Below, piece after piece: positions 1-32,000 of a stretch of 32,000 nt of DNA. How positions within the stretch are numbered: position 1 is the first letter of the stretch; every line of letters starts with the position of its first letter. The notes below the pieces were generated by a model. The model did not search any database. It saw only the letters and a program-made list of their open reading frames with translations, and was not told the DNA's origin. Made by a program: the position numbers and the translations under genes. The stretch comes from Desulfotalea psychrophila LSv54 (lineage in GTDB: Bacteria > Desulfobacterota > Desulfobulbia > Desulfobulbales > Desulfocapsaceae). The stretch covers positions 1,530,001-1,562,000 of the forward strand of contig NC_006138.1 of NCBI RefSeq assembly GCF_000025945.1, given 5' to 3'.

Positions 1-220
1 GGCATTAATTCCTTCACCGCAGGAGGCAATGTAAATCATTTTGAAATTGTTAGAAACGGTTTGATCCATCATAAGAGAGGCCTTTTGTAAGCTTTTTTTT
101 TGGGGTTAAGAATAAATTCATACAAAACCCAGCCCTAAGAGTCAAACCCTAAGGAGTTTGATTCTCTGGCTGATTAAGAGAAAAATTGGCGTCTATTCTC
201 CGTTCTTTCAGTTTTCCGGT

Positions 221-1147
221 CTATATCTGCCCATGGTAAAAGAAATCATAAAATGTGGCACTTTCTTTCTGTAGTAGTCCTACTTCAGCTAGTTGGAAAC
301 GGACCTTGTCTCCGGGCTTTCTTTGGGCAAGGCGGAAGATATCGCGTTGGCAGATAACGCCAACGATGGGATAGCCTCCCGTGCACTGGCGGTCGTTGAG
401 GAGGATTATAGGCTCACCCGCTGACGGGATCTGGATGGCCCCGCAGGGGACACCTGTTGAGAGGATATTGTTGCCCGTTCGTAGGAGAGGAGTGCCATTG
501 AGGCGATAGCCCATTCGGTCGGCGTCGTTGCTCACCGTATAGACCTTACTGAGAAATTCCTTAATGCTCTCTGGCTGAAACTCTGCAAAATGATAGCCGG
601 CGGTAAAGCGGAGGATGAGTTCCTCTTGGTAGTCCGGTATCCATTTTTTCGGTAGACGATAAGGGGCTGCCGTAGCCGGGCTCTTGTAGTGTAACCTATC
701 ACCTGCCGCTAGCTTTTTGCCATCATTGCCGCCGGTAACTTCTCGGATTACCGTGGAGGAACTGCCAAAAAATTGTGAGGTGGAAAAGCCGCCCGCCAGG
801 CTGAGATAGGATCGCAGTCCCGTTTTCATGATGCCAAAGCTTAACTTGTCGCCCGGGTAAACGGCTATGGAGGACCAGTTGGGGATATTGACTCCATTGA
901 TCTTTGCCTCCATCTCTGCCCCGGTTATGGCGATGCGGCTAGGCGCATCGAAGAGAAAGGAGCTGTTGCCGACCAGTATCTCCAGGGCTGGTGTTTCAGG
1001 ATGATTTTGTAGAATTCTGTTTGCCCAAAAGAAGGCATGCTTGTCCAGGGCTCCGGCTTCAGCCAGCCCCAGTTGTTGGCATTTTTCTCGGCCCTGATCC
1101 TGGATTGTTGTCAAGAATCCGCCCGTAAGTACCTGCATGGTGGCCAT
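221..1147 (-). CDS. pxpC: 5-oxoprolinase subunit C (PxpC; KipA / historical 'allophanate hydrolase subunit 2' family)
   Basis: 308-aa ORF with family-typical sequence (MQVLTGGFLTTIQDQGR..., ...GAIQIPSAGEPIILLNDRQCTGGYPIVGVI...). Its ATG overlaps the pxpB stop by 1 nt (TAATG, 1145-1149). It is the third gene of a pxpA-pxpB-pxpC string. Confidence 0.85.
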   Translation of the reverse strand: MATMQVLTGGFLTTIQDQGREKCQQLGLAEAGALDKHAFFWANRILQNHPETPALEILVGNSSFLFDAPSRIAITGAEMEAKINGVNIPNWSSIAVYPGDKLSFGIMKTGLRSYLSLAGGFSTSQFFGSSSTVIREVTGGNDGKKLAAGDRLHYKSPATAAPYRLPKKWIPDYQEELILRFTAGYHFAEFQPESIKEFLSKVYTVSNDADRMGYRLNGTPLLRTGNNILSTGVPCGAIQIPSAGEPIILLNDRQCTGGYPIVGVICQRDIFRLAQRKPGDKVRFQLAEVGLLQKESATFYDFFYHGQI

Positions 1148-1839
1148 TATAATATCCCCCCAAGTGCTAAAAACTCATCCCGGTTGATGGATTTGAACTG
1201 AACCATATCACCCTGTTGAAAAAGAGAGGGTTGTTCTCTTTTAGAATCAAAGACCGTAGTCGGTGTCCGGCCGATAATATGCCAGCCACCGGGCATCTCG
1301 ATGGGGTAGATTGCCGTTTGAAAATCGGCAATGGCGACGCTTCCCACGGGGATTTTTAGCTGTGGGGTCTTCCGGCGTGGCAGCTGCATCTGCTTTGGCA
1401 GATCTCCCATATAGGCGTATCCTGGACAAAATCCAAGCATATAGACAAAGAATGGAGAGGCCGTATGTCCTGCAATCAACTCCTCCAGGCTCAGGTTCAT
1501 ATCGGCTGTTATTTCATCTAGATATTCTGCTACTTCATGGTTGTAGTAGGTGGGGATCTCAATGATCTTGCCACGTCCGCTCTCTACTTTGGCCTCCATG
1601 GCAAGACTGGCCTCTACCTGTGCCAGAAAATCCCCATGCAAGTAGGGTTTGAAGGTGATAAGCAGGGCATTGTAGGAGGCAATGATATTGAGAATGCTCT
1701 CTCCCAACTCTGCTTCGATGACCCTTGCGCAGCTGGCAATATAGAGCGAAAGCGTCGTGCTGGCGGTCTCTCCGTATTTAATAAGCAGGGAGTTTTCCGA
1801 GACTGGGCTGATGGTATAGGGGATAGTTTTTTTATGCAT
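1147..1839 (-). CDS. pxpB: 5-oxoprolinase subunit B (PxpB; KipI / 'allophanate hydrolase subunit 1' family)
   Basis: 230-aa ORF with KipI-type sequence (...MLGFCPGYAYMGDLP..., ...IPVGSVAIADFQTAIYPIEMPGGWHIIGRTP...). Its start overlaps the pxpA stop by 8 nt (ATGCATAA, 1832-1839), which suggests translational coupling. Confidence 0.85.
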   Translation of the reverse strand: MHKKTIPYTISPVSENSLLIKYGETASTTLSLYIASCARVIEAELGESILNIIASYNALLITFKPYLHGDFLAQVEASLAMEAKVESGRGKIIEIPTYYNHEVAEYLDEITADMNLSLEELIAGHTASPFFVYMLGFCPGYAYMGDLPKQMQLPRRKTPQLKIPVGSVAIADFQTAIYPIEMPGGWHIIGRTPTTVFDSKREQPSLFQQGDMVQFKSINRDEFLALGGIL

Positions 1840-2557
1840 GCTCTTCTATGATTGTTTTAAACTCTTTAATGAGATGAGCCCCGTCGCCATCCCCGTGAAC
1901 GCAGAGGGAATCAATGGGAAAGTTGAGCGTATTACCAGCCCTTGAGAGAATGGCCCTGCCCAGGCAACAGTTCTTTACTCGCTGAATCATTTCAGCCTTT
2001 GCAATAAGAGCGCCCTCCTTATTTCGATTGATGAGCGAACCATCGTCTTCATAACCTCGGTCGACAAAGCCCTCCAGGATGATTTCGGTGCCGTATTCGG
2101 TGGCGAGTTTTTTGTGCTCCTGCCAGCGAGCGGTTGCTAAGATCATGAGCTTGCACTCCATCTTGGCTGCAACTTGAAGGGCGGCCCGGAGGATGGCCTC
2201 GTCTCGCATCATGGTGTTGTAGAGGGCGCCATGGGGCTTGATATAGTCGAGGCTAACCTCATGTATTCGACAAAAAGCAGAGAGGGCACCCACCTGATAG
2301 AGCATTGTGTTTTTACATTCACTCGGGGAAAGTGCCATGTTTCTTCGGCCAAAACCCTGCAGGTCGGGATAACCGGGATGGGCACCAATGCGTACGCCAT
2401 ATGTCTTGGCCAGAGTAACGGTGTGATTCATTACCTCGGGGTCTGAGGCGTGCATTCCGCAGGCAATATTGGCCATATCAACATGGGGCATAATTTTATC
2501 ATCCTGGCTAATGCTGTAGTTGCCAAAACTTTCTCCCATATCGCAGTTGAGTAACAT
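1832..2557 (-). CDS. pxpA: 5-oxoprolinase subunit A (PxpA; LamB/YcsF family)
   Basis: 241-aa ORF with LamB/YcsF hallmarks: MLLNCDMGESFG, ANIACGMHASDP, GAHPGYPDLQGFGRR, IKPHGALYN. Confidence 0.9.
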   Translation of the reverse strand: MLLNCDMGESFGNYSISQDDKIMPHVDMANIACGMHASDPEVMNHTVTLAKTYGVRIGAHPGYPDLQGFGRRNMALSPSECKNTMLYQVGALSAFCRIHEVSLDYIKPHGALYNTMMRDEAILRAALQVAAKMECKLMILATARWQEHKKLATEYGTEIILEGFVDRGYEDDGSLINRNKEGALIAKAEMIQRVKNCCLGRAILSRAGNTLNFPIDSLCVHGDGDGAHLIKEFKTIIEEHA

Positions 2558-2672
2558 GAACTATTTCCTATATTATTTGAGGGTTGTAAAAGAGGTATTG
2601 CTAGCACCATGAGCAGGGCCTTTGAGAACCAGCCTGTGGCGCAATAAAATGTGGATAAATTAATCCCATTAA

Positions 2673-2708
2673 TATAACAGATAAATGGTAGAGATATAAC
2701 AGATAAAT
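2673..2708. repeat. Two copies of the 15-bp direct repeat ATATAACAGATAAAT, start-to-start spacing 21 bp, in the pxpA/ade divergent intergenic region
   Basis: Read directly: copies at 2673-2687 and 2694-2708. A third GATAAAT core lies at 2654-2660. The two-helical-turn phasing suggests a protein-binding site. The function is not established. Confidence 0.4.
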
Positions 2709-3202
2709 TGCATATAGGTGTGAGCCATTCCTGCTTTGCAGGGATTCTTTGTTGGGTATGAATAGATAACTATGTCTATACTTTGGGGAAAAATTATTCA
2801 ATACCGTGACAGGAGCAGTGGGGCCCTGATGATTTATTTTAGTTAAAAGAGTTTGATTATTTCTTTGAAATTTTAGAATAGATAAGCAGAGAGAGCTTCT
2901 CTCTCAATTTTACTAATAGCCCGGAAAACTAAAATTTTCCATTCTGAAAAAAAGCTATTTTTTATAGATATTTCAATTTGATAATGCGTAACCCTGGCAA
3001 ATAAAAAAGTTAGTAAAGCACCACGCTGTGCTATTGATATTGAAAAAAACTTCAGATCGTTTATTATAGTGTCCTTCAAAGCGGGCGCTAAGTTAAGTGC
3101 CCGTAATCTCATTATAAATTCGTCGAGATATGTGCTGCAGGACGGGAAACCTGATTTGTCAGTAATGACCTGCCTATCTCATAACTATTTATAGGAGGTT
3201 TT

Positions 3203-4987
3203 ATGCAAGTAAGTAAGGATGCGCTGAAACAACTCATTCGGGCTGGAAGAGGAGTTATTCCGGCCAGCAAGGTTCTCGAAGGTGGTTATTTAGTCAATGT
3301 CATGTCTAACGAGGTCTATCTTGCGGATGTCGCGATCTACGAAGAGAGAATCGTCGCCATCGGCAAGGTCGAAGAGTATAAAGGGCCAGAAACAGAGGTT
3401 ATTGATGTAACCGGCCTCTATCTGCTACCTGGACTAATCGATGGCCATCTCCACAGCGAGTGCAGTAAGCTCAGCATCACCAGTTTTGCCAAAGCAGTTG
3501 TCCCCTGCGGAACCACAAGTATTGTCTCCGGCCTCGATGAGTATATCTCGGTTTCCGGACTTGAAGGTCTGCAAGAAGTTTTCAAGGAAGTCAAAAAAAG
3601 CCCGCTTAAAGTTTTCTGGGGCGCCCCCTACAAAACCCCATACACCTTTCCAAAATCCACAGTAGCCTTTAATTTCACTGAAGAAGTTCACCAAGAAGTT
3701 CAGCAATGGCCAGAGTGTTTTGGCGTTTGGGAGACTGTTCGCGAAGCCGTTCAAGAAGAGGATGAAGATACTCTTGGAGCGCTTGCTACAGCCCAGAACA
3801 ATCGCTTGCCCATCTTTGGTTGCGCTCCCATGGCCCGGGGCAAAGAGCTTAACGGCTATCTCTGTGCCGGGGTTCGTCTTGACCACGAGAGTTATGACCA
3901 TGAAGAGGTTGTGGAGAAGATGCGTAACGGCATGCATATGCTCATTCGTGAATCTTCTGTTACCCATTTCCTCGAGGAAAATATCCGAGCTGTAACCGAG
4001 GTTAACCCCTATCTTGCCCGGCGAGTAAGTTTTTGTACCGATGATGTGACCGCCACCGATATCTTGGAAAAAGGGCATATGGATAATGTGGTACGTCAGG
4101 CGATTAAAGCAGGTGTTGAGCCAATAACCGCAATTCAGATGGCCACCATCAACAGTGCTGAGGCCTACCGTATTGATCACCTTGTCGGTTCCATTACCCC
4201 TGGTAAAATTGCTGATATTGTTATGGTTGATAGCCTTGAGGGTTTTCAGGTACAGGCGGTACTCACCGATGGCAAGCTGGTGGCACGGGATAAAAAGATG
4301 AGCTATGAGCTCAAGGCCCCGGCCCGAAGCAGCGTCCTCAGTTGCGCGCTTAAGTGCGCTACGACCACCCCAGAAGATTTTCAGTACCGGGTCGAGATCG
4401 AGCAGGGAACCGCTGAGGTGCTCTCGATGAATGTTAAGGGACCATTTGTTCGTAAAAGAAGGGATGTTACCTTGCAGGTTGCGAACCATATTGTTCAAGC
4501 CGATACCGAAAACGATGTGTTGATGGTTTCAGTGCTTGAGCGATTTGGCCGCAACGGCAATAAATCTCTCGCATTTTGTTCAGGATGGAAGTTGAAAAAA
4601 GGAGCCATGGCCTCCTCTGCTGCCCCCGATGATAACAATATTATTGTTATGGGTGCGGATGCCAGTGATATGTCGATTGCGGTTAATCACCTCATTGAAA
4701 ATGGTGGTGGCCAAGTTATTGTGGCAGATGGCGAGATACTCGAATTCCTCGCATTGCCGGTTGGTGGTATTGTCAGCGATCTTGAGGCAGAAGAGATTGC
4801 TCGCCAAGAGTCACTACTGACCAAGGCTGCAAACAGCTTGGGCTGCGATCTTCCCGATCCCTTGATGTATATGTTCTTTTTGCCAATCACCGCTATTCCT
4901 GATTATGCAATCACCGATGTAGGGCCCGTGGACTGTATCGCCCTTACCACATTTGATCCAATTCTTGCCCTCAATCCAGGCAAATAG
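3203..4987 (+). CDS. Divergent adenine-deaminase-like amidohydrolase (paralogue 1)
   Basis: 594-aa ORF with a strong SD (AGGAGG, 3193-3198). It is collinear with the canonical adenine deaminase that follows (LPGLIDGHLHSE, LDHESY, FCTDDV, ITAIQMATINSAEAY, PGKIADIVMVD). Several conserved His positions are replaced; see findings. Confidence 0.75.
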   Translation: MQVSKDALKQLIRAGRGVIPASKVLEGGYLVNVMSNEVYLADVAIYEERIVAIGKVEEYKGPETEVIDVTGLYLLPGLIDGHLHSECSKLSITSFAKAVVPCGTTSIVSGLDEYISVSGLEGLQEVFKEVKKSPLKVFWGAPYKTPYTFPKSTVAFNFTEEVHQEVQQWPECFGVWETVREAVQEEDEDTLGALATAQNNRLPIFGCAPMARGKELNGYLCAGVRLDHESYDHEEVVEKMRNGMHMLIRESSVTHFLEENIRAVTEVNPYLARRVSFCTDDVTATDILEKGHMDNVVRQAIKAGVEPITAIQMATINSAEAYRIDHLVGSITPGKIADIVMVDSLEGFQVQAVLTDGKLVARDKKMSYELKAPARSSVLSCALKCATTTPEDFQYRVEIEQGTAEVLSMNVKGPFVRKRRDVTLQVANHIVQADTENDVLMVSVLERFGRNGNKSLAFCSGWKLKKGAMASSAAPDDNNIIVMGADASDMSIAVNHLIENGGGQVIVADGEILEFLALPVGGIVSDLEAEEIARQESLLTKAANSLGCDLPDPLMYMFFLPITAIPDYAITDVGPVDCIALTTFDPILALNPGK

Positions 4988-4995
4988 GGGCGGCG

Positions 4996-6726
4996 ATGAA
5001 CAAAGAAGCGCTTAAGCGCCTAATCGCTGTTGCTGCTGGAAGAGAAGAACCTGATCTTGTTATTAAAAATGCTAAGGTGGTCGATGTCTTTAACGCTCGG
5101 GTTATTCAGGGTGATATTGCCATCGTCGATGGACTTATTGCCGGGGTAGGCGACTATAGTTGCAAAAACGAGTTGGATGCCGAGGGCCAGTATGCCGCCC
5201 CCGGTTTTATCGATAGCCATATTCATATCGAATCCTCCTATGTTAGTCCGGAAGAGCTTGGTCGCTTGCTTGTACCCCATGGCACCACAACCATCATTGC
5301 TGATCCCCATGAGATTGCCAATGTTTGCGGCTTAAAGGGTCTTGATTATATGATTGAGGCGGCCAAGAGGACAGCTCTCGATGTGCAGATGATGTTGCCC
5401 TCATGTGTCCCCGCCACCCCTTTTGAGCATAGTGGTGCCAATATCGATGCCCGAGAGATGGAGAAGCCGATCACCTATGATGAGGTACTTGGTCTTGGTG
5501 AATTTATGGATTTTCCTGGTGTTATCAATGGGGTTGATGCCACAATTGAAAAATTGTTAGTGGCAAAACGAGCCGGTAAACCCATTGATGGGCATAGCCC
5601 CGGTGTTTCAGGAAACGCCCTTAACGCCTATGCCAGTGCCCGAATAGGTACAGACCATGAGTGCGCCACAGTTGAAGAGATGCATGAGCGAATCGCCCGG
5701 GGAATGTATGTTCTCCTGCGCCAGGGTTCGGCATGCTACAACCTACGAACACTTCTCAAAGGTGTTACCCCGGTAAATAGCCGGCGTTGTCTTTTTTGTG
5801 CCGATGATTGTCAACCCAAAACTATTCTCAGTCTTGGCCACCTTGATAATCATCTGCGCATCTGTGCCGAGGAGGGTATCGACCCGATCATGGCAATCCA
5901 GATGGCCACCATCAATGCCGCGGAGTGTTTTGGCCTTAAGGATCGCGGCGCTATTGCTCCAGGTCTTAAGGCGGATATTGTCCTGATGGATTCTCTTACC
6001 AATTGTAGGGTAGAGAAGGTGTGGATTGATGGCGTGCTTATCGCAGATTCTGGGAAGTATCTTCCTGAGATCAAGCGCCATGATATTAGCTCCACCAAGG
6101 GCAATTTCAAGGTTAAAGATTTCTCTGTCAAAAAACTCAAACTTGCTATTCAATCCCCGCAAGCTCACGTCATCAATATCTTGCCAGGCGGTGTTGTGAC
6201 CAGCAAAGAAGTTGTTGCGATCAACAGAAACAGCGACAACGAATTTGTCTATGGTCACGGGCAGGATGTGGTCAAAATTGCAGTGGTTGAGCGGCATCAA
6301 AATACGGGTAATGTCGCAGTTGCCCTGCTTCAAGGATATGGAATAAAAAGGGGGGCAATTGCCCTCTCCGTGGCTCATGACTCCCACAATATCATCGTGG
6401 TGGGGGTAGATGATACCGATATGGCCTGTGCGGTCGAGGCCTTGATTGCTCAGGATGGCGGTATTGTTTTGGTTAATGGCGAAGAGGTGGTGGAGAGCAT
6501 GCCGATGCCCATTGCTGGACTTATGAGCGATCAATGCGGGGAGTGGGTTGAGGCAAAACTCACTTCCATTCATAGCAAGGCCCATGAAGTTCTTGGGGTT
6601 AATGCCGATGTTGAACCGGTTATGACTCTCTGTTTTATGTCACTTGCTGTGATCCCGGAGATAAAATTGACTGACATGGGGCTCTTTGACGTTACCAAAT
6701 TTGACTTTATTTCACTCGAAGCATAA
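4996..6726 (+). CDS. ade: Adenine deaminase (paralogue 2, canonical motifs)
   Basis: 576-aa ORF starting 8 nt after paralogue 1. It carries the canonical Ade motifs: PGFIDSHIHIESS, VPHGTTTIIADPHEIANV, IDGHSPG, GTDHEC, FCADDC, SVAHDSHNIIVVG. Confidence 0.85.
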   Translation: MNKEALKRLIAVAAGREEPDLVIKNAKVVDVFNARVIQGDIAIVDGLIAGVGDYSCKNELDAEGQYAAPGFIDSHIHIESSYVSPEELGRLLVPHGTTTIIADPHEIANVCGLKGLDYMIEAAKRTALDVQMMLPSCVPATPFEHSGANIDAREMEKPITYDEVLGLGEFMDFPGVINGVDATIEKLLVAKRAGKPIDGHSPGVSGNALNAYASARIGTDHECATVEEMHERIARGMYVLLRQGSACYNLRTLLKGVTPVNSRRCLFCADDCQPKTILSLGHLDNHLRICAEEGIDPIMAIQMATINAAECFGLKDRGAIAPGLKADIVLMDSLTNCRVEKVWIDGVLIADSGKYLPEIKRHDISSTKGNFKVKDFSVKKLKLAIQSPQAHVINILPGGVVTSKEVVAINRNSDNEFVYGHGQDVVKIAVVERHQNTGNVAVALLQGYGIKRGAIALSVAHDSHNIIVVGVDDTDMACAVEALIAQDGGIVLVNGEEVVESMPMPIAGLMSDQCGEWVEAKLTSIHSKAHEVLGVNADVEPVMTLCFMSLAVIPEIKLTDMGLFDVTKFDFISLEA

Positions 6727-6752
6727 ATAGAAATTGTAGACTACCCGAAAAA

Positions 6753-8300
6753 ATGAAATTACCTCTTTTTTGCAAAGGCGATATAGGTGCACTTGCCTAT
6801 ATCTTGGCCAATAATATTGTTAATTATATCATCGTTATTGCTACACTTTCTGGCGTGTTGGGCTGGCCGGATGAAATTGTCTATGGCCGGGTGATTCCAG
6901 GGCTATCAATGGGGCTTATGGTAAGCGGTCTTTACTATGCCTATATTGCTCATCGCCTTGCGCTCAAGGAGGGGCATAGTGTTACCGCTCTTCCTTCAGG
7001 TGTCTCCACTCCGGCGATGTTTGTTATCCTCTTTGGGGTAATCATGCCCCTGCATTACGCCCTTGATAACCCTGAGCTTGAATGGTCCGCCGCCGTTGCC
7101 GCCTGTTTTCTTGGCGGAGTCATTGAGTTTATGGGCGGATTTATTGGTCCATGGCTTAAGGCCAAGATTCCACGGGCTGCGCTTTTAGGAACTGTTGCCG
7201 GTATTGGTTTTATCTGGATGTCCACTCAAGGGGTTTTTGATCTCTACAGTGATCCTATTGTTGGCCTGCCAATTTTAGCCGTTGCCCTTATGGGCGTTTT
7301 TGGTGGATACCTCTTTCCCAAAAGAATTCCACCCTTTGCTGTGGCCATTGTCGGCGGTATTGTTTATGCCTTCCTCCTCGGGCGTACCAGCATTGATTTT
7401 ACCGGGATTGGTTTCTATGCGCCAAATCCGGTAAATGGTTTTGAGGCGCTGGTTAGCGGCTTTGCCGTGGTTCTGCCCTATCTTTCGGTTATTATCCCCA
7501 TTGAGATCTATAACTTCATTGAGACCATGGATAATGTCGAGTCGGCTAATGCGGCGGGGGACAACTACAATGTTCGCCATGCTCAGTTTGCTGATGGTAT
7601 CGCTACCATGATCTCCGCTCTTTTTGGGGGGGTAGTGCCCAATACTGTTTGGCTTGGCCACGCTGGTCTGAAAAAGGCGGGTGCGGGTATTGGATTTTCC
7701 TGGGTTGGGGCTCTGCTACTAGGCTTTTCTGGAATATTTGGCCTCTTCACCTTTTTTAGTGCCCTGGTGCCACCGGCAGTTGCCGCTATCACCTATCTTT
7801 GGTGTGCCACCGTTATGCTTTCCCAAGCTTTTCGAGTTTGCGATCCCAGGCATTATGCGGGTATTGGTATTGCTATGGTTCCCCCCATCGCCGATTATCT
7901 CTATACTCAGATTACCGGAGCCGTGGGTATGTCTGGGGTCTGGGCTGAGACCCAAGCCTCTGGACTTACTGGATATCAGGCTGAAGTAACAAGAAATCTT
8001 TTGGATGCAGGAGTTATGTGGAACGGTGTCCCGGCGGTTAAGGCGGGTGCCATTATCATCGGAATCATCCTCGGCAGCTTTGTGGTTTTTATTATTGATA
8101 GACGACTCGACAAAGCAGGAATCGTTGCATTTGCTGCGGCTGGGCTCTCATGTTTGGGTTTTATCCATAGCGCCATGCTTGGCTTTTTCCCGCACTCACC
8201 CTTTGTTCTTGCCTACCTTATCATGGGCGCTGTCTGCCTTCTTCTCCATAGCGGGCGGGGCAGGTGGTTTGATGGTGAAAAAGATTTTGATTATGTCTAG
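6753..8300 (+). CDS. Polytopic permease, probably a distant NCS2/AzgA-type nucleobase transporter
   Basis: 515-aa highly hydrophobic ORF directly downstream of ade. The segment ...ETMDNVESANAAGDNY...FADGIATMISALFGG...WLGHAGLKKAGAGIGFSWVGALLLGF... aligns by eye with the conserved AzgA/PurP region (...ES.aG...GgRTGLt...). An ade gene next to an adenine permease is a known arrangement (E. coli ade-adeQ). The family call is tentative. Confidence 0.55.
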   Translation: MKLPLFCKGDIGALAYILANNIVNYIIVIATLSGVLGWPDEIVYGRVIPGLSMGLMVSGLYYAYIAHRLALKEGHSVTALPSGVSTPAMFVILFGVIMPLHYALDNPELEWSAAVAACFLGGVIEFMGGFIGPWLKAKIPRAALLGTVAGIGFIWMSTQGVFDLYSDPIVGLPILAVALMGVFGGYLFPKRIPPFAVAIVGGIVYAFLLGRTSIDFTGIGFYAPNPVNGFEALVSGFAVVLPYLSVIIPIEIYNFIETMDNVESANAAGDNYNVRHAQFADGIATMISALFGGVVPNTVWLGHAGLKKAGAGIGFSWVGALLLGFSGIFGLFTFFSALVPPAVAAITYLWCATVMLSQAFRVCDPRHYAGIGIAMVPPIADYLYTQITGAVGMSGVWAETQASGLTGYQAEVTRNLLDAGVMWNGVPAVKAGAIIIGIILGSFVVFIIDRRLDKAGIVAFAAAGLSCLGFIHSAMLGFFPHSPFVLAYLIMGAVCLLLHSGRGRWFDGEKDFDYV

Positions 8301-8310
8301 CCAGAGTTAC

Positions 8311-8373
8311 GCTTAGTCCAACAAATAAAGCCCCATAATAGCAACTATTATGGGGCTTTTTGTTGGACTAAGC
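8311..8373 (+). terminator. Long hairpin / rho-independent terminator after the ade-ade-permease operon
   Basis: GCTTAGTCCAACAAATAAAGCCCCATAATA-gcaac-TATTATGGGGCTTTTTGTTGGACTAAGC. The inner stem AGCCCCATAATA/TATTATGGGGCT is followed by TTTTGTT. The outer arms extend pairing to about 28 bp with a 2-nt bulge. It starts 11 nt after the stop codon. Confidence 0.7.
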
Positions 8374-8635
8374 GGGCCCTACTCGGTAAGAGCGGCCTTT
8401 CCTCCATCGGCGATTCCATACTTGCAGCGGCCAGGACTCCACCATATCAGGGCAGGATCAGATGGAACTCTTCATCGGTAGAAATGTTGCACCTATTGTT
8501 TGAACTCAGCGTGAAATATTATACATCTTTTAAAGATAGATGTTGGGGCCTCTAAAATTGATTGGTGAAAATCACTTGGTTTTTAACGGTCTTGAAGGAG
8601 ATATATCTCTGCATGAAGGATAGGTTCCAGGCGAT

Positions 8636-8668
8636 AAGTGGGCCGGCAGAGAGGCTGGCCCACTTTTT
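8636..8668 (+). terminator. Hairpin plus T5 tract oriented for the + strand; no annotated + strand gene upstream ('orphan' terminator)
   Basis: AAGTGGGCC-ggcagagaggct-GGCCCACTT followed by TTT, with the T-run at 8664-8668. On the minus strand, downstream of the bPH gene, the same stem is followed only by TT. It may act weakly in both directions. Confidence 0.5.
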
Positions 8669-8671
8669 GTC

Positions 8672-9049
8672 CTAAGCGAGAATGTGTTGGCTTATCAGCC
8701 TGTTGAAGCCGACAATATCAAAGCTCCCTCGTATCTCAAAGGCAACTCTGCCAACTGCGCTGATATAGATCTCTATTTCACAGTCAAGATCAAGACTTCC
8801 CGATGTTTCCACGGAAAAGGTCTGGATTTTAGCGTAGGGAATTGAGGTGTAGTCTACCTTGGAGCCTGTCAGTCCCTGCACATTTGCGGCAATGATTCGT
8901 TTATTGGTGAAAACTACCTGATCCCTGATGGTCTTAAAGGTGGCAAATATCTTCTCCCCGTCGATGAGAAAGAGAGATATTGCCTCCAGGGCCTTGCTGT
9001 TATCAATGGGCTTGAGCTTAAAAAGTTCTGACTTGTCAAAATCGATCAT
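8672..9049 (-). CDS. Bacterial PH-domain protein (bPH_1 / DUF1696-like)
   Basis: 125-aa ORF. ...IRDQVVFTNKRIIAANVQGLTGSKVDYTSIPYAKIQTFSVETSGSLDLDCEIEIYI... matches my recollection of the bPH_1 family consensus (RD..vFTnkR...G.tG.K....siPY..I..fsvET.G..DlD.E). Confidence 0.7.
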   Translation of the reverse strand: MIDFDKSELFKLKPIDNSKALEAISLFLIDGEKIFATFKTIRDQVVFTNKRIIAANVQGLTGSKVDYTSIPYAKIQTFSVETSGSLDLDCEIEIYISAVGRVAFEIRGSFDIVGFNRLISQHILA

Positions 9050-9079
9050 ATTCTTTTCCTTTTGCCTGGTTTTGCATGC

Positions 9080-10039
9080 TTAGCATGCGGACTCGCACGG
9101 TTTATGTTTTTTCTGGCACCATACAAGCATAATAATCCCCGTCACTATAAGCAATAGACCAATGATGGCTGCCAGATCGGGTAGGGGGGAATCGAGGAAA
9201 ATCATGCCACCAACCAGGGCAAAGCCCACCTCCGTTGCCTGACTTGCATCAACGCCCGCCAGTTCCGTTGAATCCTTTGCTTTGCTTCTTGCAGCCAGAA
9301 AAATGGTGGTGGCAAGAACACCGGAGAAAAAGGCAACAAGGGAGCTGTTGAGGACCTGTGTAGGGCTTGGCAGCGGTGGATGCAGAATGCAGATAAGTAC
9401 GATCCATAGGGGTACAGAGCCCAGGGAGAGGAGCATGACCTTGTTAAAGGTGTTGTCCAAAAGGGGGGAGTCAATCTTGGGGAGATGGCGGTGTCCTCCT
9501 ATTTTAGCCTCCCAGACCAGCTGGTTGCCAAGCGGATAGCAGAATGTGGCAATCATTACAGGTAGGGCTCCAAGCATTATGGTATGGAGATTAACCTCTC
9601 CCATATGTGACAGGTTGACCAGGCAGGCACCGATAAAGATAAGTAAGGCGAAGAGCCAGACACGTTTAGGGAGTGAGCGACCGAATAGGATAAAGATAAA
9701 GAGACTTGCAACTACAGTGAATTGCCAGGTGGTGGCAATTATCCATCCCGGTGTAAAGTCCGCACTAAAGCAGAGAAGGGCATAGAATGCGCCAAAACCA
9801 ATGCTGCCGCTAAGGAGCCAGAAGATCCAGTTTGAGGCAAAGAGCTTGAGGACATCTTTTATCTGGCGCAGGCCTCCCTGGCTAAAGAGGATGGCAGATA
9901 AGAATATAATCATAAAGAGATAGCGCAGAGATGCTGACCAGAGCCAATGTCCGCCAGCCACACTCATTACCTCATTTAAGAGAAATGTGGAGCTGAAAAA
10001 TGCCCCCGCCAATGTTCCAAGTAAAATCGATTTCAACAT
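9080..10039 (-). CDS. 10-TM DMT-superfamily-like membrane protein ('multidrug resistance efflux transporter family' type)
   Basis: 319-aa hydrophobic ORF. The N-terminus ...FSSTFLLNEVMSVAGGHWLWSASLRYLFMI... resembles that family as I recall it. The substrate is unknown. Confidence 0.55.
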   Translation of the reverse strand: MLKSILLGTLAGAFFSSTFLLNEVMSVAGGHWLWSASLRYLFMIIFLSAILFSQGGLRQIKDVLKLFASNWIFWLLSGSIGFGAFYALLCFSADFTPGWIIATTWQFTVVASLFIFILFGRSLPKRVWLFALLIFIGACLVNLSHMGEVNLHTIMLGALPVMIATFCYPLGNQLVWEAKIGGHRHLPKIDSPLLDNTFNKVMLLSLGSVPLWIVLICILHPPLPSPTQVLNSSLVAFFSGVLATTIFLAARSKAKDSTELAGVDASQATEVGFALVGGMIFLDSPLPDLAAIIGLLLIVTGIIMLVWCQKKHKPCESAC

Positions 10040-10106
10040 CTACTCATCCTATCTGTAATAAACTATCAGGTCAGGGAAATTCCTTCCCGTCTTGCAAAAT
10101 TCGGCA

Positions 10107-10847
10107 TCACTGAGGGCCAAATACCTTTTGCAGGAGGGCAGTGGTCTGTTTAAGGGGGTTTTCCCGGATAGCAATCTCTTCCTGGCTAATATAGTAGAAT
10201 ATGCCGTCCATTCCCTCCTGCACAACATAGTCCGTTAAATTTGCTTTGACGTCGGGTACAAATGGCAGATTCTGGTATTCTCCCACTACCCTGTCAAAGG
10301 CCTGCATAGCACCTGCCTGGGCGAGGCTTTTTTCTACTATGGGTTGCATTTGTCTACTCAACTCCGGAGACATTTTTCTTTGGAAGTACCTTGTGGCAGA
10401 ATCTTTTGGGCCGTTATAGATGGTTTTTATGTCGTCAAAGGTCATCTCCGAGATTGATTGCAGGAAAAGTTTTTGGGCCTTGGGGGTGGCAGCTTCGGCT
10501 GCCCGGTTAAGTCTCAGCTCAAGGTCATCAAGCAGTGGGGACATGCCAATTTTGTTCAGTACAGATTTAACCGTATTGAGTTCTTTCGGTAGTGGTATAT
10601 GAATAGCAGGATCAGCATTGAAGCCATTACTCTGGCCTAACTGTTTAACCACTTTTTCGGCGCCAAGGCGGAGTGCCTGCTTGAAGGCTAAGTCCATCTC
10701 ACCGACACTGGGTTTCGCGGCTGTTGTTTTTTCTACGCTTTTTAGCATATCCATGCCCTTATCGAACCAACTCTCTGTTGCACTGGCCTGGCTTGCTACA
10801 AGCGGGAACAAGAGGACAAGCAGACTAACCATTTTGTAATTTTTCAT
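10107..10847 (-). CDS. Secreted DUF4197-family protein
   Basis: 246-aa ORF with a signal peptide (MKNYKMVSLLVLLFPLVASQASA). ...GFNADPAIHIPLPKEL...LLDDLELRLNRAAEAATPKAQKLF...DSATRYFQRKM... fits the DUF4197 pattern as I recall it. Confidence 0.55.
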   Translation of the reverse strand: MKNYKMVSLLVLLFPLVASQASATESWFDKGMDMLKSVEKTTAAKPSVGEMDLAFKQALRLGAEKVVKQLGQSNGFNADPAIHIPLPKELNTVKSVLNKIGMSPLLDDLELRLNRAAEAATPKAQKLFLQSISEMTFDDIKTIYNGPKDSATRYFQRKMSPELSRQMQPIVEKSLAQAGAMQAFDRVVGEYQNLPFVPDVKANLTDYVVQEGMDGIFYYISQEEIAIRENPLKQTTALLQKVFGPQ

Positions 10848-11322
10848 AAAGGGGCCTTCCGGGAAAATGAGTGCTGTTTTTTGTTTATCCGATTATGCCA
10901 TTTGCAGAAAATATTAGTCAGAAGAGCAAGCCCCTCTTCTACTTTCAGGCAAGCGCCTGCCTGGGGACTGTTCTCTTGCCCTATAGGGGGAATATGATCT
11001 TGCCGGCCAAGCCATACTAGCACATTATCTGAAAAAGGCGATTTGATTACAGCGATTAAAGTGCTCTTCTTGAGGGTGGACACGATCCTTTGCCTGTGTT
11101 TATGATGAGAAAATCACCAAGAGTCAGAGACTAAAAGCAGTTTTTCTGGATATCTGTTTGAGATTGTTTGTAGAAAACGGCTACAATAAGGGTGGCAGTG
11201 AAAAATGTTGCCAGAGATGATATGGAATGAGCATCTCAGAGGCAAAGAGACAATTAACTATAAGCCCTTAGAAACATTGCTCCACGGGGGGGGCTCCTCC
11301 CTGAGGATGAATGCTGACCCTA

Positions 11323-11348
11323 TTGATGTCGGTAGAGATGGACATCGA
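11323..11348. repeat. Inverted repeat TTGATGTC-N10-GACATCGA upstream of yqhD (candidate operator)
   Basis: Read directly; 7 of 8 arm positions are complementary. It lies about 55 nt upstream of the ATG at 11404. No regulator gene is adjacent, so the function is speculative. Confidence 0.3.
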
Positions 11349-11403
11349 TTAGAAGGGGGCGATGGCATTTTTTTTCAAGAGTAGAGAGATAAGGAAGGGT
11401 AAA

Positions 11404-12561
11404 ATGCTAGATTTTAATTTTAGAAATCCCACCAATATTCTTTTTGGCAGGGGCAAGATAGCTACCATTAATGAGCATATTTCTCCAGGCAGTCGCGTGT
11501 TGATCCTCTATGGGGGAGGCAGCGTCAGGGCCAACGGAACATTGGCTCAGGCCACTGCGGCTTTGGCTGGTTATACTCTCTTTGAGTTTAGCGGTATAGA
11601 GCCCAATCCATCCTATGAAACGCTGATGAAGGCGGTCGAGCTGGTACAGGATGAGTCTATTGATTTTCTTCTGGCTGTGGGCGGCGGTTCTGTTATTGAC
11701 GGCACAAAATTTGTGGCTGCGGCGGCCCTCTTTGAAGGGGAGCCATGGTCGATTCTTCTCGATAGGGGGGCATCCATAGAAAGGGCTCTGCCCATGGGCA
11801 CGGTACTTACCTTGCCGGCTACGGGATCAGAGATGAATCGCGGGGCAGTGGTGACTCGTAGAGCGCTGCAGGCAAAGTTGGTTTTTCACAGCTCTCATGT
11901 CTTCCCTCAGTTTTCTGTGCTGGACCCTGAAAAAACATATAGCCTACCATTAAAGCAGATCAGTAATGGAGTGGTTGATGCCTATGTGCATGTGATGGAG
12001 CAGTATCTGACCTATCCAGTCAATGCTATGGTGCAGGATAGATTTGCCGAGGGGCTTTTGCTCACCTTGCTTGAGGTGGGGCCAAGGGCGCTTGCAGATC
12101 CAGAAGATTATGATTTGCGTGCCAACCTGATGTGGTCTGCCACCATGGGTCTAAATGGCCTAATTGGGGCGGGGGTTCCTCAGGATTGGGCTACCCATAT
12201 GATCGGCCATGAACTGACTGCAGCCCATGGCCTTGATCATGCCCAGACTCTGGCGATTATTCTGCCCAGTCTCTTGACTGTATGTCAGGAGGATAAGTGG
12301 GCAAAGTTACTTCAGTATGCCGAGCGCGTTTGGGGATTGAAGGGGGGAGGCGAGGAGACGCGGATTGAAGCTGCCATTGCTCTCACCCGTAAATTCTTTG
12401 AGCAGATGCGGATAAAGACTCACCTCTCTGATTATGGTATTGGTGAGGAGAGTATCCCAAGGCTGTTGCAGCAGTTGGAAACCCATGGGATGGTGGCCTT
12501 GGGTGAGCGTCAGTCAGTCACCCTGGATGTGAGTAAGAAAATTTTAGAGATGAGCCTCTAA
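11404..12561 (+). CDS. yqhD: NADPH-dependent iron-containing alcohol/aldehyde reductase, YqhD type
   Basis: Near-collinear with E. coli YqhD as I recall it: FNFRNPTNILFGRGKI, GGGSVIDGTKF, LTLPATGSEMN, NGVVDAYVHVMEQY, LIGAGVPQDWATHMIGHELTAAHGLDHAQTLAI, LLQYAERVW. I place the start at the internal ATG 11404 (SD AAGGAAGGG upstream) rather than at the ORF-track ATG 11362. Confidence 0.9.
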   Translation: MLDFNFRNPTNILFGRGKIATINEHISPGSRVLILYGGGSVRANGTLAQATAALAGYTLFEFSGIEPNPSYETLMKAVELVQDESIDFLLAVGGGSVIDGTKFVAAAALFEGEPWSILLDRGASIERALPMGTVLTLPATGSEMNRGAVVTRRALQAKLVFHSSHVFPQFSVLDPEKTYSLPLKQISNGVVDAYVHVMEQYLTYPVNAMVQDRFAEGLLLTLLEVGPRALADPEDYDLRANLMWSATMGLNGLIGAGVPQDWATHMIGHELTAAHGLDHAQTLAIILPSLLTVCQEDKWAKLLQYAERVWGLKGGGEETRIEAAIALTRKFFEQMRIKTHLSDYGIGEESIPRLLQQLETHGMVALGERQSVTLDVSKKILEMSL

Positions 12562-12650
12562 TCTCATTTTAGCTGTATAAAAGTACATGGTTAAGGCAGG
12601 AAGGGGGAGGGCTTCTGCTCCTGTTCATCCATGCATACCAAAGGGAAAAT

Positions 12651-13760
12651 ATGTCTGAACTATTTGAATTGGCAAAGATAAATGGACTGGAGCTAAAAAA
12701 TCGTTTTATCAGATCGGCAACCTATGAGGCCATGGCAGGTCTTGATGGCAGGGTGACTGATCAACTTTTGCTCTATATGGCAAATCTTGCTCAGGGGGAG
12801 CTGGGACTCATCATTAGCGGGCACACTCATGTGACTCTGGAAGGGCAGGCTGGTCCCAGGCAGATGGGCATATACTCCGATGAGATGATCGAGGGTTTGC
12901 AGAGGTTTACCGCCACGGTTCATGAAAATGGTGGCCTCATTGCTGCCCAACTGGCTCATGCTGGCCTACGGGCTATTGGCAGAAATGAATATGCGCCCTT
13001 GAGTCCTTCAGATCTCTTTGCGGGCAGCCTGAAGGTTGCCTCAGAGATGACCGTTGACGATATAGCCAGAACGGTCAAGGCCTTTGGCGATGCGGGGCAG
13101 AGGGCCGTTGCAGCAGGCTTTGATGCGATCCAGATCCATGCGGCCCATGGTTACTTGCTCAGCCAGTTTTTATCCCCCCACTATAATACCAGAGATGATC
13201 TCTACGGTGGTAGCTTGGAGAATCGGGCCCGCTTTCTCATCCAGGTTTATGAGGAGATCAGGCAAAGAGTCGGAACCTCATTTCCAATCATGGTGAAGAT
13301 CAATTCCGAGGATTTCCTCCCTGGCGGAATCACGACGGAGGAGGTACTAAAGGTATGCCAGATGCTTGAGGAGAGTGGGATAGATGCCATCGAGATGAGT
13401 GGTGGCACCCTTGAATCTGAGGAGCTTATTCCCTCTAGGGTCGGTACGGCAACGTCAGCTGAACGAGAGGTTTACTATAGAAAGGCAGCCGAGGCCTTTA
13501 GAAAGAAGAAGATAGCTGTGCCGCTTATTCTGGTGGGCGGGTTTCTCTCCCTCTATATTGCCGAAGAGGTGGTAGCATCAGGGCTAGCCGACTTTGTGGC
13601 CCTTTCAAGGGCCCTTGTTAGAGAACCGCATCTTGTTAAGAGATGGGCGGCAGGAGATAGAAAAAAGGCAACCTGTATTTCATGCAATAAGTGCTTTTTA
13701 ACCCTTGCCATGCCGGAGGGCCTGTACTGTGCCGTTGAAAAAAAGGCCAGACGTAAATGA
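12651..13760 (+). CDS. NADH:flavin oxidoreductase, Old Yellow Enzyme family, ending in a Cys motif
   Basis: 369-aa ORF with OYE TIM-barrel motifs (LKNRFIRSATYE, AAQLAHAGL, GFDAIQIHAAHGYLLSQFLSPHYNTRDDLYGGSLENRARF). The C-terminal C-x2-C-x2-C-x11-C (CISCNKCF...LYC) resembles the Fe-S linker motif of FadH/enoate-reductase-type enzymes. The protein ends 10 residues later. Confidence 0.85.
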   Translation: MSELFELAKINGLELKNRFIRSATYEAMAGLDGRVTDQLLLYMANLAQGELGLIISGHTHVTLEGQAGPRQMGIYSDEMIEGLQRFTATVHENGGLIAAQLAHAGLRAIGRNEYAPLSPSDLFAGSLKVASEMTVDDIARTVKAFGDAGQRAVAAGFDAIQIHAAHGYLLSQFLSPHYNTRDDLYGGSLENRARFLIQVYEEIRQRVGTSFPIMVKINSEDFLPGGITTEEVLKVCQMLEESGIDAIEMSGGTLESEELIPSRVGTATSAEREVYYRKAAEAFRKKKIAVPLILVGGFLSLYIAEEVVASGLADFVALSRALVREPHLVKRWAAGDRKKATCISCNKCFLTLAMPEGLYCAVEKKARRK

Positions 13761-13804
13761 GAATAGTTGGCTCCCATATCGGTCTTTGAGGAGGTAGGAA
13801 ACGG

Positions 13805-13831
13805 CATTCCGGGACCTTTGGTCCCGGAATG
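13805..13831. terminator. Hairpin between convergent genes (possible bidirectional terminator)
   Basis: CATTCCGGGAC-ctttg-GTCCCGGAATG, an 11-12 bp GC-rich stem. There is no clear U-tract on either side. Confidence 0.4.
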
Positions 13832-13846
13832 AACGTCTCAAAGAGG

Positions 13847-14527
13847 TCAGGCGCCGACCTTTGCTATTGGTCTCTTATTATAAAGGGTAAAATCTGTGAG
13901 ATTGACGTTTGCTGAGTAGCCGATACCCCCCTGCTCGAAGATGATGAGTAGGGTCGTAGGGGTGATTACTCTCTGGCCGATAAAGGTGTTAACGCCCTGC
14001 AGGATCTCTTTGTAGCCCGCGCCCGTTGGTAGCGAAAGGCCAATGGTGAGAGTGTCGTCACCGGTAAGTCGTTTGTCTTCATTTGAGTCAGTCTTTACCA
14101 CCCTGTAGAGAATTGCCTGAACATCTTTTTCCCTTCTTTCTGAAAGAAGCTCAAAATCCACTATTAGATATTGATGAGAGCTTAAAAGCCAATGCTGCTC
14201 ATTAGTTGTGCCGTTTATGAAGAGATAGTTTCTCGCCGAGGTGGATGATTTGCTGTAGTAGGATTGGGCATAATTTTGCTCAGACCTCAAGGGGCTCATG
14301 ACGTAGGGTCCGCCTTCAATATTTGTTAAATATCCCAGCTGCCACTCTTCTTTGATAGCATCTTTTTCTTCAACATTGACGATATTACTGCTACTTCTCT
14401 CTCTGACTATGTCGGTGATTATCTTGTATCCGGCGAAAGTGGATATGCCAATGGCAAGCACCCCTGCTACCATGAGGAGCAAACCGTTAATACGCCAAAC
14501 AAGTGTGAAAAACCTACTCTCTTTCAT
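13847..14527 (-). CDS. Hypothetical membrane-anchored protein (one N-terminal TM helix)
   Basis: 226-aa ORF located 46 nt downstream of rsgA on the same strand. It has an N-terminal hydrophobic helix (LLLMVAGVLAIGISTFAGYKII). I recognise no family. Confidence 0.5.
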   Translation of the reverse strand: MKESRFFTLVWRINGLLLMVAGVLAIGISTFAGYKIITDIVRERSSSNIVNVEEKDAIKEEWQLGYLTNIEGGPYVMSPLRSEQNYAQSYYSKSSTSARNYLFINGTTNEQHWLLSSHQYLIVDFELLSERREKDVQAILYRVVKTDSNEDKRLTGDDTLTIGLSLPTGAGYKEILQGVNTFIGQRVITPTTLLIIFEQGGIGYSANVNLTDFTLYNKRPIAKVGA

Positions 14528-14573
14528 CTGTCCTCTCCTGATAATTGATATCTTGCCCTAAAGACCTCTCTGC

Positions 14574-15647
14574 CTAGCCGCGTTTAATTCTTTTTTTGCT
14601 ACCCTTGGCGGTGGCATGGCCTTTACGTTTTTCGATGGCTCGGAGCTGGGCCTCTTCTTTTTGGGCTGCTTCCTGAACTTCCTGAACAAGCTTGAGATAG
14701 CTGGCGAGACGTTCCAGGGAGAGCTGTCCGGACTCAGCTGCTGCCGTGACGGCGCAACCTGTCTCTTCGGTATGACTACAGTCTCGAAACCTACAGGAGT
14801 GGGAGAGCTCTTCAATATCCGGGAAGACTTGACTGATCCCCTCTGTTGATCCGGTCAAACCGATGGCCCGGATTCCTGGGGTGTCAATGATGATACCGTG
14901 GCCGCTAATTTGAATGAGTTCACGGGCAACCGTTGTATGTCTGCCCTTGCCGTCTCCTTCACGGACCGCCCCCGTTGCCTGACGCTCTGTTCCGGCCAGT
15001 GAATTTACCAAGGTCGATTTGCCGGCACCCGAGGGGCCGATGAGAACAGCGGTTAAGTAGCCTGTGATATAGCTTCGCAGTAGCTCTGCTGCCTCTGCTG
15101 TTTTTGAATTTACCAAGGCTATTTTCACCCCCATGGCAACGGATTTGACCATTTCCAGGGTTGCGTCTGGATCTGCTGCCAGATCTGCCTTTGTTAGGAG
15201 AACAACGGGGGTGGCACCTGAATCCCAGGCAACAGAAAGTTCGCGCTCCATACGGCGAAGATTAGGCTCTTCGGCGATGGGATGGACGATGAAGACCGTG
15301 TCAATGTTCGCAGCCAGAGCCTGGGCTCCGGATGTCTTGCCGGCACTTCCCCGGGTGATAAGACTCTTGCGCTTGAGTACGGCCTCAAAGAGGAGAACAT
15401 TGGGGGTGTCGGAGGGAAAGGCCACTAACCAGTCGCCTACGACGGGCAGCTTGGTCGTCCCCTTGTTGGCCTTAAGAAAGCGAGCAGATGGCTTTGCCCG
15501 AAGCACGCCGTTTGTGGTGGCAACGAGCATACTGCCACGATCGCCGCGGATAACTCGTGCTGGTATATTCTCTCCCGTATGGGAGTCAAAAAGGTTCTGC
15601 CAATACGCTGACCACCCTAACTCTGAAAGCAAAGCATCTTCGCTCAA
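14574..15647 (-). CDS. rsgA: Ribosome small-subunit-dependent GTPase A
   Basis: Circularly permuted GTPase motifs (LLTKADL ... GPSGAGKSTLVNSL ... DTPG) and a zinc finger (CRFRDCSHTEETGCAV). It uses a TTG start, with AAGGAG 6 nt upstream. Confidence 0.9.
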   Translation of the reverse strand: MSEDALLSELGWSAYWQNLFDSHTGENIPARVIRGDRGSMLVATTNGVLRAKPSARFLKANKGTTKLPVVGDWLVAFPSDTPNVLLFEAVLKRKSLITRGSAGKTSGAQALAANIDTVFIVHPIAEEPNLRRMERELSVAWDSGATPVVLLTKADLAADPDATLEMVKSVAMGVKIALVNSKTAEAAELLRSYITGYLTAVLIGPSGAGKSTLVNSLAGTERQATGAVREGDGKGRHTTVARELIQISGHGIIIDTPGIRAIGLTGSTEGISQVFPDIEELSHSCRFRDCSHTEETGCAVTAAAESGQLSLERLASYLKLVQEVQEAAQKEEAQLRAIEKRKGHATAKGSKKRIKRG

Positions 15648-16187
15648 TACAATCTCCTTTATAACCGGGCCTGGGATGGGCCGTGGACTTATTACGCTGA
15701 TTTGGTAGGACCCGTGATTTGGCTAATGAACAGGTCGGGTACTGTCTTCTCTGCAGAATGCAGACATTCATCCTTTGGTAACAAACTACAGGGCAATAAT
15801 CAAGGAGAAGGGGGATTGTTTTAGCTGTCTTTTCTTGGCGCCAGGTGAATTTATTCTGATATTTCTTTTACCTGTTTGTTTTTGTTGAGCATATTGTCCT
15901 CACCTTAAAATGGTGAAAAGTTGTTAGGAATATTGTCTGACTATATTTCGGACTGACTGAGAGATACAGTTCCTATAGGCCTCTTTATTTAAGTAGGAAA
16001 AGAGCTTCTTTTTCTGAATGGTATCAACTGTCATTGTTGGTGTGGTGACGCGTAGGTGAGTATGAATGTGTTGCTGTATCTTGAAAAAGGAGAGGCGGGG
16101 CTGAGTTAATATTCTTGTAAGATTTGAGGTGGAGGGTGCTGCCCTCTTCATATTTTTGAGAAGAAAGCAGCAATTCGTTCTTATCTA

Positions 16188-16565
16188 TTATAAATTGACA
16201 ATTGCCTCAATTTCAATGCAACCATCAAGGGGAAGTTTGGCCACTTCAAAGGCACTTCGAGCAGGAAAAGGCTCGGAGAAAAATTCTGCATAAACGATGT
16301 TTGCTCGGACAAAATCTTTCAAATCTGCTAGAAAAACGGTTGTTTTAACAACTTGATCCAAGGTTCCGCCAGCCTCTTCCACTACTGCTTTGAGGTTGTT
16401 AAGGGATTGACGAGTGCAATCCTCGATGCTTCCCTCGCACATTTTTCCGGTTTCAGGATTTATTGGTAGTTGTCCTGAAATGTAGAGGGTATTGCCACTT
16501 TTGATTGCCTGGGAGTATGGTCCTACGGCATTTGGTGCTTTATCTGTTTTGATTTGGACTTTCAT
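16188..16565 (-). CDS. ridA: RidA/YjgF-family enamine/imine deaminase
   Basis: 125-aa ORF: KAPNAVGPYSQAIKSGNTLYISGQLPINPETG..., ...TTVFLADLKDF...PARSAFEVAKLPLDGCIEIEAI. It starts 10 nt after the ygeY stop. Confidence 0.9.
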   Translation of the reverse strand: MKVQIKTDKAPNAVGPYSQAIKSGNTLYISGQLPINPETGKMCEGSIEDCTRQSLNNLKAVVEEAGGTLDQVVKTTVFLADLKDFVRANIVYAEFFSEPFPARSAFEVAKLPLDGCIEIEAIVNL

Positions 16566-16575
16566 TTTGAGTACC

Positions 16576-17775
16576 TTATTTTTTTTGTAAATAGATTATT
16601 GGAATTGCGGCATACATTTGGGTTGCCTTAAGAACCTGCTCTTTTGCTACATATTCGTTGGGCACATGGCAGGCATCCAGAGTGCCAGGACCATAACCAA
16701 TAACGGGTATTTGATGTTTGCCCATGATACCAACGCCGTTAGTTGAAAATGGCCATGTAGTCAGGGTTCCTTCTTTCGCGAAGAGTTCTCGGTAGGCCAT
16801 CAGTGCAGATTTGGTTATCCTGTGTTCTTTTTCGAGTTTCCAGGCGGGGAAGATGCACTCTTTCTGGCATGGTTTTCCCGTATAAGAAGGTTCTGAAAAG
16901 GTGAAAAACTCAACTCGCGCTTCGGCCTCTTGTACTGCCGGGAGTTGTTTTACCTGATCGAGAGCGTATTTTGGTGATTCTCCCCAGGTAAGTCTGCGGT
17001 CAATTGATATTTCGCAATAATCGGCAACGGAGCAGCGGGATGGCGCATGGGCAGAAATTTCTGAAACAACAAGGGTGCCTTTACCGAGTTCTGGGTCTTC
17101 TATTTCTAGATTGTCGTTTAACTGTTCAAGTTCAGTTATGATGCGTGCCATTTTGTAGATAGCATTCTTACCCTTGTGTGGGGTAGATGCATGGGCACTG
17201 AGACCGGATACAGAGATCTTAAATTCCATCCGCCCTTTTTGAGCCAGAGAAATTTCATCATTACTTGGTTCGGCAAGGATAACAAAGTCTGGTTGCAATC
17301 CTTTTTTTTCGATTAAAAACTCCCAGGCAAGGCCTTCACATGGCTCTTCCTGGACAGTAGTACAAACCATATAGGTAAAATCCTCTAGCAGATCTAAGTC
17401 CTTGAGGATTTTCCCGGCATAGAGCATCGAGGCGATGGATGCCTTCATATCGGCGGCGCCACGGCCATAAATGTTCTTTTCATCCTGAGCGCCGGAGGTG
17501 GGGGATTGATGCCACTGCTTTTCGTCTCCATATCCCACAACATCCATATGGGCATCGACGCAGATGAGTTTGGGGCCATGTCCTACCGAACCACAAACAT
17601 TGCCCATTTCGTCGATTTCAACCTTGTCGAAATCAAGGGCCCTCATCTTTTCGGCAACAAGCTGTGCGACCCGGCCTTCATCTCCAGAAAAGCTTTCTGT
17701 CTGGATAAGGGTACTTGCGAAATCGTAGATATTCTGTGCGTAGAATTTGCTGCGATCCTTAATATTATTAAACAT
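16576..17775 (-). CDS. ygeY: YgeY-family M20 metallohydrolase ('selenium-metabolism-linked' hydrolase family)
   Basis: 399-aa ORF collinear with E. coli YgeY as I recall it: DKVEIDEMGNV, GHGPKL..VDAHMDVVG, YGRGAADMK, TVQEEPCEGLAW, SIDRRLTWGE, FSTNGVGIMGKHQIPVIGYGPG. Confidence 0.8.
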   Translation of the reverse strand: MFNNIKDRSKFYAQNIYDFASTLIQTESFSGDEGRVAQLVAEKMRALDFDKVEIDEMGNVCGSVGHGPKLICVDAHMDVVGYGDEKQWHQSPTSGAQDEKNIYGRGAADMKASIASMLYAGKILKDLDLLEDFTYMVCTTVQEEPCEGLAWEFLIEKKGLQPDFVILAEPSNDEISLAQKGRMEFKISVSGLSAHASTPHKGKNAIYKMARIITELEQLNDNLEIEDPELGKGTLVVSEISAHAPSRCSVADYCEISIDRRLTWGESPKYALDQVKQLPAVQEAEARVEFFTFSEPSYTGKPCQKECIFPAWKLEKEHRITKSALMAYRELFAKEGTLTTWPFSTNGVGIMGKHQIPVIGYGPGTLDACHVPNEYVAKEQVLKATQMYAAIPIIYLQKK

Positions 17776-17794
17776 AGTTACCTGGTTAGTGATG

Positions 17795-17824
17795 AGTGCG
17801 TGTATGAGAGTTCATACACGCACT
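17795..17824 (-). other. Perfect 13-bp intercistronic stem-loop between BCCT and ygeY
   Basis: AGTGCGTGTATGA-gagt-TCATACACGCACT, read directly. It occupies most of the 55-nt gap and has no following U-tract on the mRNA strand. Confidence 0.6.
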
Positions 17825-17830
17825 ACGATG

Positions 17831-19363
17831 CTATTTAAATTCTTCTCTGAACTGTTTGAATGTACTGATTATACATAAGAACAGAACAAACATAAGGGGC
17901 AGAGCAAAAATCAGGCTTATACTTTGTAGTAAATCAATGCCGTTTTTTACCCCTAACATAAGAGTCAATGCCATAGCAGCTTGGGCAATTGTCCAAATTA
18001 TTTTCATTCTATTGCTAGGGTTTGGGTCACCATCAGAACTCATACTACTCAGTGTATATGTTGAGCTGTTAATTGAAGTGATAAAACAGGTAAAAAGAGC
18101 CAGTACAACTCCAACGGAAATTACTTTACCGAAAGGTAAGCTTTCGAGAACGATAAAGGTTGCTGCTTTAGAAGAAGCAGCTGCAGCTTTTATCACCTCA
18201 GGCGACGATTCGAGGCCGATGGTTCCAAAGAATGCTACCCAGATGAAAATTCCAAGACATGGCAAGATCATAGAACCAAGGATGAATTCGCGAACAGTTC
18301 TACCCTTTGAAACCCGAGCGATGAATGGTCCAACAAAAGGAGCCCAGGCGATAGCCCATGCATAGTAGTAAATAGGCCATCCTGTTATCCATGAAGTCTC
18401 TTTATCAGCGGCAAATGTTGGCAGCATCAAGGCATCTGAAAAGAAGCTGTTCATGTAGTTGCCAATTGTATCGAAGTAGACGTTAAACATTTTGGTGGTA
18501 GGACCGACTAATCCCACCAATATGAGTATGCCAACGAGCAGATACACATTGTAGTCAGAGAGTACTTTGATACCTTTCTCTAGTCCTGCTGTTGTACAAA
18601 ATATTGTAATTATTGCTATTGTTGCGACTACTACAATTTTCACCAGATCGGAATCTGGTGTGCCGAAAAGGTATTTAAAACTAACACTTAACGAGAGACC
18701 TGTTTGGCCGAGTGATGTTGAAATCCCTGCGATTGCACCGAAGATACAGATAAGGTTGATAGCTTTACCTAAGGGGCCATTTGCCTTATCACGTCCCCAG
18801 GGAATCAAGATGTTACTGATGAGATTGGTTTCACCCTTACGGTACATCATATAGCCGAGGATCAGTCCTACTACAGAAAAAGCAGCCCAGGCTTGTATGC
18901 CTTGGTGGATAAAGCTTTGCTTCATTGCAAATTCAGCAGCTTCTGGTGAAAGTGGTGCGAGCCCTGTTGTCGCTAAGGGGTGTATATAGTGATATACTGG
19001 CTCAGCAACACCCCAATAGAGCATTACTGTTCCCATTCCCGCTGAAAAAAGCATACCCATCCAGGAAAATGTCGAAAAATCAGGGGTGGCATCATCTGGC
19101 CCAAGCTTAATATTTCCGTATTTGCTAAATGCGAAGAAAAACATCACCATCACATAAATAAATGAGCCTGCCATATATACCCAACCAAATCTATCAGTTA
19201 GGTATTTCATTGTTGTTATTCCTGCTTTGTAAAGCAAATCGGGGAAGAGCGCTCCACAAAGAACAACAAGAACAATGAAAGACATTGTGCTAGCGAAAAG
19301 CAATTTGCCCTGCTTGAGTTCGGGGCCTGCATGAGCTTTTTGTTGTATATCTTTAGACATCAA
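17831..19363 (-). CDS. BCCT-family transporter (betaine/carnitine/choline type), copy 1
   Basis: 510-aa polytopic ORF with BCCT hallmarks (FSWMGMLFSAGMGTVMLYWGVAEPVYHY; WPIYYYAWAIAWAPFVGPFIARVSKGRTVREF). The track start is a TTG at 19363. An ATG lies one codon later (19360), with a GAGAGG SD upstream. Confidence 0.9.
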   Translation of the reverse strand: MMSKDIQQKAHAGPELKQGKLLFASTMSFIVLVVLCGALFPDLLYKAGITTMKYLTDRFGWVYMAGSFIYVMVMFFFAFSKYGNIKLGPDDATPDFSTFSWMGMLFSAGMGTVMLYWGVAEPVYHYIHPLATTGLAPLSPEAAEFAMKQSFIHQGIQAWAAFSVVGLILGYMMYRKGETNLISNILIPWGRDKANGPLGKAINLICIFGAIAGISTSLGQTGLSLSVSFKYLFGTPDSDLVKIVVVATIAIITIFCTTAGLEKGIKVLSDYNVYLLVGILILVGLVGPTTKMFNVYFDTIGNYMNSFFSDALMLPTFAADKETSWITGWPIYYYAWAIAWAPFVGPFIARVSKGRTVREFILGSMILPCLGIFIWVAFFGTIGLESSPEVIKAAAASSKAATFIVLESLPFGKVISVGVVLALFTCFITSINSSTYTLSSMSSDGDPNPSNRMKIIWTIAQAAMALTLMLGVKNGIDLLQSISLIFALPLMFVLFLCIISTFKQFREEFK

Positions 19364-19374
19364 TCAATTCCTCT

Positions 19375-20541
19375 CTATGTGATAATGGTAATCTGCTCGC
19401 TGGCACGACGGGTAAGCCATTCTGCTCCATCTTCGGTGATAACAATGTCTTCTTCGTGGACCATATCTTTACCTTTGGCATAGGTCATTCCCGGCTCCAG
19501 GGTAATAACCATTCCGGGTACGAGTGGGGTGTTGTCAGTGGCGGTGTTAGAGGGCCACTCTGTTAGCTGCGAACCAAGTCCATGTCCGAGGCGTCCAACT
19601 TCGTTGCCAAGAGCACCACCTGCCTCCATTACTGCCCACATTGCATTGTAGATATCTGTGGTTGTGGCTCCTGGGTGTGCTGCTGCAAATCCTGCGCTGG
19701 TTGCCTCGTAAACGCATTCGTAGGCTTTTTTGGTTTCAACGCTGCATTCACCAAAGGCGAAGTTGCGATCAAAATCAGAAAAATAACCGTCATAAACGCA
19801 ACCAACATCGATGATAAGCACATCTCCTCTCTCAATATTGCGGGAGGTAGGTCCCATAATGATGCTGTCATAGCCGTCTGGACCGGAACCAGAGATGAGG
19901 TATTTGACAAATTCGGCCCCATCTTCCAACATATCGATACGCATTTGCCGGCAGATATCTCTTTCTGTTTGACCAACACGGGCATGTAGGGGAATACGAT
20001 CAAAGGCATTGTTGGTAATTACGCACGCCTTTCGAATTTTGGCGATTTCGGCAGGAGATTTAACTGAACGCAATCGATGCATTTCAAGGGCAATGTCAAC
20101 GAACTCTTTTCCCTGTAGGCGGGTAGAGAGATTGAGATAGTCGGTGGTTGGCATACGTAAATATGATTGAAGACCGAGTGTTGCACCAACTCTACCGTAT
20201 TTGGTAGGAAGGGCGTTGAGAACTCCAGCGACCAGGGAGATACCGTCGTCTTCCGGGGCAGGGGATGACCAGGTTCTAATGTCATCAATCCATGTAGCCG
20301 CCATACCGCTTGCCCCAATACCCGGGATAACAGCAATAGGCTTGCCCTCTGTGGGAATTATGAGAAACCATGGGCGGGTAGGGCTTTCCCAAAATTGTGT
20401 GTAGTAACCTGTATAATATCGAATGTTTGGTTCGGTGGTGAGGAAAACTGCATCGAGTTTTTTCTCGCGCATAACTGCCTGCATCTTAGCTGTTCGTGCT
20501 TCAAATTCTGCATCGTCAAAACCGAATTCTCTTATGGTCAT
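19375..20541 (-). CDS. M24-family metallohydrolase (creatinase/prolidase fold, metal ligands intact)
   Basis: The N-terminal part is consistent with a Creatinase_N-type domain, followed by the pita-bread domain. Candidate metal ligands are present: IIDVGCVYDGYFSDFDRNF, GHGLG, ITLEPG, VHEEDIV. I place the start at ATG 20541 (MTIREF...) with SD AGAGAGG 7 nt upstream, rather than at the track start 20589, which overlaps dpaL. Confidence 0.8.
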   Translation of the reverse strand: MTIREFGFDDAEFEARTAKMQAVMREKKLDAVFLTTEPNIRYYTGYYTQFWESPTRPWFLIIPTEGKPIAVIPGIGASGMAATWIDDIRTWSSPAPEDDGISLVAGVLNALPTKYGRVGATLGLQSYLRMPTTDYLNLSTRLQGKEFVDIALEMHRLRSVKSPAEIAKIRKACVITNNAFDRIPLHARVGQTERDICRQMRIDMLEDGAEFVKYLISGSGPDGYDSIIMGPTSRNIERGDVLIIDVGCVYDGYFSDFDRNFAFGECSVETKKAYECVYEATSAGFAAAHPGATTTDIYNAMWAVMEAGGALGNEVGRLGHGLGSQLTEWPSNTATDNTPLVPGMVITLEPGMTYAKGKDMVHEEDIVITEDGAEWLTRRASEQITIIT

Positions 20542-20564
20542 AGTAAAGCCTCTCTTTGCTGTTG

Positions 20565-21776
20565 TTATAGGTTGTCGCGTCCGTGCCATAAAACATCCCT
20601 GTACAATTCAGGGGAGGTATCACCTTCGGTGCTGATGCAGAGCACCTGTGCATTCAGGTCGAGGCCAAGCTTTTCCCGGGCCTCTTTTCCCTCTTCGCTG
20701 GTCATTACCCAGTGAAGAAAGCCTGTTGTTGCGGCTCCTGATTCTCCGGAGGTCACCTGTGGATCTCCTTTTATTGGAGCTCCCAAAACTCTCATTCCCG
20801 TTGCGGCAATATCGTCGGAGCAAGACGCATAGGCGACGGGATAATCTCGAAGCATTTCCCAGCTGGTTTTGTTGGGTTCACCGCAGGCGAGTCCGGCCAT
20901 AAGGGTGAGGAGGTCACCTTCAACAGTGTGAGGTTTTCCGTCGTTTGCGCAGGCAGAAACATAAAAACAGTTCGCGGCATCGGGCTCTACGATGATGAAT
21001 TTAGGGCAATCTTTGCCGAAGGCAGACATGAAAAAACCGATCATCGCTCCTGCAAAACAGCCAACTCCAGCCTGGAGTAAAACATGGGTGGGACGTTCAA
21101 TACCCTGTGCCTGCATCTGTTCTAATGCCTCAAGGGCAAGGGTTGTGTATCCCTGCATAATTGTATTCGGAATGTCCTCGTATCCATCCCAAGCTGTATC
21201 TTGTACTGTGATCCATCCCTCCTGTTGTGCTTTGTCCCAGGCCATGCGAACACAGTCGTCGTAATTGAGTTCTGTTATGGTGCAGTCGGAGCCAAGGGCT
21301 TGGATATTGTCGCGACGGATGGGAGCAGAACCCTTTGGCATGTAGATAATGGCTTTTTTATTAAACTCTTTAGCCGCCCATGCCAGGCCTCGTCCATGAT
21401 TCCCATCTGTTGTAGATGCGAAGGTGATATCGCCAATTTTGTCCGAGGTCTCTTTAGAACTCAGGTCAGAACAGCTTACTTCGGAGATATCTTTGCCAAG
21501 CATTTCAGCGAGTATTTTTCCTACGGCGTAGGAACCGCCAAGTACCTTGAAGGCGTTGAGACCAAAGCGATAGGATTCATCTTTTATCAGGATTGATCCA
21601 AGCCCAAGGTGTTCAGCAAGTTGGTCAAGTTTAGCCAAGGGTGTTGGCTGGTAGGATGGAAAGGTTTGGTGGAAGTCTCTAACTTTCTCAGCTACTTCTT
21701 TACTGAGAAGGGAGACCTCTGTCCCTTTTAATGGAGCTATTGGATTTTCATTAAATTTAATTCTAACACTAGACAA
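20565..21776 (-). CDS. dpaL: Diaminopropionate ammonia-lyase (YgeX/DpaL type, PLP-dependent)
   Basis: 403-aa ORF collinear with E. coli YgeX as I recall it: YQPTPL, IKDESYRFGLNAFKVLGGSYA, TTDGNHGRGLAWAA, IYMPKGSA, LLQAGVG, MAGLACGEPN, ISTEGDT. It uses a TTG start, with GAGGGAG 7 nt upstream. Confidence 0.85.
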   Translation of the reverse strand: MSSVRIKFNENPIAPLKGTEVSLLSKEVAEKVRDFHQTFPSYQPTPLAKLDQLAEHLGLGSILIKDESYRFGLNAFKVLGGSYAVGKILAEMLGKDISEVSCSDLSSKETSDKIGDITFASTTDGNHGRGLAWAAKEFNKKAIIYMPKGSAPIRRDNIQALGSDCTITELNYDDCVRMAWDKAQQEGWITVQDTAWDGYEDIPNTIMQGYTTLALEALEQMQAQGIERPTHVLLQAGVGCFAGAMIGFFMSAFGKDCPKFIIVEPDAANCFYVSACANDGKPHTVEGDLLTLMAGLACGEPNKTSWEMLRDYPVAYASCSDDIAATGMRVLGAPIKGDPQVTSGESGAATTGFLHWVMTSEEGKEAREKLGLDLNAQVLCISTEGDTSPELYRDVLWHGRDNL

Positions 21777-21817
21777 AATTATATCTCCCTCTTTGAATTA
21801 TTGGTTGTCTTTGTATT

Positions 21818-21834
21818 AGCATAATGCGTGCCAA
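21818..21834 (-). promoter_or_regulatory. Sigma-54 (-24/-12) promoter for the dpaL operon
   Basis: The minus strand reads TTGGCACGCATTATGCT, against the consensus TGGCACG-N4-TTGCW. GG and GC are both present at the correct spacing, with one mismatch (ATGC for TTGC). It lies about 40 nt upstream of the dpaL start and immediately downstream of a sigma-54 activator gene. Confidence 0.65.
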
Positions 21835-21918
21835 AATCGACAATACTGACAATAGTTCGAAAAAACAGGATCTTAGCCTTTTGCCTGAGGGGGAGGTATG
21901 TTTTTATTCACTTCTCGT

Positions 21919-21947
21919 AATGAGAAAAATTCTAGAAATGAGAAAAA
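21919..21947. repeat. Two copies of the direct repeat AATGAGAAAAA (18-bp phase) between the EBP stop and the sigma-54 promoter; candidate UAS or bend
   Basis: Read directly: copies at 21919-21929 and 21937-21947, about 85-130 bp upstream of the -24 element. A second pair, GACAATA at 21839-21845 and 21848-21854, abuts the -24 element. The function is inferred only. Confidence 0.3.
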
Positions 21948-21949
21948 GA

Positions 21950-23698
21950 TTAATAGGTACTTGTTTTGCGGTATAGCGTTGCGAGGCTGATGCCAAGACT
22001 TTTAGCGGCCTGTCTTTTTCCTTCGGTGGAGTCACCGTACAGGGCAATAGCTCTTGTAATTGCTTGGAACTCTAACTCTTTGAGAGGTATTACCGGGGGG
22101 TGGTTATTTGGGCTGAGGGGTATGGTGGTGCCTAGGTTTTCGGGGTTTACTAAAAAGCCTGAATAGATGGAGGTTTCATCTATTTTTCCCTTCTTGTCTG
22201 CAATGTTAACAAGGTATTCTATGGCATTTTCAAGCTCTCTGATGTTGCCGGGCCAGAGGTATTTTTCCATACGTTGCCTAATGTTTTTAGAGAGAAAAAT
22301 CTGGTCTTTGTTAAATAAATCACAGTATTTATTTGTAAAATGTTTGATGAGTAAGGTGAGATCTTCCATTCGATTTCGAAGTGGAGGTGTTTCAATGGGA
22401 ATAACATTGAGGCGATAATAAAGGTCGTTTCTGAACTTATTTTGCAGCATCATCTCGTGGAGATTATCATTACATGCGGCGATTATACGAATGTCCACCG
22501 AGATAGGGTTTGCAGCCCCGAGTCGGGTGATGGTTCTTTCCTGCAGAACCCTGAGCAATTTTACTTGCAAATAAAGGGGCATAGAAGATATCTCATCGAG
22601 GAAAATTACGCCACCTGCCGCAAGCTCAAACTTGCCAATTTGACCTTGTTTGGATGCCCCTGTGAAGGCTCCACCAACATAACCAAAGAGCTCACTTTCA
22701 AGTAAGGTATCAGGGATGGCTCCGCAGTTAATGGCAACAAAAGGCTCCTTGTTTCTATTGCCAGAAAAATGAATAGCTCGGGCAACCAGCTCTTTTCCTG
22801 TGCCACTTTCGCCAGAGATAAGAACCGATGAGTTGGTGTCTGAGGTTGCCTGTATTTGGCTTTTTAATGTTCTAATAAGAGGAGAGTTTCCGATAATATG
22901 CTGTAGTGATGCATCTTCCGGGGAACTTGGTCCTGAGGATAAAGATATAACAGATTGGATGGTATCAAAGATAAAAACAGAGGAGAATCTGCTTGTCTTG
23001 GAATCGAGCTTAACCCTTTTTCCTGCCAGTAGCTGTTGCCTATCTCCTTGTCTTATGATGAATTCGTCAAGGTCGGAGAATGTCACGCCTGTGGCTGTCA
23101 GGGAGAAATTCTCAAAATTAGAATTAAGGGTTTTGTGCAAAATTTCTTGGGCTCTGGCGTTTTTGAAAACAACTTTTCCGTTTGTGTCACAAATCATGGT
23201 GCCACGGTTGTTTATCTCTATGACCTCTGACATTGCATCAAAAAGATCGTTAAGATTTTTTTGAGCATGTTTTTCAAGTACATGGGCTGCGATACTGCTA
23301 GTGAGTAATTGGAGGAAATTTACATAAACATCTCTTTGCGGAATAAGTTTTTTTCGAATCTCTTCAGAGAAGCAGATGAGTTCCATTGCCCCATAGGTGT
23401 TTTTTCCGTCGGAAATGGGGGCACAGATAGAGAGGAGCTCATGGCATTGTTCTTTGGTTTGGCAACCCTTGCATATGCTATTTTTCCTGGGGTTTTCAAT
23501 AAAAAGAGGTTTGGTACTTTTCAGTGTGGCTTTGAGAAGATTACCTGCTTTTTTTATGCTTTTCCCAATGTTTTTTGAGTAATCCCCAGTGCCTGCAATT
23601 CTGATGAGGTTGGTATCAACAACTTCAACTTCAAAACCAGTTACCTTGGATATTGTATCAGCGTAATATTGAATTTGTTTTTGCAGACTGAGTAACAC
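21950..23698 (-). CDS. Sigma-54-dependent transcriptional activator (YgeV-like: N-terminal sensory domain with Cys cluster, PAS-like region, AAA+ domain, Fis-type HTH)
   Basis: AAA+ motifs GESGTGKELVARAIH and GAFTGA, ESELFGY, and a C-terminal HTH (AAKSLGISLATLYRK). The N-terminus (FEVEVVDTNLIRIAGTGDY ... CKGCQTKEQC) resembles E. coli YgeV as I recall it. I prefer the GTG start at 23698 (AGGAG 5 nt upstream). The maximal ORF begins at a TTG at 23752, which has no SD. Confidence 0.88.
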   Translation of the reverse strand: MLLSLQKQIQYYADTISKVTGFEVEVVDTNLIRIAGTGDYSKNIGKSIKKAGNLLKATLKSTKPLFIENPRKNSICKGCQTKEQCHELLSICAPISDGKNTYGAMELICFSEEIRKKLIPQRDVYVNFLQLLTSSIAAHVLEKHAQKNLNDLFDAMSEVIEINNRGTMICDTNGKVVFKNARAQEILHKTLNSNFENFSLTATGVTFSDLDEFIIRQGDRQQLLAGKRVKLDSKTSRFSSVFIFDTIQSVISLSSGPSSPEDASLQHIIGNSPLIRTLKSQIQATSDTNSSVLISGESGTGKELVARAIHFSGNRNKEPFVAINCGAIPDTLLESELFGYVGGAFTGASKQGQIGKFELAAGGVIFLDEISSMPLYLQVKLLRVLQERTITRLGAANPISVDIRIIAACNDNLHEMMLQNKFRNDLYYRLNVIPIETPPLRNRMEDLTLLIKHFTNKYCDLFNKDQIFLSKNIRQRMEKYLWPGNIRELENAIEYLVNIADKKGKIDETSIYSGFLVNPENLGTTIPLSPNNHPPVIPLKELEFQAITRAIALYGDSTEGKRQAAKSLGISLATLYRKTSTY

Positions 23699-24078
23699 GA
23701 TTGCTCCTAATGATGGGGGTGCTTGGTTTACTATTTGCTTCCATAGGGGCAAGAGGATTGGGTGTATGAAAATTTACCAAATAGTTCGGCGAGGTTGTTA
23801 TGAACAAGATAAACAGATTGGCTACATATTTTTATAAATAAAATTAAGGCCAGAGAAGTCTCCCCATATGGACATAGTAATATAACCGATTGTACGTGCT
23901 TTTTGCTATCTTTTACTGTCGGAGCGGATTTGTTAGCTTGGAAATGTCCACAACACGGTATTGTCATCTGCTTTTGGGCATAGTGTTTTTATTGATGAAA
24001 TATCGTGAGCTAAAAAATGTTGGTAGGAGATAATGAAAAATAGAGGTGTTGTCTTTTTGTTGCCAGGAGTGTGCAGCA

Positions 24079-24113
24079 GGGATCCTGTTCAGCTCAGCTC
24101 AGCTCAGGATCCC
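24079..24113 (-). terminator. 9-bp stem hairpin whose loop carries an (AGCTC)x3 pentanucleotide repeat, 7 nt after the stop of the small secreted-protein gene
   Basis: GGGATCCTG-ttcagctcagctcagct-CAGGATCCC, read directly. There is no U-tract, so it may be a 3' stabiliser rather than an efficient terminator. Confidence 0.35.
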
Positions 24114-24120
24114 CGTAGAA

Positions 24121-24558
24121 CTATTTTTTAATCTTTACTATGGTACCCTCCAGAGCAACACCGGCCATCAGGGCTCCGGCTCCACATTGAAATGAGCTAT
24201 TGCTTGAGTGGAGCTTGCTCTTGTAGTTGGATTTAATATTTATAACGGCATTGCCGCCTTGGCTGACAGCACTTTCTTCAAGAGCAATCATAGCCGAGAG
24301 AAATACCCACTGACATGCCTCCTTATCTGATTTATTAAAGGAGTTGGTTTTTTTGTTGGTGTTCACTGTACCGTAATTTTTTATTACCTTGCCGTGTTTA
24401 CTCTTGCCAAAGTAAAAACTTACATCGCCACTGAGTTTTGTTTGTGCCGCCTTCTGAGCGAGGGCCTCTTTTACGGAGTAGTTGCCCAGGCTGTCTCTTG
24501 CCACTGCCGAAGAGATCATTAACATGCTCAGTAGAATTGCCAGTACGATTGTCTTCAT
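24121..24558 (-). CDS. Small secreted conserved hypothetical protein
   Basis: 145-aa ORF with a signal peptide (MKTIVLAILLSMLMISSAVA). The mature part (...FYFGKSKHGKV...NKKTNSFNKSDKEACQWVFLSAMIALEESAVSQGGNAVINIKSNYK...QCGAGALMAGVALEGTIVKI) resembles a gammaproteobacterial family that I recall being mis-annotated as 'excinuclease ATPase subunit'. The function is unknown. Confidence 0.6.
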   Translation of the reverse strand: MKTIVLAILLSMLMISSAVARDSLGNYSVKEALAQKAAQTKLSGDVSFYFGKSKHGKVIKNYGTVNTNKKTNSFNKSDKEACQWVFLSAMIALEESAVSQGGNAVINIKSNYKSKLHSSNSSFQCGAGALMAGVALEGTIVKIKK

Positions 24559-24961
24559 TTTTTCTCCCTATGAAATGTTCTAATATGGTTCCAGAATTGC
24601 GGAGCAATCTGTCACTGATTGTAGTCATCCTTTGTAGCAATCTTATATTGTCTTTGCTACTAATCTTTTTAAGAGAGGCATTCTTAAAAATAGGGCAGGT
24701 TTTCCTTGGAAGTCAAGCATGATAAGTCTATACAGATGAGTTGCCTGTTGCCAGCCTGAGGAGAATACGGGGCAGGCCGTTAACGGCTCTCTTCTGGAGA
24801 GAGTTTTTGGAAAATGGAGAGGTTTTTACTGACAGGGAGGAGGGGGCAGGATCTTTGCCCATTATTTGCTATGATAAATCGATGTATGCCCTGGAAAACC
24901 GACCTCTTGGTGAGGCCGGTTCTCCAGTACTTATTGGTCTACATCCGCTAATGAGATGTAG

Positions 24962-25912
24962 TTATCTTTTTGCCCTCTTGTTTGCTGCGACACAGGAGAG
25001 GAATGCATGCATGATGCCGGCGGCGGCAAAAGAGGTGATCTCTGCATTGTCTGACTCTGGAAGTACCTCCACCAGATCCATCCCCACCAGTTCCTGGCCT
25101 TGGCAGCAGTTAAGGACAAGCTTGAGAGCCTCATGGGTGGTGAAACCGCCAATCTCGGGAGTTCCTGTGCCCGGTGCATAGGCGGCATCAAGAAAATCAA
25201 TATCAAACGACATGAAAACAGGGGTACCCGGGCTGATACGCTCTTTGATGCGCTTGATTGCCTCGTTTATACCTATTTCATGAAGCTCCCAGCCGGTGAT
25301 AACCTGCATACCGCTTTCGCGGACAAACTTGAGCGAATCTCTGCCGTAGAGGGGGCCTCGGATTCCCGTCTGGGTGGACTCCTCAGGCTTGATCAAACCC
25401 TCCTTGATGGCCCAATGGAAGGTGGTGCCGTGGTTGTAGGGCTTACCGAAGTAATCACTTCCCGTATCCGAGTGAGCATCAAAGTGAATAAGGGCCACGG
25501 GGCCATGCTTCTTAACGATGGAACGCAGTTGCGGCAGGGTGATGGAGTGGTCTCCACCCATAACAACAGGAATGATGTCATTTTTTAAGAGGGCACTCAT
25601 TCCCTCTTCAATGCGCTCAAATGACTCATCCAGGTGGCCGGGAATAATATCAATATCGCCGTAATCAACACCGCTACACTCTTCAAATATATCCACGTCA
25701 AGCACCTCTTCATAGGACTTGAGTATGGTAGAGGCAGCCCGAATACCAGCAGGCCCGAAGCGACATCCTGGCTTATAAGTGGTGGCAGTATCAAAAGGAA
25801 TGCCAAGGACGGCAAAGTCTATATCCTGTAGATCCGTTTGATAGGGAAGACGCATAAAGGTTCTTATGCCACAAAAGCGGGGCGAGGCAAGGGCATTTAC
25901 TGGCTTAGACAT
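24962..25912 (-). CDS. Agmatinase/guanidino-acid hydrolase-type ureohydrolase (arginase superfamily)
   Basis: Mn-ligand motifs are all present: VMGGDHSITLP, IHFDAHSDTG, MSFDIDFLDAAYAPGTGTPE. I place the start at the internal ATG 25912 (MSKPVNAL..., AAGGAAA SD) rather than at the track start 25996, which overlaps the BCCT gene. Confidence 0.85.
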   Translation of the reverse strand: MSKPVNALASPRFCGIRTFMRLPYQTDLQDIDFAVLGIPFDTATTYKPGCRFGPAGIRAASTILKSYEEVLDVDIFEECSGVDYGDIDIIPGHLDESFERIEEGMSALLKNDIIPVVMGGDHSITLPQLRSIVKKHGPVALIHFDAHSDTGSDYFGKPYNHGTTFHWAIKEGLIKPEESTQTGIRGPLYGRDSLKFVRESGMQVITGWELHEIGINEAIKRIKERISPGTPVFMSFDIDFLDAAYAPGTGTPEIGGFTTHEALKLVLNCCQGQELVGMDLVEVLPESDNAEITSFAAAGIMHAFLSCVAANKRAKR

Positions 25913-25940
25913 GGTCTGTTTTCCTTGTAATGATTTGTTT

Positions 25941-27557
25941 TTAAAGTGCTTCTTTTTGTAGTTGGCTCTTGAGGATTTCGCTCTTAAGCATTTCAATCTG
26001 TTCTATTTCGCTCTGGCGTTTTTCCATTTCGCTATGTTGCATTTCGCTCTTGAGGTCTTTTAGCAAAGACCAGAGCATAAAGATCATTCCGATACCAAAG
26101 GGGGCGCCGGCTATGATACATGCACTCTTTAATGCGCCGAGTCCGCCGCTTACTAAGAGGACAACTGCGAGGGTGCCGAGGAATGCGCCCCAAACCACCT
26201 TCATAAGGGTTTTGGGTTCGTAGGCACCCTTAGACATGAGCATGGCCACAAAGAATGAAGCTGAATCCGCCGAGGTAACGAGGAAGAGGATCATGTTTAT
26301 AAAGACAATAATGCTGAGCAATTTGGCGAAGGGAAGGGTGCTGAGTAGCATATATATGCCGGAGCCTACATCTGCTGAAATGCTTGTCCACATGGGTGCT
26401 GTCTGGTTCATCTCTGCCAGAATGGAAGAGCCGCCAACAATGGTAAACCAGACAAGGCTAAAGGCGGTGGGAGCTAAAACGGCACCTACGATAAAGCCTC
26501 GGATGGTACGTCCACGGGAGATACGGGCAATAAATCCGCCGACAAAGGGAGCCCAGGCAATGGTTAGGAGCCAGCAGAAGAGGGTCCAGCTGGAAAACCA
26601 CTTGCTGTGTTGTTGTAAGGGATCGGTATAAAAGGTCATGGGAATAAATTCACTGACATAGCTGCCTACGTTATTTACCAGCAGACGCAGCAGGGTATTT
26701 GTCTCTCCAAAAATAAGAATAAAGAGACACCATGAGATTGCCAGAATAATATTAACATTACTCAAAAAGGCCATGCCTCGGTGCAGTCCTGTTATGGCTG
26801 AAATAACATAGAGACCAATGATAATAGCCATAATGAGCAGCTTGCCCCCAACGCCAACTTCTATGCCGAAGATAAGTCCAGCCCCGTAGCTTAGGGAGAT
26901 AATACCAAGTCCAAGGGCAGTACTGAGTCCTCCTACCGTAGCAATGGCACCAATGGTATCGAGGAGACGTCCCCACACGCTGGTACTTGCCTTGTCACCA
27001 AGCAGTCCGTGTAGGGCAACAGAGAGGGTCATGGGGCGATTCTGCCTAAAGGCAGGAAAGGCAATGCAGAGGCCCACTATGGAGTAGCCCATCCAACAGT
27101 GAATACCCCAGTGGAATGATGCTATGCGAATGGCGACAGGAAGAGCCTCGGGGCTGCCGGCAACAGCGCCGTAGGGGGTGTTCATAAAGTGGAACATGGG
27201 TTCAGCAGCACCCCATAAAACATAGCCAACGCCAATGCCGCAACTAAAGAGCATGGCGATCCAGGTGGTGGTGCTGAACTCCGGTTCATCACCGGCCTGT
27301 CCCAGGGTAAGGTTGCCATATTTACTGATGGCAACGCCAAAGCCCACGATGATACAGAGGGCCATAATTGAGACGTAAAGCCAGCCAAAGGTATCTGCAA
27401 TATAGGCCCGTCCTGCCATGGCGTATTTACCTAAGATTTCAGGGTAGATGGCACCAAATACTACGATAGCAAGAGTTACCAGGGCGGTGGTATAGAAGAG
27501 AAATGGGTCGTATTGGCCCAGTAATCTTGTCATTAAATTGTTTTTTTGCTTCGACAT
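25941..27557 (-). CDS. BCCT-family transporter, copy 2, with a repetitive charged C-terminal tail
   Basis: 538-aa ORF with BCCT hallmarks (WIAMLFSCGIGVGYVLWGAAEPMFHF; WTLFCWLLTIAWAPFVGGFIARISRGRTIRGF). There is a GAGGA SD 4 nt upstream of the ATG. The tail reads KSEMQHSEMEKRQSEIEQIEMLKSEILKSQLQKEAL. Confidence 0.9.
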   Translation of the reverse strand: MSKQKNNLMTRLLGQYDPFLFYTTALVTLAIVVFGAIYPEILGKYAMAGRAYIADTFGWLYVSIMALCIIVGFGVAISKYGNLTLGQAGDEPEFSTTTWIAMLFSCGIGVGYVLWGAAEPMFHFMNTPYGAVAGSPEALPVAIRIASFHWGIHCWMGYSIVGLCIAFPAFRQNRPMTLSVALHGLLGDKASTSVWGRLLDTIGAIATVGGLSTALGLGIISLSYGAGLIFGIEVGVGGKLLIMAIIIGLYVISAITGLHRGMAFLSNVNIILAISWCLFILIFGETNTLLRLLVNNVGSYVSEFIPMTFYTDPLQQHSKWFSSWTLFCWLLTIAWAPFVGGFIARISRGRTIRGFIVGAVLAPTAFSLVWFTIVGGSSILAEMNQTAPMWTSISADVGSGIYMLLSTLPFAKLLSIIVFINMILFLVTSADSASFFVAMLMSKGAYEPKTLMKVVWGAFLGTLAVVLLVSGGLGALKSACIIAGAPFGIGMIFMLWSLLKDLKSEMQHSEMEKRQSEIEQIEMLKSEILKSQLQKEAL

Positions 27558-27841
27558 AATATCCTCAAAAGTCAGTTAGATGGGGGCAAAAATGTTTCTG
27601 CTGTTAACGGTCAAACTATACTACTGCCACCTCCTTCCGCTTTGCGGGGGCCAAACAATGATACCATCTAATGTTTTGTTAGAAGCTTTAACTGGTGTAT
27701 CAGATTTGGTAAAGAAAAAATTAATAGTCAATATTCGAGACAAATAATCGTGTAAAGACGAGTATTTACATTACTTTTTGTTGTGGCACAGCTACTCTGT
27801 TTTATTGGCCCCATCCTGGGACAGGGCCAAGGCTCTACTCT

Positions 27842-28528
27842 CTAATGGAAGTATATGGCAAATATATGTTCTTTATTGTACTCGAAATCCCAATGTCTCT
27901 CTTTTACATAGTATCGTAAATCTGTTTCATTCTTTTCCCGCAGGGCCCGAATGATCAGGTCATGTTCGTCACAGCCATCAAGGAACCAACGTTGCACAAA
28001 GTTGCGACGTGGCAGATCCCACAATCGATTTTGCACGGGGACAAGTATTCGTTCCGCAAACAGATTCGGTGCTACGGTCAGAAAATAGTCATGGGACTTT
28101 CTATGCAGGATATCGTATTGTTGAATATCTTCGGCGTAGATGCTTTTGCGCATCTCTTTCACCACCTCTTCCATCTCATCGAGGATGGATGCTGTATAAT
28201 GAGGCATGCCACGTATACAGAGGGTGTTTTCCAGTGAGCCAATAACTTCGTAGAGGTATTGAAAATCTTCTTTTTCAAGTTTATTTACAATGACCTTACT
28301 ACGGGGGTAAATCGTTACAATACCTTCAGCCTCCAAGCGAATAAGGGCATCACGCAGAGGTGTACGGCTAATTTGTAGATGTTCGCTTAACTCGGTAAGG
28401 TTGAGACTGTTACCGGGTAAAATTTCCCCCTCTTGCATACGTTTTCTTAAATAGTTGTATACTAGGTCACGGGCAACCCGAGAAATTTTCTTCTGGACTG
28501 TTTTCTTTTTATTCACCATACCTCTCAA
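27842..28528 (-). CDS. GntR-family transcriptional regulator (FadR/FCD-like C-terminal domain)
   Basis: Winged-helix region: ...GEILPGNSLNLTELSEHLQISRTPLRDALIRLEAEGIVTIYPRSKVIV... It is followed by an all-helical domain of about 150 aa. The start is uncertain: either TTG 28528 or ATG 28519. Confidence 0.85.
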   Translation of the reverse strand: MRGMVNKKKTVQKKISRVARDLVYNYLRKRMQEGEILPGNSLNLTELSEHLQISRTPLRDALIRLEAEGIVTIYPRSKVIVNKLEKEDFQYLYEVIGSLENTLCIRGMPHYTASILDEMEEVVKEMRKSIYAEDIQQYDILHRKSHDYFLTVAPNLFAERILVPVQNRLWDLPRRNFVQRWFLDGCDEHDLIIRALREKNETDLRYYVKERHWDFEYNKEHIFAIYFH

Positions 28529-28538
28529 ATATGTTTGT

Positions 28539-28548
28539 TGATATATCA
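28539..28548. repeat. 10-bp perfect palindrome TGATATATCA just upstream of the gntR start (candidate auto-operator)
   Basis: Read directly. It is short and AT-rich, so a chance occurrence is quite possible. Confidence 0.25.
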
Positions 28549-28882
28549 GATGCTATTCGTTTTCTATTCCTCTTTTCCCATTCTGTCAAGAAAAAATAAA
28601 AGATGCCTCTCCGCAGGCTTCTTGTCGATTGTCACCTGTTCTTGGCGAGGCTATAGCAGGCCATTTCTTGCTCTGCTTAGATACTTCACCTGTTATAATA
28701 TGTACTTGGTATTTTTTTCTATAGCTGCCACTGCGTGGAAACTGAAAGAGGAGCAGGATTAAAGGAGGCAGATGGGGTAGAGGGAGAAATTGTCTAAGCC
28801 GATTCAGGAGAGATAAATATCATTAAACGCCCCTCGGTCTTTGCTTAGGAAATCGATTTCGGGGGTAAGCCATGGGGCTGAT

Positions 28883-29935
28883 CTATTTTGCAAAGCACGA
28901 TATTTGTTCAAGCCTATGGGATATTTTGACAGAGGCACCGACTCTGAGCTCTTCTCTGGCAAAGGTTAAGGTCTGACATATTTCTCCGCTGCCAAGTTTT
29001 AGTTGGTATAGGGAGCTCCCTCCACGAAAGGATTTGTGCGTCACCCGGGCCTCTATCTCGCCATCTTCCCCACAGTGAATCTCTTCCGGTCGGATGAGCA
29101 CTCTCACCTCATCGCCCCTCTTATGGGGACCGGAAATATTCGTCTTGAGGAGCCCCAGGGCGCACTCTATCTCTCCCGCTTCCATAACTCTCCCGCAGAT
29201 AAGTGCTCCGTCACCTATAAAGGTTGCAACCTCTGCTGTTGCTGGCTGGTGGTAAATATTATGGCAACTGTCCCATTGTTGCATCTTCCCATGGAATAAA
29301 AGGCCAATTTTATCGGCGACAGAGAAGGCCTCATACTGGTTATGGGTCACCAGCAGCCCTGTTGTCCCTGATTTCTTTAAAATATCTCTTACCTCTATAG
29401 TCAGCCGATCTCTTAACAGAGCATCGAGATTGGAAAATGGCTCATCGAGTAAAAGCAATTCAGGTTCAGGGGCAAGGGCGCGGGCAAGGGCGACGCGCTG
29501 CTGTTGTCCTCCCGAGAGCTCGTGCGGGTATTTGCCTAGGGCATCCTCTAAGCCAACCAGCTTCAGTAGAGAGCGGACCTTCTCTTTTTGCCTGGGGCGG
29601 GGCTTTTCCCGTATACCGAAGGCAATATTTTGCTCTACAGAGAGGTGAGGGAAGAGGGCGTAGTCCTGGAAAACCATGCCCACGGATCGTTTTTCAGGGG
29701 ATCTGCTCATCCCTGCAGCTGAAACCACCTCTCCATTTATCTCTATCCTGCCCGACTGGATTTCTTCAAAGCCTGCAATGGTACGAAGCAGGGTTGTTTT
29801 GCCACAGCCGCTGGGGCCCAGTAAACAGCCGATCTCTCCGCGGGCAAGTGAGAGAGAGACATTTTCGATGATATTCTGTTCATCGTAGGACTTGGACACA
29901 TTTTTTATCTGTAAAATAGTATCTTGGCTATTCAT
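28883..29935 (-). CDS. ABC transporter ATP-binding protein (Fe3+/polyamine-importer type, FbpC-like)
   Basis: Walker A (GPSGCGKTT), signature (LSGGQQQRVALARAL), Walker B (LLLLDEPFSNLD), and a C-terminal TOBE-like domain. I place the start at ATG 29935 (MNSQDTILQIKNV...), which overlaps the permease stop by 1 nt (TAATG). The track's longer ORF overlaps the permease. Confidence 0.9.
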   Translation of the reverse strand: MNSQDTILQIKNVSKSYDEQNIIENVSLSLARGEIGCLLGPSGCGKTTLLRTIAGFEEIQSGRIEINGEVVSAAGMSRSPEKRSVGMVFQDYALFPHLSVEQNIAFGIREKPRPRQKEKVRSLLKLVGLEDALGKYPHELSGGQQQRVALARALAPEPELLLLDEPFSNLDALLRDRLTIEVRDILKKSGTTGLLVTHNQYEAFSVADKIGLLFHGKMQQWDSCHNIYHQPATAEVATFIGDGALICGRVMEAGEIECALGLLKTNISGPHKRGDEVRVLIRPEEIHCGEDGEIEARVTHKSFRGGSSLYQLKLGSGEICQTLTFAREELRVGASVKISHRLEQISCFAK

Positions 29936-31566
29936 TAAGCTTCCTCTGTTTGGCGGATAAGCAGGATCACGGGTATAATAGATGCTAAGACCAAGTATAA
30001 ACTTGGCAGGGCAGCTCGTTCCCACTCTCCTTCACTGGTGAGTTCATATATTTTTACAGCCAGGGTATCCCAGCCAAAGGGTCTGGTCATAAGGGTGATG
30101 GGCATCTCCTTAACAACATCCACCATCACCAGAATAAGTGCCGTTAGCAGCCCCTTTTTCAGGAGTGGAAGGTGGATGAGGCGAATCAGCCGCCGTCCCT
30201 TCACACCGGTGAGCGATGCCGCCTCATCAAGACTTGGACTTATGCCCAGCATGTTGCTGTCAATTGCGCTGAAACCGGCAGCAAGAAAACGGACAACATA
30301 GGCCATGAACATGACAAAGAGTGTGCCCTGAAAAACTGTGCCTATATTTACCTGAAATAAATACTGAGCGATGATCTGGAGTTGGTTATCAAGCCAAACG
30401 ATGGGAATAAAAATACCGATCGCCAGCACTGTGCCTGGCAGGGCATATCCTATGGTAGAGACCTTTGCGCATAGGAGGTTGAGTCTGTGCGGTGAACGTC
30501 TCTTTACATAGCTAAGCAGCAGGGCGCAGAGACAGGTCAACACTGCCGCTCCGCCGCCTAGAAAAAGTGTCTGTCCCGCCTGGCTGGCATAGTTGGGTAG
30601 ATCTTTTCCTGCCAGACCGATGGCCCAGTATACGAGTTGGATAACAGGCAGGACAAAGGCGAAAATGACCATCAGGGAGCAGGCTAGGGTCGCCCCCCGG
30701 GCCTGCCAGCCTTTGAGCTGGATTCTGCTATATGCATTTCTGCCCTTGCCATTTGAGTAAAAGCGCATTTTGGCTTTATATGATGCCTCGACCAATACCA
30801 GGACCAAGGCAAACAGCACTAAAATTGATGATAACTGGGCAGCCGCCTGCAGAGAAAAAAAGCCAAACCAGGCCTTATAGATGGCCGTGGTAAAGGTATC
30901 GTAATTAAAAACAGAGACTGTACCAAAATCTGCCAGTGTTTCCATTAAGACCAGGACCAGACCGCTGACAATCCACGGTCTTGCCATTGGCAGAGACACC
31001 TTCCAGAAGGCAATCCAGGGGCTCACCCCCAGGGTTTGGGCTGCCTCTATCAAAACTCGTCCCTGGCTTAAAAATGCTGCCCGGCTTAAGAGATATACAT
31101 AGGGATAGAGGGTGGCGCTTATGACAATCACCACGAATGGCCTTGAGCGCACCTCGAAGATGAGGTCTGAGCAGCCGGGGATCATCCTTATTACCGACTG
31201 AACCGGGCCCGCAAAGTCCATCACGCCTATAAAGATAAAGGCCATCACGTAGGCAGGGATCGCCATGGGCAGGGTTAAGGCCCAGGAAAAAAAGGATTTC
31301 CCGGGAAATGAGCAGGCACCTGTCAACCAGCCAAATCCAACCCCGAGAATGGTGGTGCAGACCAGAACTCCGGCACCGAGCCAGAATGTATTGAGCAGGA
31401 GAGAAGTCAGCACCGTTTCAGAGAGGTGTCGCCAAATTTCCTGCTCAGCCTGAAAGACCGAGCAGAAAATTACTCCTATGGGGATAACGACCAGCCCTGC
31501 CAAGGTAATTGCAGATATCTGCCAGCTATCCAGCCCGGCCAGTCGTAGTTTGAGGAAGGTTCGCAT
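29935..31566 (-). CDS. ABC transporter permease with duplicated transmembrane domain (FbpB/ThiP-type)
   Basis: 543-aa polytopic ORF. It carries two EAA-type loops (...EAAQTLGVSPWIAFWKVSLPMARP... and ...DEAASLTGVKGRRLIRLIHLPLLK...), typical of Fe(III)/thiamine-class importers. Confidence 0.85.
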   Translation of the reverse strand: MRTFLKLRLAGLDSWQISAITLAGLVVIPIGVIFCSVFQAEQEIWRHLSETVLTSLLLNTFWLGAGVLVCTTILGVGFGWLTGACSFPGKSFFSWALTLPMAIPAYVMAFIFIGVMDFAGPVQSVIRMIPGCSDLIFEVRSRPFVVIVISATLYPYVYLLSRAAFLSQGRVLIEAAQTLGVSPWIAFWKVSLPMARPWIVSGLVLVLMETLADFGTVSVFNYDTFTTAIYKAWFGFFSLQAAAQLSSILVLFALVLVLVEASYKAKMRFYSNGKGRNAYSRIQLKGWQARGATLACSLMVIFAFVLPVIQLVYWAIGLAGKDLPNYASQAGQTLFLGGGAAVLTCLCALLLSYVKRRSPHRLNLLCAKVSTIGYALPGTVLAIGIFIPIVWLDNQLQIIAQYLFQVNIGTVFQGTLFVMFMAYVVRFLAAGFSAIDSNMLGISPSLDEAASLTGVKGRRLIRLIHLPLLKKGLLTALILVMVDVVKEMPITLMTRPFGWDTLAVKIYELTSEGEWERAALPSLYLVLASIIPVILLIRQTEEA

Positions 31567-31573
31567 GTCAGTC

Positions 31574-32000
31574 TTATTTGTACTCGGCGCGATCCATAAG
31601 TTTTATAGCCTCTGCCTGAAGCTCACCGTACTGAGCGACATTTAGTGGATTTCCCTTAAAATCACCCCATGTGGCCACAATCGGGTTGGCGGCAATACTC
31701 GGGTTAGCGGGATACTCCATATTCAAAGCGGCAAATTGCCCCTGGGCCTCCTCGCTGGATAACCACTCCACAAGTTTTACGGCCGCATCTTTATGTTTGG
31801 CGTGGGCGGTGATGCCTGCCCCGGAAACATTCATATGTACACCGCTGATCTCCTGGTTCGGCCAGAAGATGGCAAGAGGTAGCTCAGGGTTCTCCTTCAT
31901 AAGACGACCGAAGTAGTATGTGTTAACAATGGTCATATCTCCCAGGCCTGCAGCTACTGCTTTCATTGCCTTGGTGTCGTTGCTAAAAGGATCTGTAGCA
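31574..32000 (-). CDS. Periplasmic substrate-binding protein, Fe(III)-binding (FbpA/AfuA-like), C-terminal part only (gene continues beyond the window)
   Basis: The frame stays open from 31966 to the window edge (...ATDPFSNDTKAMKAVAAG...). The C-terminal sequence VNTYYFGRLM..., ...GAGITAHAKHKDAAVKLVEWLSSEEAQ..., ...EYPANP... is typical of that family. It lies 7 nt upstream of the permease. Confidence 0.75.
   Translation of the reverse strand, partial: ATDPFSNDTKAMKAVAAGLGDMTIVNTYYFGRLMKENPELPLAIFWPNQEISGVHMNVSGAGITAHAKHKDAAVKLVEWLSSEEAQGQFAALNMEYPANPSIAANPIVATWGDFKGNPLNVAQYGELQAEAIKLMDRAEYK

Follow-up and report, generated by a model that had tools for sequence, protein, structure and literature searches.

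The analysis of a window of Desulfotalea psychrophila LSv54 (the whole stretch NC_006138.1:1530001-1562000, 32,000 nt) revealed a compact cassette in which a canonical adenine deaminase gene (par2) is preceded by a remodelled paralogue (par1) and followed by a transporter gene, and an uncatalogued leader RNA was found before par1. The combination of a canonical/remodelled enzyme pair, a transporter and an RNA element points to an uncharacterised purine-processing module. Tentatively, it is read here as an RNA-controlled module for uptake and deamination in which par1 is active on a purine other than adenine, a reading that is plausible, though we would stop just short of calling it probable.

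Gene order and conservation of the cassette

Three ORFs are located on the + strand (3203-4987, 594 aa; 4996-6726, 576 aa; 6753-8300, 515 aa), and 8 nt separate the stop codon of par1 from the ATG of par2. These coordinates agree with the first-pass annotation, which had described two full-length Ade-like genes 8 nt apart, followed by a permease. The features of the locus are:

3040..3067, + strand: putative promoter-like site (TTGAAA-16 nt-TATTAT) from a consensus scan, ~35 nt 5' of the leader RNA
3106..3194, + strand: structured leader RNA of ~90 nt, a riboswitch-like candidate, from covariance model R1 and covariation
3203..4987, + strand: par1, UniProt name 'Adenine deaminase 1', from domain, profile, alignment and predicted model
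4996..6726, + strand: par2, canonical, 'Adenine deaminase 2', from TIGR01178 score and ligand alignment
6753..8300, + strand: 515-aa membrane transporter with a predicted UraA/SLC23/SLC26 (7+7 transmembrane) fold, from model matches and public names
8327..8359, no strand assigned: palindromic hairpin 27 nt past the permease stop, from a terminator-like scan

The promoter-like site corresponds to a box conserved among eight Desulfobacterota loci (alignment A1), and the hairpin likely marks the end of the operon. The permease is named AGZA-family xanthine/uracil permease by public sources; it gave no match to Pfam (including Xan_ur_permease) or NCBIfam at E up to 1, and its predicted model (mean pLDDT 70) matches UraA, UapA, SVCT1, BicA and SLC26 chains with TM-scores of 0.45-0.57, a fold that is shared with anion transporters.

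Proteins of the par1 type occur with 69-85% identity in at least six phyla, their hosts all being strict anaerobes, which disposes of the possibility, raised earlier, of a decaying gene confined to a single genome. In the same 41 loci mean pairwise identity reached 77.6% for par1 versus 69.2% for par2. The alignment has 248 near-invariant columns for par1 versus 167 for par2, and par1 is the best-conserved and most constrained gene of the cassette. In agreement with the first-pass annotation, which had argued against redundancy, a clade so highly conserved is not a trivially redundant copy, and it does stand beside a canonical ade gene: in several phyla, and in 53 of the 55 informative loci, a par2-type gene lies directly downstream of par1, the order par1-then-par2 being strict in par1 loci and the gap usually 8-30 nt. 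The permease is co-inherited with both genes in 40 loci, and no other neighbouring gene family is common to more than 12 of 56 loci, which makes the cassette autonomous. In some par1 loci a BMP-family ABC importer takes the place of the permease, and in Sphaerochaeta the permease sits between par1 and par2. G. acidurici, by which adenine is not used, possesses par1 and the permease without an adjacent par2, and a solitary par2-type gene with 69% identity was also found, so that the two paralogues can be separated. The par1 cassette is a compact, horizontally mobile unit carrying its own regulation.

More distant relatives share with par1 the motif PDDN (Pro475-Asp-Asp-Asn in par1) and are likewise paired with a second deaminase, namely with an A_deaminase-family gene in loci L059 and L183 and with adenine-deaminase-like genes in L060. 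The last, a 42%-identical system, contains PDDN-motif subfamily members, a single canonical enzyme and an ABC transporter of the BMP type; the pairing of such subfamily members with a canonical enzyme is thus recurrent at a distance.

The main rival to our reading is an obligate hetero-oligomer of par1 and par2, for instance a heterodimer from a homodimeric ancestor, in which the complex would be the functional (adenine) deaminase and par1 its specialised, regulatory or non-catalytic subunit; we regard this as rather unlikely. A two-subunit enzyme would equally give the constant order and short gaps seen in nearly all informative loci, the pairing in L060 would fit it, one catalytic ligand is altered in par1 (see below), and the distance matrices of par1 and par2 are correlated (r = 0.85). 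However, the correlations of par1 and par2 with the permease are nearly as high (0.78 and 0.74, respectively), so transfer of the cassette as a unit explains this value. The solitary par2-type enzyme and the arrangements in G. acidurici and Sphaerochaeta also speak against an obligate complex, and a fused par1-par2 protein was not found when the best 150 of the 7,180 family representatives were examined, none of these 150 exceeding 627 aa. Moreover, par1 surpasses par2 in conservation and possesses the full proton-shuttle and substrate-binding set, which would be unusual for a purely structural pseudoenzyme.

Metal ligands of the two paralogues

Both paralogues match Amidohydro_1 (PF01979) and Adenine_deam_C (PF13382), and align to each other along the entire length with 33% identity (E = 6e-86). 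With the curated equivalog cutoff of TIGR01178 at 472.5 bits, par2 scored 620.4 and par1 381.6. Residues 10-546 of par1 match Atu4426 (PDB 3NQB; E = 1.4e-69), and the predicted par1 model (pTM 0.85) has a TM-score of 0.82 to the same structure. An alignment of 57 par1-type and 51 par2-type sequences with Atu4426 was used to map the ligands, with residue roles and ligand identities of the adenine deaminase family taken from the literature (PMC12133300, PMC8643624). The par2 type displays all binuclear ligands in 51/51 sequences as well as His-Glu and His-Asp of the third site, and judged by score and ligands par2 is a canonical adenine deaminase.

The motif pairs quoted in the first-pass annotation were all recovered in the translations of par1 and par2 (DGHLHSECS/DSHIHIESS, VPCGTT/VPHGTT, SGLDEYISV/ADPHEIANV, FGCAPMA/IDGHSPG and SAAPDDNNIIVMG/SVAHDSHNIIVVG, respectively), as was the retention of HxH, DHE and FC(T/A)DD in both. 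Their interpretation as the loss of several conserved, metal-binding histidines in par1 was upheld in part. In the alignment a catalytic ligand is indeed affected, as the strand-5 His (Atu4426 His218) is replaced by Cys207 in 57/57 sequences, and His122 and His477 of Atu4426, assigned as ligands of the third metal, correspond to Asp112 and Pro475. On the other hand, the histidines of HxH are retained, and the VPHGTT position is not a ligand; it varies within the par1 clade (C 37, R 9, H 6) and is Arg in Atu4426, so this difference carries no meaning.

The binuclear-centre set considered comprised HxH, the bridging Glu, the strand-5 His, the strand-6 His and the strand-8 Asp. With Cys207 at the strand-5 position par1 does not present the full set of adenine deaminase, but all the other ligands of the centre are retained. 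HxH, the bridging Glu177, His228-Glu229, Asp280-Asp281 and the purine-binding Arg249 are found in 57/57 sequences. The residues C87, D112, C207, P475, D477 and N478 are each present in 57/57 par1-type sequences, whereas at least 50/51 par2-type sequences have S, H, H, H, S and H there. In the predicted model strand 5 spans residues 204-207 and Cys207 closes it on the C-terminal side, and strand ends of this kind are where amidohydrolase ligands sit.

The ligands of the third site are presumably His122, Glu123, His477 and Asp478 of Atu4426, an assignment that reportedly goes back to Kamat and colleagues in 2011. In par1 GLDE and PDDN stand in place of the third-site motifs DPHE and HDSH, with Asp112-Glu113 and Pro475-Asp476 at the respective pairs, and the third metal site as defined by the DPHE and SHD motifs was not found in par1. 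This loss is no argument for lost catalysis, because the third metal of adenine deaminase was reported to be unnecessary for activity (PMC8643624) and YerA, an N6-methyladenine deaminase, is likewise devoid of third-site ligands (PMC12133300).

Apart from the ligands, 67 positions are fixed within each clade yet differ between the par1 and par2 clades, many of them flanking ligand motifs (in par1 S85, C87, K89, L111, Y114, S116, W176, F205, T283, A284, F448, D477 and N478), as would be expected if specificity had changed, with the hydrophobic pocket and acidic cluster of par1 being read from the alignment and not from coordinates. Asp112, Trp176 and Pro475-Asp-Asp-Asn are the hallmark of the subfamily, to which the par1 clade adds Cys207 for the strand-5 His. 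We know of no working amidohydrolase-superfamily deaminase with a Cys ligand on strand 5, so the activity of par1 could be lost or changed; a literature search for biochemical accounts of any par1-type protein found none. Overall, the kept catalytic set, the placement of Cys207 in the model and the strongest constraint in the cassette make par1 look like an active enzyme.

Activity could also mean that par1 is a second adenine deaminase, redundant on adenine, whose Cys ligand and missing third site alter metal preference or robustness (e.g., Zn or Fe versus Mn, or sulfide tolerance). The otherwise intact catalytic set, the strictly anaerobic hosts and the metal sensitivity of known adenine deaminases, together with the dispensable third metal (PMC8643624), would suit such an isozyme. 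Nevertheless, we consider it quite improbable, as metal-backup paralogues are normally under separate regulation and not co-transcribed 8 nt apart, the fixed differences between the clades extend round the pocket beyond the ligand, par1 and the permease persist in G. acidurici where adenine is unused, and the cassette possesses an RNA element of its own instead of a known adenine/guanine riboswitch.

The leader RNA upstream of par1

The leader matched covariance model R1 with 79.4 bits (E = 5e-12). It consists of an invariant AAAUUC (3116-3121) and the helices P1 (3125-3130 with 3175-3180), P2 (3138-3141 with 3150-3153, around the invariant loop ACGGGAAA) and P3 (3158-3161 with 3166-3169). In the predicted minimum-free-energy fold of the D. 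psychrophila window an outer helix (3105-3119 with 3187-3200) pairs the Shine-Dalgarno GGAGG (3194-3198), which is thereby sequestered. Of 77 instances 72 are distinct, and the invariance of AAAUUC and CAGGACGGGAAnCCU amounts to 97% or more. In the 72 distinct sequences 89.1% of the cells are paired versus 26-44% with partners slid, compensatory changes occur in 13 of 15 pairs, and 0/500 shuffles reached the observed values. Positions 3106-3194 hence display a conserved, covarying secondary structure with invariant unpaired bases, as is characteristic of riboswitches.

Further riboswitch traits are a consistent 5'-UTR position before characteristic genes in distant taxa and interchangeable expression platforms on one aptamer, and both were observed. 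The leader lies directly upstream of par1 in 51/57 loci and in 15/15 informative metagenome instances, and in three loci (L018, L021, L055) it is found before the associated BMP-ABC operon as well. It is absent at the solitary par2-type gene, and is associated exclusively with the par1 cassette. In 37 instances there is no U-tract and a Shine-Dalgarno comes after the 3' arm of P1, whereas 34 have a U-tract right after P1 (13 without a nearby Shine-Dalgarno, 21 with one further downstream); tandem arrays contain up to four copies.

A search of Rfam 15 at gathering thresholds, covering the D. psychrophila window and 11 loci, gave no match to the leader, and for positions 2950-3230 (281 nt) at E up to 10 only chance-level hits to non-riboswitch families were obtained (E = 1.8-5.4). 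In the light of this, a known purine riboswitch was rejected as its identity, and the leader is proposed as a previously uncatalogued riboswitch-like candidate. It could alternatively bind a protein, or sense adenine itself.

Proposed function and comparison with known systems

According to our preferred reading, the locus would be a self-contained mobile operon for the uptake and deamination of purine-type bases, composed of promoter, leader RNA, par1, par2 and transporter. In this operon par2 would act as an ordinary adenine deaminase, and par1, as the representative of a distinct subfamily within that family, would be catalytically competent and hydrolyse a 6-substituted or otherwise modified purine that is not accepted by the canonical enzyme; the leading guess is N6-methyladenine or a related N6-alkyl/amino purine. 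Both enzymes would funnel an imported base mixture to hypoxanthine and ammonia or an amine. The leader most likely would sense the substrate of par1 and switch the operon on, in that the invariant AAAUUC and the invariant P2 loop are brought together upon ligand binding, a pseudoknot beyond covariation testing because the proposed pairing is made of invariant bases only. This contact would free the Shine-Dalgarno in D. psychrophila, or disrupt the terminator formed by P1 in other species.

A cassette of two related hydrolases and one importer, with distant PDDN relatives again paired with second deaminases, might also suggest that par1 acts before or after par2 on one imported substrate, either on the second amino group of a diaminopurine-type compound or, as a cyclic amidohydrolase, in ring opening of the product, but this is the least probable reading of all, as downstream catabolic genes do not travel with the cassette, par1 retains the purine-binding Arg and the Asp-Asp, His-Glu deaminase set, and the clostridial genes for xanthine ring opening are already assigned to another cluster, which is confined to Clostridia and Bacilli (cited in PMC12507026).

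A bolder version of the modified-purine module would be that the leader is a new riboswitch class sensing the substrate of par1 (a modified or non-canonical purine, e.g., N6-methyladenine), that par1 is the first amidohydrolase-superfamily deaminase with a Cys/His/Glu metal site, and that gut and sediment anaerobes perform RNA-controlled scavenging of modified bases by a pathway not recognised so far; in its entirety this is doubtful, if somewhat less so than the hetero-oligomer. The matter is of interest in several respects. 'Adenine deaminase' is the sole label on thousands of genes from gut, oral and sediment anaerobes, and since half of a conserved pair fails the ligand and score criteria of the family, such annotations probably conceal another activity. 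The presence of an invariant Cys at a ligand position of a binuclear amidohydrolase deaminase raises the question of metal choice, redox sensitivity and mechanism. As the orphan riboswitch candidate is tied to a very narrow gene set, the ligand of the RNA would name the substrate of the enzyme, and vice versa. Finally, the horizontal spread of a cassette with its own regulation suggests that a nutrient or toxin of ecological relevance in anoxic habitats is involved.

With the adenine deaminases Atu4426 (3NQB, 3T81) and E. coli Ade (cog1001/TIGR01178) both paralogues share the barrel and Adenine_deam_C as well as HxH, bridging Glu, His-Glu, Asp-Asp and the purine-binding Arg. While par2 has the same ligands throughout and scores above the equivalog cutoff, par1 differs in its lower score, in Cys at the strand-5 His, in Asp/Pro at the third-site His pair and in many fixed substitutions round the pocket. 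Cysteine is known from the binuclear metal centre of D-aminoacylase-type amidohydrolases, where it comes from strand 2 and bridges both metals, so that a Cys ligand is compatible with hydrolysis; in par1, however, it replaces the strand-5 His at one metal, in another subfamily with another reaction.

For the modified-purine reading YerA (Bsu06560) and Bh0637 (cog1001 subgroup 2) provide a family precedent, as they deaminate N6-methyladenine or N6-methyladenosine and reject adenine, whereas E. coli Ade does not accept N6-methyladenine (PMC12133300, PMC8643624). They belong to the same family as par1 and equally miss the third-metal ligands. In contrast to par1, YerA has His87, His89, His210 and His231, with Cys at the His210 position in par1, and T-TTGD instead of PDDNN as C-terminal motif; sequence similarity is low, and for YerA neither a partner ade gene nor a par1-type leader RNA has been reported. 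The C-terminal domain of par1 is closer to Atu4426 (E = 3.8e-16) than to YerA (9JQL; E = 2.4e-10), and on this ground, together with the Cys, an assignment of par1 to the YerA/Bh0637 type by sequence was rejected.

The leader resembles guanine/adenine riboswitches (e.g., the add leader) in that it is short, lies in the 5' UTR of purine-related genes and has two hairpins inside an enclosing stem, but its invariant AAAUUC and CAGGACGGGAAACCUG are unlike the purine-riboswitch core. There is also a likeness to the terminator-embedded aptamers guanidine-IV and HMP-PP. The leader exists in Shine-Dalgarno-sequestering and terminator versions; in the latter, as in guanidine-IV, the terminator stem belongs to the conserved structure (PMC7736828).

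Gene content and spread of the cassette

The cassette consists of a leader RNA followed by par1, a remodelled member of the adenine deaminase family, par2, a canonical adenine deaminase, and a permease, with the stop codon of par1 lying 8 nt ahead of the par2 start codon.

Genes of the cassette in the window
3203-4987, + strand, par1, ORF of 594 aa
4996-6726, + strand, par2, ORF of 576 aa
6753-8300, + strand, membrane protein (permease), ORF of 515 aa

Par1 and par2 match 'Adenine deaminase 1' and 'Adenine deaminase 2' of Desulfotalea psychrophila, respectively, at 100%; both contain Amidohydro_1 and Adenine_deam_C, and they are 33% identical to each other from end to end. All motif contrasts between the two that were named in the first-pass annotation were recovered in the translations, and with the NCBIfam model TIGR01178 par2 scored 620 bits, above the cutoff of 472.5, whereas par1 stayed below it with 382. 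The permease, in public sources named AGZA xanthine/uracil permease, gave no match to Pfam and NCBIfam profiles at E-values up to 1, and its model matched the structures of UraA, UapA, SVCT1 and SLC26 only moderately (TM-score 0.45-0.57), which suggests a divergent transporter family without a profile model.

Upstream of the cassette and divergent from it, pxpA/B/C-like genes (LamB_YcsF, CT_C_D and CT_A_B, 5-oxoprolinase components) occupy 221-2557 on the minus strand, and small palindromes lie at 2727-2745 and 2888-2905 in the intergenic region upstream of par1 (2558-3202, 645 nt). The minus-strand cluster at 16576-27557, unrelated to the cassette, resembles a region for the catabolism of compatible solutes or amino-acid derivatives; it holds two BCCT transporters, an M24 creatinase/prolidase-like gene, a PALP (PLP-dependent) enzyme, an M20 peptidase and a sigma-54 activator.

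More than 2,000 proteins matched par1 at E < 1e-20. The best 120 of them (76-85% identity) belong to Desulfobacterota, Fusobacterium and many Clostridia, one of which is the purine-fermenting Gottschalkia acidurici, and a genome scan for par1, yielding 55 loci, added Erysipelotrichaceae, Spirochaetota, Synergistota and Holophaga. Over the same 41 loci, mean pairwise identity was 77.6% in par1, 70.6% in the permease and 69.2% in par2, and near-invariant columns numbered 248 in par1 versus 167 in par2. Par1 is neither confined to this genome nor decaying; it is a conserved clade found in several phyla, and forms one cluster among 50%-identity representatives.

Among the loci in which par1 is intact and the sequence downstream reaches at least 1.1 kb, 53 of 55 have a par2-type gene right after par1 (60-81% identity to par2 of the window), so that the expected proximity to a canonical ade was found with two exceptions: in Sphaerochaeta (L037) the par2-type gene comes after the permease, and in G. 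acidurici (L001) the permease directly follows par1 and no par2 is adjacent. Forty loci have a permease after the pair; a BMP-family ABC importer stands in for it in several Anaerovoracaceae and gut contigs, and beyond the cassette and this alternative importer no conserved neighbouring gene was found as a hint to the substrate. Since par1, par2 and permease co-occur and no other neighbour is widely common, the three genes are an autonomous, horizontally moved cassette. A par2-type adenine deaminase of 69% identity stands alone in L182 (5001-6731), without par1, permease or leader motif nearby; hence the canonical partner is not dependent on par1. In Clostridium perfringens strain s008 (L056, 7896-8837) a remnant of the cassette, comprising the leader motif and the first ~279 par1 codons, is followed by unrelated genes for an HTH_18 and a JetD_C-like protein, which suggests that the cassette was deleted or rearranged in that strain.

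Structure and distribution of the leader RNA

Elements upstream of par1 in the window
3040-3067, promoter-like site ahead of the leader RNA
3106-3194, + strand, conserved structured leader RNA directly upstream of par1 (79.4 bits, covariance model)

In the aligned upstream regions of eight Desulfobacterota loci, the ~110 nt ending at par1 were almost invariant, far above coding DNA, and the element also occurs in Clostridia, Fusobacteria and Spirochaetes. Its parts are the sequence AAAUUC and the hairpin CAGG-ACGGGAAA-CCUG (CAGGACGGGAAACCUG) with stem P2, both invariant, a usually present, variable and covarying P3 hairpin, and the enclosing stem P1, whose arms covary (GAGAU/AUCUC, AGAUAC/GUAUCU, GGAUGUA/UGCAUCC, AGUGC/GCACU and others). 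RNAalifold on a plain MAFFT alignment recovered P2 alone; P1 and P3 were specified by hand and then tested for pairing and covariation. Across 72 distinct instances 89.1% of cells were paired, versus 26-44% for slid controls, compensatory changes occurred in 13 of 15 pairs, and none of 500 shuffles attained the observed values.

In the predicted fold of the window leader the Shine-Dalgarno sequence GGAGG (3194-3198) pairs with a stretch 5' of and overlapping AAAUUC. Some copies outside the window carry a U-tract directly after the P1 3' arm; in all, 34 instances have such a platform and 37 are of the Shine-Dalgarno type without a U-tract. In tandem arrays, with up to four copies in L026, L040 and L044, upstream copies typically end in U-tracts and the last abuts the Shine-Dalgarno sequence. 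Where the ABC operon replaces the permease and sits just upstream of par1-par2 (L018, L021, L055), the motif precedes that operon and par1-par2 carries a further copy of its own.

Tandem leader copies, two to four per par1 gene
L026, 7398-7991
L040, 7499-7989
L044, 7374-7943
L053, 7852-8002
L037, 7667-7989

Shorter terminator-type leader copy before the BMP-family ABC importer operon
L018, 3062-3143
L021, 2974-3055
L055, 2959-3042

The motif was found in the window and in loci L001-L058, L064, L065, L083-L085, L100, L104, L112, L125, L130, L139 and L181; the solitary par2-type gene of L182 lacks it. A metagenome scan with the 16-nt leader core returned 120 stretches. Of the 80 examined as loci, 17 passed the covariance model, and a par1-type gene came next in all 15 of these that had enough downstream DNA. 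In genome loci and metagenome scan alike the RNA was seen only with this cassette. Rfam 15 scans of the window, 11 loci and the leader at permissive E-values gave no family match, on which a known riboswitch or RNA family was rejected, and no paper tying a riboswitch candidate to adenine deaminase was found; the leader is a strong orphan-riboswitch candidate. A sigma-54 promoter was considered because sigma-54 activators adjoin some cassettes, and was rejected, as 59 upstream regions held no TGGCAC-N5-TTGC-like site. The invariant bases suggest an interaction of AAAUUC with the loop and an ON logic of the leader. Being cassette-specific and unlike known adenine and guanine riboswitches, the RNA would be in keeping with a ligand that is not one of the common purines, but a new class that senses a familiar ligand would explain it just as well.

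Substitutions in the active site of par1

The only solved relative, the Agrobacterium tumefaciens adenine deaminase Atu4426 (PDB 3NQB), was matched by par1 at E = 1.4e-69 and by par2 at 4.2e-72. In the binuclear centre of the family, one metal is bound by HxH and an Asp and the other by two His, a Glu bridges, and another Glu adjoins the second His (PMC12133300, PMC8643624). Ligands were mapped on an alignment of 57 par1-type and 51 par2-type sequences with Atu4426, PDB chain numbering being paper numbering + 3, as checked on His94, Arg260 and Asp289/290 (PMC12133300).

All canonical residues are present in par2. His82/His84, Glu177, His228-Glu229, Asp280-Asp281 and Arg249 are kept in 57/57 par1-type sequences, in line with the retention of HxH, DHE and FC.DD noticed at first pass. 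The accompanying claim of altered metal-centre histidines holds in part: the HxH pair is intact, but the strand-5 His (Atu4426 His218) is Cys207 in 57/57, and DPHE has become GLDE and SHDSH PDDN, with Asp112, Pro475, Asp477 and Asn478 each in 57/57. These two motifs supply the third-metal ligands, which we take to be His122, Glu123, His477 and Asp478 of Atu4426 on the checked offset. The difference between VPHGTT and VPCGTT has no meaning, since par1-type sequences differ from one another at this position and the Atu4426 residue is Arg.

As read from the alignments, 67 positions fixed within each clade differ between par1 and par2 and cluster around the ligand motifs. In the AlphaFold model of par1 (pTM 0.85; TM-score 0.82 on 3NQB) Cys207 ends strand 5 (residues 204-207), and Cys87, shortly after HxH, is invariant in the clade. 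An Fe-S cluster formed by the invariant cysteines C87, C172, C207, C278 and C459 was considered, but par2 is likewise Cys-rich and C172 lies five residues ahead of the ligand Glu on strand 4.

Distant relatives (37-45% identity) have Asp112, Trp176 and Pro475-Asp-Asp in common with par1, while position 207 is Cys, His or Asp, which suggests that third-site loss marks a wider subfamily and Cys207 a later specialisation inside it; the canonical His occurs at all four positions in 94 of ~140 full-length representatives examined. Relatives of 41-45% identity with this signature occur in other contexts.

Other contexts of signature genes
L060, 1-10597, two signature genes, canonical-type adenine deaminase, BMP-type ABC transporter, URO-D-family gene
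L059, 295-4267, signature gene with OTCase-like gene and A_deaminase gene
L183, 1716-11359, signature gene with 2OG-Fe(II) oxygenases, A_deaminase gene, NMT1-type ABC transporter
L185, 5051-8794, signature gene beside B12-binding radical-SAM gene

Possible function of par1 and comparison with known enzymes

Several features speak against par1 being a dead partner and for an active enzyme whose specificity or metal chemistry has changed. Par1 keeps the entire proton-shuttle and substrate-binding set and is under very strong purifying selection; the clade-fixed differences surround the ligand motifs; and in G. acidurici, which does not use adenine, par1 is accompanied by a transporter and has no par2 next to it. 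Together with the cassette-specific RNA and the precedent of YerA/Bh0637, these features lead us to favour, tentatively, an RNA-controlled module, in which the leader would control both enzymes, par2 would act on adenine and par1 on a modified purine.

The main rival, an obligate par1-par2 heteromer, is less likely. The distance matrices of par1, par2 and permease do correlate (0.74-0.85), but this reflects joint transfer and carries no signal specific to a par1-par2 complex; gene fusion was dropped as evidence of a complex, since no par1-par2 fusion occurs among the best 150 family representatives listed, all of 627 aa or shorter. A metal-variant isozyme and a two-step pathway, two further rivals, rank behind the heteromer. 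The idea that par1 is the missing clostridial xanthine amidohydrolase, which arose from the G. acidurici locus, was rejected because the genes of that pathway are reported to have been assigned already to a different cluster, which only Clostridia and Bacilli carry (PMC12507026).

For the favoured module, the closest comparison lies within the family itself. YerA/Bh0637 deaminate N6-methyladenine or N6-methyladenosine and not adenine, whereas E. coli Ade rejects N6-methyladenine (PMC12133300, PMC8643624). Par1 was rejected on homology as a YerA-type N6-methyladenine deaminase; it is not a YerA orthologue, so any like function would be convergent. As the third site is absent from YerA/Bh0637 just as from par1, these enzymes may serve as an in-family precedent for a specialisation of the par1 kind.

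Follow-up and report, generated by a model that had tools for sequence, protein, structure and literature searches.

One point of comparison is the urate pathway of E. coli, in which YgeY hydrolyses N-carbamoyl-2,3-diaminopropionate and DpaL converts the resulting 2,3-diaminopropionate (DAP) to pyruvate (PMC12507026; bioRxiv 10.1101/2025.04.24.650524). DpaL is known to release free 2-aminoacrylate (PMC9127364), and its link with RidA is, like the two E. coli reactions, established. A second point of comparison is ectoine catabolism; ectoine is carried by transporters of the BCCT, TRAP and ABC families (PMC13188858). Here we describe a locus of the marine sulfate reducer Desulfotalea psychrophila in which homologues of DpaL, YgeY and RidA are encoded together with an M24 hydrolase and a BCCT-family transporter.

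Gene content and control region

The features of the locus are given below by their positions in the window, that is, the whole 32-kb stretch of DNA that was analysed.

16131-16147, no strand assigned: G+C-rich hairpin, possible operon end, ~40 nt past the ridA stop codon
16188-16565, minus strand: ridA, enamine/imine deaminase (ORF; TIGR00004 match)
16576-17775, minus strand: ygeY, M20 (ArgE/DapE-type) amidohydrolase (ORF; TIGR03526 match)
17831-19363, minus strand: BCCT-family transporter (ORF; Pfam BCCT)
19375-20541, minus strand: M24 metallohydrolase, ATG at 20541, 388 aa (Creatinase_N and Peptidase_M24)
20565-21776, minus strand: dpaL, diaminopropionate ammonia-lyase, PLP fold type II, TTG start (TIGR03528)
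21818-21834, minus strand: predicted sigma-54 promoter (-24/-12), TTGGCACGCATTATGCT (motif and conservation in five loci)
21912-21926, minus strand: candidate upstream activator site, copy 2, TTCTCATTACGAGAA (motif and conservation)
21930-21944, minus strand: candidate upstream activator site, copy 1, TTCTCATTTCTAGAA (motif and conservation; putative binding)
21950-23752, minus strand: sigma-54 enhancer-binding protein (EBP), YgeV/UacR homologue

The five genes from dpaL to ridA lie on the same strand, separated by gaps of 23, 11, 55 and 10 nt exactly as a preliminary description of this DNA had given them, and appear to form a sigma-54-controlled operon. The TTG start codon of dpaL is also kept in orthologues, and the product of the M24 ORF matches the D. 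psychrophila protein at NCBI exactly. Since the hairpin beyond ridA has a T-run on the plus strand only, it is weak evidence for a minus-strand terminator.

Profile searches agreed with the family assignments made earlier. DpaL scored 675.7 bits against the equivalog model TIGR03528 (cut-off 532). It shares 50% identity with the E. coli enzyme and conserves the residues that align with K77, D120 and D189 of the latter. YgeY, 48% identical to its E. coli counterpart, likewise exceeded the cut-off of an equivalog model (TIGR03526; 684 bits, cut-off 321.5), as did RidA that of TIGR00004 (167.6 bits, cut-off 106). The remaining products matched Pfam BCCT (530 bits), Creatinase_N plus Peptidase_M24, and Sigma54_activat (230 bits). 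ridA was found with dpaL in most related loci, and RidA would quench the 2-aminoacrylate produced by DpaL.

Directly upstream, the EBP carries the GESGTGKE and GAFTGA motifs and the HTH previously ascribed to it. Its likeness to E. coli YgeV/UacR extends over the full length of the protein (36% identity to YgeV over residues 19-600, E = 2e-120, BLASTP): an N-terminal sensor with a conserved CxGCxxKExC motif is followed by the AAA+ domain containing GAFTGA and by a C-terminal HTH-like tail that also aligns to YgeV. The near-consensus sigma-54 promoter noted earlier precedes the start of dpaL by ~42 nt. The motif occurs once in the 32-kb window against 1.55 matches expected, a count that is not significant; the promoter call is therefore based on the position of the motif and on its conservation upstream of dpaL in five orthologous Desulfovibrionaceae loci (L001-L005; TTTTGGCAYGCTCTCTGCT). 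About 100 nt upstream is a paired palindrome, whose two matches in the window both fall here (0.01 expected), and related TTCTCA-N-GAGAA palindromes occupy the same relative place in the same five loci. These results suggest that a YgeV/UacR-type activator would bind the paired TTCTCA-N-GAGAA site and fire the -24/-12 promoter in front of dpaL-M24-BCCT-ygeY-ridA.

The M24 hydrolase and the transporter

The M24 protein has the two-domain creatinase/prolidase fold and matched no NCBIfam equivalog model in the profile search. As had been claimed, it keeps all of its metal ligands: D245, D256, H320, E349 and E364 are present, and are invariant in an alignment with 48 relatives. The metal site is kept, but Xaa-Pro peptidases also have three accessory histidines, and these are missing. 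H243, H350 and H361 of E. coli AMPP correspond to Met229, a deletion near Arg317, and Thr327, and these replacements are themselves invariant in the protein's own family. With ~70% identity retained across phyla, M24 is, judged from these alignments, a distinct and highly conserved subfamily. A Foldseek search with its AF2 model (pLDDT 87.5) placed it at equal distance from prolidases, creatinase and EutD, and by sequence it is nearer to dipeptidases (PepE, 126 bits) than to DoeA (45 bits). In public databases the protein is annotated as an Xaa-Pro peptidase.

The candidate assignment of M24 as a DoeA-type ectoine hydrolase was rejected. The protein scored 72 and 83 bits against DoeA models with cut-offs of 613 and 575, respectively, and is only ~26-27% identical to EutD, a bona fide member of which scores 839 bits. 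Moreover, in the alignment most of the metal ligands that M24 keeps are missing from Sinorhizobium meliloti EutD. The parallel with ectoine catabolism drawn in the preliminary description thus survives in part: M24 is not of the DoeA type, but M20D and racemase-like partner proteins encoded in other genomes score best against DoeB2 and EutA (NCBIfam), albeit below cut-off.

The transporter scored 467 bits against the glycine-betaine equivalog, below the cut-off of 650. Its TM8 motif is non-canonical (GWPIYYYAWAIAWAPFVG): two Trp residues of the trimethylammonium-type motif of BetT are replaced by Tyr and Ala. All M24-linked BCCTs have this same motif, and the protein as a whole is 80% identical to the Pseudovibrio copy.

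Recurrence of the gene set

The synteny to be expected from the preliminary description is conserved: five Desulfovibrionaceae loci, belonging to Halodesulfovibrio, Maridesulfovibrio and MAGs of that family, keep the order EBP-dpaL-M24-(BCCT)-ygeY-ridA. The Halodesulfovibrio version comprises 10 genes, with an additional EutA-like gene, a TRAP transporter and a CysK-like PLP enzyme. Of the 30 loci with an M24 at least 57% identical, 18 have dpaL within 8 kb of it.

Beyond this group, M24, an M20 hydrolase, DpaL, RidA and a transporter (BCCT, TRAP or EamA) occur together in Pseudovibrio, Rheinheimera, Enterovibrio, and on Vibrio and Photobacterium plasmids. In Pseudovibrio, Rheinheimera and a Vibrio cortegadensis plasmid, a dpaL-ridA-YheO-type regulator unit accompanies M24-BCCT-M20D; Enterovibrio has the same type of arrangement with EamA and a EutA-like gene, and the Photobacterium plasmid carries dpaL, AsnC and racemase-M20-DctPQM-M24. 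In Pseudovibrio, Rheinheimera and Enterovibrio the dpaL beside M24 lies above the strict TIGR03528 cut-off. By gene content, then, the same predicted functional set is independently assembled in Proteobacteria and on plasmids, with other regulators and other types of M20 enzyme.

The set is not invariant. Most dpaL-carrying lineages have a second hydrolase beside M24, but in gammaproteobacterial MAGs, which have no M20, the only candidate is a GATase1-like (class-I glutamine-amidotransferase-like) protein; these versions also carry DadA and a peptide/opine-type ABC binding protein. Some Desulfobacterales with an M24 71-72% identical have SHMT, a sarcosine-oxidase-like flavoprotein and a EutA-like gene but no dpaL, so the M24 product need not always lead to DAP. 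Locus L054 retains only a C-terminal remnant of dpaL. A EutA-like racemase homologue, present in 24 of 54 loci, was not found in the 32-kb window. Transporters across the related loci are of BCCT, TRAP, EamA and ABC types, and carriers of the set are free-living marine and invertebrate-associated bacteria.

A predicted route to diaminopropionate and its alternatives

The explanation we favour, to which we give somewhat better than an even chance, is that the locus encodes a substrate-inducible, catabolic operon for the uptake and hydrolysis of a DAP derivative whose nitrogens are masked by cyclisation or diacylation. The BCCT carrier would import a zwitterionic compound in which both nitrogens of DAP are masked, most plausibly by being bridged in a ring, as in an imidazoline-type cyclic amidine or guanidine that would be ectoine's five-membered counterpart; the mask may instead consist of two acyl or carbamoyl groups. 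The dinuclear-metal M24 enzyme would carry out the first C-N hydrolysis, and YgeY would take off the remaining N-carbamoyl or N-acyl group to yield DAP. DpaL would then eliminate both amino groups via 2-aminoacrylate, which RidA would hydrolyse, giving pyruvate and two or three NH3. The second hydrolase beside M24 in most dpaL lineages is consistent with two masked nitrogens.

What is observed is gene content, family membership, conservation of the promoter and sites, and recurrent co-location of the parts; from this we infer which class of substrate is used, that M24 acts before M20, which way the carrier transports and that the activator binds its sites. Every testable element of the earlier reading, an import-and-degrade route ending at DAP, held, and the analysis rates it as supported. 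Several observations count against our explanation: M24 is mechanistically unlike EutD and nearer PepE than DoeA by sequence, some relatives lack dpaL or M20, the EutA-like partner is missing from the window, and the sigma-54 motif by itself is no commoner than expected. In addition, DHMICA, the obvious analogue of ectoine with a five-membered ring, is known solely as a product of synthesis (PMC5924519).

Alternatively, the operon might salvage late intermediates of the reductive urate (2,8-dioxopurine) pathway, importing 2,3-diureidopropionate or mono-ureido-DAP that other microbes release, with M24 replacing YgeW/UacY in the first de-ureidation and YgeY and DpaL acting as in E. coli. DpaL, YgeY and the YgeV-like regulator each have a homologue in the E. 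coli trio, C. difficile swaps YgeW for an unrelated amidohydrolase (PMC12507026), the TRAP transporters of some relatives suit anionic carboxylates, and the window also encodes two adenine deaminase paralogues. However, we consider this unlikely: BCCT is a poor fit for an anionic ureide with uncharged nitrogen, xdhD, ygfK, ssnA and hyuA are absent from the window and related loci, the carriers do not live in the urate-rich gut, and diureidopropionate has no known external source.

A variant ectoine/5-hydroxyectoine operon, in which M24 is the ectoine hydrolase, YgeY the deacetylase and DpaL a dehydratase acting on 3-hydroxy-2,4-diaminobutyrate, would account for the DoeB2- and EutA-like partners and the transporter families, and the Desulfobacterales SHMT could cleave a beta-hydroxy amino acid. 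It is nevertheless very improbable given the low DoeA scores and differently composed active site of M24. DABA transaminase and aspartate-semialdehyde dehydrogenase are absent, DpaL passes as a DAP lyase with its aligned residues intact, and a survey of ectoine clusters that included Thermodesulfobacteriota mentions no such set (PMC13188858).

Equally improbable is scavenging of peptides or amino acids, with M24 and YgeY as ordinary dipeptidases, e.g. for DAP- or D-amino-acid peptides, and DpaL/RidA deaminating the released DAP or serine. The affinity of M24 to PepE and prolidases in sequence and fold, its intact dinuclear site, its public annotation, and the ABC binding protein and DadA of the gammaproteobacterial versions would all fit; but the invariant replacement of the accessory histidines does not, BCCT carriers do not transport peptides, and ~70% identity across phyla with fixed dpaL linkage argues for one specific small substrate. 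Least credible is a serine or other beta-substituted alanine intermediate with DpaL as a serine-type dehydratase, for although SHMT or a CysK-like enzyme stands beside close M24 relatives and L054 keeps only its dpaL remnant, DpaL matches at equivalog level with conserved catalytic residues, occurs, as in the pathway proven to form DAP, together with YgeY and a YgeV-like regulator, and passes the strict cut-off beside M24 in three other genera.

Equivalent sets of genes are present in many marine bacteria. Searches of the literature yielded no paper that describes this gene set or the pathway, in line with the earlier statement that no characterised pathway is known to have this combination. 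Compared with the E. coli urate-linked module, ygeW, hyuA and carbamate kinase were not found in the 32-kb window, bearing out the earlier remark that the carbamoyltransferase, hydantoinase-like and carbamate-kinase partners are missing; what the two systems share is the YgeV-like regulator, DpaL and YgeY. With ectoine catabolism, given the different ligand sets of EutD and M24, the locus has in common the logic of a pathway rather than its enzymology.

Organisation and control of the operon

The window comes from Desulfotalea psychrophila, whose NCBI M24 protein is 100% identical to the one encoded here. Its minus strand carries six genes in head-to-tail succession: EBP (encoding a sigma-54 enhancer-binding protein), dpaL, M24 hydrolase, BCCT transporter, ygeY and ridA.

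Genes of the operon and of its activator, with profile scores and cut-offs
21950-23752, minus strand: EBP gene; Sigma54_activat, 230 bits (cut-off 20.2)
20565-21776, minus strand: dpaL; TIGR03528, 675.7 bits (cut-off 532.25)
19375-20541, minus strand: M24 hydrolase gene; Creatinase_N and Peptidase_M24, no curated equivalog
17831-19363, minus strand: BCCT transporter gene; Pfam BCCT, 530 bits (cut-off 27)
16576-17775, minus strand: ygeY; TIGR03526, 684 bits (cut-off 321.5)
16188-16565, minus strand: ridA; TIGR00004, 167.6 bits (cut-off 106.25)

The ORF coordinates bear out the preliminary description of five same-strand genes, dpaL to ridA, separated by just 23, 11, 55 and 10 nt; the spacer between the EBP gene and dpaL is 173 nt. 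Profile searches placed DpaL, YgeY and RidA above their equivalog cut-offs, and BCCT, Sigma54_activat and Creatinase_N/Peptidase_M24 were matched in Pfam. Downstream of ridA, a terminator scan found only a weak, G+C-rich hairpin at 16131-16147. This lies in the ridA-rsgA interval (15648-16187, about 540 nt), which contains no ORF of at least 80 aa and no Rfam match; indeed, an Rfam scan of the window as a whole returned no RNA family.

A sigma-54 -24/-12 element, TTGGCACGCATTATGCT, is found at 21818-21834 on the minus strand, about 42 nt ahead of the dpaL TTG start, which is itself preceded by a good ribosome-binding site. Taken alone this sequence proves little, since the relaxed -24/-12 pattern occurs once in the window against 1.55 expected, i.e. 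at chance level. The five orthologous Desulfovibrionaceae loci (L001-L005) all have this element, TTTTGGCAYGCTCTCTGCT, 5' of dpaL, and each has one or two TTCTCA-N-GAGAA palindromes further upstream. The window contains two such palindromes (21912-21926 and 21930-21944; 0.01 expected), about 100 nt upstream of the promoter, which is the usual place for an activator site. The conservation of the element in five orthologous loci, together with a palindrome pair at activator-site distance, makes the predicted sigma-54 promoter credible, as had been proposed from its near-consensus sequence.

The term 'YgeV-like', originally applied to the upstream activator, is also correct in the strict sense, because the alignment of the EBP with E. 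coli YgeV (UacR) (36% identity, residues 19-600) takes in the N-terminal sensor and its CxGCxxKExC motif and thus covers the full length of the protein. A GAFTGA-containing AAA+ domain, a YgeV-like sensor and a C-terminal HTH are all present. The three-cysteine motif, at EBP residues ~94-103 (window ~23450-23490, minus strand), reads ICKGCQTKEQC here and LCEGCDSKENC in E. coli YgeV, and might serve to sense a metal or the redox state.

Several other gene groups in the window were noted. Two adenine-deaminase paralogues stand in tandem on the plus strand at the start of 3203-8300, the first (3203-4987) below the TIGR01178 cut-off of 472 bits (382 bits) and the second (4996-6726) above it (620 bits). 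Next comes an ORF of 515 aa (6753-8300) for which neither Pfam nor NCBIfam gave a match. At 221-2557 (minus strand) there is a complete 5-oxoprolinase operon, pxpCBA, mentioned only because a classic analogue of 5-oxoproline, 2-oxo-imidazolidine-4-carboxylate, might conceivably be a ring derived from DAP (2,3-diaminopropionate). Finally, a separate minus-strand cluster at 24962-28528 comprises a GntR/FCD regulator (27842-28528), a second BCCT carrier (25941-27557), whose TM8, judged by eye, departs from the Trp-rich motif (SWTLFCWLLTIAWAPFVG), and an arginase/agmatinase-family ureohydrolase (24962-25996). This may be a guanidino-compound uptake-and-hydrolysis unit. Since none of the related loci has these genes beside its dpaL-M24 cluster, we treat them as a separate system.

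Enzymes and carrier

The lower half of the operon is familiar. DpaL also exceeds the cut-off of a second model (NF006058, 568.5 bits against 276), is 50% identical to E. coli DpaL by BLASTP, and keeps the residues aligned to E. coli K77, D120 and D189, in the segments GLNAFKVLGG, TTDGNHGRG and VQDTAW; in the E. coli structure K77 is reportedly the PLP lysine, and D120 and D189 active-site aspartates. YgeY likewise passes a second model (NF009555, 547 bits against 321) and is 48% identical to its E. coli counterpart. RidA carries the C-terminal PARS motif, whose conserved arginine is an active-site residue, and its presence is explained by the free 2-aminoacrylate that DpaL is documented to release (PMC9127364). 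Enzymes from E. coli and Clostridium were reconstituted in two 2025 studies, in which YgeY converted mono-ureido-DAP to DAP and YgeX (DpaL) converted DAP to pyruvate; one study gives albizziin as the YgeY substrate, the other its 2-ureido isomer (PMC12507026; bioRxiv 10.1101/2025.04.24.650524). By homology, the DpaL and YgeY of the window would be expected to run N-carbamoyl-DAP to DAP to pyruvate and NH3, as in E. coli.

The homology of the YgeV-YgeX-YgeY set would also suit salvage of ureides from the urate pathway, with the M24 enzyme standing in for YgeW/UacY. This explanation fits only partly, as the BCCT carrier, the marine hosts and the absence of upstream genes are all at odds with it. 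As had been noticed, the carbamoyltransferase, hydantoinase-like and carbamate-kinase partners are missing: no ORF in the 32-kb window corresponds to xdhD, ygfK, ssnA, hyuA, ygeW or a carbamate kinase gene, and no reductive-urate upstream gene is conserved across the related loci. We rejected a cryptic urate cluster because the window lacks these upstream genes. A serine-type end product is unlikely, given that DpaL matches at equivalog level.

The M24 hydrolase is the least familiar component. Its best NCBIfam matches are all far under cut-off: archaeal PepQ (136 bits; cut-off 630), DoeA_2 (NF038259, 82.8; 575) and EutD (TIGR02993, 71.9; 613). It belongs to a tight family, with about 70% identity from Desulfobacterota to Pseudovibrio, Enterovibrio, Rheinheimera and Shewanella. 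The metal ligands D245, D256, H320, E349 and E364, which align to D260, D271, H354, E383 and E406 of E. coli aminopeptidase P (AMPP), are invariant among 48 family members, in agreement with the initial view that all ligands are kept and that this is not a metal-free creatinase. The accessory histidines H243, H350 and H361 of AMPP are replaced by Met229, a deleted segment beside Arg317, and Thr327, respectively; all three replacements are invariant within the family, as are the signatures SPTRPW, DFDRN, VGRxGHGLG and TEWP. S. meliloti EutD, which scores 839 bits on TIGR02993, is 26-27% identical to the M24 enzyme, and in our own alignment its active site has E, P, Y and K in four of the five ligand columns, where the M24 family has D, D, H and E. 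In Foldseek searches with the AlphaFold (AF2) model (pLDDT 87.5), prolidases, creatinases and EutD matched about equally (TM 0.76-0.86, 20-28% identity), with no single nearest neighbour among them. The retained ligands, the replaced histidines, the dissimilarity to EutD and the equidistant fold together argue for a metal-dependent hydrolase of its own subfamily, predicted to be neither a prolidase, a creatinase nor an ectoine hydrolase.

Each of these three assignments was considered and rejected for the enzyme: a plain prolidase by the lost histidines, a creatinase by the retained metal site and 20-22% identity to creatinase structures, and an ectoine hydrolase by its DoeA/EutD scores and active-site make-up. 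The last two features do not fit a plain ectoine operon either, and catabolism of ectoine or hydroxyectoine fails additionally for want of DABA-handling enzymes. Scavenging by generic dipeptidases fails too, with the histidines lost, the transporter of the wrong type and the linkage to dpaL fixed.

The BCCT carrier falls below both the glycine-betaine equivalog NF047988 (467 bits; cut-off 650) and the BetT model (336 bits; cut-off 695). Its TM8, GWPIYYYAWAIAWAPFVG, has YAWA where BetT-type carriers have WAWW (BetT: ...FFWAWWVAW...) and so lacks the Trp-rich motif; the TM8 motif is identical across every M24-linked BCCT. Such a pocket would suit a ligand whose head group is not a compact trimethylammonium.

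Related loci

A scan with one genome per species yielded 54 loci, whose ORFs were clustered. The order EBP-dpaL-M24-(BCCT)-ygeY-ridA is conserved, with the BCCT gene variable, in the five loci L001-L005 (Halodesulfovibrio, Maridesulfovibrio and three Desulfovibrionaceae/Desulfovibrio MAGs), so that the co-occurrence of the gene set with its EBP extends beyond Desulfotalea. The Halodesulfovibrio version has 10 genes, including a TRAP system in place of BCCT, a EutA-like gene and a CysK-like PLP enzyme. Elsewhere the wiring is different. In four Pseudovibrio species, Rheinheimera and a Vibrio cortegadensis plasmid, dpaL-ridA-(YheO-type PAS/HTH regulator) is divergent from M24-BCCT-M20D, and the DpaL proteins of this group also pass the strict model (563-572 bits). 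Enterovibrio has an EamA carrier instead of BCCT and an added EutA-like gene; a Photobacterium plasmid carries dpaL, an AsnC regulator, a racemase-like gene, M20, DctPQM and M24; and gammaproteobacterial MAGs have ABC-ridA-dadA-(EutA-like)-(GATase1-like)-dpaL-M24. Overall, 30 loci have an M24 with 57% identity or more; dpaL lies within 8 kb of it in 18 of them, several of the others being truncated contigs.

The partner proteins resemble ectoine enzymes only distantly: M20D partners match DoeB2 best, at about 320 bits (cut-off 550), and racemase-like partners match EutA at 173-244 bits (cut-off 318). The EutA-like partner occurs in 24 of the 54 loci; neither it nor an SHMT, M20D or CysK-like gene was found when searched for in the window.

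Some loci lack a complete dpaL. In a Desulfobulbaceae MAG (L054) the arrangement is EBP-M24-ygeY-ridA, with only the last ~80 codons of dpaL (9576-9830 of that locus) left between the EBP gene and M24. After ridA, at 12802-14262, comes a 486-aa CysK/CBS-like PLP enzyme, also present in L001, L011 and L042. This enzyme may have taken over as the lyase, or else the gene order in L054 may result from misassembly. Three Desulfobacterales MAGs (L006, L007 and L011) have an M24 71-72% identical to that of the window in an SHMT-M24-EutA-like arrangement without dpaL, L011 also carrying a TRAP system, a CysK-like enzyme and a gene of the YgeY family (47% identical, and passing TIGR03526). Two further loci (L009 and L010) combine a sarcosine-oxidase-like flavoprotein with M24 and a EutA-like gene, and L010 has an ABC system. 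These Desulfobacterales loci suggest a sister pathway with a different end and, with the dpaL remnant of L054, indicate that the product of M24-family enzymes is perhaps not always routed via DAP. M24 relatives at 55% identity or less (Acidimicrobiia, Roseibium and others) occur in contexts too heterogeneous to inform on substrate.

Between Desulfotalea and Pseudovibrio (L012-L015), BCCT is 80% and M24 70% identical, and DpaL and RidA 50%. Since M24 and BCCT are better conserved than DpaL, and since whole clusters reside on the Vibrio cortegadensis and Photobacterium plasmids (L059 and L060), the comparison points to an M24-transporter core that has spread horizontally and would then be joined to a local dpaL.

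The proposed route and known systems

The recurrent parts are a zwitterion importer, an M24 hydrolase, usually a second hydrolase that removes acyl or carbamoyl groups, DpaL and RidA, and they have been assembled under at least three types of regulator. We take this as strong evidence, at the genomic level, that the genes form a dedicated catabolic route, which would end at DAP and pyruvate. The import-and-degrade reading originally proposed is supported overall, in that synteny, families and metal site hold, and the substrates it names are candidates. The presence of two hydrolases ahead of DpaL suggests that both DAP nitrogens are masked in the substrate. A single bridging carbon, as in a cyclic amidine, guanidine or urea, might do this, in which case the first hydrolysis would yield N-acyl- or N-carbamoyl-DAP for the M20 enzyme; alternatively, the two nitrogens could bear separate acyl or carbamoyl groups. 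A cationic ring is favoured by the altered aromatic box and by the use of BCCT, TRAP and ABC systems, the families from which ectoine carriers are known (PMC13188858). By analogy, the M24 chemistry would parallel that of creatinase (guanidine to urea and amine) or of ectoine hydrolase (amidine to N-acetyl-diamino acid).

Our fullest reading, which we offer as a possibility more doubtful than probable, is that the operon and its equivalents, many of them independently assembled, in marine Desulfobacterota, Alpha- and Gammaproteobacteria and on Vibrionaceae plasmids form a widespread route for an unrecognised natural metabolite. This would be a ring-closed ('nor-ectoine'-like, imidazoline-type amidine or guanidine) or doubly N-masked DAP, with the M24 enzyme as the committed ring-opening or first-deacylating hydrolase. 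We know of no natural compound of this type; DHMICA, the five-membered ectoine analogue, has been described as synthetic only (PMC5924519).

The family of every part and the end reactions are already known. Full-text literature searches (dpaL with BCCT; DAP with M24, marine; DAP with ectoine/imidazoline) returned nothing relevant, consistent with the earlier remark that no pathway with this gene combination had been characterised. What we did not find described in the searchable literature is the M24-plus-importer feeder, YgeV-type control outside a purine context and the repeated marine reassembly. The YgeX/YgeY pair gained a biochemical role, at the end of anaerobic urate degradation, only in 2025, and the operon gives it a different feeder. 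This wiring has arisen on several occasions, both in marine bacteria and on plasmids, which usually signals a real and reasonably common substrate. Identifying that substrate would bring a new compound, with two to three nitrogens freed from each molecule, into the picture of marine carbon and nitrogen cycling, assign a role to a large M24 family at present annotated 'Xaa-Pro peptidase', and show what kind of ligand YgeV-type and YheO-type regulators respond to; if our fullest reading holds, a nitrogen-rich zwitterion would be widely exchanged within the dissolved organic matter of the sea. The pathway is directly testable, as Pseudovibrio, Vibrio cortegadensis, Enterovibrio and Halodesulfovibrio are culturable carriers and the TRAP binding proteins lend themselves to ligand fishing.

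Among known systems, the E. coli ygeV/ygeW-ygeX-ygeY-hyuA-yqeA cluster, which encodes the last steps of the reductive urate (2,8-dioxopurine) pathway, shares homologues of the activator (36%), DpaL (50%) and YgeY (48%) with the operon. In place of xdhD/ygfK/ssnA/hyuA/ygeW/carbamate kinase, however, the operon has the M24 hydrolase, BCCT importer and RidA; its activator palindrome is unlike the inverted repeat that visual inspection shows 5' of E. coli ygeW, and its host, unlike E. coli, is a marine sulfate reducer.

Catabolism of ectoine and hydroxyectoine (EutD/DoeA, EutE/DoeB or DoeB2, EutA, Ehu/Ueh/BCCT) follows the same sequence of zwitterion import, M24-fold hydrolase, deacylase and diamino acid. 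BCCT, TRAP and ABC transporters serve in both settings, and DoeB2 and EutA are distant relatives of partner proteins in other M24 genomes. The parallel drawn in the preliminary description thus stands for the logic of the pathway but not for the enzyme, since S. meliloti EutD, at 26-27% identity, lacks in our alignment most of the metal ligands that M24 retains. Moreover, the deacylase of the operon is YgeY rather than an ectoine-type enzyme, and its end is the C3 reaction of DpaL, to pyruvate, instead of the C4 reactions of DoeD/DoeC, to aspartate.

With the Xaa-Pro peptidases (PepQ, PepE and PepP) the M24 enzyme shares the two-domain pita-bread fold (TM 0.76-0.86 to 4EGE, 4FKC and 1PV9) and five metal ligands, at just 24-28% identity, but it differs in its replaced accessory histidines, its own signatures and its fixed genomic link to dpaL. 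Creatinase has the same Creatinase_N plus M24 architecture (TM ~0.83 to 1KP0 and 1CHM; 20-22% identity) and provides a precedent for guanidine C-N hydrolysis to urea and a secondary amine; its active site is metal-free, whereas the M24 enzyme has kept its ligands.

Follow-up and report, generated by a model that had tools for sequence, protein, structure and literature searches.

Modules that couple a transporter to the breakdown of guanidino acids are already known, with gpuPAR of Pseudomonas aeruginosa as the example. Nakada and Itoh are said to have described these genes for 3-guanidinopropionate utilization, together with gbuA/gbuR for 4-guanidinobutyrate, in work from 2002 and 2005. The substrates split by the human enzyme GDAH (formerly AGMAT) include taurocyamine, guanidinobutyrate and guanidinopropionate; an acidic group is required on the substrate and is contacted by the residue equivalent to GbuA Arg72. 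In GbuA itself, Arg72 of the neighboring subunit caps the carboxylate of the substrate (PMC9772407).

We analyzed a 32,000-nucleotide stretch of DNA (hereafter the window) from Desulfotalea psychrophila, a cold-adapted sulfate reducer, in which a GntR repressor, an unusual BCCT importer and a ureohydrolase form one unit that most likely takes up and splits a guanidino acid. The locus resembles gpuPAR in grouping the genes for an importer, a dedicated regulator and an arginase-fold hydrolase, the last of these being predicted in the window to act on guanidino acids. However, the transporter is a BCCT protein in place of the SSS carrier of gpuPAR, and the regulator is a probable GntR/FCD repressor in place of a LysR activator. 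On the basis of sequence comparison, we consider it reasonably probable that the three genes constitute a self-contained operon for the catabolism of a small guanidino acid.

Organization and conservation of the locus

All three genes lie on the minus strand. The gntR gene (27842–28528) encodes a 228-aa GntR/FCD regulator of the FadR subfamily (Pfam GntR, 1.2e-13; FCD, 1.4e-10) and is separated by a 284-nt intergenic gap (27558–27841) from the gene for a 538-aa BCCT secondary transporter (25941–27557; Pfam BCCT, 9.2e-163). A 28-nt spacer with the ribosome-binding site AAGGAAA (25913–25940) then leads to the gene for a 316-aa arginase-fold ureohydrolase (24962–25912), which matches the Arginase profile PF00491 with an E value of 1.3e-88 over residues 32–304 and profile positions 2–277 of 280. 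The mechanical open reading frame of the ureohydrolase extends to 25996, and the public 316-aa protein (P0001) begins at the ATG at 25912. Gene order, gaps, coordinates and family calls all agree with those of an earlier reading made from the letters of the DNA (the sequence-only reading). A minus-strand terminator scan found no terminator-like site in the BCCT–ureohydrolase spacer, and a promoter scan of the BCCT gene returned no confidently identified promoter. Directly 3' of the ureohydrolase stop codon, RNA folding predicts two stable hairpins (24891–24961, minus strand) at −39.5 kcal/mol versus −16.7 ± 2.9 in shuffled sequences (z = −7.9), and the pair is probably the 3' end of the operon. 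It was missed by a simple terminator scan because its U tract is short.

The GntR–BCCT–ureohydrolase order is also found on two independent contigs, L051 and L052, from a close metagenomic relative, with 84% identity to the window for the BCCT protein, 91% for the ureohydrolase and 72% for the GntR C-terminus. The recurrence of the same order on both contigs argues that the gene arrangement is not due to chance. Co-occurrence of the three families across genomes had been proposed as a check, and both order and spacing proved to be kept, the BCCT–ureohydrolase gap being 18 nt in L051. Beyond these three loci, an importer of another family, a ureohydrolase and a regulator adjoin one another in L057, L042, L008, L004, L054, L001 and L055.

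The ureohydrolase is a predicted guanidino-acid hydrolase

The binuclear-metal motifs of the enzyme are all kept (GGDHS at residues 119–123, DAHSD at 145–149 and SFDIDFLD at 235–242) and align with those of GbuA and GpuA, which places on residue positions what the sequence-only reading had listed as a full set of Mn ligands. The best solved relatives are GbuA (3nio, 4e-70), GpuA (3nip) and the proclavaminate amidinohydrolase PAH (1gq6), with bit scores of 239.7, 232.8 and 228, respectively, against at most 202 for agmatinases, a modest margin. GbuA and GpuA are thus nearest among solved structures and have the basic acid-capping residue in common with the window enzyme, which is nevertheless only ~41% identical to each of them and belongs to a clade of its own found mostly in anaerobes. 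Lys65 of the window enzyme aligns with GbuA Arg72. At this position, an alignment of 119 rows (117 homologs plus GbuA and GpuA) showed Lys or Arg throughout: 112 homologs have Lys, the other 5 have Arg, and GbuA and GpuA both have Arg. In the specificity loop, where GpuA Tyr157 corresponds to GbuA Met161 (PMC10833137), the window enzyme resembles GpuA in having an aromatic residue, Tyr154, and all 117 homologs carry Tyr or Phe there.

In the public record the protein is annotated as agmatinase, and an ordinary biosynthetic SpeB making putrescine, with the BCCT gene adjacent by accident, would fit that name. In agreement with it, the window enzyme scored 229.4 bits against the 174.3-bit cutoff of the agmatinase equivalog TIGR01230 and 301 bits against the 302-bit cutoff of PRK02190, both models having been scored on the window enzyme alone, and E. 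coli SpeB structures match it at 1.8e-55. Nevertheless, every agmatinase is outscored by GbuA, GpuA and PAH, the acid-capping position keeps a basic residue across the homologs, and the gene follows that of an importer after 28 nt, under a probable repressor. No polyamine genes (speA, speE or similar) were found in the window, where the neighbors of the ureohydrolase are the BCCT importer and the GntR repressor, and its relatives elsewhere lie within uptake modules, one of them next to a creatinase. The annotation itself has a precedent in GDAH, an arginase-fold enzyme that was long mis-annotated as agmatinase before it was recognized as a guanidino-acid hydrolase; its identity to GbuA is 60% (PMC9772407), compared to ~41% for the window enzyme. 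GDAH also differs in being mitochondrial and stand-alone, whereas the window enzyme is operon-coupled to a transporter. We therefore regard a biosynthetic SpeB as very unlikely, and the comparisons support assigning the window enzyme to the guanidino-acid hydrolase type, with a context that is not SpeB-like.

Relatives of the ureohydrolase in other anaerobes adjoin a regulator and a TRAP, SSS or ABC importer. A GntR–DctPQM–ureohydrolase arrangement occurs in Desulforhopalus singaporensis and in the metagenome-assembled genome L042, and L008 contains GntR, DctQ and DctM. Halodesulfovibrio and Desulfonispora combine the ureohydrolase with an SSS carrier and a sigma54 activator, and Bilophila combines it with a sigma54 activator and a TauA-like binding protein. 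In Pseudodesulfovibrio, a true creatinase (PDB 7yto, 1.5e-135) comes immediately after the ureohydrolase, together with an ABC system for amino acids. The TRAP binding protein of the relatives has 4uab as its closest solved relative, whose ligand we take to be ethanolamine and not an acid, and the TRAP coupling is therefore weaker evidence than usual for an anionic group on the substrate.

An alternative is that the substrate is not an omega-guanidino acid but some other amidino compound, for example creatine, an amino acid or peptide with a guanidino modification, or a natural product resembling proclavaminate, with a role in detoxification or nitrogen scavenging. PAH, whose substrate is a complex guanidino β-lactam precursor, scores almost equal to GbuA and GpuA, the clade is only ~41% identical to any characterized enzyme, and a creatinase adjoins one relative. 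However, the conserved Lys65 and the aromatic residue at 154 match guanidino-acid hydrolases, no biosynthetic genes lie nearby, and the importers of the relatives (TRAP, SSS, polar amino-acid ABC and BCCT) suit small zwitterions. We consider a substrate of this other kind unlikely and a small guanidino acid the better candidate.

The BCCT transporter has an altered binding pocket

The transporter has the fold and family of BetP, BccT1, EctP and LcoP, which carry glycine betaine or ectoine, and it passes TIGR00842 at 410.9 bits (cutoff 407.55). Its best solved relative is the trimethylamine transporter 8zw8. The TM4 aromatic motif HWGIHCWMGY (27084–27113, minus strand; alignment to BetP chain 2wit) keeps the Trp-Trp-Tyr equivalents of BetP W189, W194 and Y197, residues whose role has been described (bioRxiv 10.1101/2020.05.29.123752). 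In the TM8 motif WTLFCWLLTIAWAPFVG (26538–26588, minus strand; alignment to BetP), W377 is kept but BetP W373 is replaced by Leu and W374 by Thr, leaving the BetP-type aromatic box incomplete. The pocket is thus non-classical, in line with the sequence-only reading, which had suggested a non-classical substrate class for this transporter. Loss of W373/W374 is common to a BCCT subclade that makes up about 40 of the top 120 homologs. Only five residues separate the ureohydrolase-coupled lineage from the rest of this subclade, and Thr332, which occupies the W374 position, is among them. Elsewhere, the subclade is coupled to Amidohydro_3 hydrolases; among members with at least 52% identity and readable neighbors, all adjoin a hydrolase except L059, in which no known partner was recognized.

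A conventional importer of glycine betaine, choline or ectoine, serving osmoprotection and sharing a transcript with an unrelated hydrolase, would be consistent with the intact TM4 aromatics, with the glycine-betaine BCCT model as top NCBIfam match (1.1e-143), and with solved relatives that all carry quaternary ammonium, trimethylamine or DMSP. The NCBIfam match, at 479 bits, is nevertheless well under the 650-bit equivalog cutoff, and both W373 and W374 of BetP are replaced. The gene also differs from those of BetP, BccT1, EctP and LcoP in being tied to a hydrolase and to a regulator of the substrate type rather than to osmoregulation; readable subclade members other than L059 likewise adjoin a hydrolase and a dedicated regulator, with no osmostress contexts, and the GntR operator is common to modules that pair a TRAP importer with the same enzyme clade. 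Osmoprotection is thus quite unlikely as the role of the transporter, and import of a guanidino acid remains our preferred reading. The sequence-only reading had placed guanidino solutes outside the classical BCCT substrates, which overstates the distance. Among the known substrates of BCCT carriers is ectoine, which is itself a cyclic amidinium carboxylate. The step from there to a guanidino acid is therefore modest and chemically plausible, although a literature search found no BCCT shown to carry such an acid.

For the Amidohydro_3-coupled sister modules of the subclade, the nearest described analog is naaR-naaS-naaT, the N-acetyltaurine cluster of Ruegeria pomeroyi (SPO0657-0659) (PMC4334477). 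The likeness drawn here is one of gene arrangement: the importer has a LysR regulator, a metal amidohydrolase and a COG0523 metallochaperone as neighbors, a grouping also seen in L056, L050 and L062. By this analogy, we propose that the sister modules may handle N-substituted small zwitterions. The described clusters use ABC importers, not BCCT, and the window has a ureohydrolase where naa has an amidohydrolase. Some described naa clusters use an SSS importer.

A candidate operator is conserved among related modules

The GntR/FCD protein is probably the repressor of the module. It is 48–50% identical to the GntR proteins heading GntR–TRAP–ureohydrolase modules (L057, L042, L008, L014, L016 and L018) and equally 48–50% identical to those heading GntR–Amidohydro_3–BCCT modules (L048, L063 and L053). 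Two candidate operators were located in the window. The first, CTGATATATCAA on the minus strand (28538–28549), lies 10 nt upstream of the gntR start and has one mismatch to the palindrome CTGATNNATCAG; its position would imply autoregulation of gntR. The second, CTGATACACCAG on the minus strand (27692–27703), lies ~135 nt upstream of the BCCT start; L051 and L052 have the perfect palindrome AACTGATGCATCAGTT at the aligned site, with two copies in the intergenic region. Sites no more than one mismatch away from CTGATNNATCAG occur in promoter regions of the window (2), L051 (2), L052, L048 (2), L042 and L008, far above the background of 0.045 per kb over 0.98 Mb. This supports a conserved operator that would link the regulator to the operon. 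With one regulator family heading both kinds of relatives, the module looks like a recombinant of the GntR–TRAP–ureohydrolase and GntR–Amidohydro_3–BCCT types.

No support for a link to the neighboring DAP unit

The sequence-only reading had speculatively linked the module to the adjacent diaminopropionate (DAP) operon, with the ureohydrolase turning 2-amino-3-guanidinopropionate into DAP and urea and so feeding the dpaL operon, such that the two units would be one pathway. What speaks for this is proximity: the ureohydrolase and dpaL share a strand and are ~3.2 kb apart, and each of the two units has a BCCT gene. The comparison with other loci does not uphold it. Homologs of dpaL and YgeY are absent from all 53 loci carrying ureohydrolase relatives, and the closest relative (L051/L052) does not preserve the adjacency, its downstream genes being unrelated (ABC ATPase, ABM and FAA hydrolase). 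The DAP genes form a standard YgeX/YgeY/RidA unit that has a sigma-54 activator and a −24/−12 promoter (21818–21833) of its own, and this unit is separated from the guanidino module by the double hairpin and a separately promoted 145-aa gene. The two BCCT proteins are only 29% identical, and the M24 protein of the window is prolidase-like, not a creatinase, with only 23% identity to the creatinase of L055. A shared pathway is extremely unlikely, and we treat the guanidino module as self-contained.

Proposed function

Small guanidino acids are found in marine sediments, both as phosphagens of invertebrates and as phosphagen precursors. In the proposed operon, the GntR/FCD protein would bind CTGAT-NN-ATCAG palindromes before its own gene and the BCCT gene and be released from them by the substrate or a product. 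The BCCT protein would then import a zwitterionic guanidino acid through a pocket that keeps the TM4 aromatics and has Leu and Thr in place of two TM8 Trp residues that cage a trimethylammonium head group. Finally, the co-transcribed binuclear-metal ureohydrolase would split the guanidino group to give urea and an omega-amino acid, a reaction type that follows from family membership, with the substrate being a prediction. Candidate substrates are, in order of preference, taurocyamine or 3-guanidinopropionate, then guanidinoacetate, then 4-guanidinobutyrate, and the corresponding candidate products are taurine or beta-alanine, glycine and GABA. The hints diverge in that the TauA-like binding protein and taurine-degrading hosts suggest taurocyamine, the creatinase suggests guanidinoacetate, and similarity to GbuA suggests 4-guanidinobutyrate. 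Our search of the literature found no biochemical or expression data for the ureohydrolase clade or the BCCT subclade. No route for urea or the amine product was visible in the window, and the absence of urease and urea carboxylase noted earlier also holds there, as the CT_A_B/CT_C_D genes at 221–1839 adjoin a LamB/YcsF gene and fit the 5-oxoprolinase PxpABC pattern.

Uptake and de-guanidination of a solute under a GntR repressor, as first suggested in the sequence-only reading, fits the comparative evidence, but its novelty was overstated, as gpuPAR was already known. What would be new in this locus is the transporter, with a BCCT protein forming a variant of a catabolic module of an already known kind.

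Organization and expression signals of the module

The window comes from Desulfotalea psychrophila, with ureohydrolase and BCCT proteins 100% identical to those of that species, and every gene between 16.2 and 32 kb lies on the minus strand. Open reading frames and family profiles placed a GntR/FCD regulator gene at 27842-28528, a BCCT carrier gene at 25941-27557 and a gene for a 316-residue arginase-fold ureohydrolase at 24962-25912. The regulator and carrier genes are separated by 284 nt (27558-27841), and the carrier and ureohydrolase genes by 28 nt (25913-25940) containing the ribosome-binding site AAGGAAA. Gene order, coordinates, both gaps and the metal-ligand motifs of the enzyme (GGDHS at residues 119-123, DAHSD at 145-149 and SFDIDFLD at 235-242) are all as first noted in the sequence-only reading. 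That reading had also proposed that a guanidino compound is taken up and hydrolyzed under GntR control, a function that now appears probable and is well supported by comparative genomics.

Two very stable hairpins (24891-24961, minus strand; predicted -39.5 kcal/mol, z = -7.9) directly follow the ureohydrolase stop codon. The 16-bp stem of the second swallows a short U tract, and the pair is therefore no textbook intrinsic terminator. Next after the hairpins is a gene (24121-24558, minus strand) for a 145-residue secreted protein with an N-terminal signal-like sequence and a promoter-like site of its own; neither Pfam nor NCBIfam matched it, and none of the compared loci encodes a homologue.

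A riboswitch in the 284-nt leader of the BCCT gene was ruled out by empty Rfam searches, in which no RNA family of any kind reached its gathering threshold anywhere in the window and none matched at E <= 1 in the region 24400-28950. Sigma-54 control was considered since relatives of the enzyme often adjoin sigma-54 activators, and was rejected because no -24/-12 element lies upstream of the BCCT or ureohydrolase gene. The single good element in the window, TGGCACGCATTATGCT at 21818-21833, precedes dpaL in the neighboring diaminopropionate (DAP) unit, and the window's sigma-54 activator resembles the activators of other loci in the AAA+ core alone. No convincing sigma-70 promoter was found on the right strand for the BCCT gene; TTGACA-17-TAGAAA at 28589-28561, read by eye, may serve as the gntR promoter.

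A candidate operator shared with related modules

When the BCCT leader was aligned with its counterpart on L051, a metagenome contig carrying one of the closest relatives of the module, a perfect 16-bp palindrome emerged, AACTGATGCATCAGTT, present in two copies in L051 and aligning with ATCTGATACACCAGTT at 27690-27705 in the window. Allowing one mismatch at most, a search for the core CTGATNNATCAG identified candidate sites upstream of the BCCT gene (27692-27703), 10 nt upstream of gntR (28538-28549) and in the promoter regions of a GntR-Amidohydro_3-BCCT module (L048, two sites) and two GntR-TRAP-ureohydrolase modules (L042 and L008), against a background of 0.045 sites/kb over 0.98 Mb. The window GntR is 48-50% identical to the regulators heading TRAP-ureohydrolase modules and 43-49% identical to those heading GntR-Amidohydro_3-BCCT modules in Halodesulfovibrio and related metagenome-assembled genomes. 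The window module looks like a recombinant of these two module types, to which one regulator family is common. There is thus good comparative evidence for a shared predicted operator, with putative autoregulation of gntR and control of the BCCT-ureohydrolase transcript, which provides a regulon ready for testing.

Genomic context of the ureohydrolase clade

Relatives 55-81% identical to the ureohydrolase occur chiefly in Desulfobacterota and in some Firmicutes, and the clade is widespread in anaerobes that reduce sulfate or sulfite, one of them the gut pathobiont Bilophila wadsworthia. In all loci with readable flanks an uptake module surrounds the gene. The arrangement is GntR-DctP-DctQ-DctM-ureohydrolase in Desulforhopalus singaporensis and Desulfovibrionales metagenome-assembled genomes, ureohydrolase-SSS-sigma54 activator in Halodesulfovibrio and Desulfonispora, and a sigma-54 activator with ureohydrolase and a TauA/SsuA-like binding protein in Bilophila wadsworthia. 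At a Pseudodesulfovibrio locus (L055, 8001-13338), a ureohydrolase 66% identical to that of the window is followed after 23 nt by a genuine creatinase (PDB 7yto, 1.5e-135); an ABC system for polar amino acids and a LysR regulator complete the set. The locus resembles a cluster of the creatine/guanidinoacetate type, here in a sulfate reducer. In Pseudomonas aeruginosa, gpuPAR encodes an importer, guanidinopropionase and regulator; the relatives' modules share this importer-hydrolase-regulator logic but differ in importer and regulator families.

L051 and L052, metagenome contigs independent of each other, keep the module with an 18-nt gap (BCCT 84%, enzyme 91% and GntR C-terminus 72% identical), while none of 43 species-representative loci has a BCCT gene next to the ureohydrolase, so the pairing is particular to the Desulfotalea lineage. 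In Desulfovibrio desulfuricans and relatives (L012, L015 and L046), two ureohydrolase copies lie a few kb apart with ABC transporter genes between them; a protein also encoded there is, from sequence reading, presumably of the DUF1989/urea-carboxylase-associated type.

Family assignment of the ureohydrolase

The ureohydrolase passed the TIGR01230 agmatinase model of NCBIfam (229 bits versus a cutoff of 174) and missed the PRK02190 agmatinase model by one bit (301 versus 302), and every named record of the clade that was encountered is called agmatinase. The closest solved structures are guanidinobutyrase (GbuA, 4e-70) and guanidinopropionase (GpuA, 5e-68), then proclavaminate amidinohydrolase, with agmatinases at 1e-58 or weaker. 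At about 41% identity to each of GbuA and GpuA, the enzyme was placed in a separate clade.

Arg72 of GbuA, contributed by the adjacent subunit, reaches the substrate carboxylate; in human guanidino acid hydrolase its counterpart is the polymorphic position Arg105/Gly105 (PMC9772407). In an alignment of 119 rows (117 homologues, GbuA and GpuA), this position is occupied by Lys65 in the window enzyme, and by lysine in 112 and arginine in 5 of the 117 homologues. Recognition of chain length has been linked to a loop residue, Met161 of GbuA and Tyr157 of GpuA (PMC10833137), which corresponds to Tyr154 here and to tyrosine or phenylalanine in all 117 homologues. Lys65 and Tyr154 both agree better with a guanidino acid than with agmatine, and they do not fix its chain length.

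The BCCT carrier and its subclade

The carrier matches the BCCT family profile and misses the glycine-betaine equivalog (479 bits versus 650). Aligned with BetP (2wit numbering), it keeps W189, W194 and Y197 of TM4 and W377 of TM8. W373 and W374 of BetP, which line the trimethylammonium pocket, are replaced by Leu and Thr (WTLFCWLLTIAWAPFVG versus WTIFYWAWWISWSPFVG). Their loss marks a subclade with the motif W-L-[LIV]-[VTI]-I-[SA]-W, comprising about 40 of the best 120 BCCT homologues, every one at least 51% identical, with hosts including Halodesulfovibrio, Aliamphritea, Marinobacterium, Marinobacter, Ruegeria and Photobacterium. A metagenome scan with the single BCCT protein gave no matches; an alignment-based scan recovered relatives.

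Outside the Desulfotalea lineage, an Amidohydro_3 hydrolase is the partner of the BCCT in 10 of 11 readable neighborhoods (among them L048, L049, L050, L053, L056 and L060-L063, with the BCCT at about 8001-9600 in most), accompanied by a GntR, LysR or AraC regulator and sometimes by a COG0523 metallochaperone; the remaining neighborhood, L059, showed no recognizable known partner. These hydrolases are of two types that share only about 25% identity: type A (about 545 residues), found with a GntR or LysR regulator, and type B (about 580 residues), whose regulator is LysR or AraC and which is accompanied by a CobW/COG0523 chaperone. By gene content, type B loci with LysR and COG0523 resemble the naaR-naaS-naaT N-acetyltaurine cluster of Ruegeria pomeroyi (PMC4334477). 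Naming the partner N-acetyltaurine amidohydrolase was rejected, as homologues carried generic names only, a plasmid search was uninformative and NCBIfam held no specific model. No recurrent catabolic neighbors were found around the subclade; SHMT, GcvH and serine dehydratase occurred once each, too few to interpret.

Five positions otherwise conserved in 38 other subclade members differ in the ureohydrolase-coupled BCCTs, one being Thr332 at the W374 position, which is Val in the others. The carrier most likely transports a small zwitterion whose head group is planar and either N-acyl or N-amidino. A literature search found no BCCT with guanidino substrates.

Relation to the diaminopropionate unit

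The DAP unit (16188-23752, minus strand) encodes a sigma-54 activator, a YgeX-type diaminopropionate ammonia-lyase, a prolidase/PepE-like M24 protein, a BCCT, a YgeY-type M20 hydrolase and RidA, a set suggesting that a peptide or derivative containing DAP is imported and hydrolyzed. Its BCCT (17831-19363, minus strand) is 29% identical to that of the module and has a non-canonical aromatic box in the alignment (Gln at BetP W189, Phe at Y197 and Ala at W374); it likewise probably carries no trimethylammonium compound.

A link between the two units, by which the ureohydrolase would release DAP from 2-amino-3-guanidinopropionate, had proximity as its sole basis. No dpaL or ygeY homologue was found at any of 53 loci with ureohydrolase relatives, and the genes downstream of the module on L051/L052 are unrelated to those of the window. 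We consider such a flow into DAP highly improbable. A link through the M24 protein was also rejected, as the Pseudodesulfovibrio M24 protein is a true creatinase and that of the window is prolidase/PepE-like and 23% identical to it. Elsewhere, the window holds PxpA/B/C-type 5-oxoprolinase genes (LamB/YcsF, CT_C_D and CT_A_B; 221-2557, minus strand), two tandem adenine-deaminase paralogues (3203-6726, plus strand) and a 515-residue open reading frame without family match (6753-8300).

Candidate substrates and implications

Evidence on the substrate is indirect and divided between taurocyamine or 3-guanidinopropionate (the carboxylate analogue of taurocyamine), guanidinoacetate and 4-guanidinobutyrate. 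Taurocyamine (N-amidinotaurine) derives from an invertebrate phosphagen, and Bilophila, Desulfonispora thiosulfatigenes and Desulforhopalus singaporensis are classical anaerobic taurine degraders. The presence of the enzyme clade in these three organisms, the TauA-like binding protein in Bilophila, the GpuA-like aromatic loop residue and, possibly, the N-acetyltaurine analogy of the sister modules point indirectly to the first pair. The creatinase adjoining the Pseudodesulfovibrio enzyme points to guanidinoacetate, and similarity to GbuA, with nothing else, would favor 4-guanidinobutyrate. Among solved structures, the one closest to the TRAP binding protein binds ethanolamine, which makes TRAP coupling weaker evidence than usual for an acidic substrate.

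A broader reading, which we regard as speculative and rather unlikely, is that BCCTs lacking W373/W374 form an unrecognized importer class for N-substituted taurine/beta-alanine-type zwitterions (N-acetyltaurine with Amidohydro_3, taurocyamine with the ureohydrolase), and that sulfidogenic anaerobes with this ureohydrolase clade harvest phosphagen-derived taurocyamine. Such harvest would cover Desulfotalea and, for example, Bilophila, Desulforhopalus singaporensis and Desulfonispora, whichever importer each uses. Searches of the accessible literature found nothing on the ureohydrolase clade or the BCCT subclade, on Bilophila with taurocyamine or agmatinase, or on taurine use by Desulfotalea. 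If true, taurocyamine harvest would supply taurine, hence sulfite for respiration, and would open a new entry for organosulfonates into the sulfur cycles of sediments and the gut.

What is new in the module is the BCCT importer, the GntR repressor and the distinct enzyme clade; its logic is already known from Pseudomonas and no principle is overturned. BCCT import of a guanidino acid, if shown, would widen the range of substrates of a thoroughly studied family of transporters and tie the change to a simple signature, the loss of two TM8 tryptophans. Correcting the agmatinase label would alter reconstructions of guanidino-compound turnover, including creatine precursors and phosphagens, in sediments and the gut.
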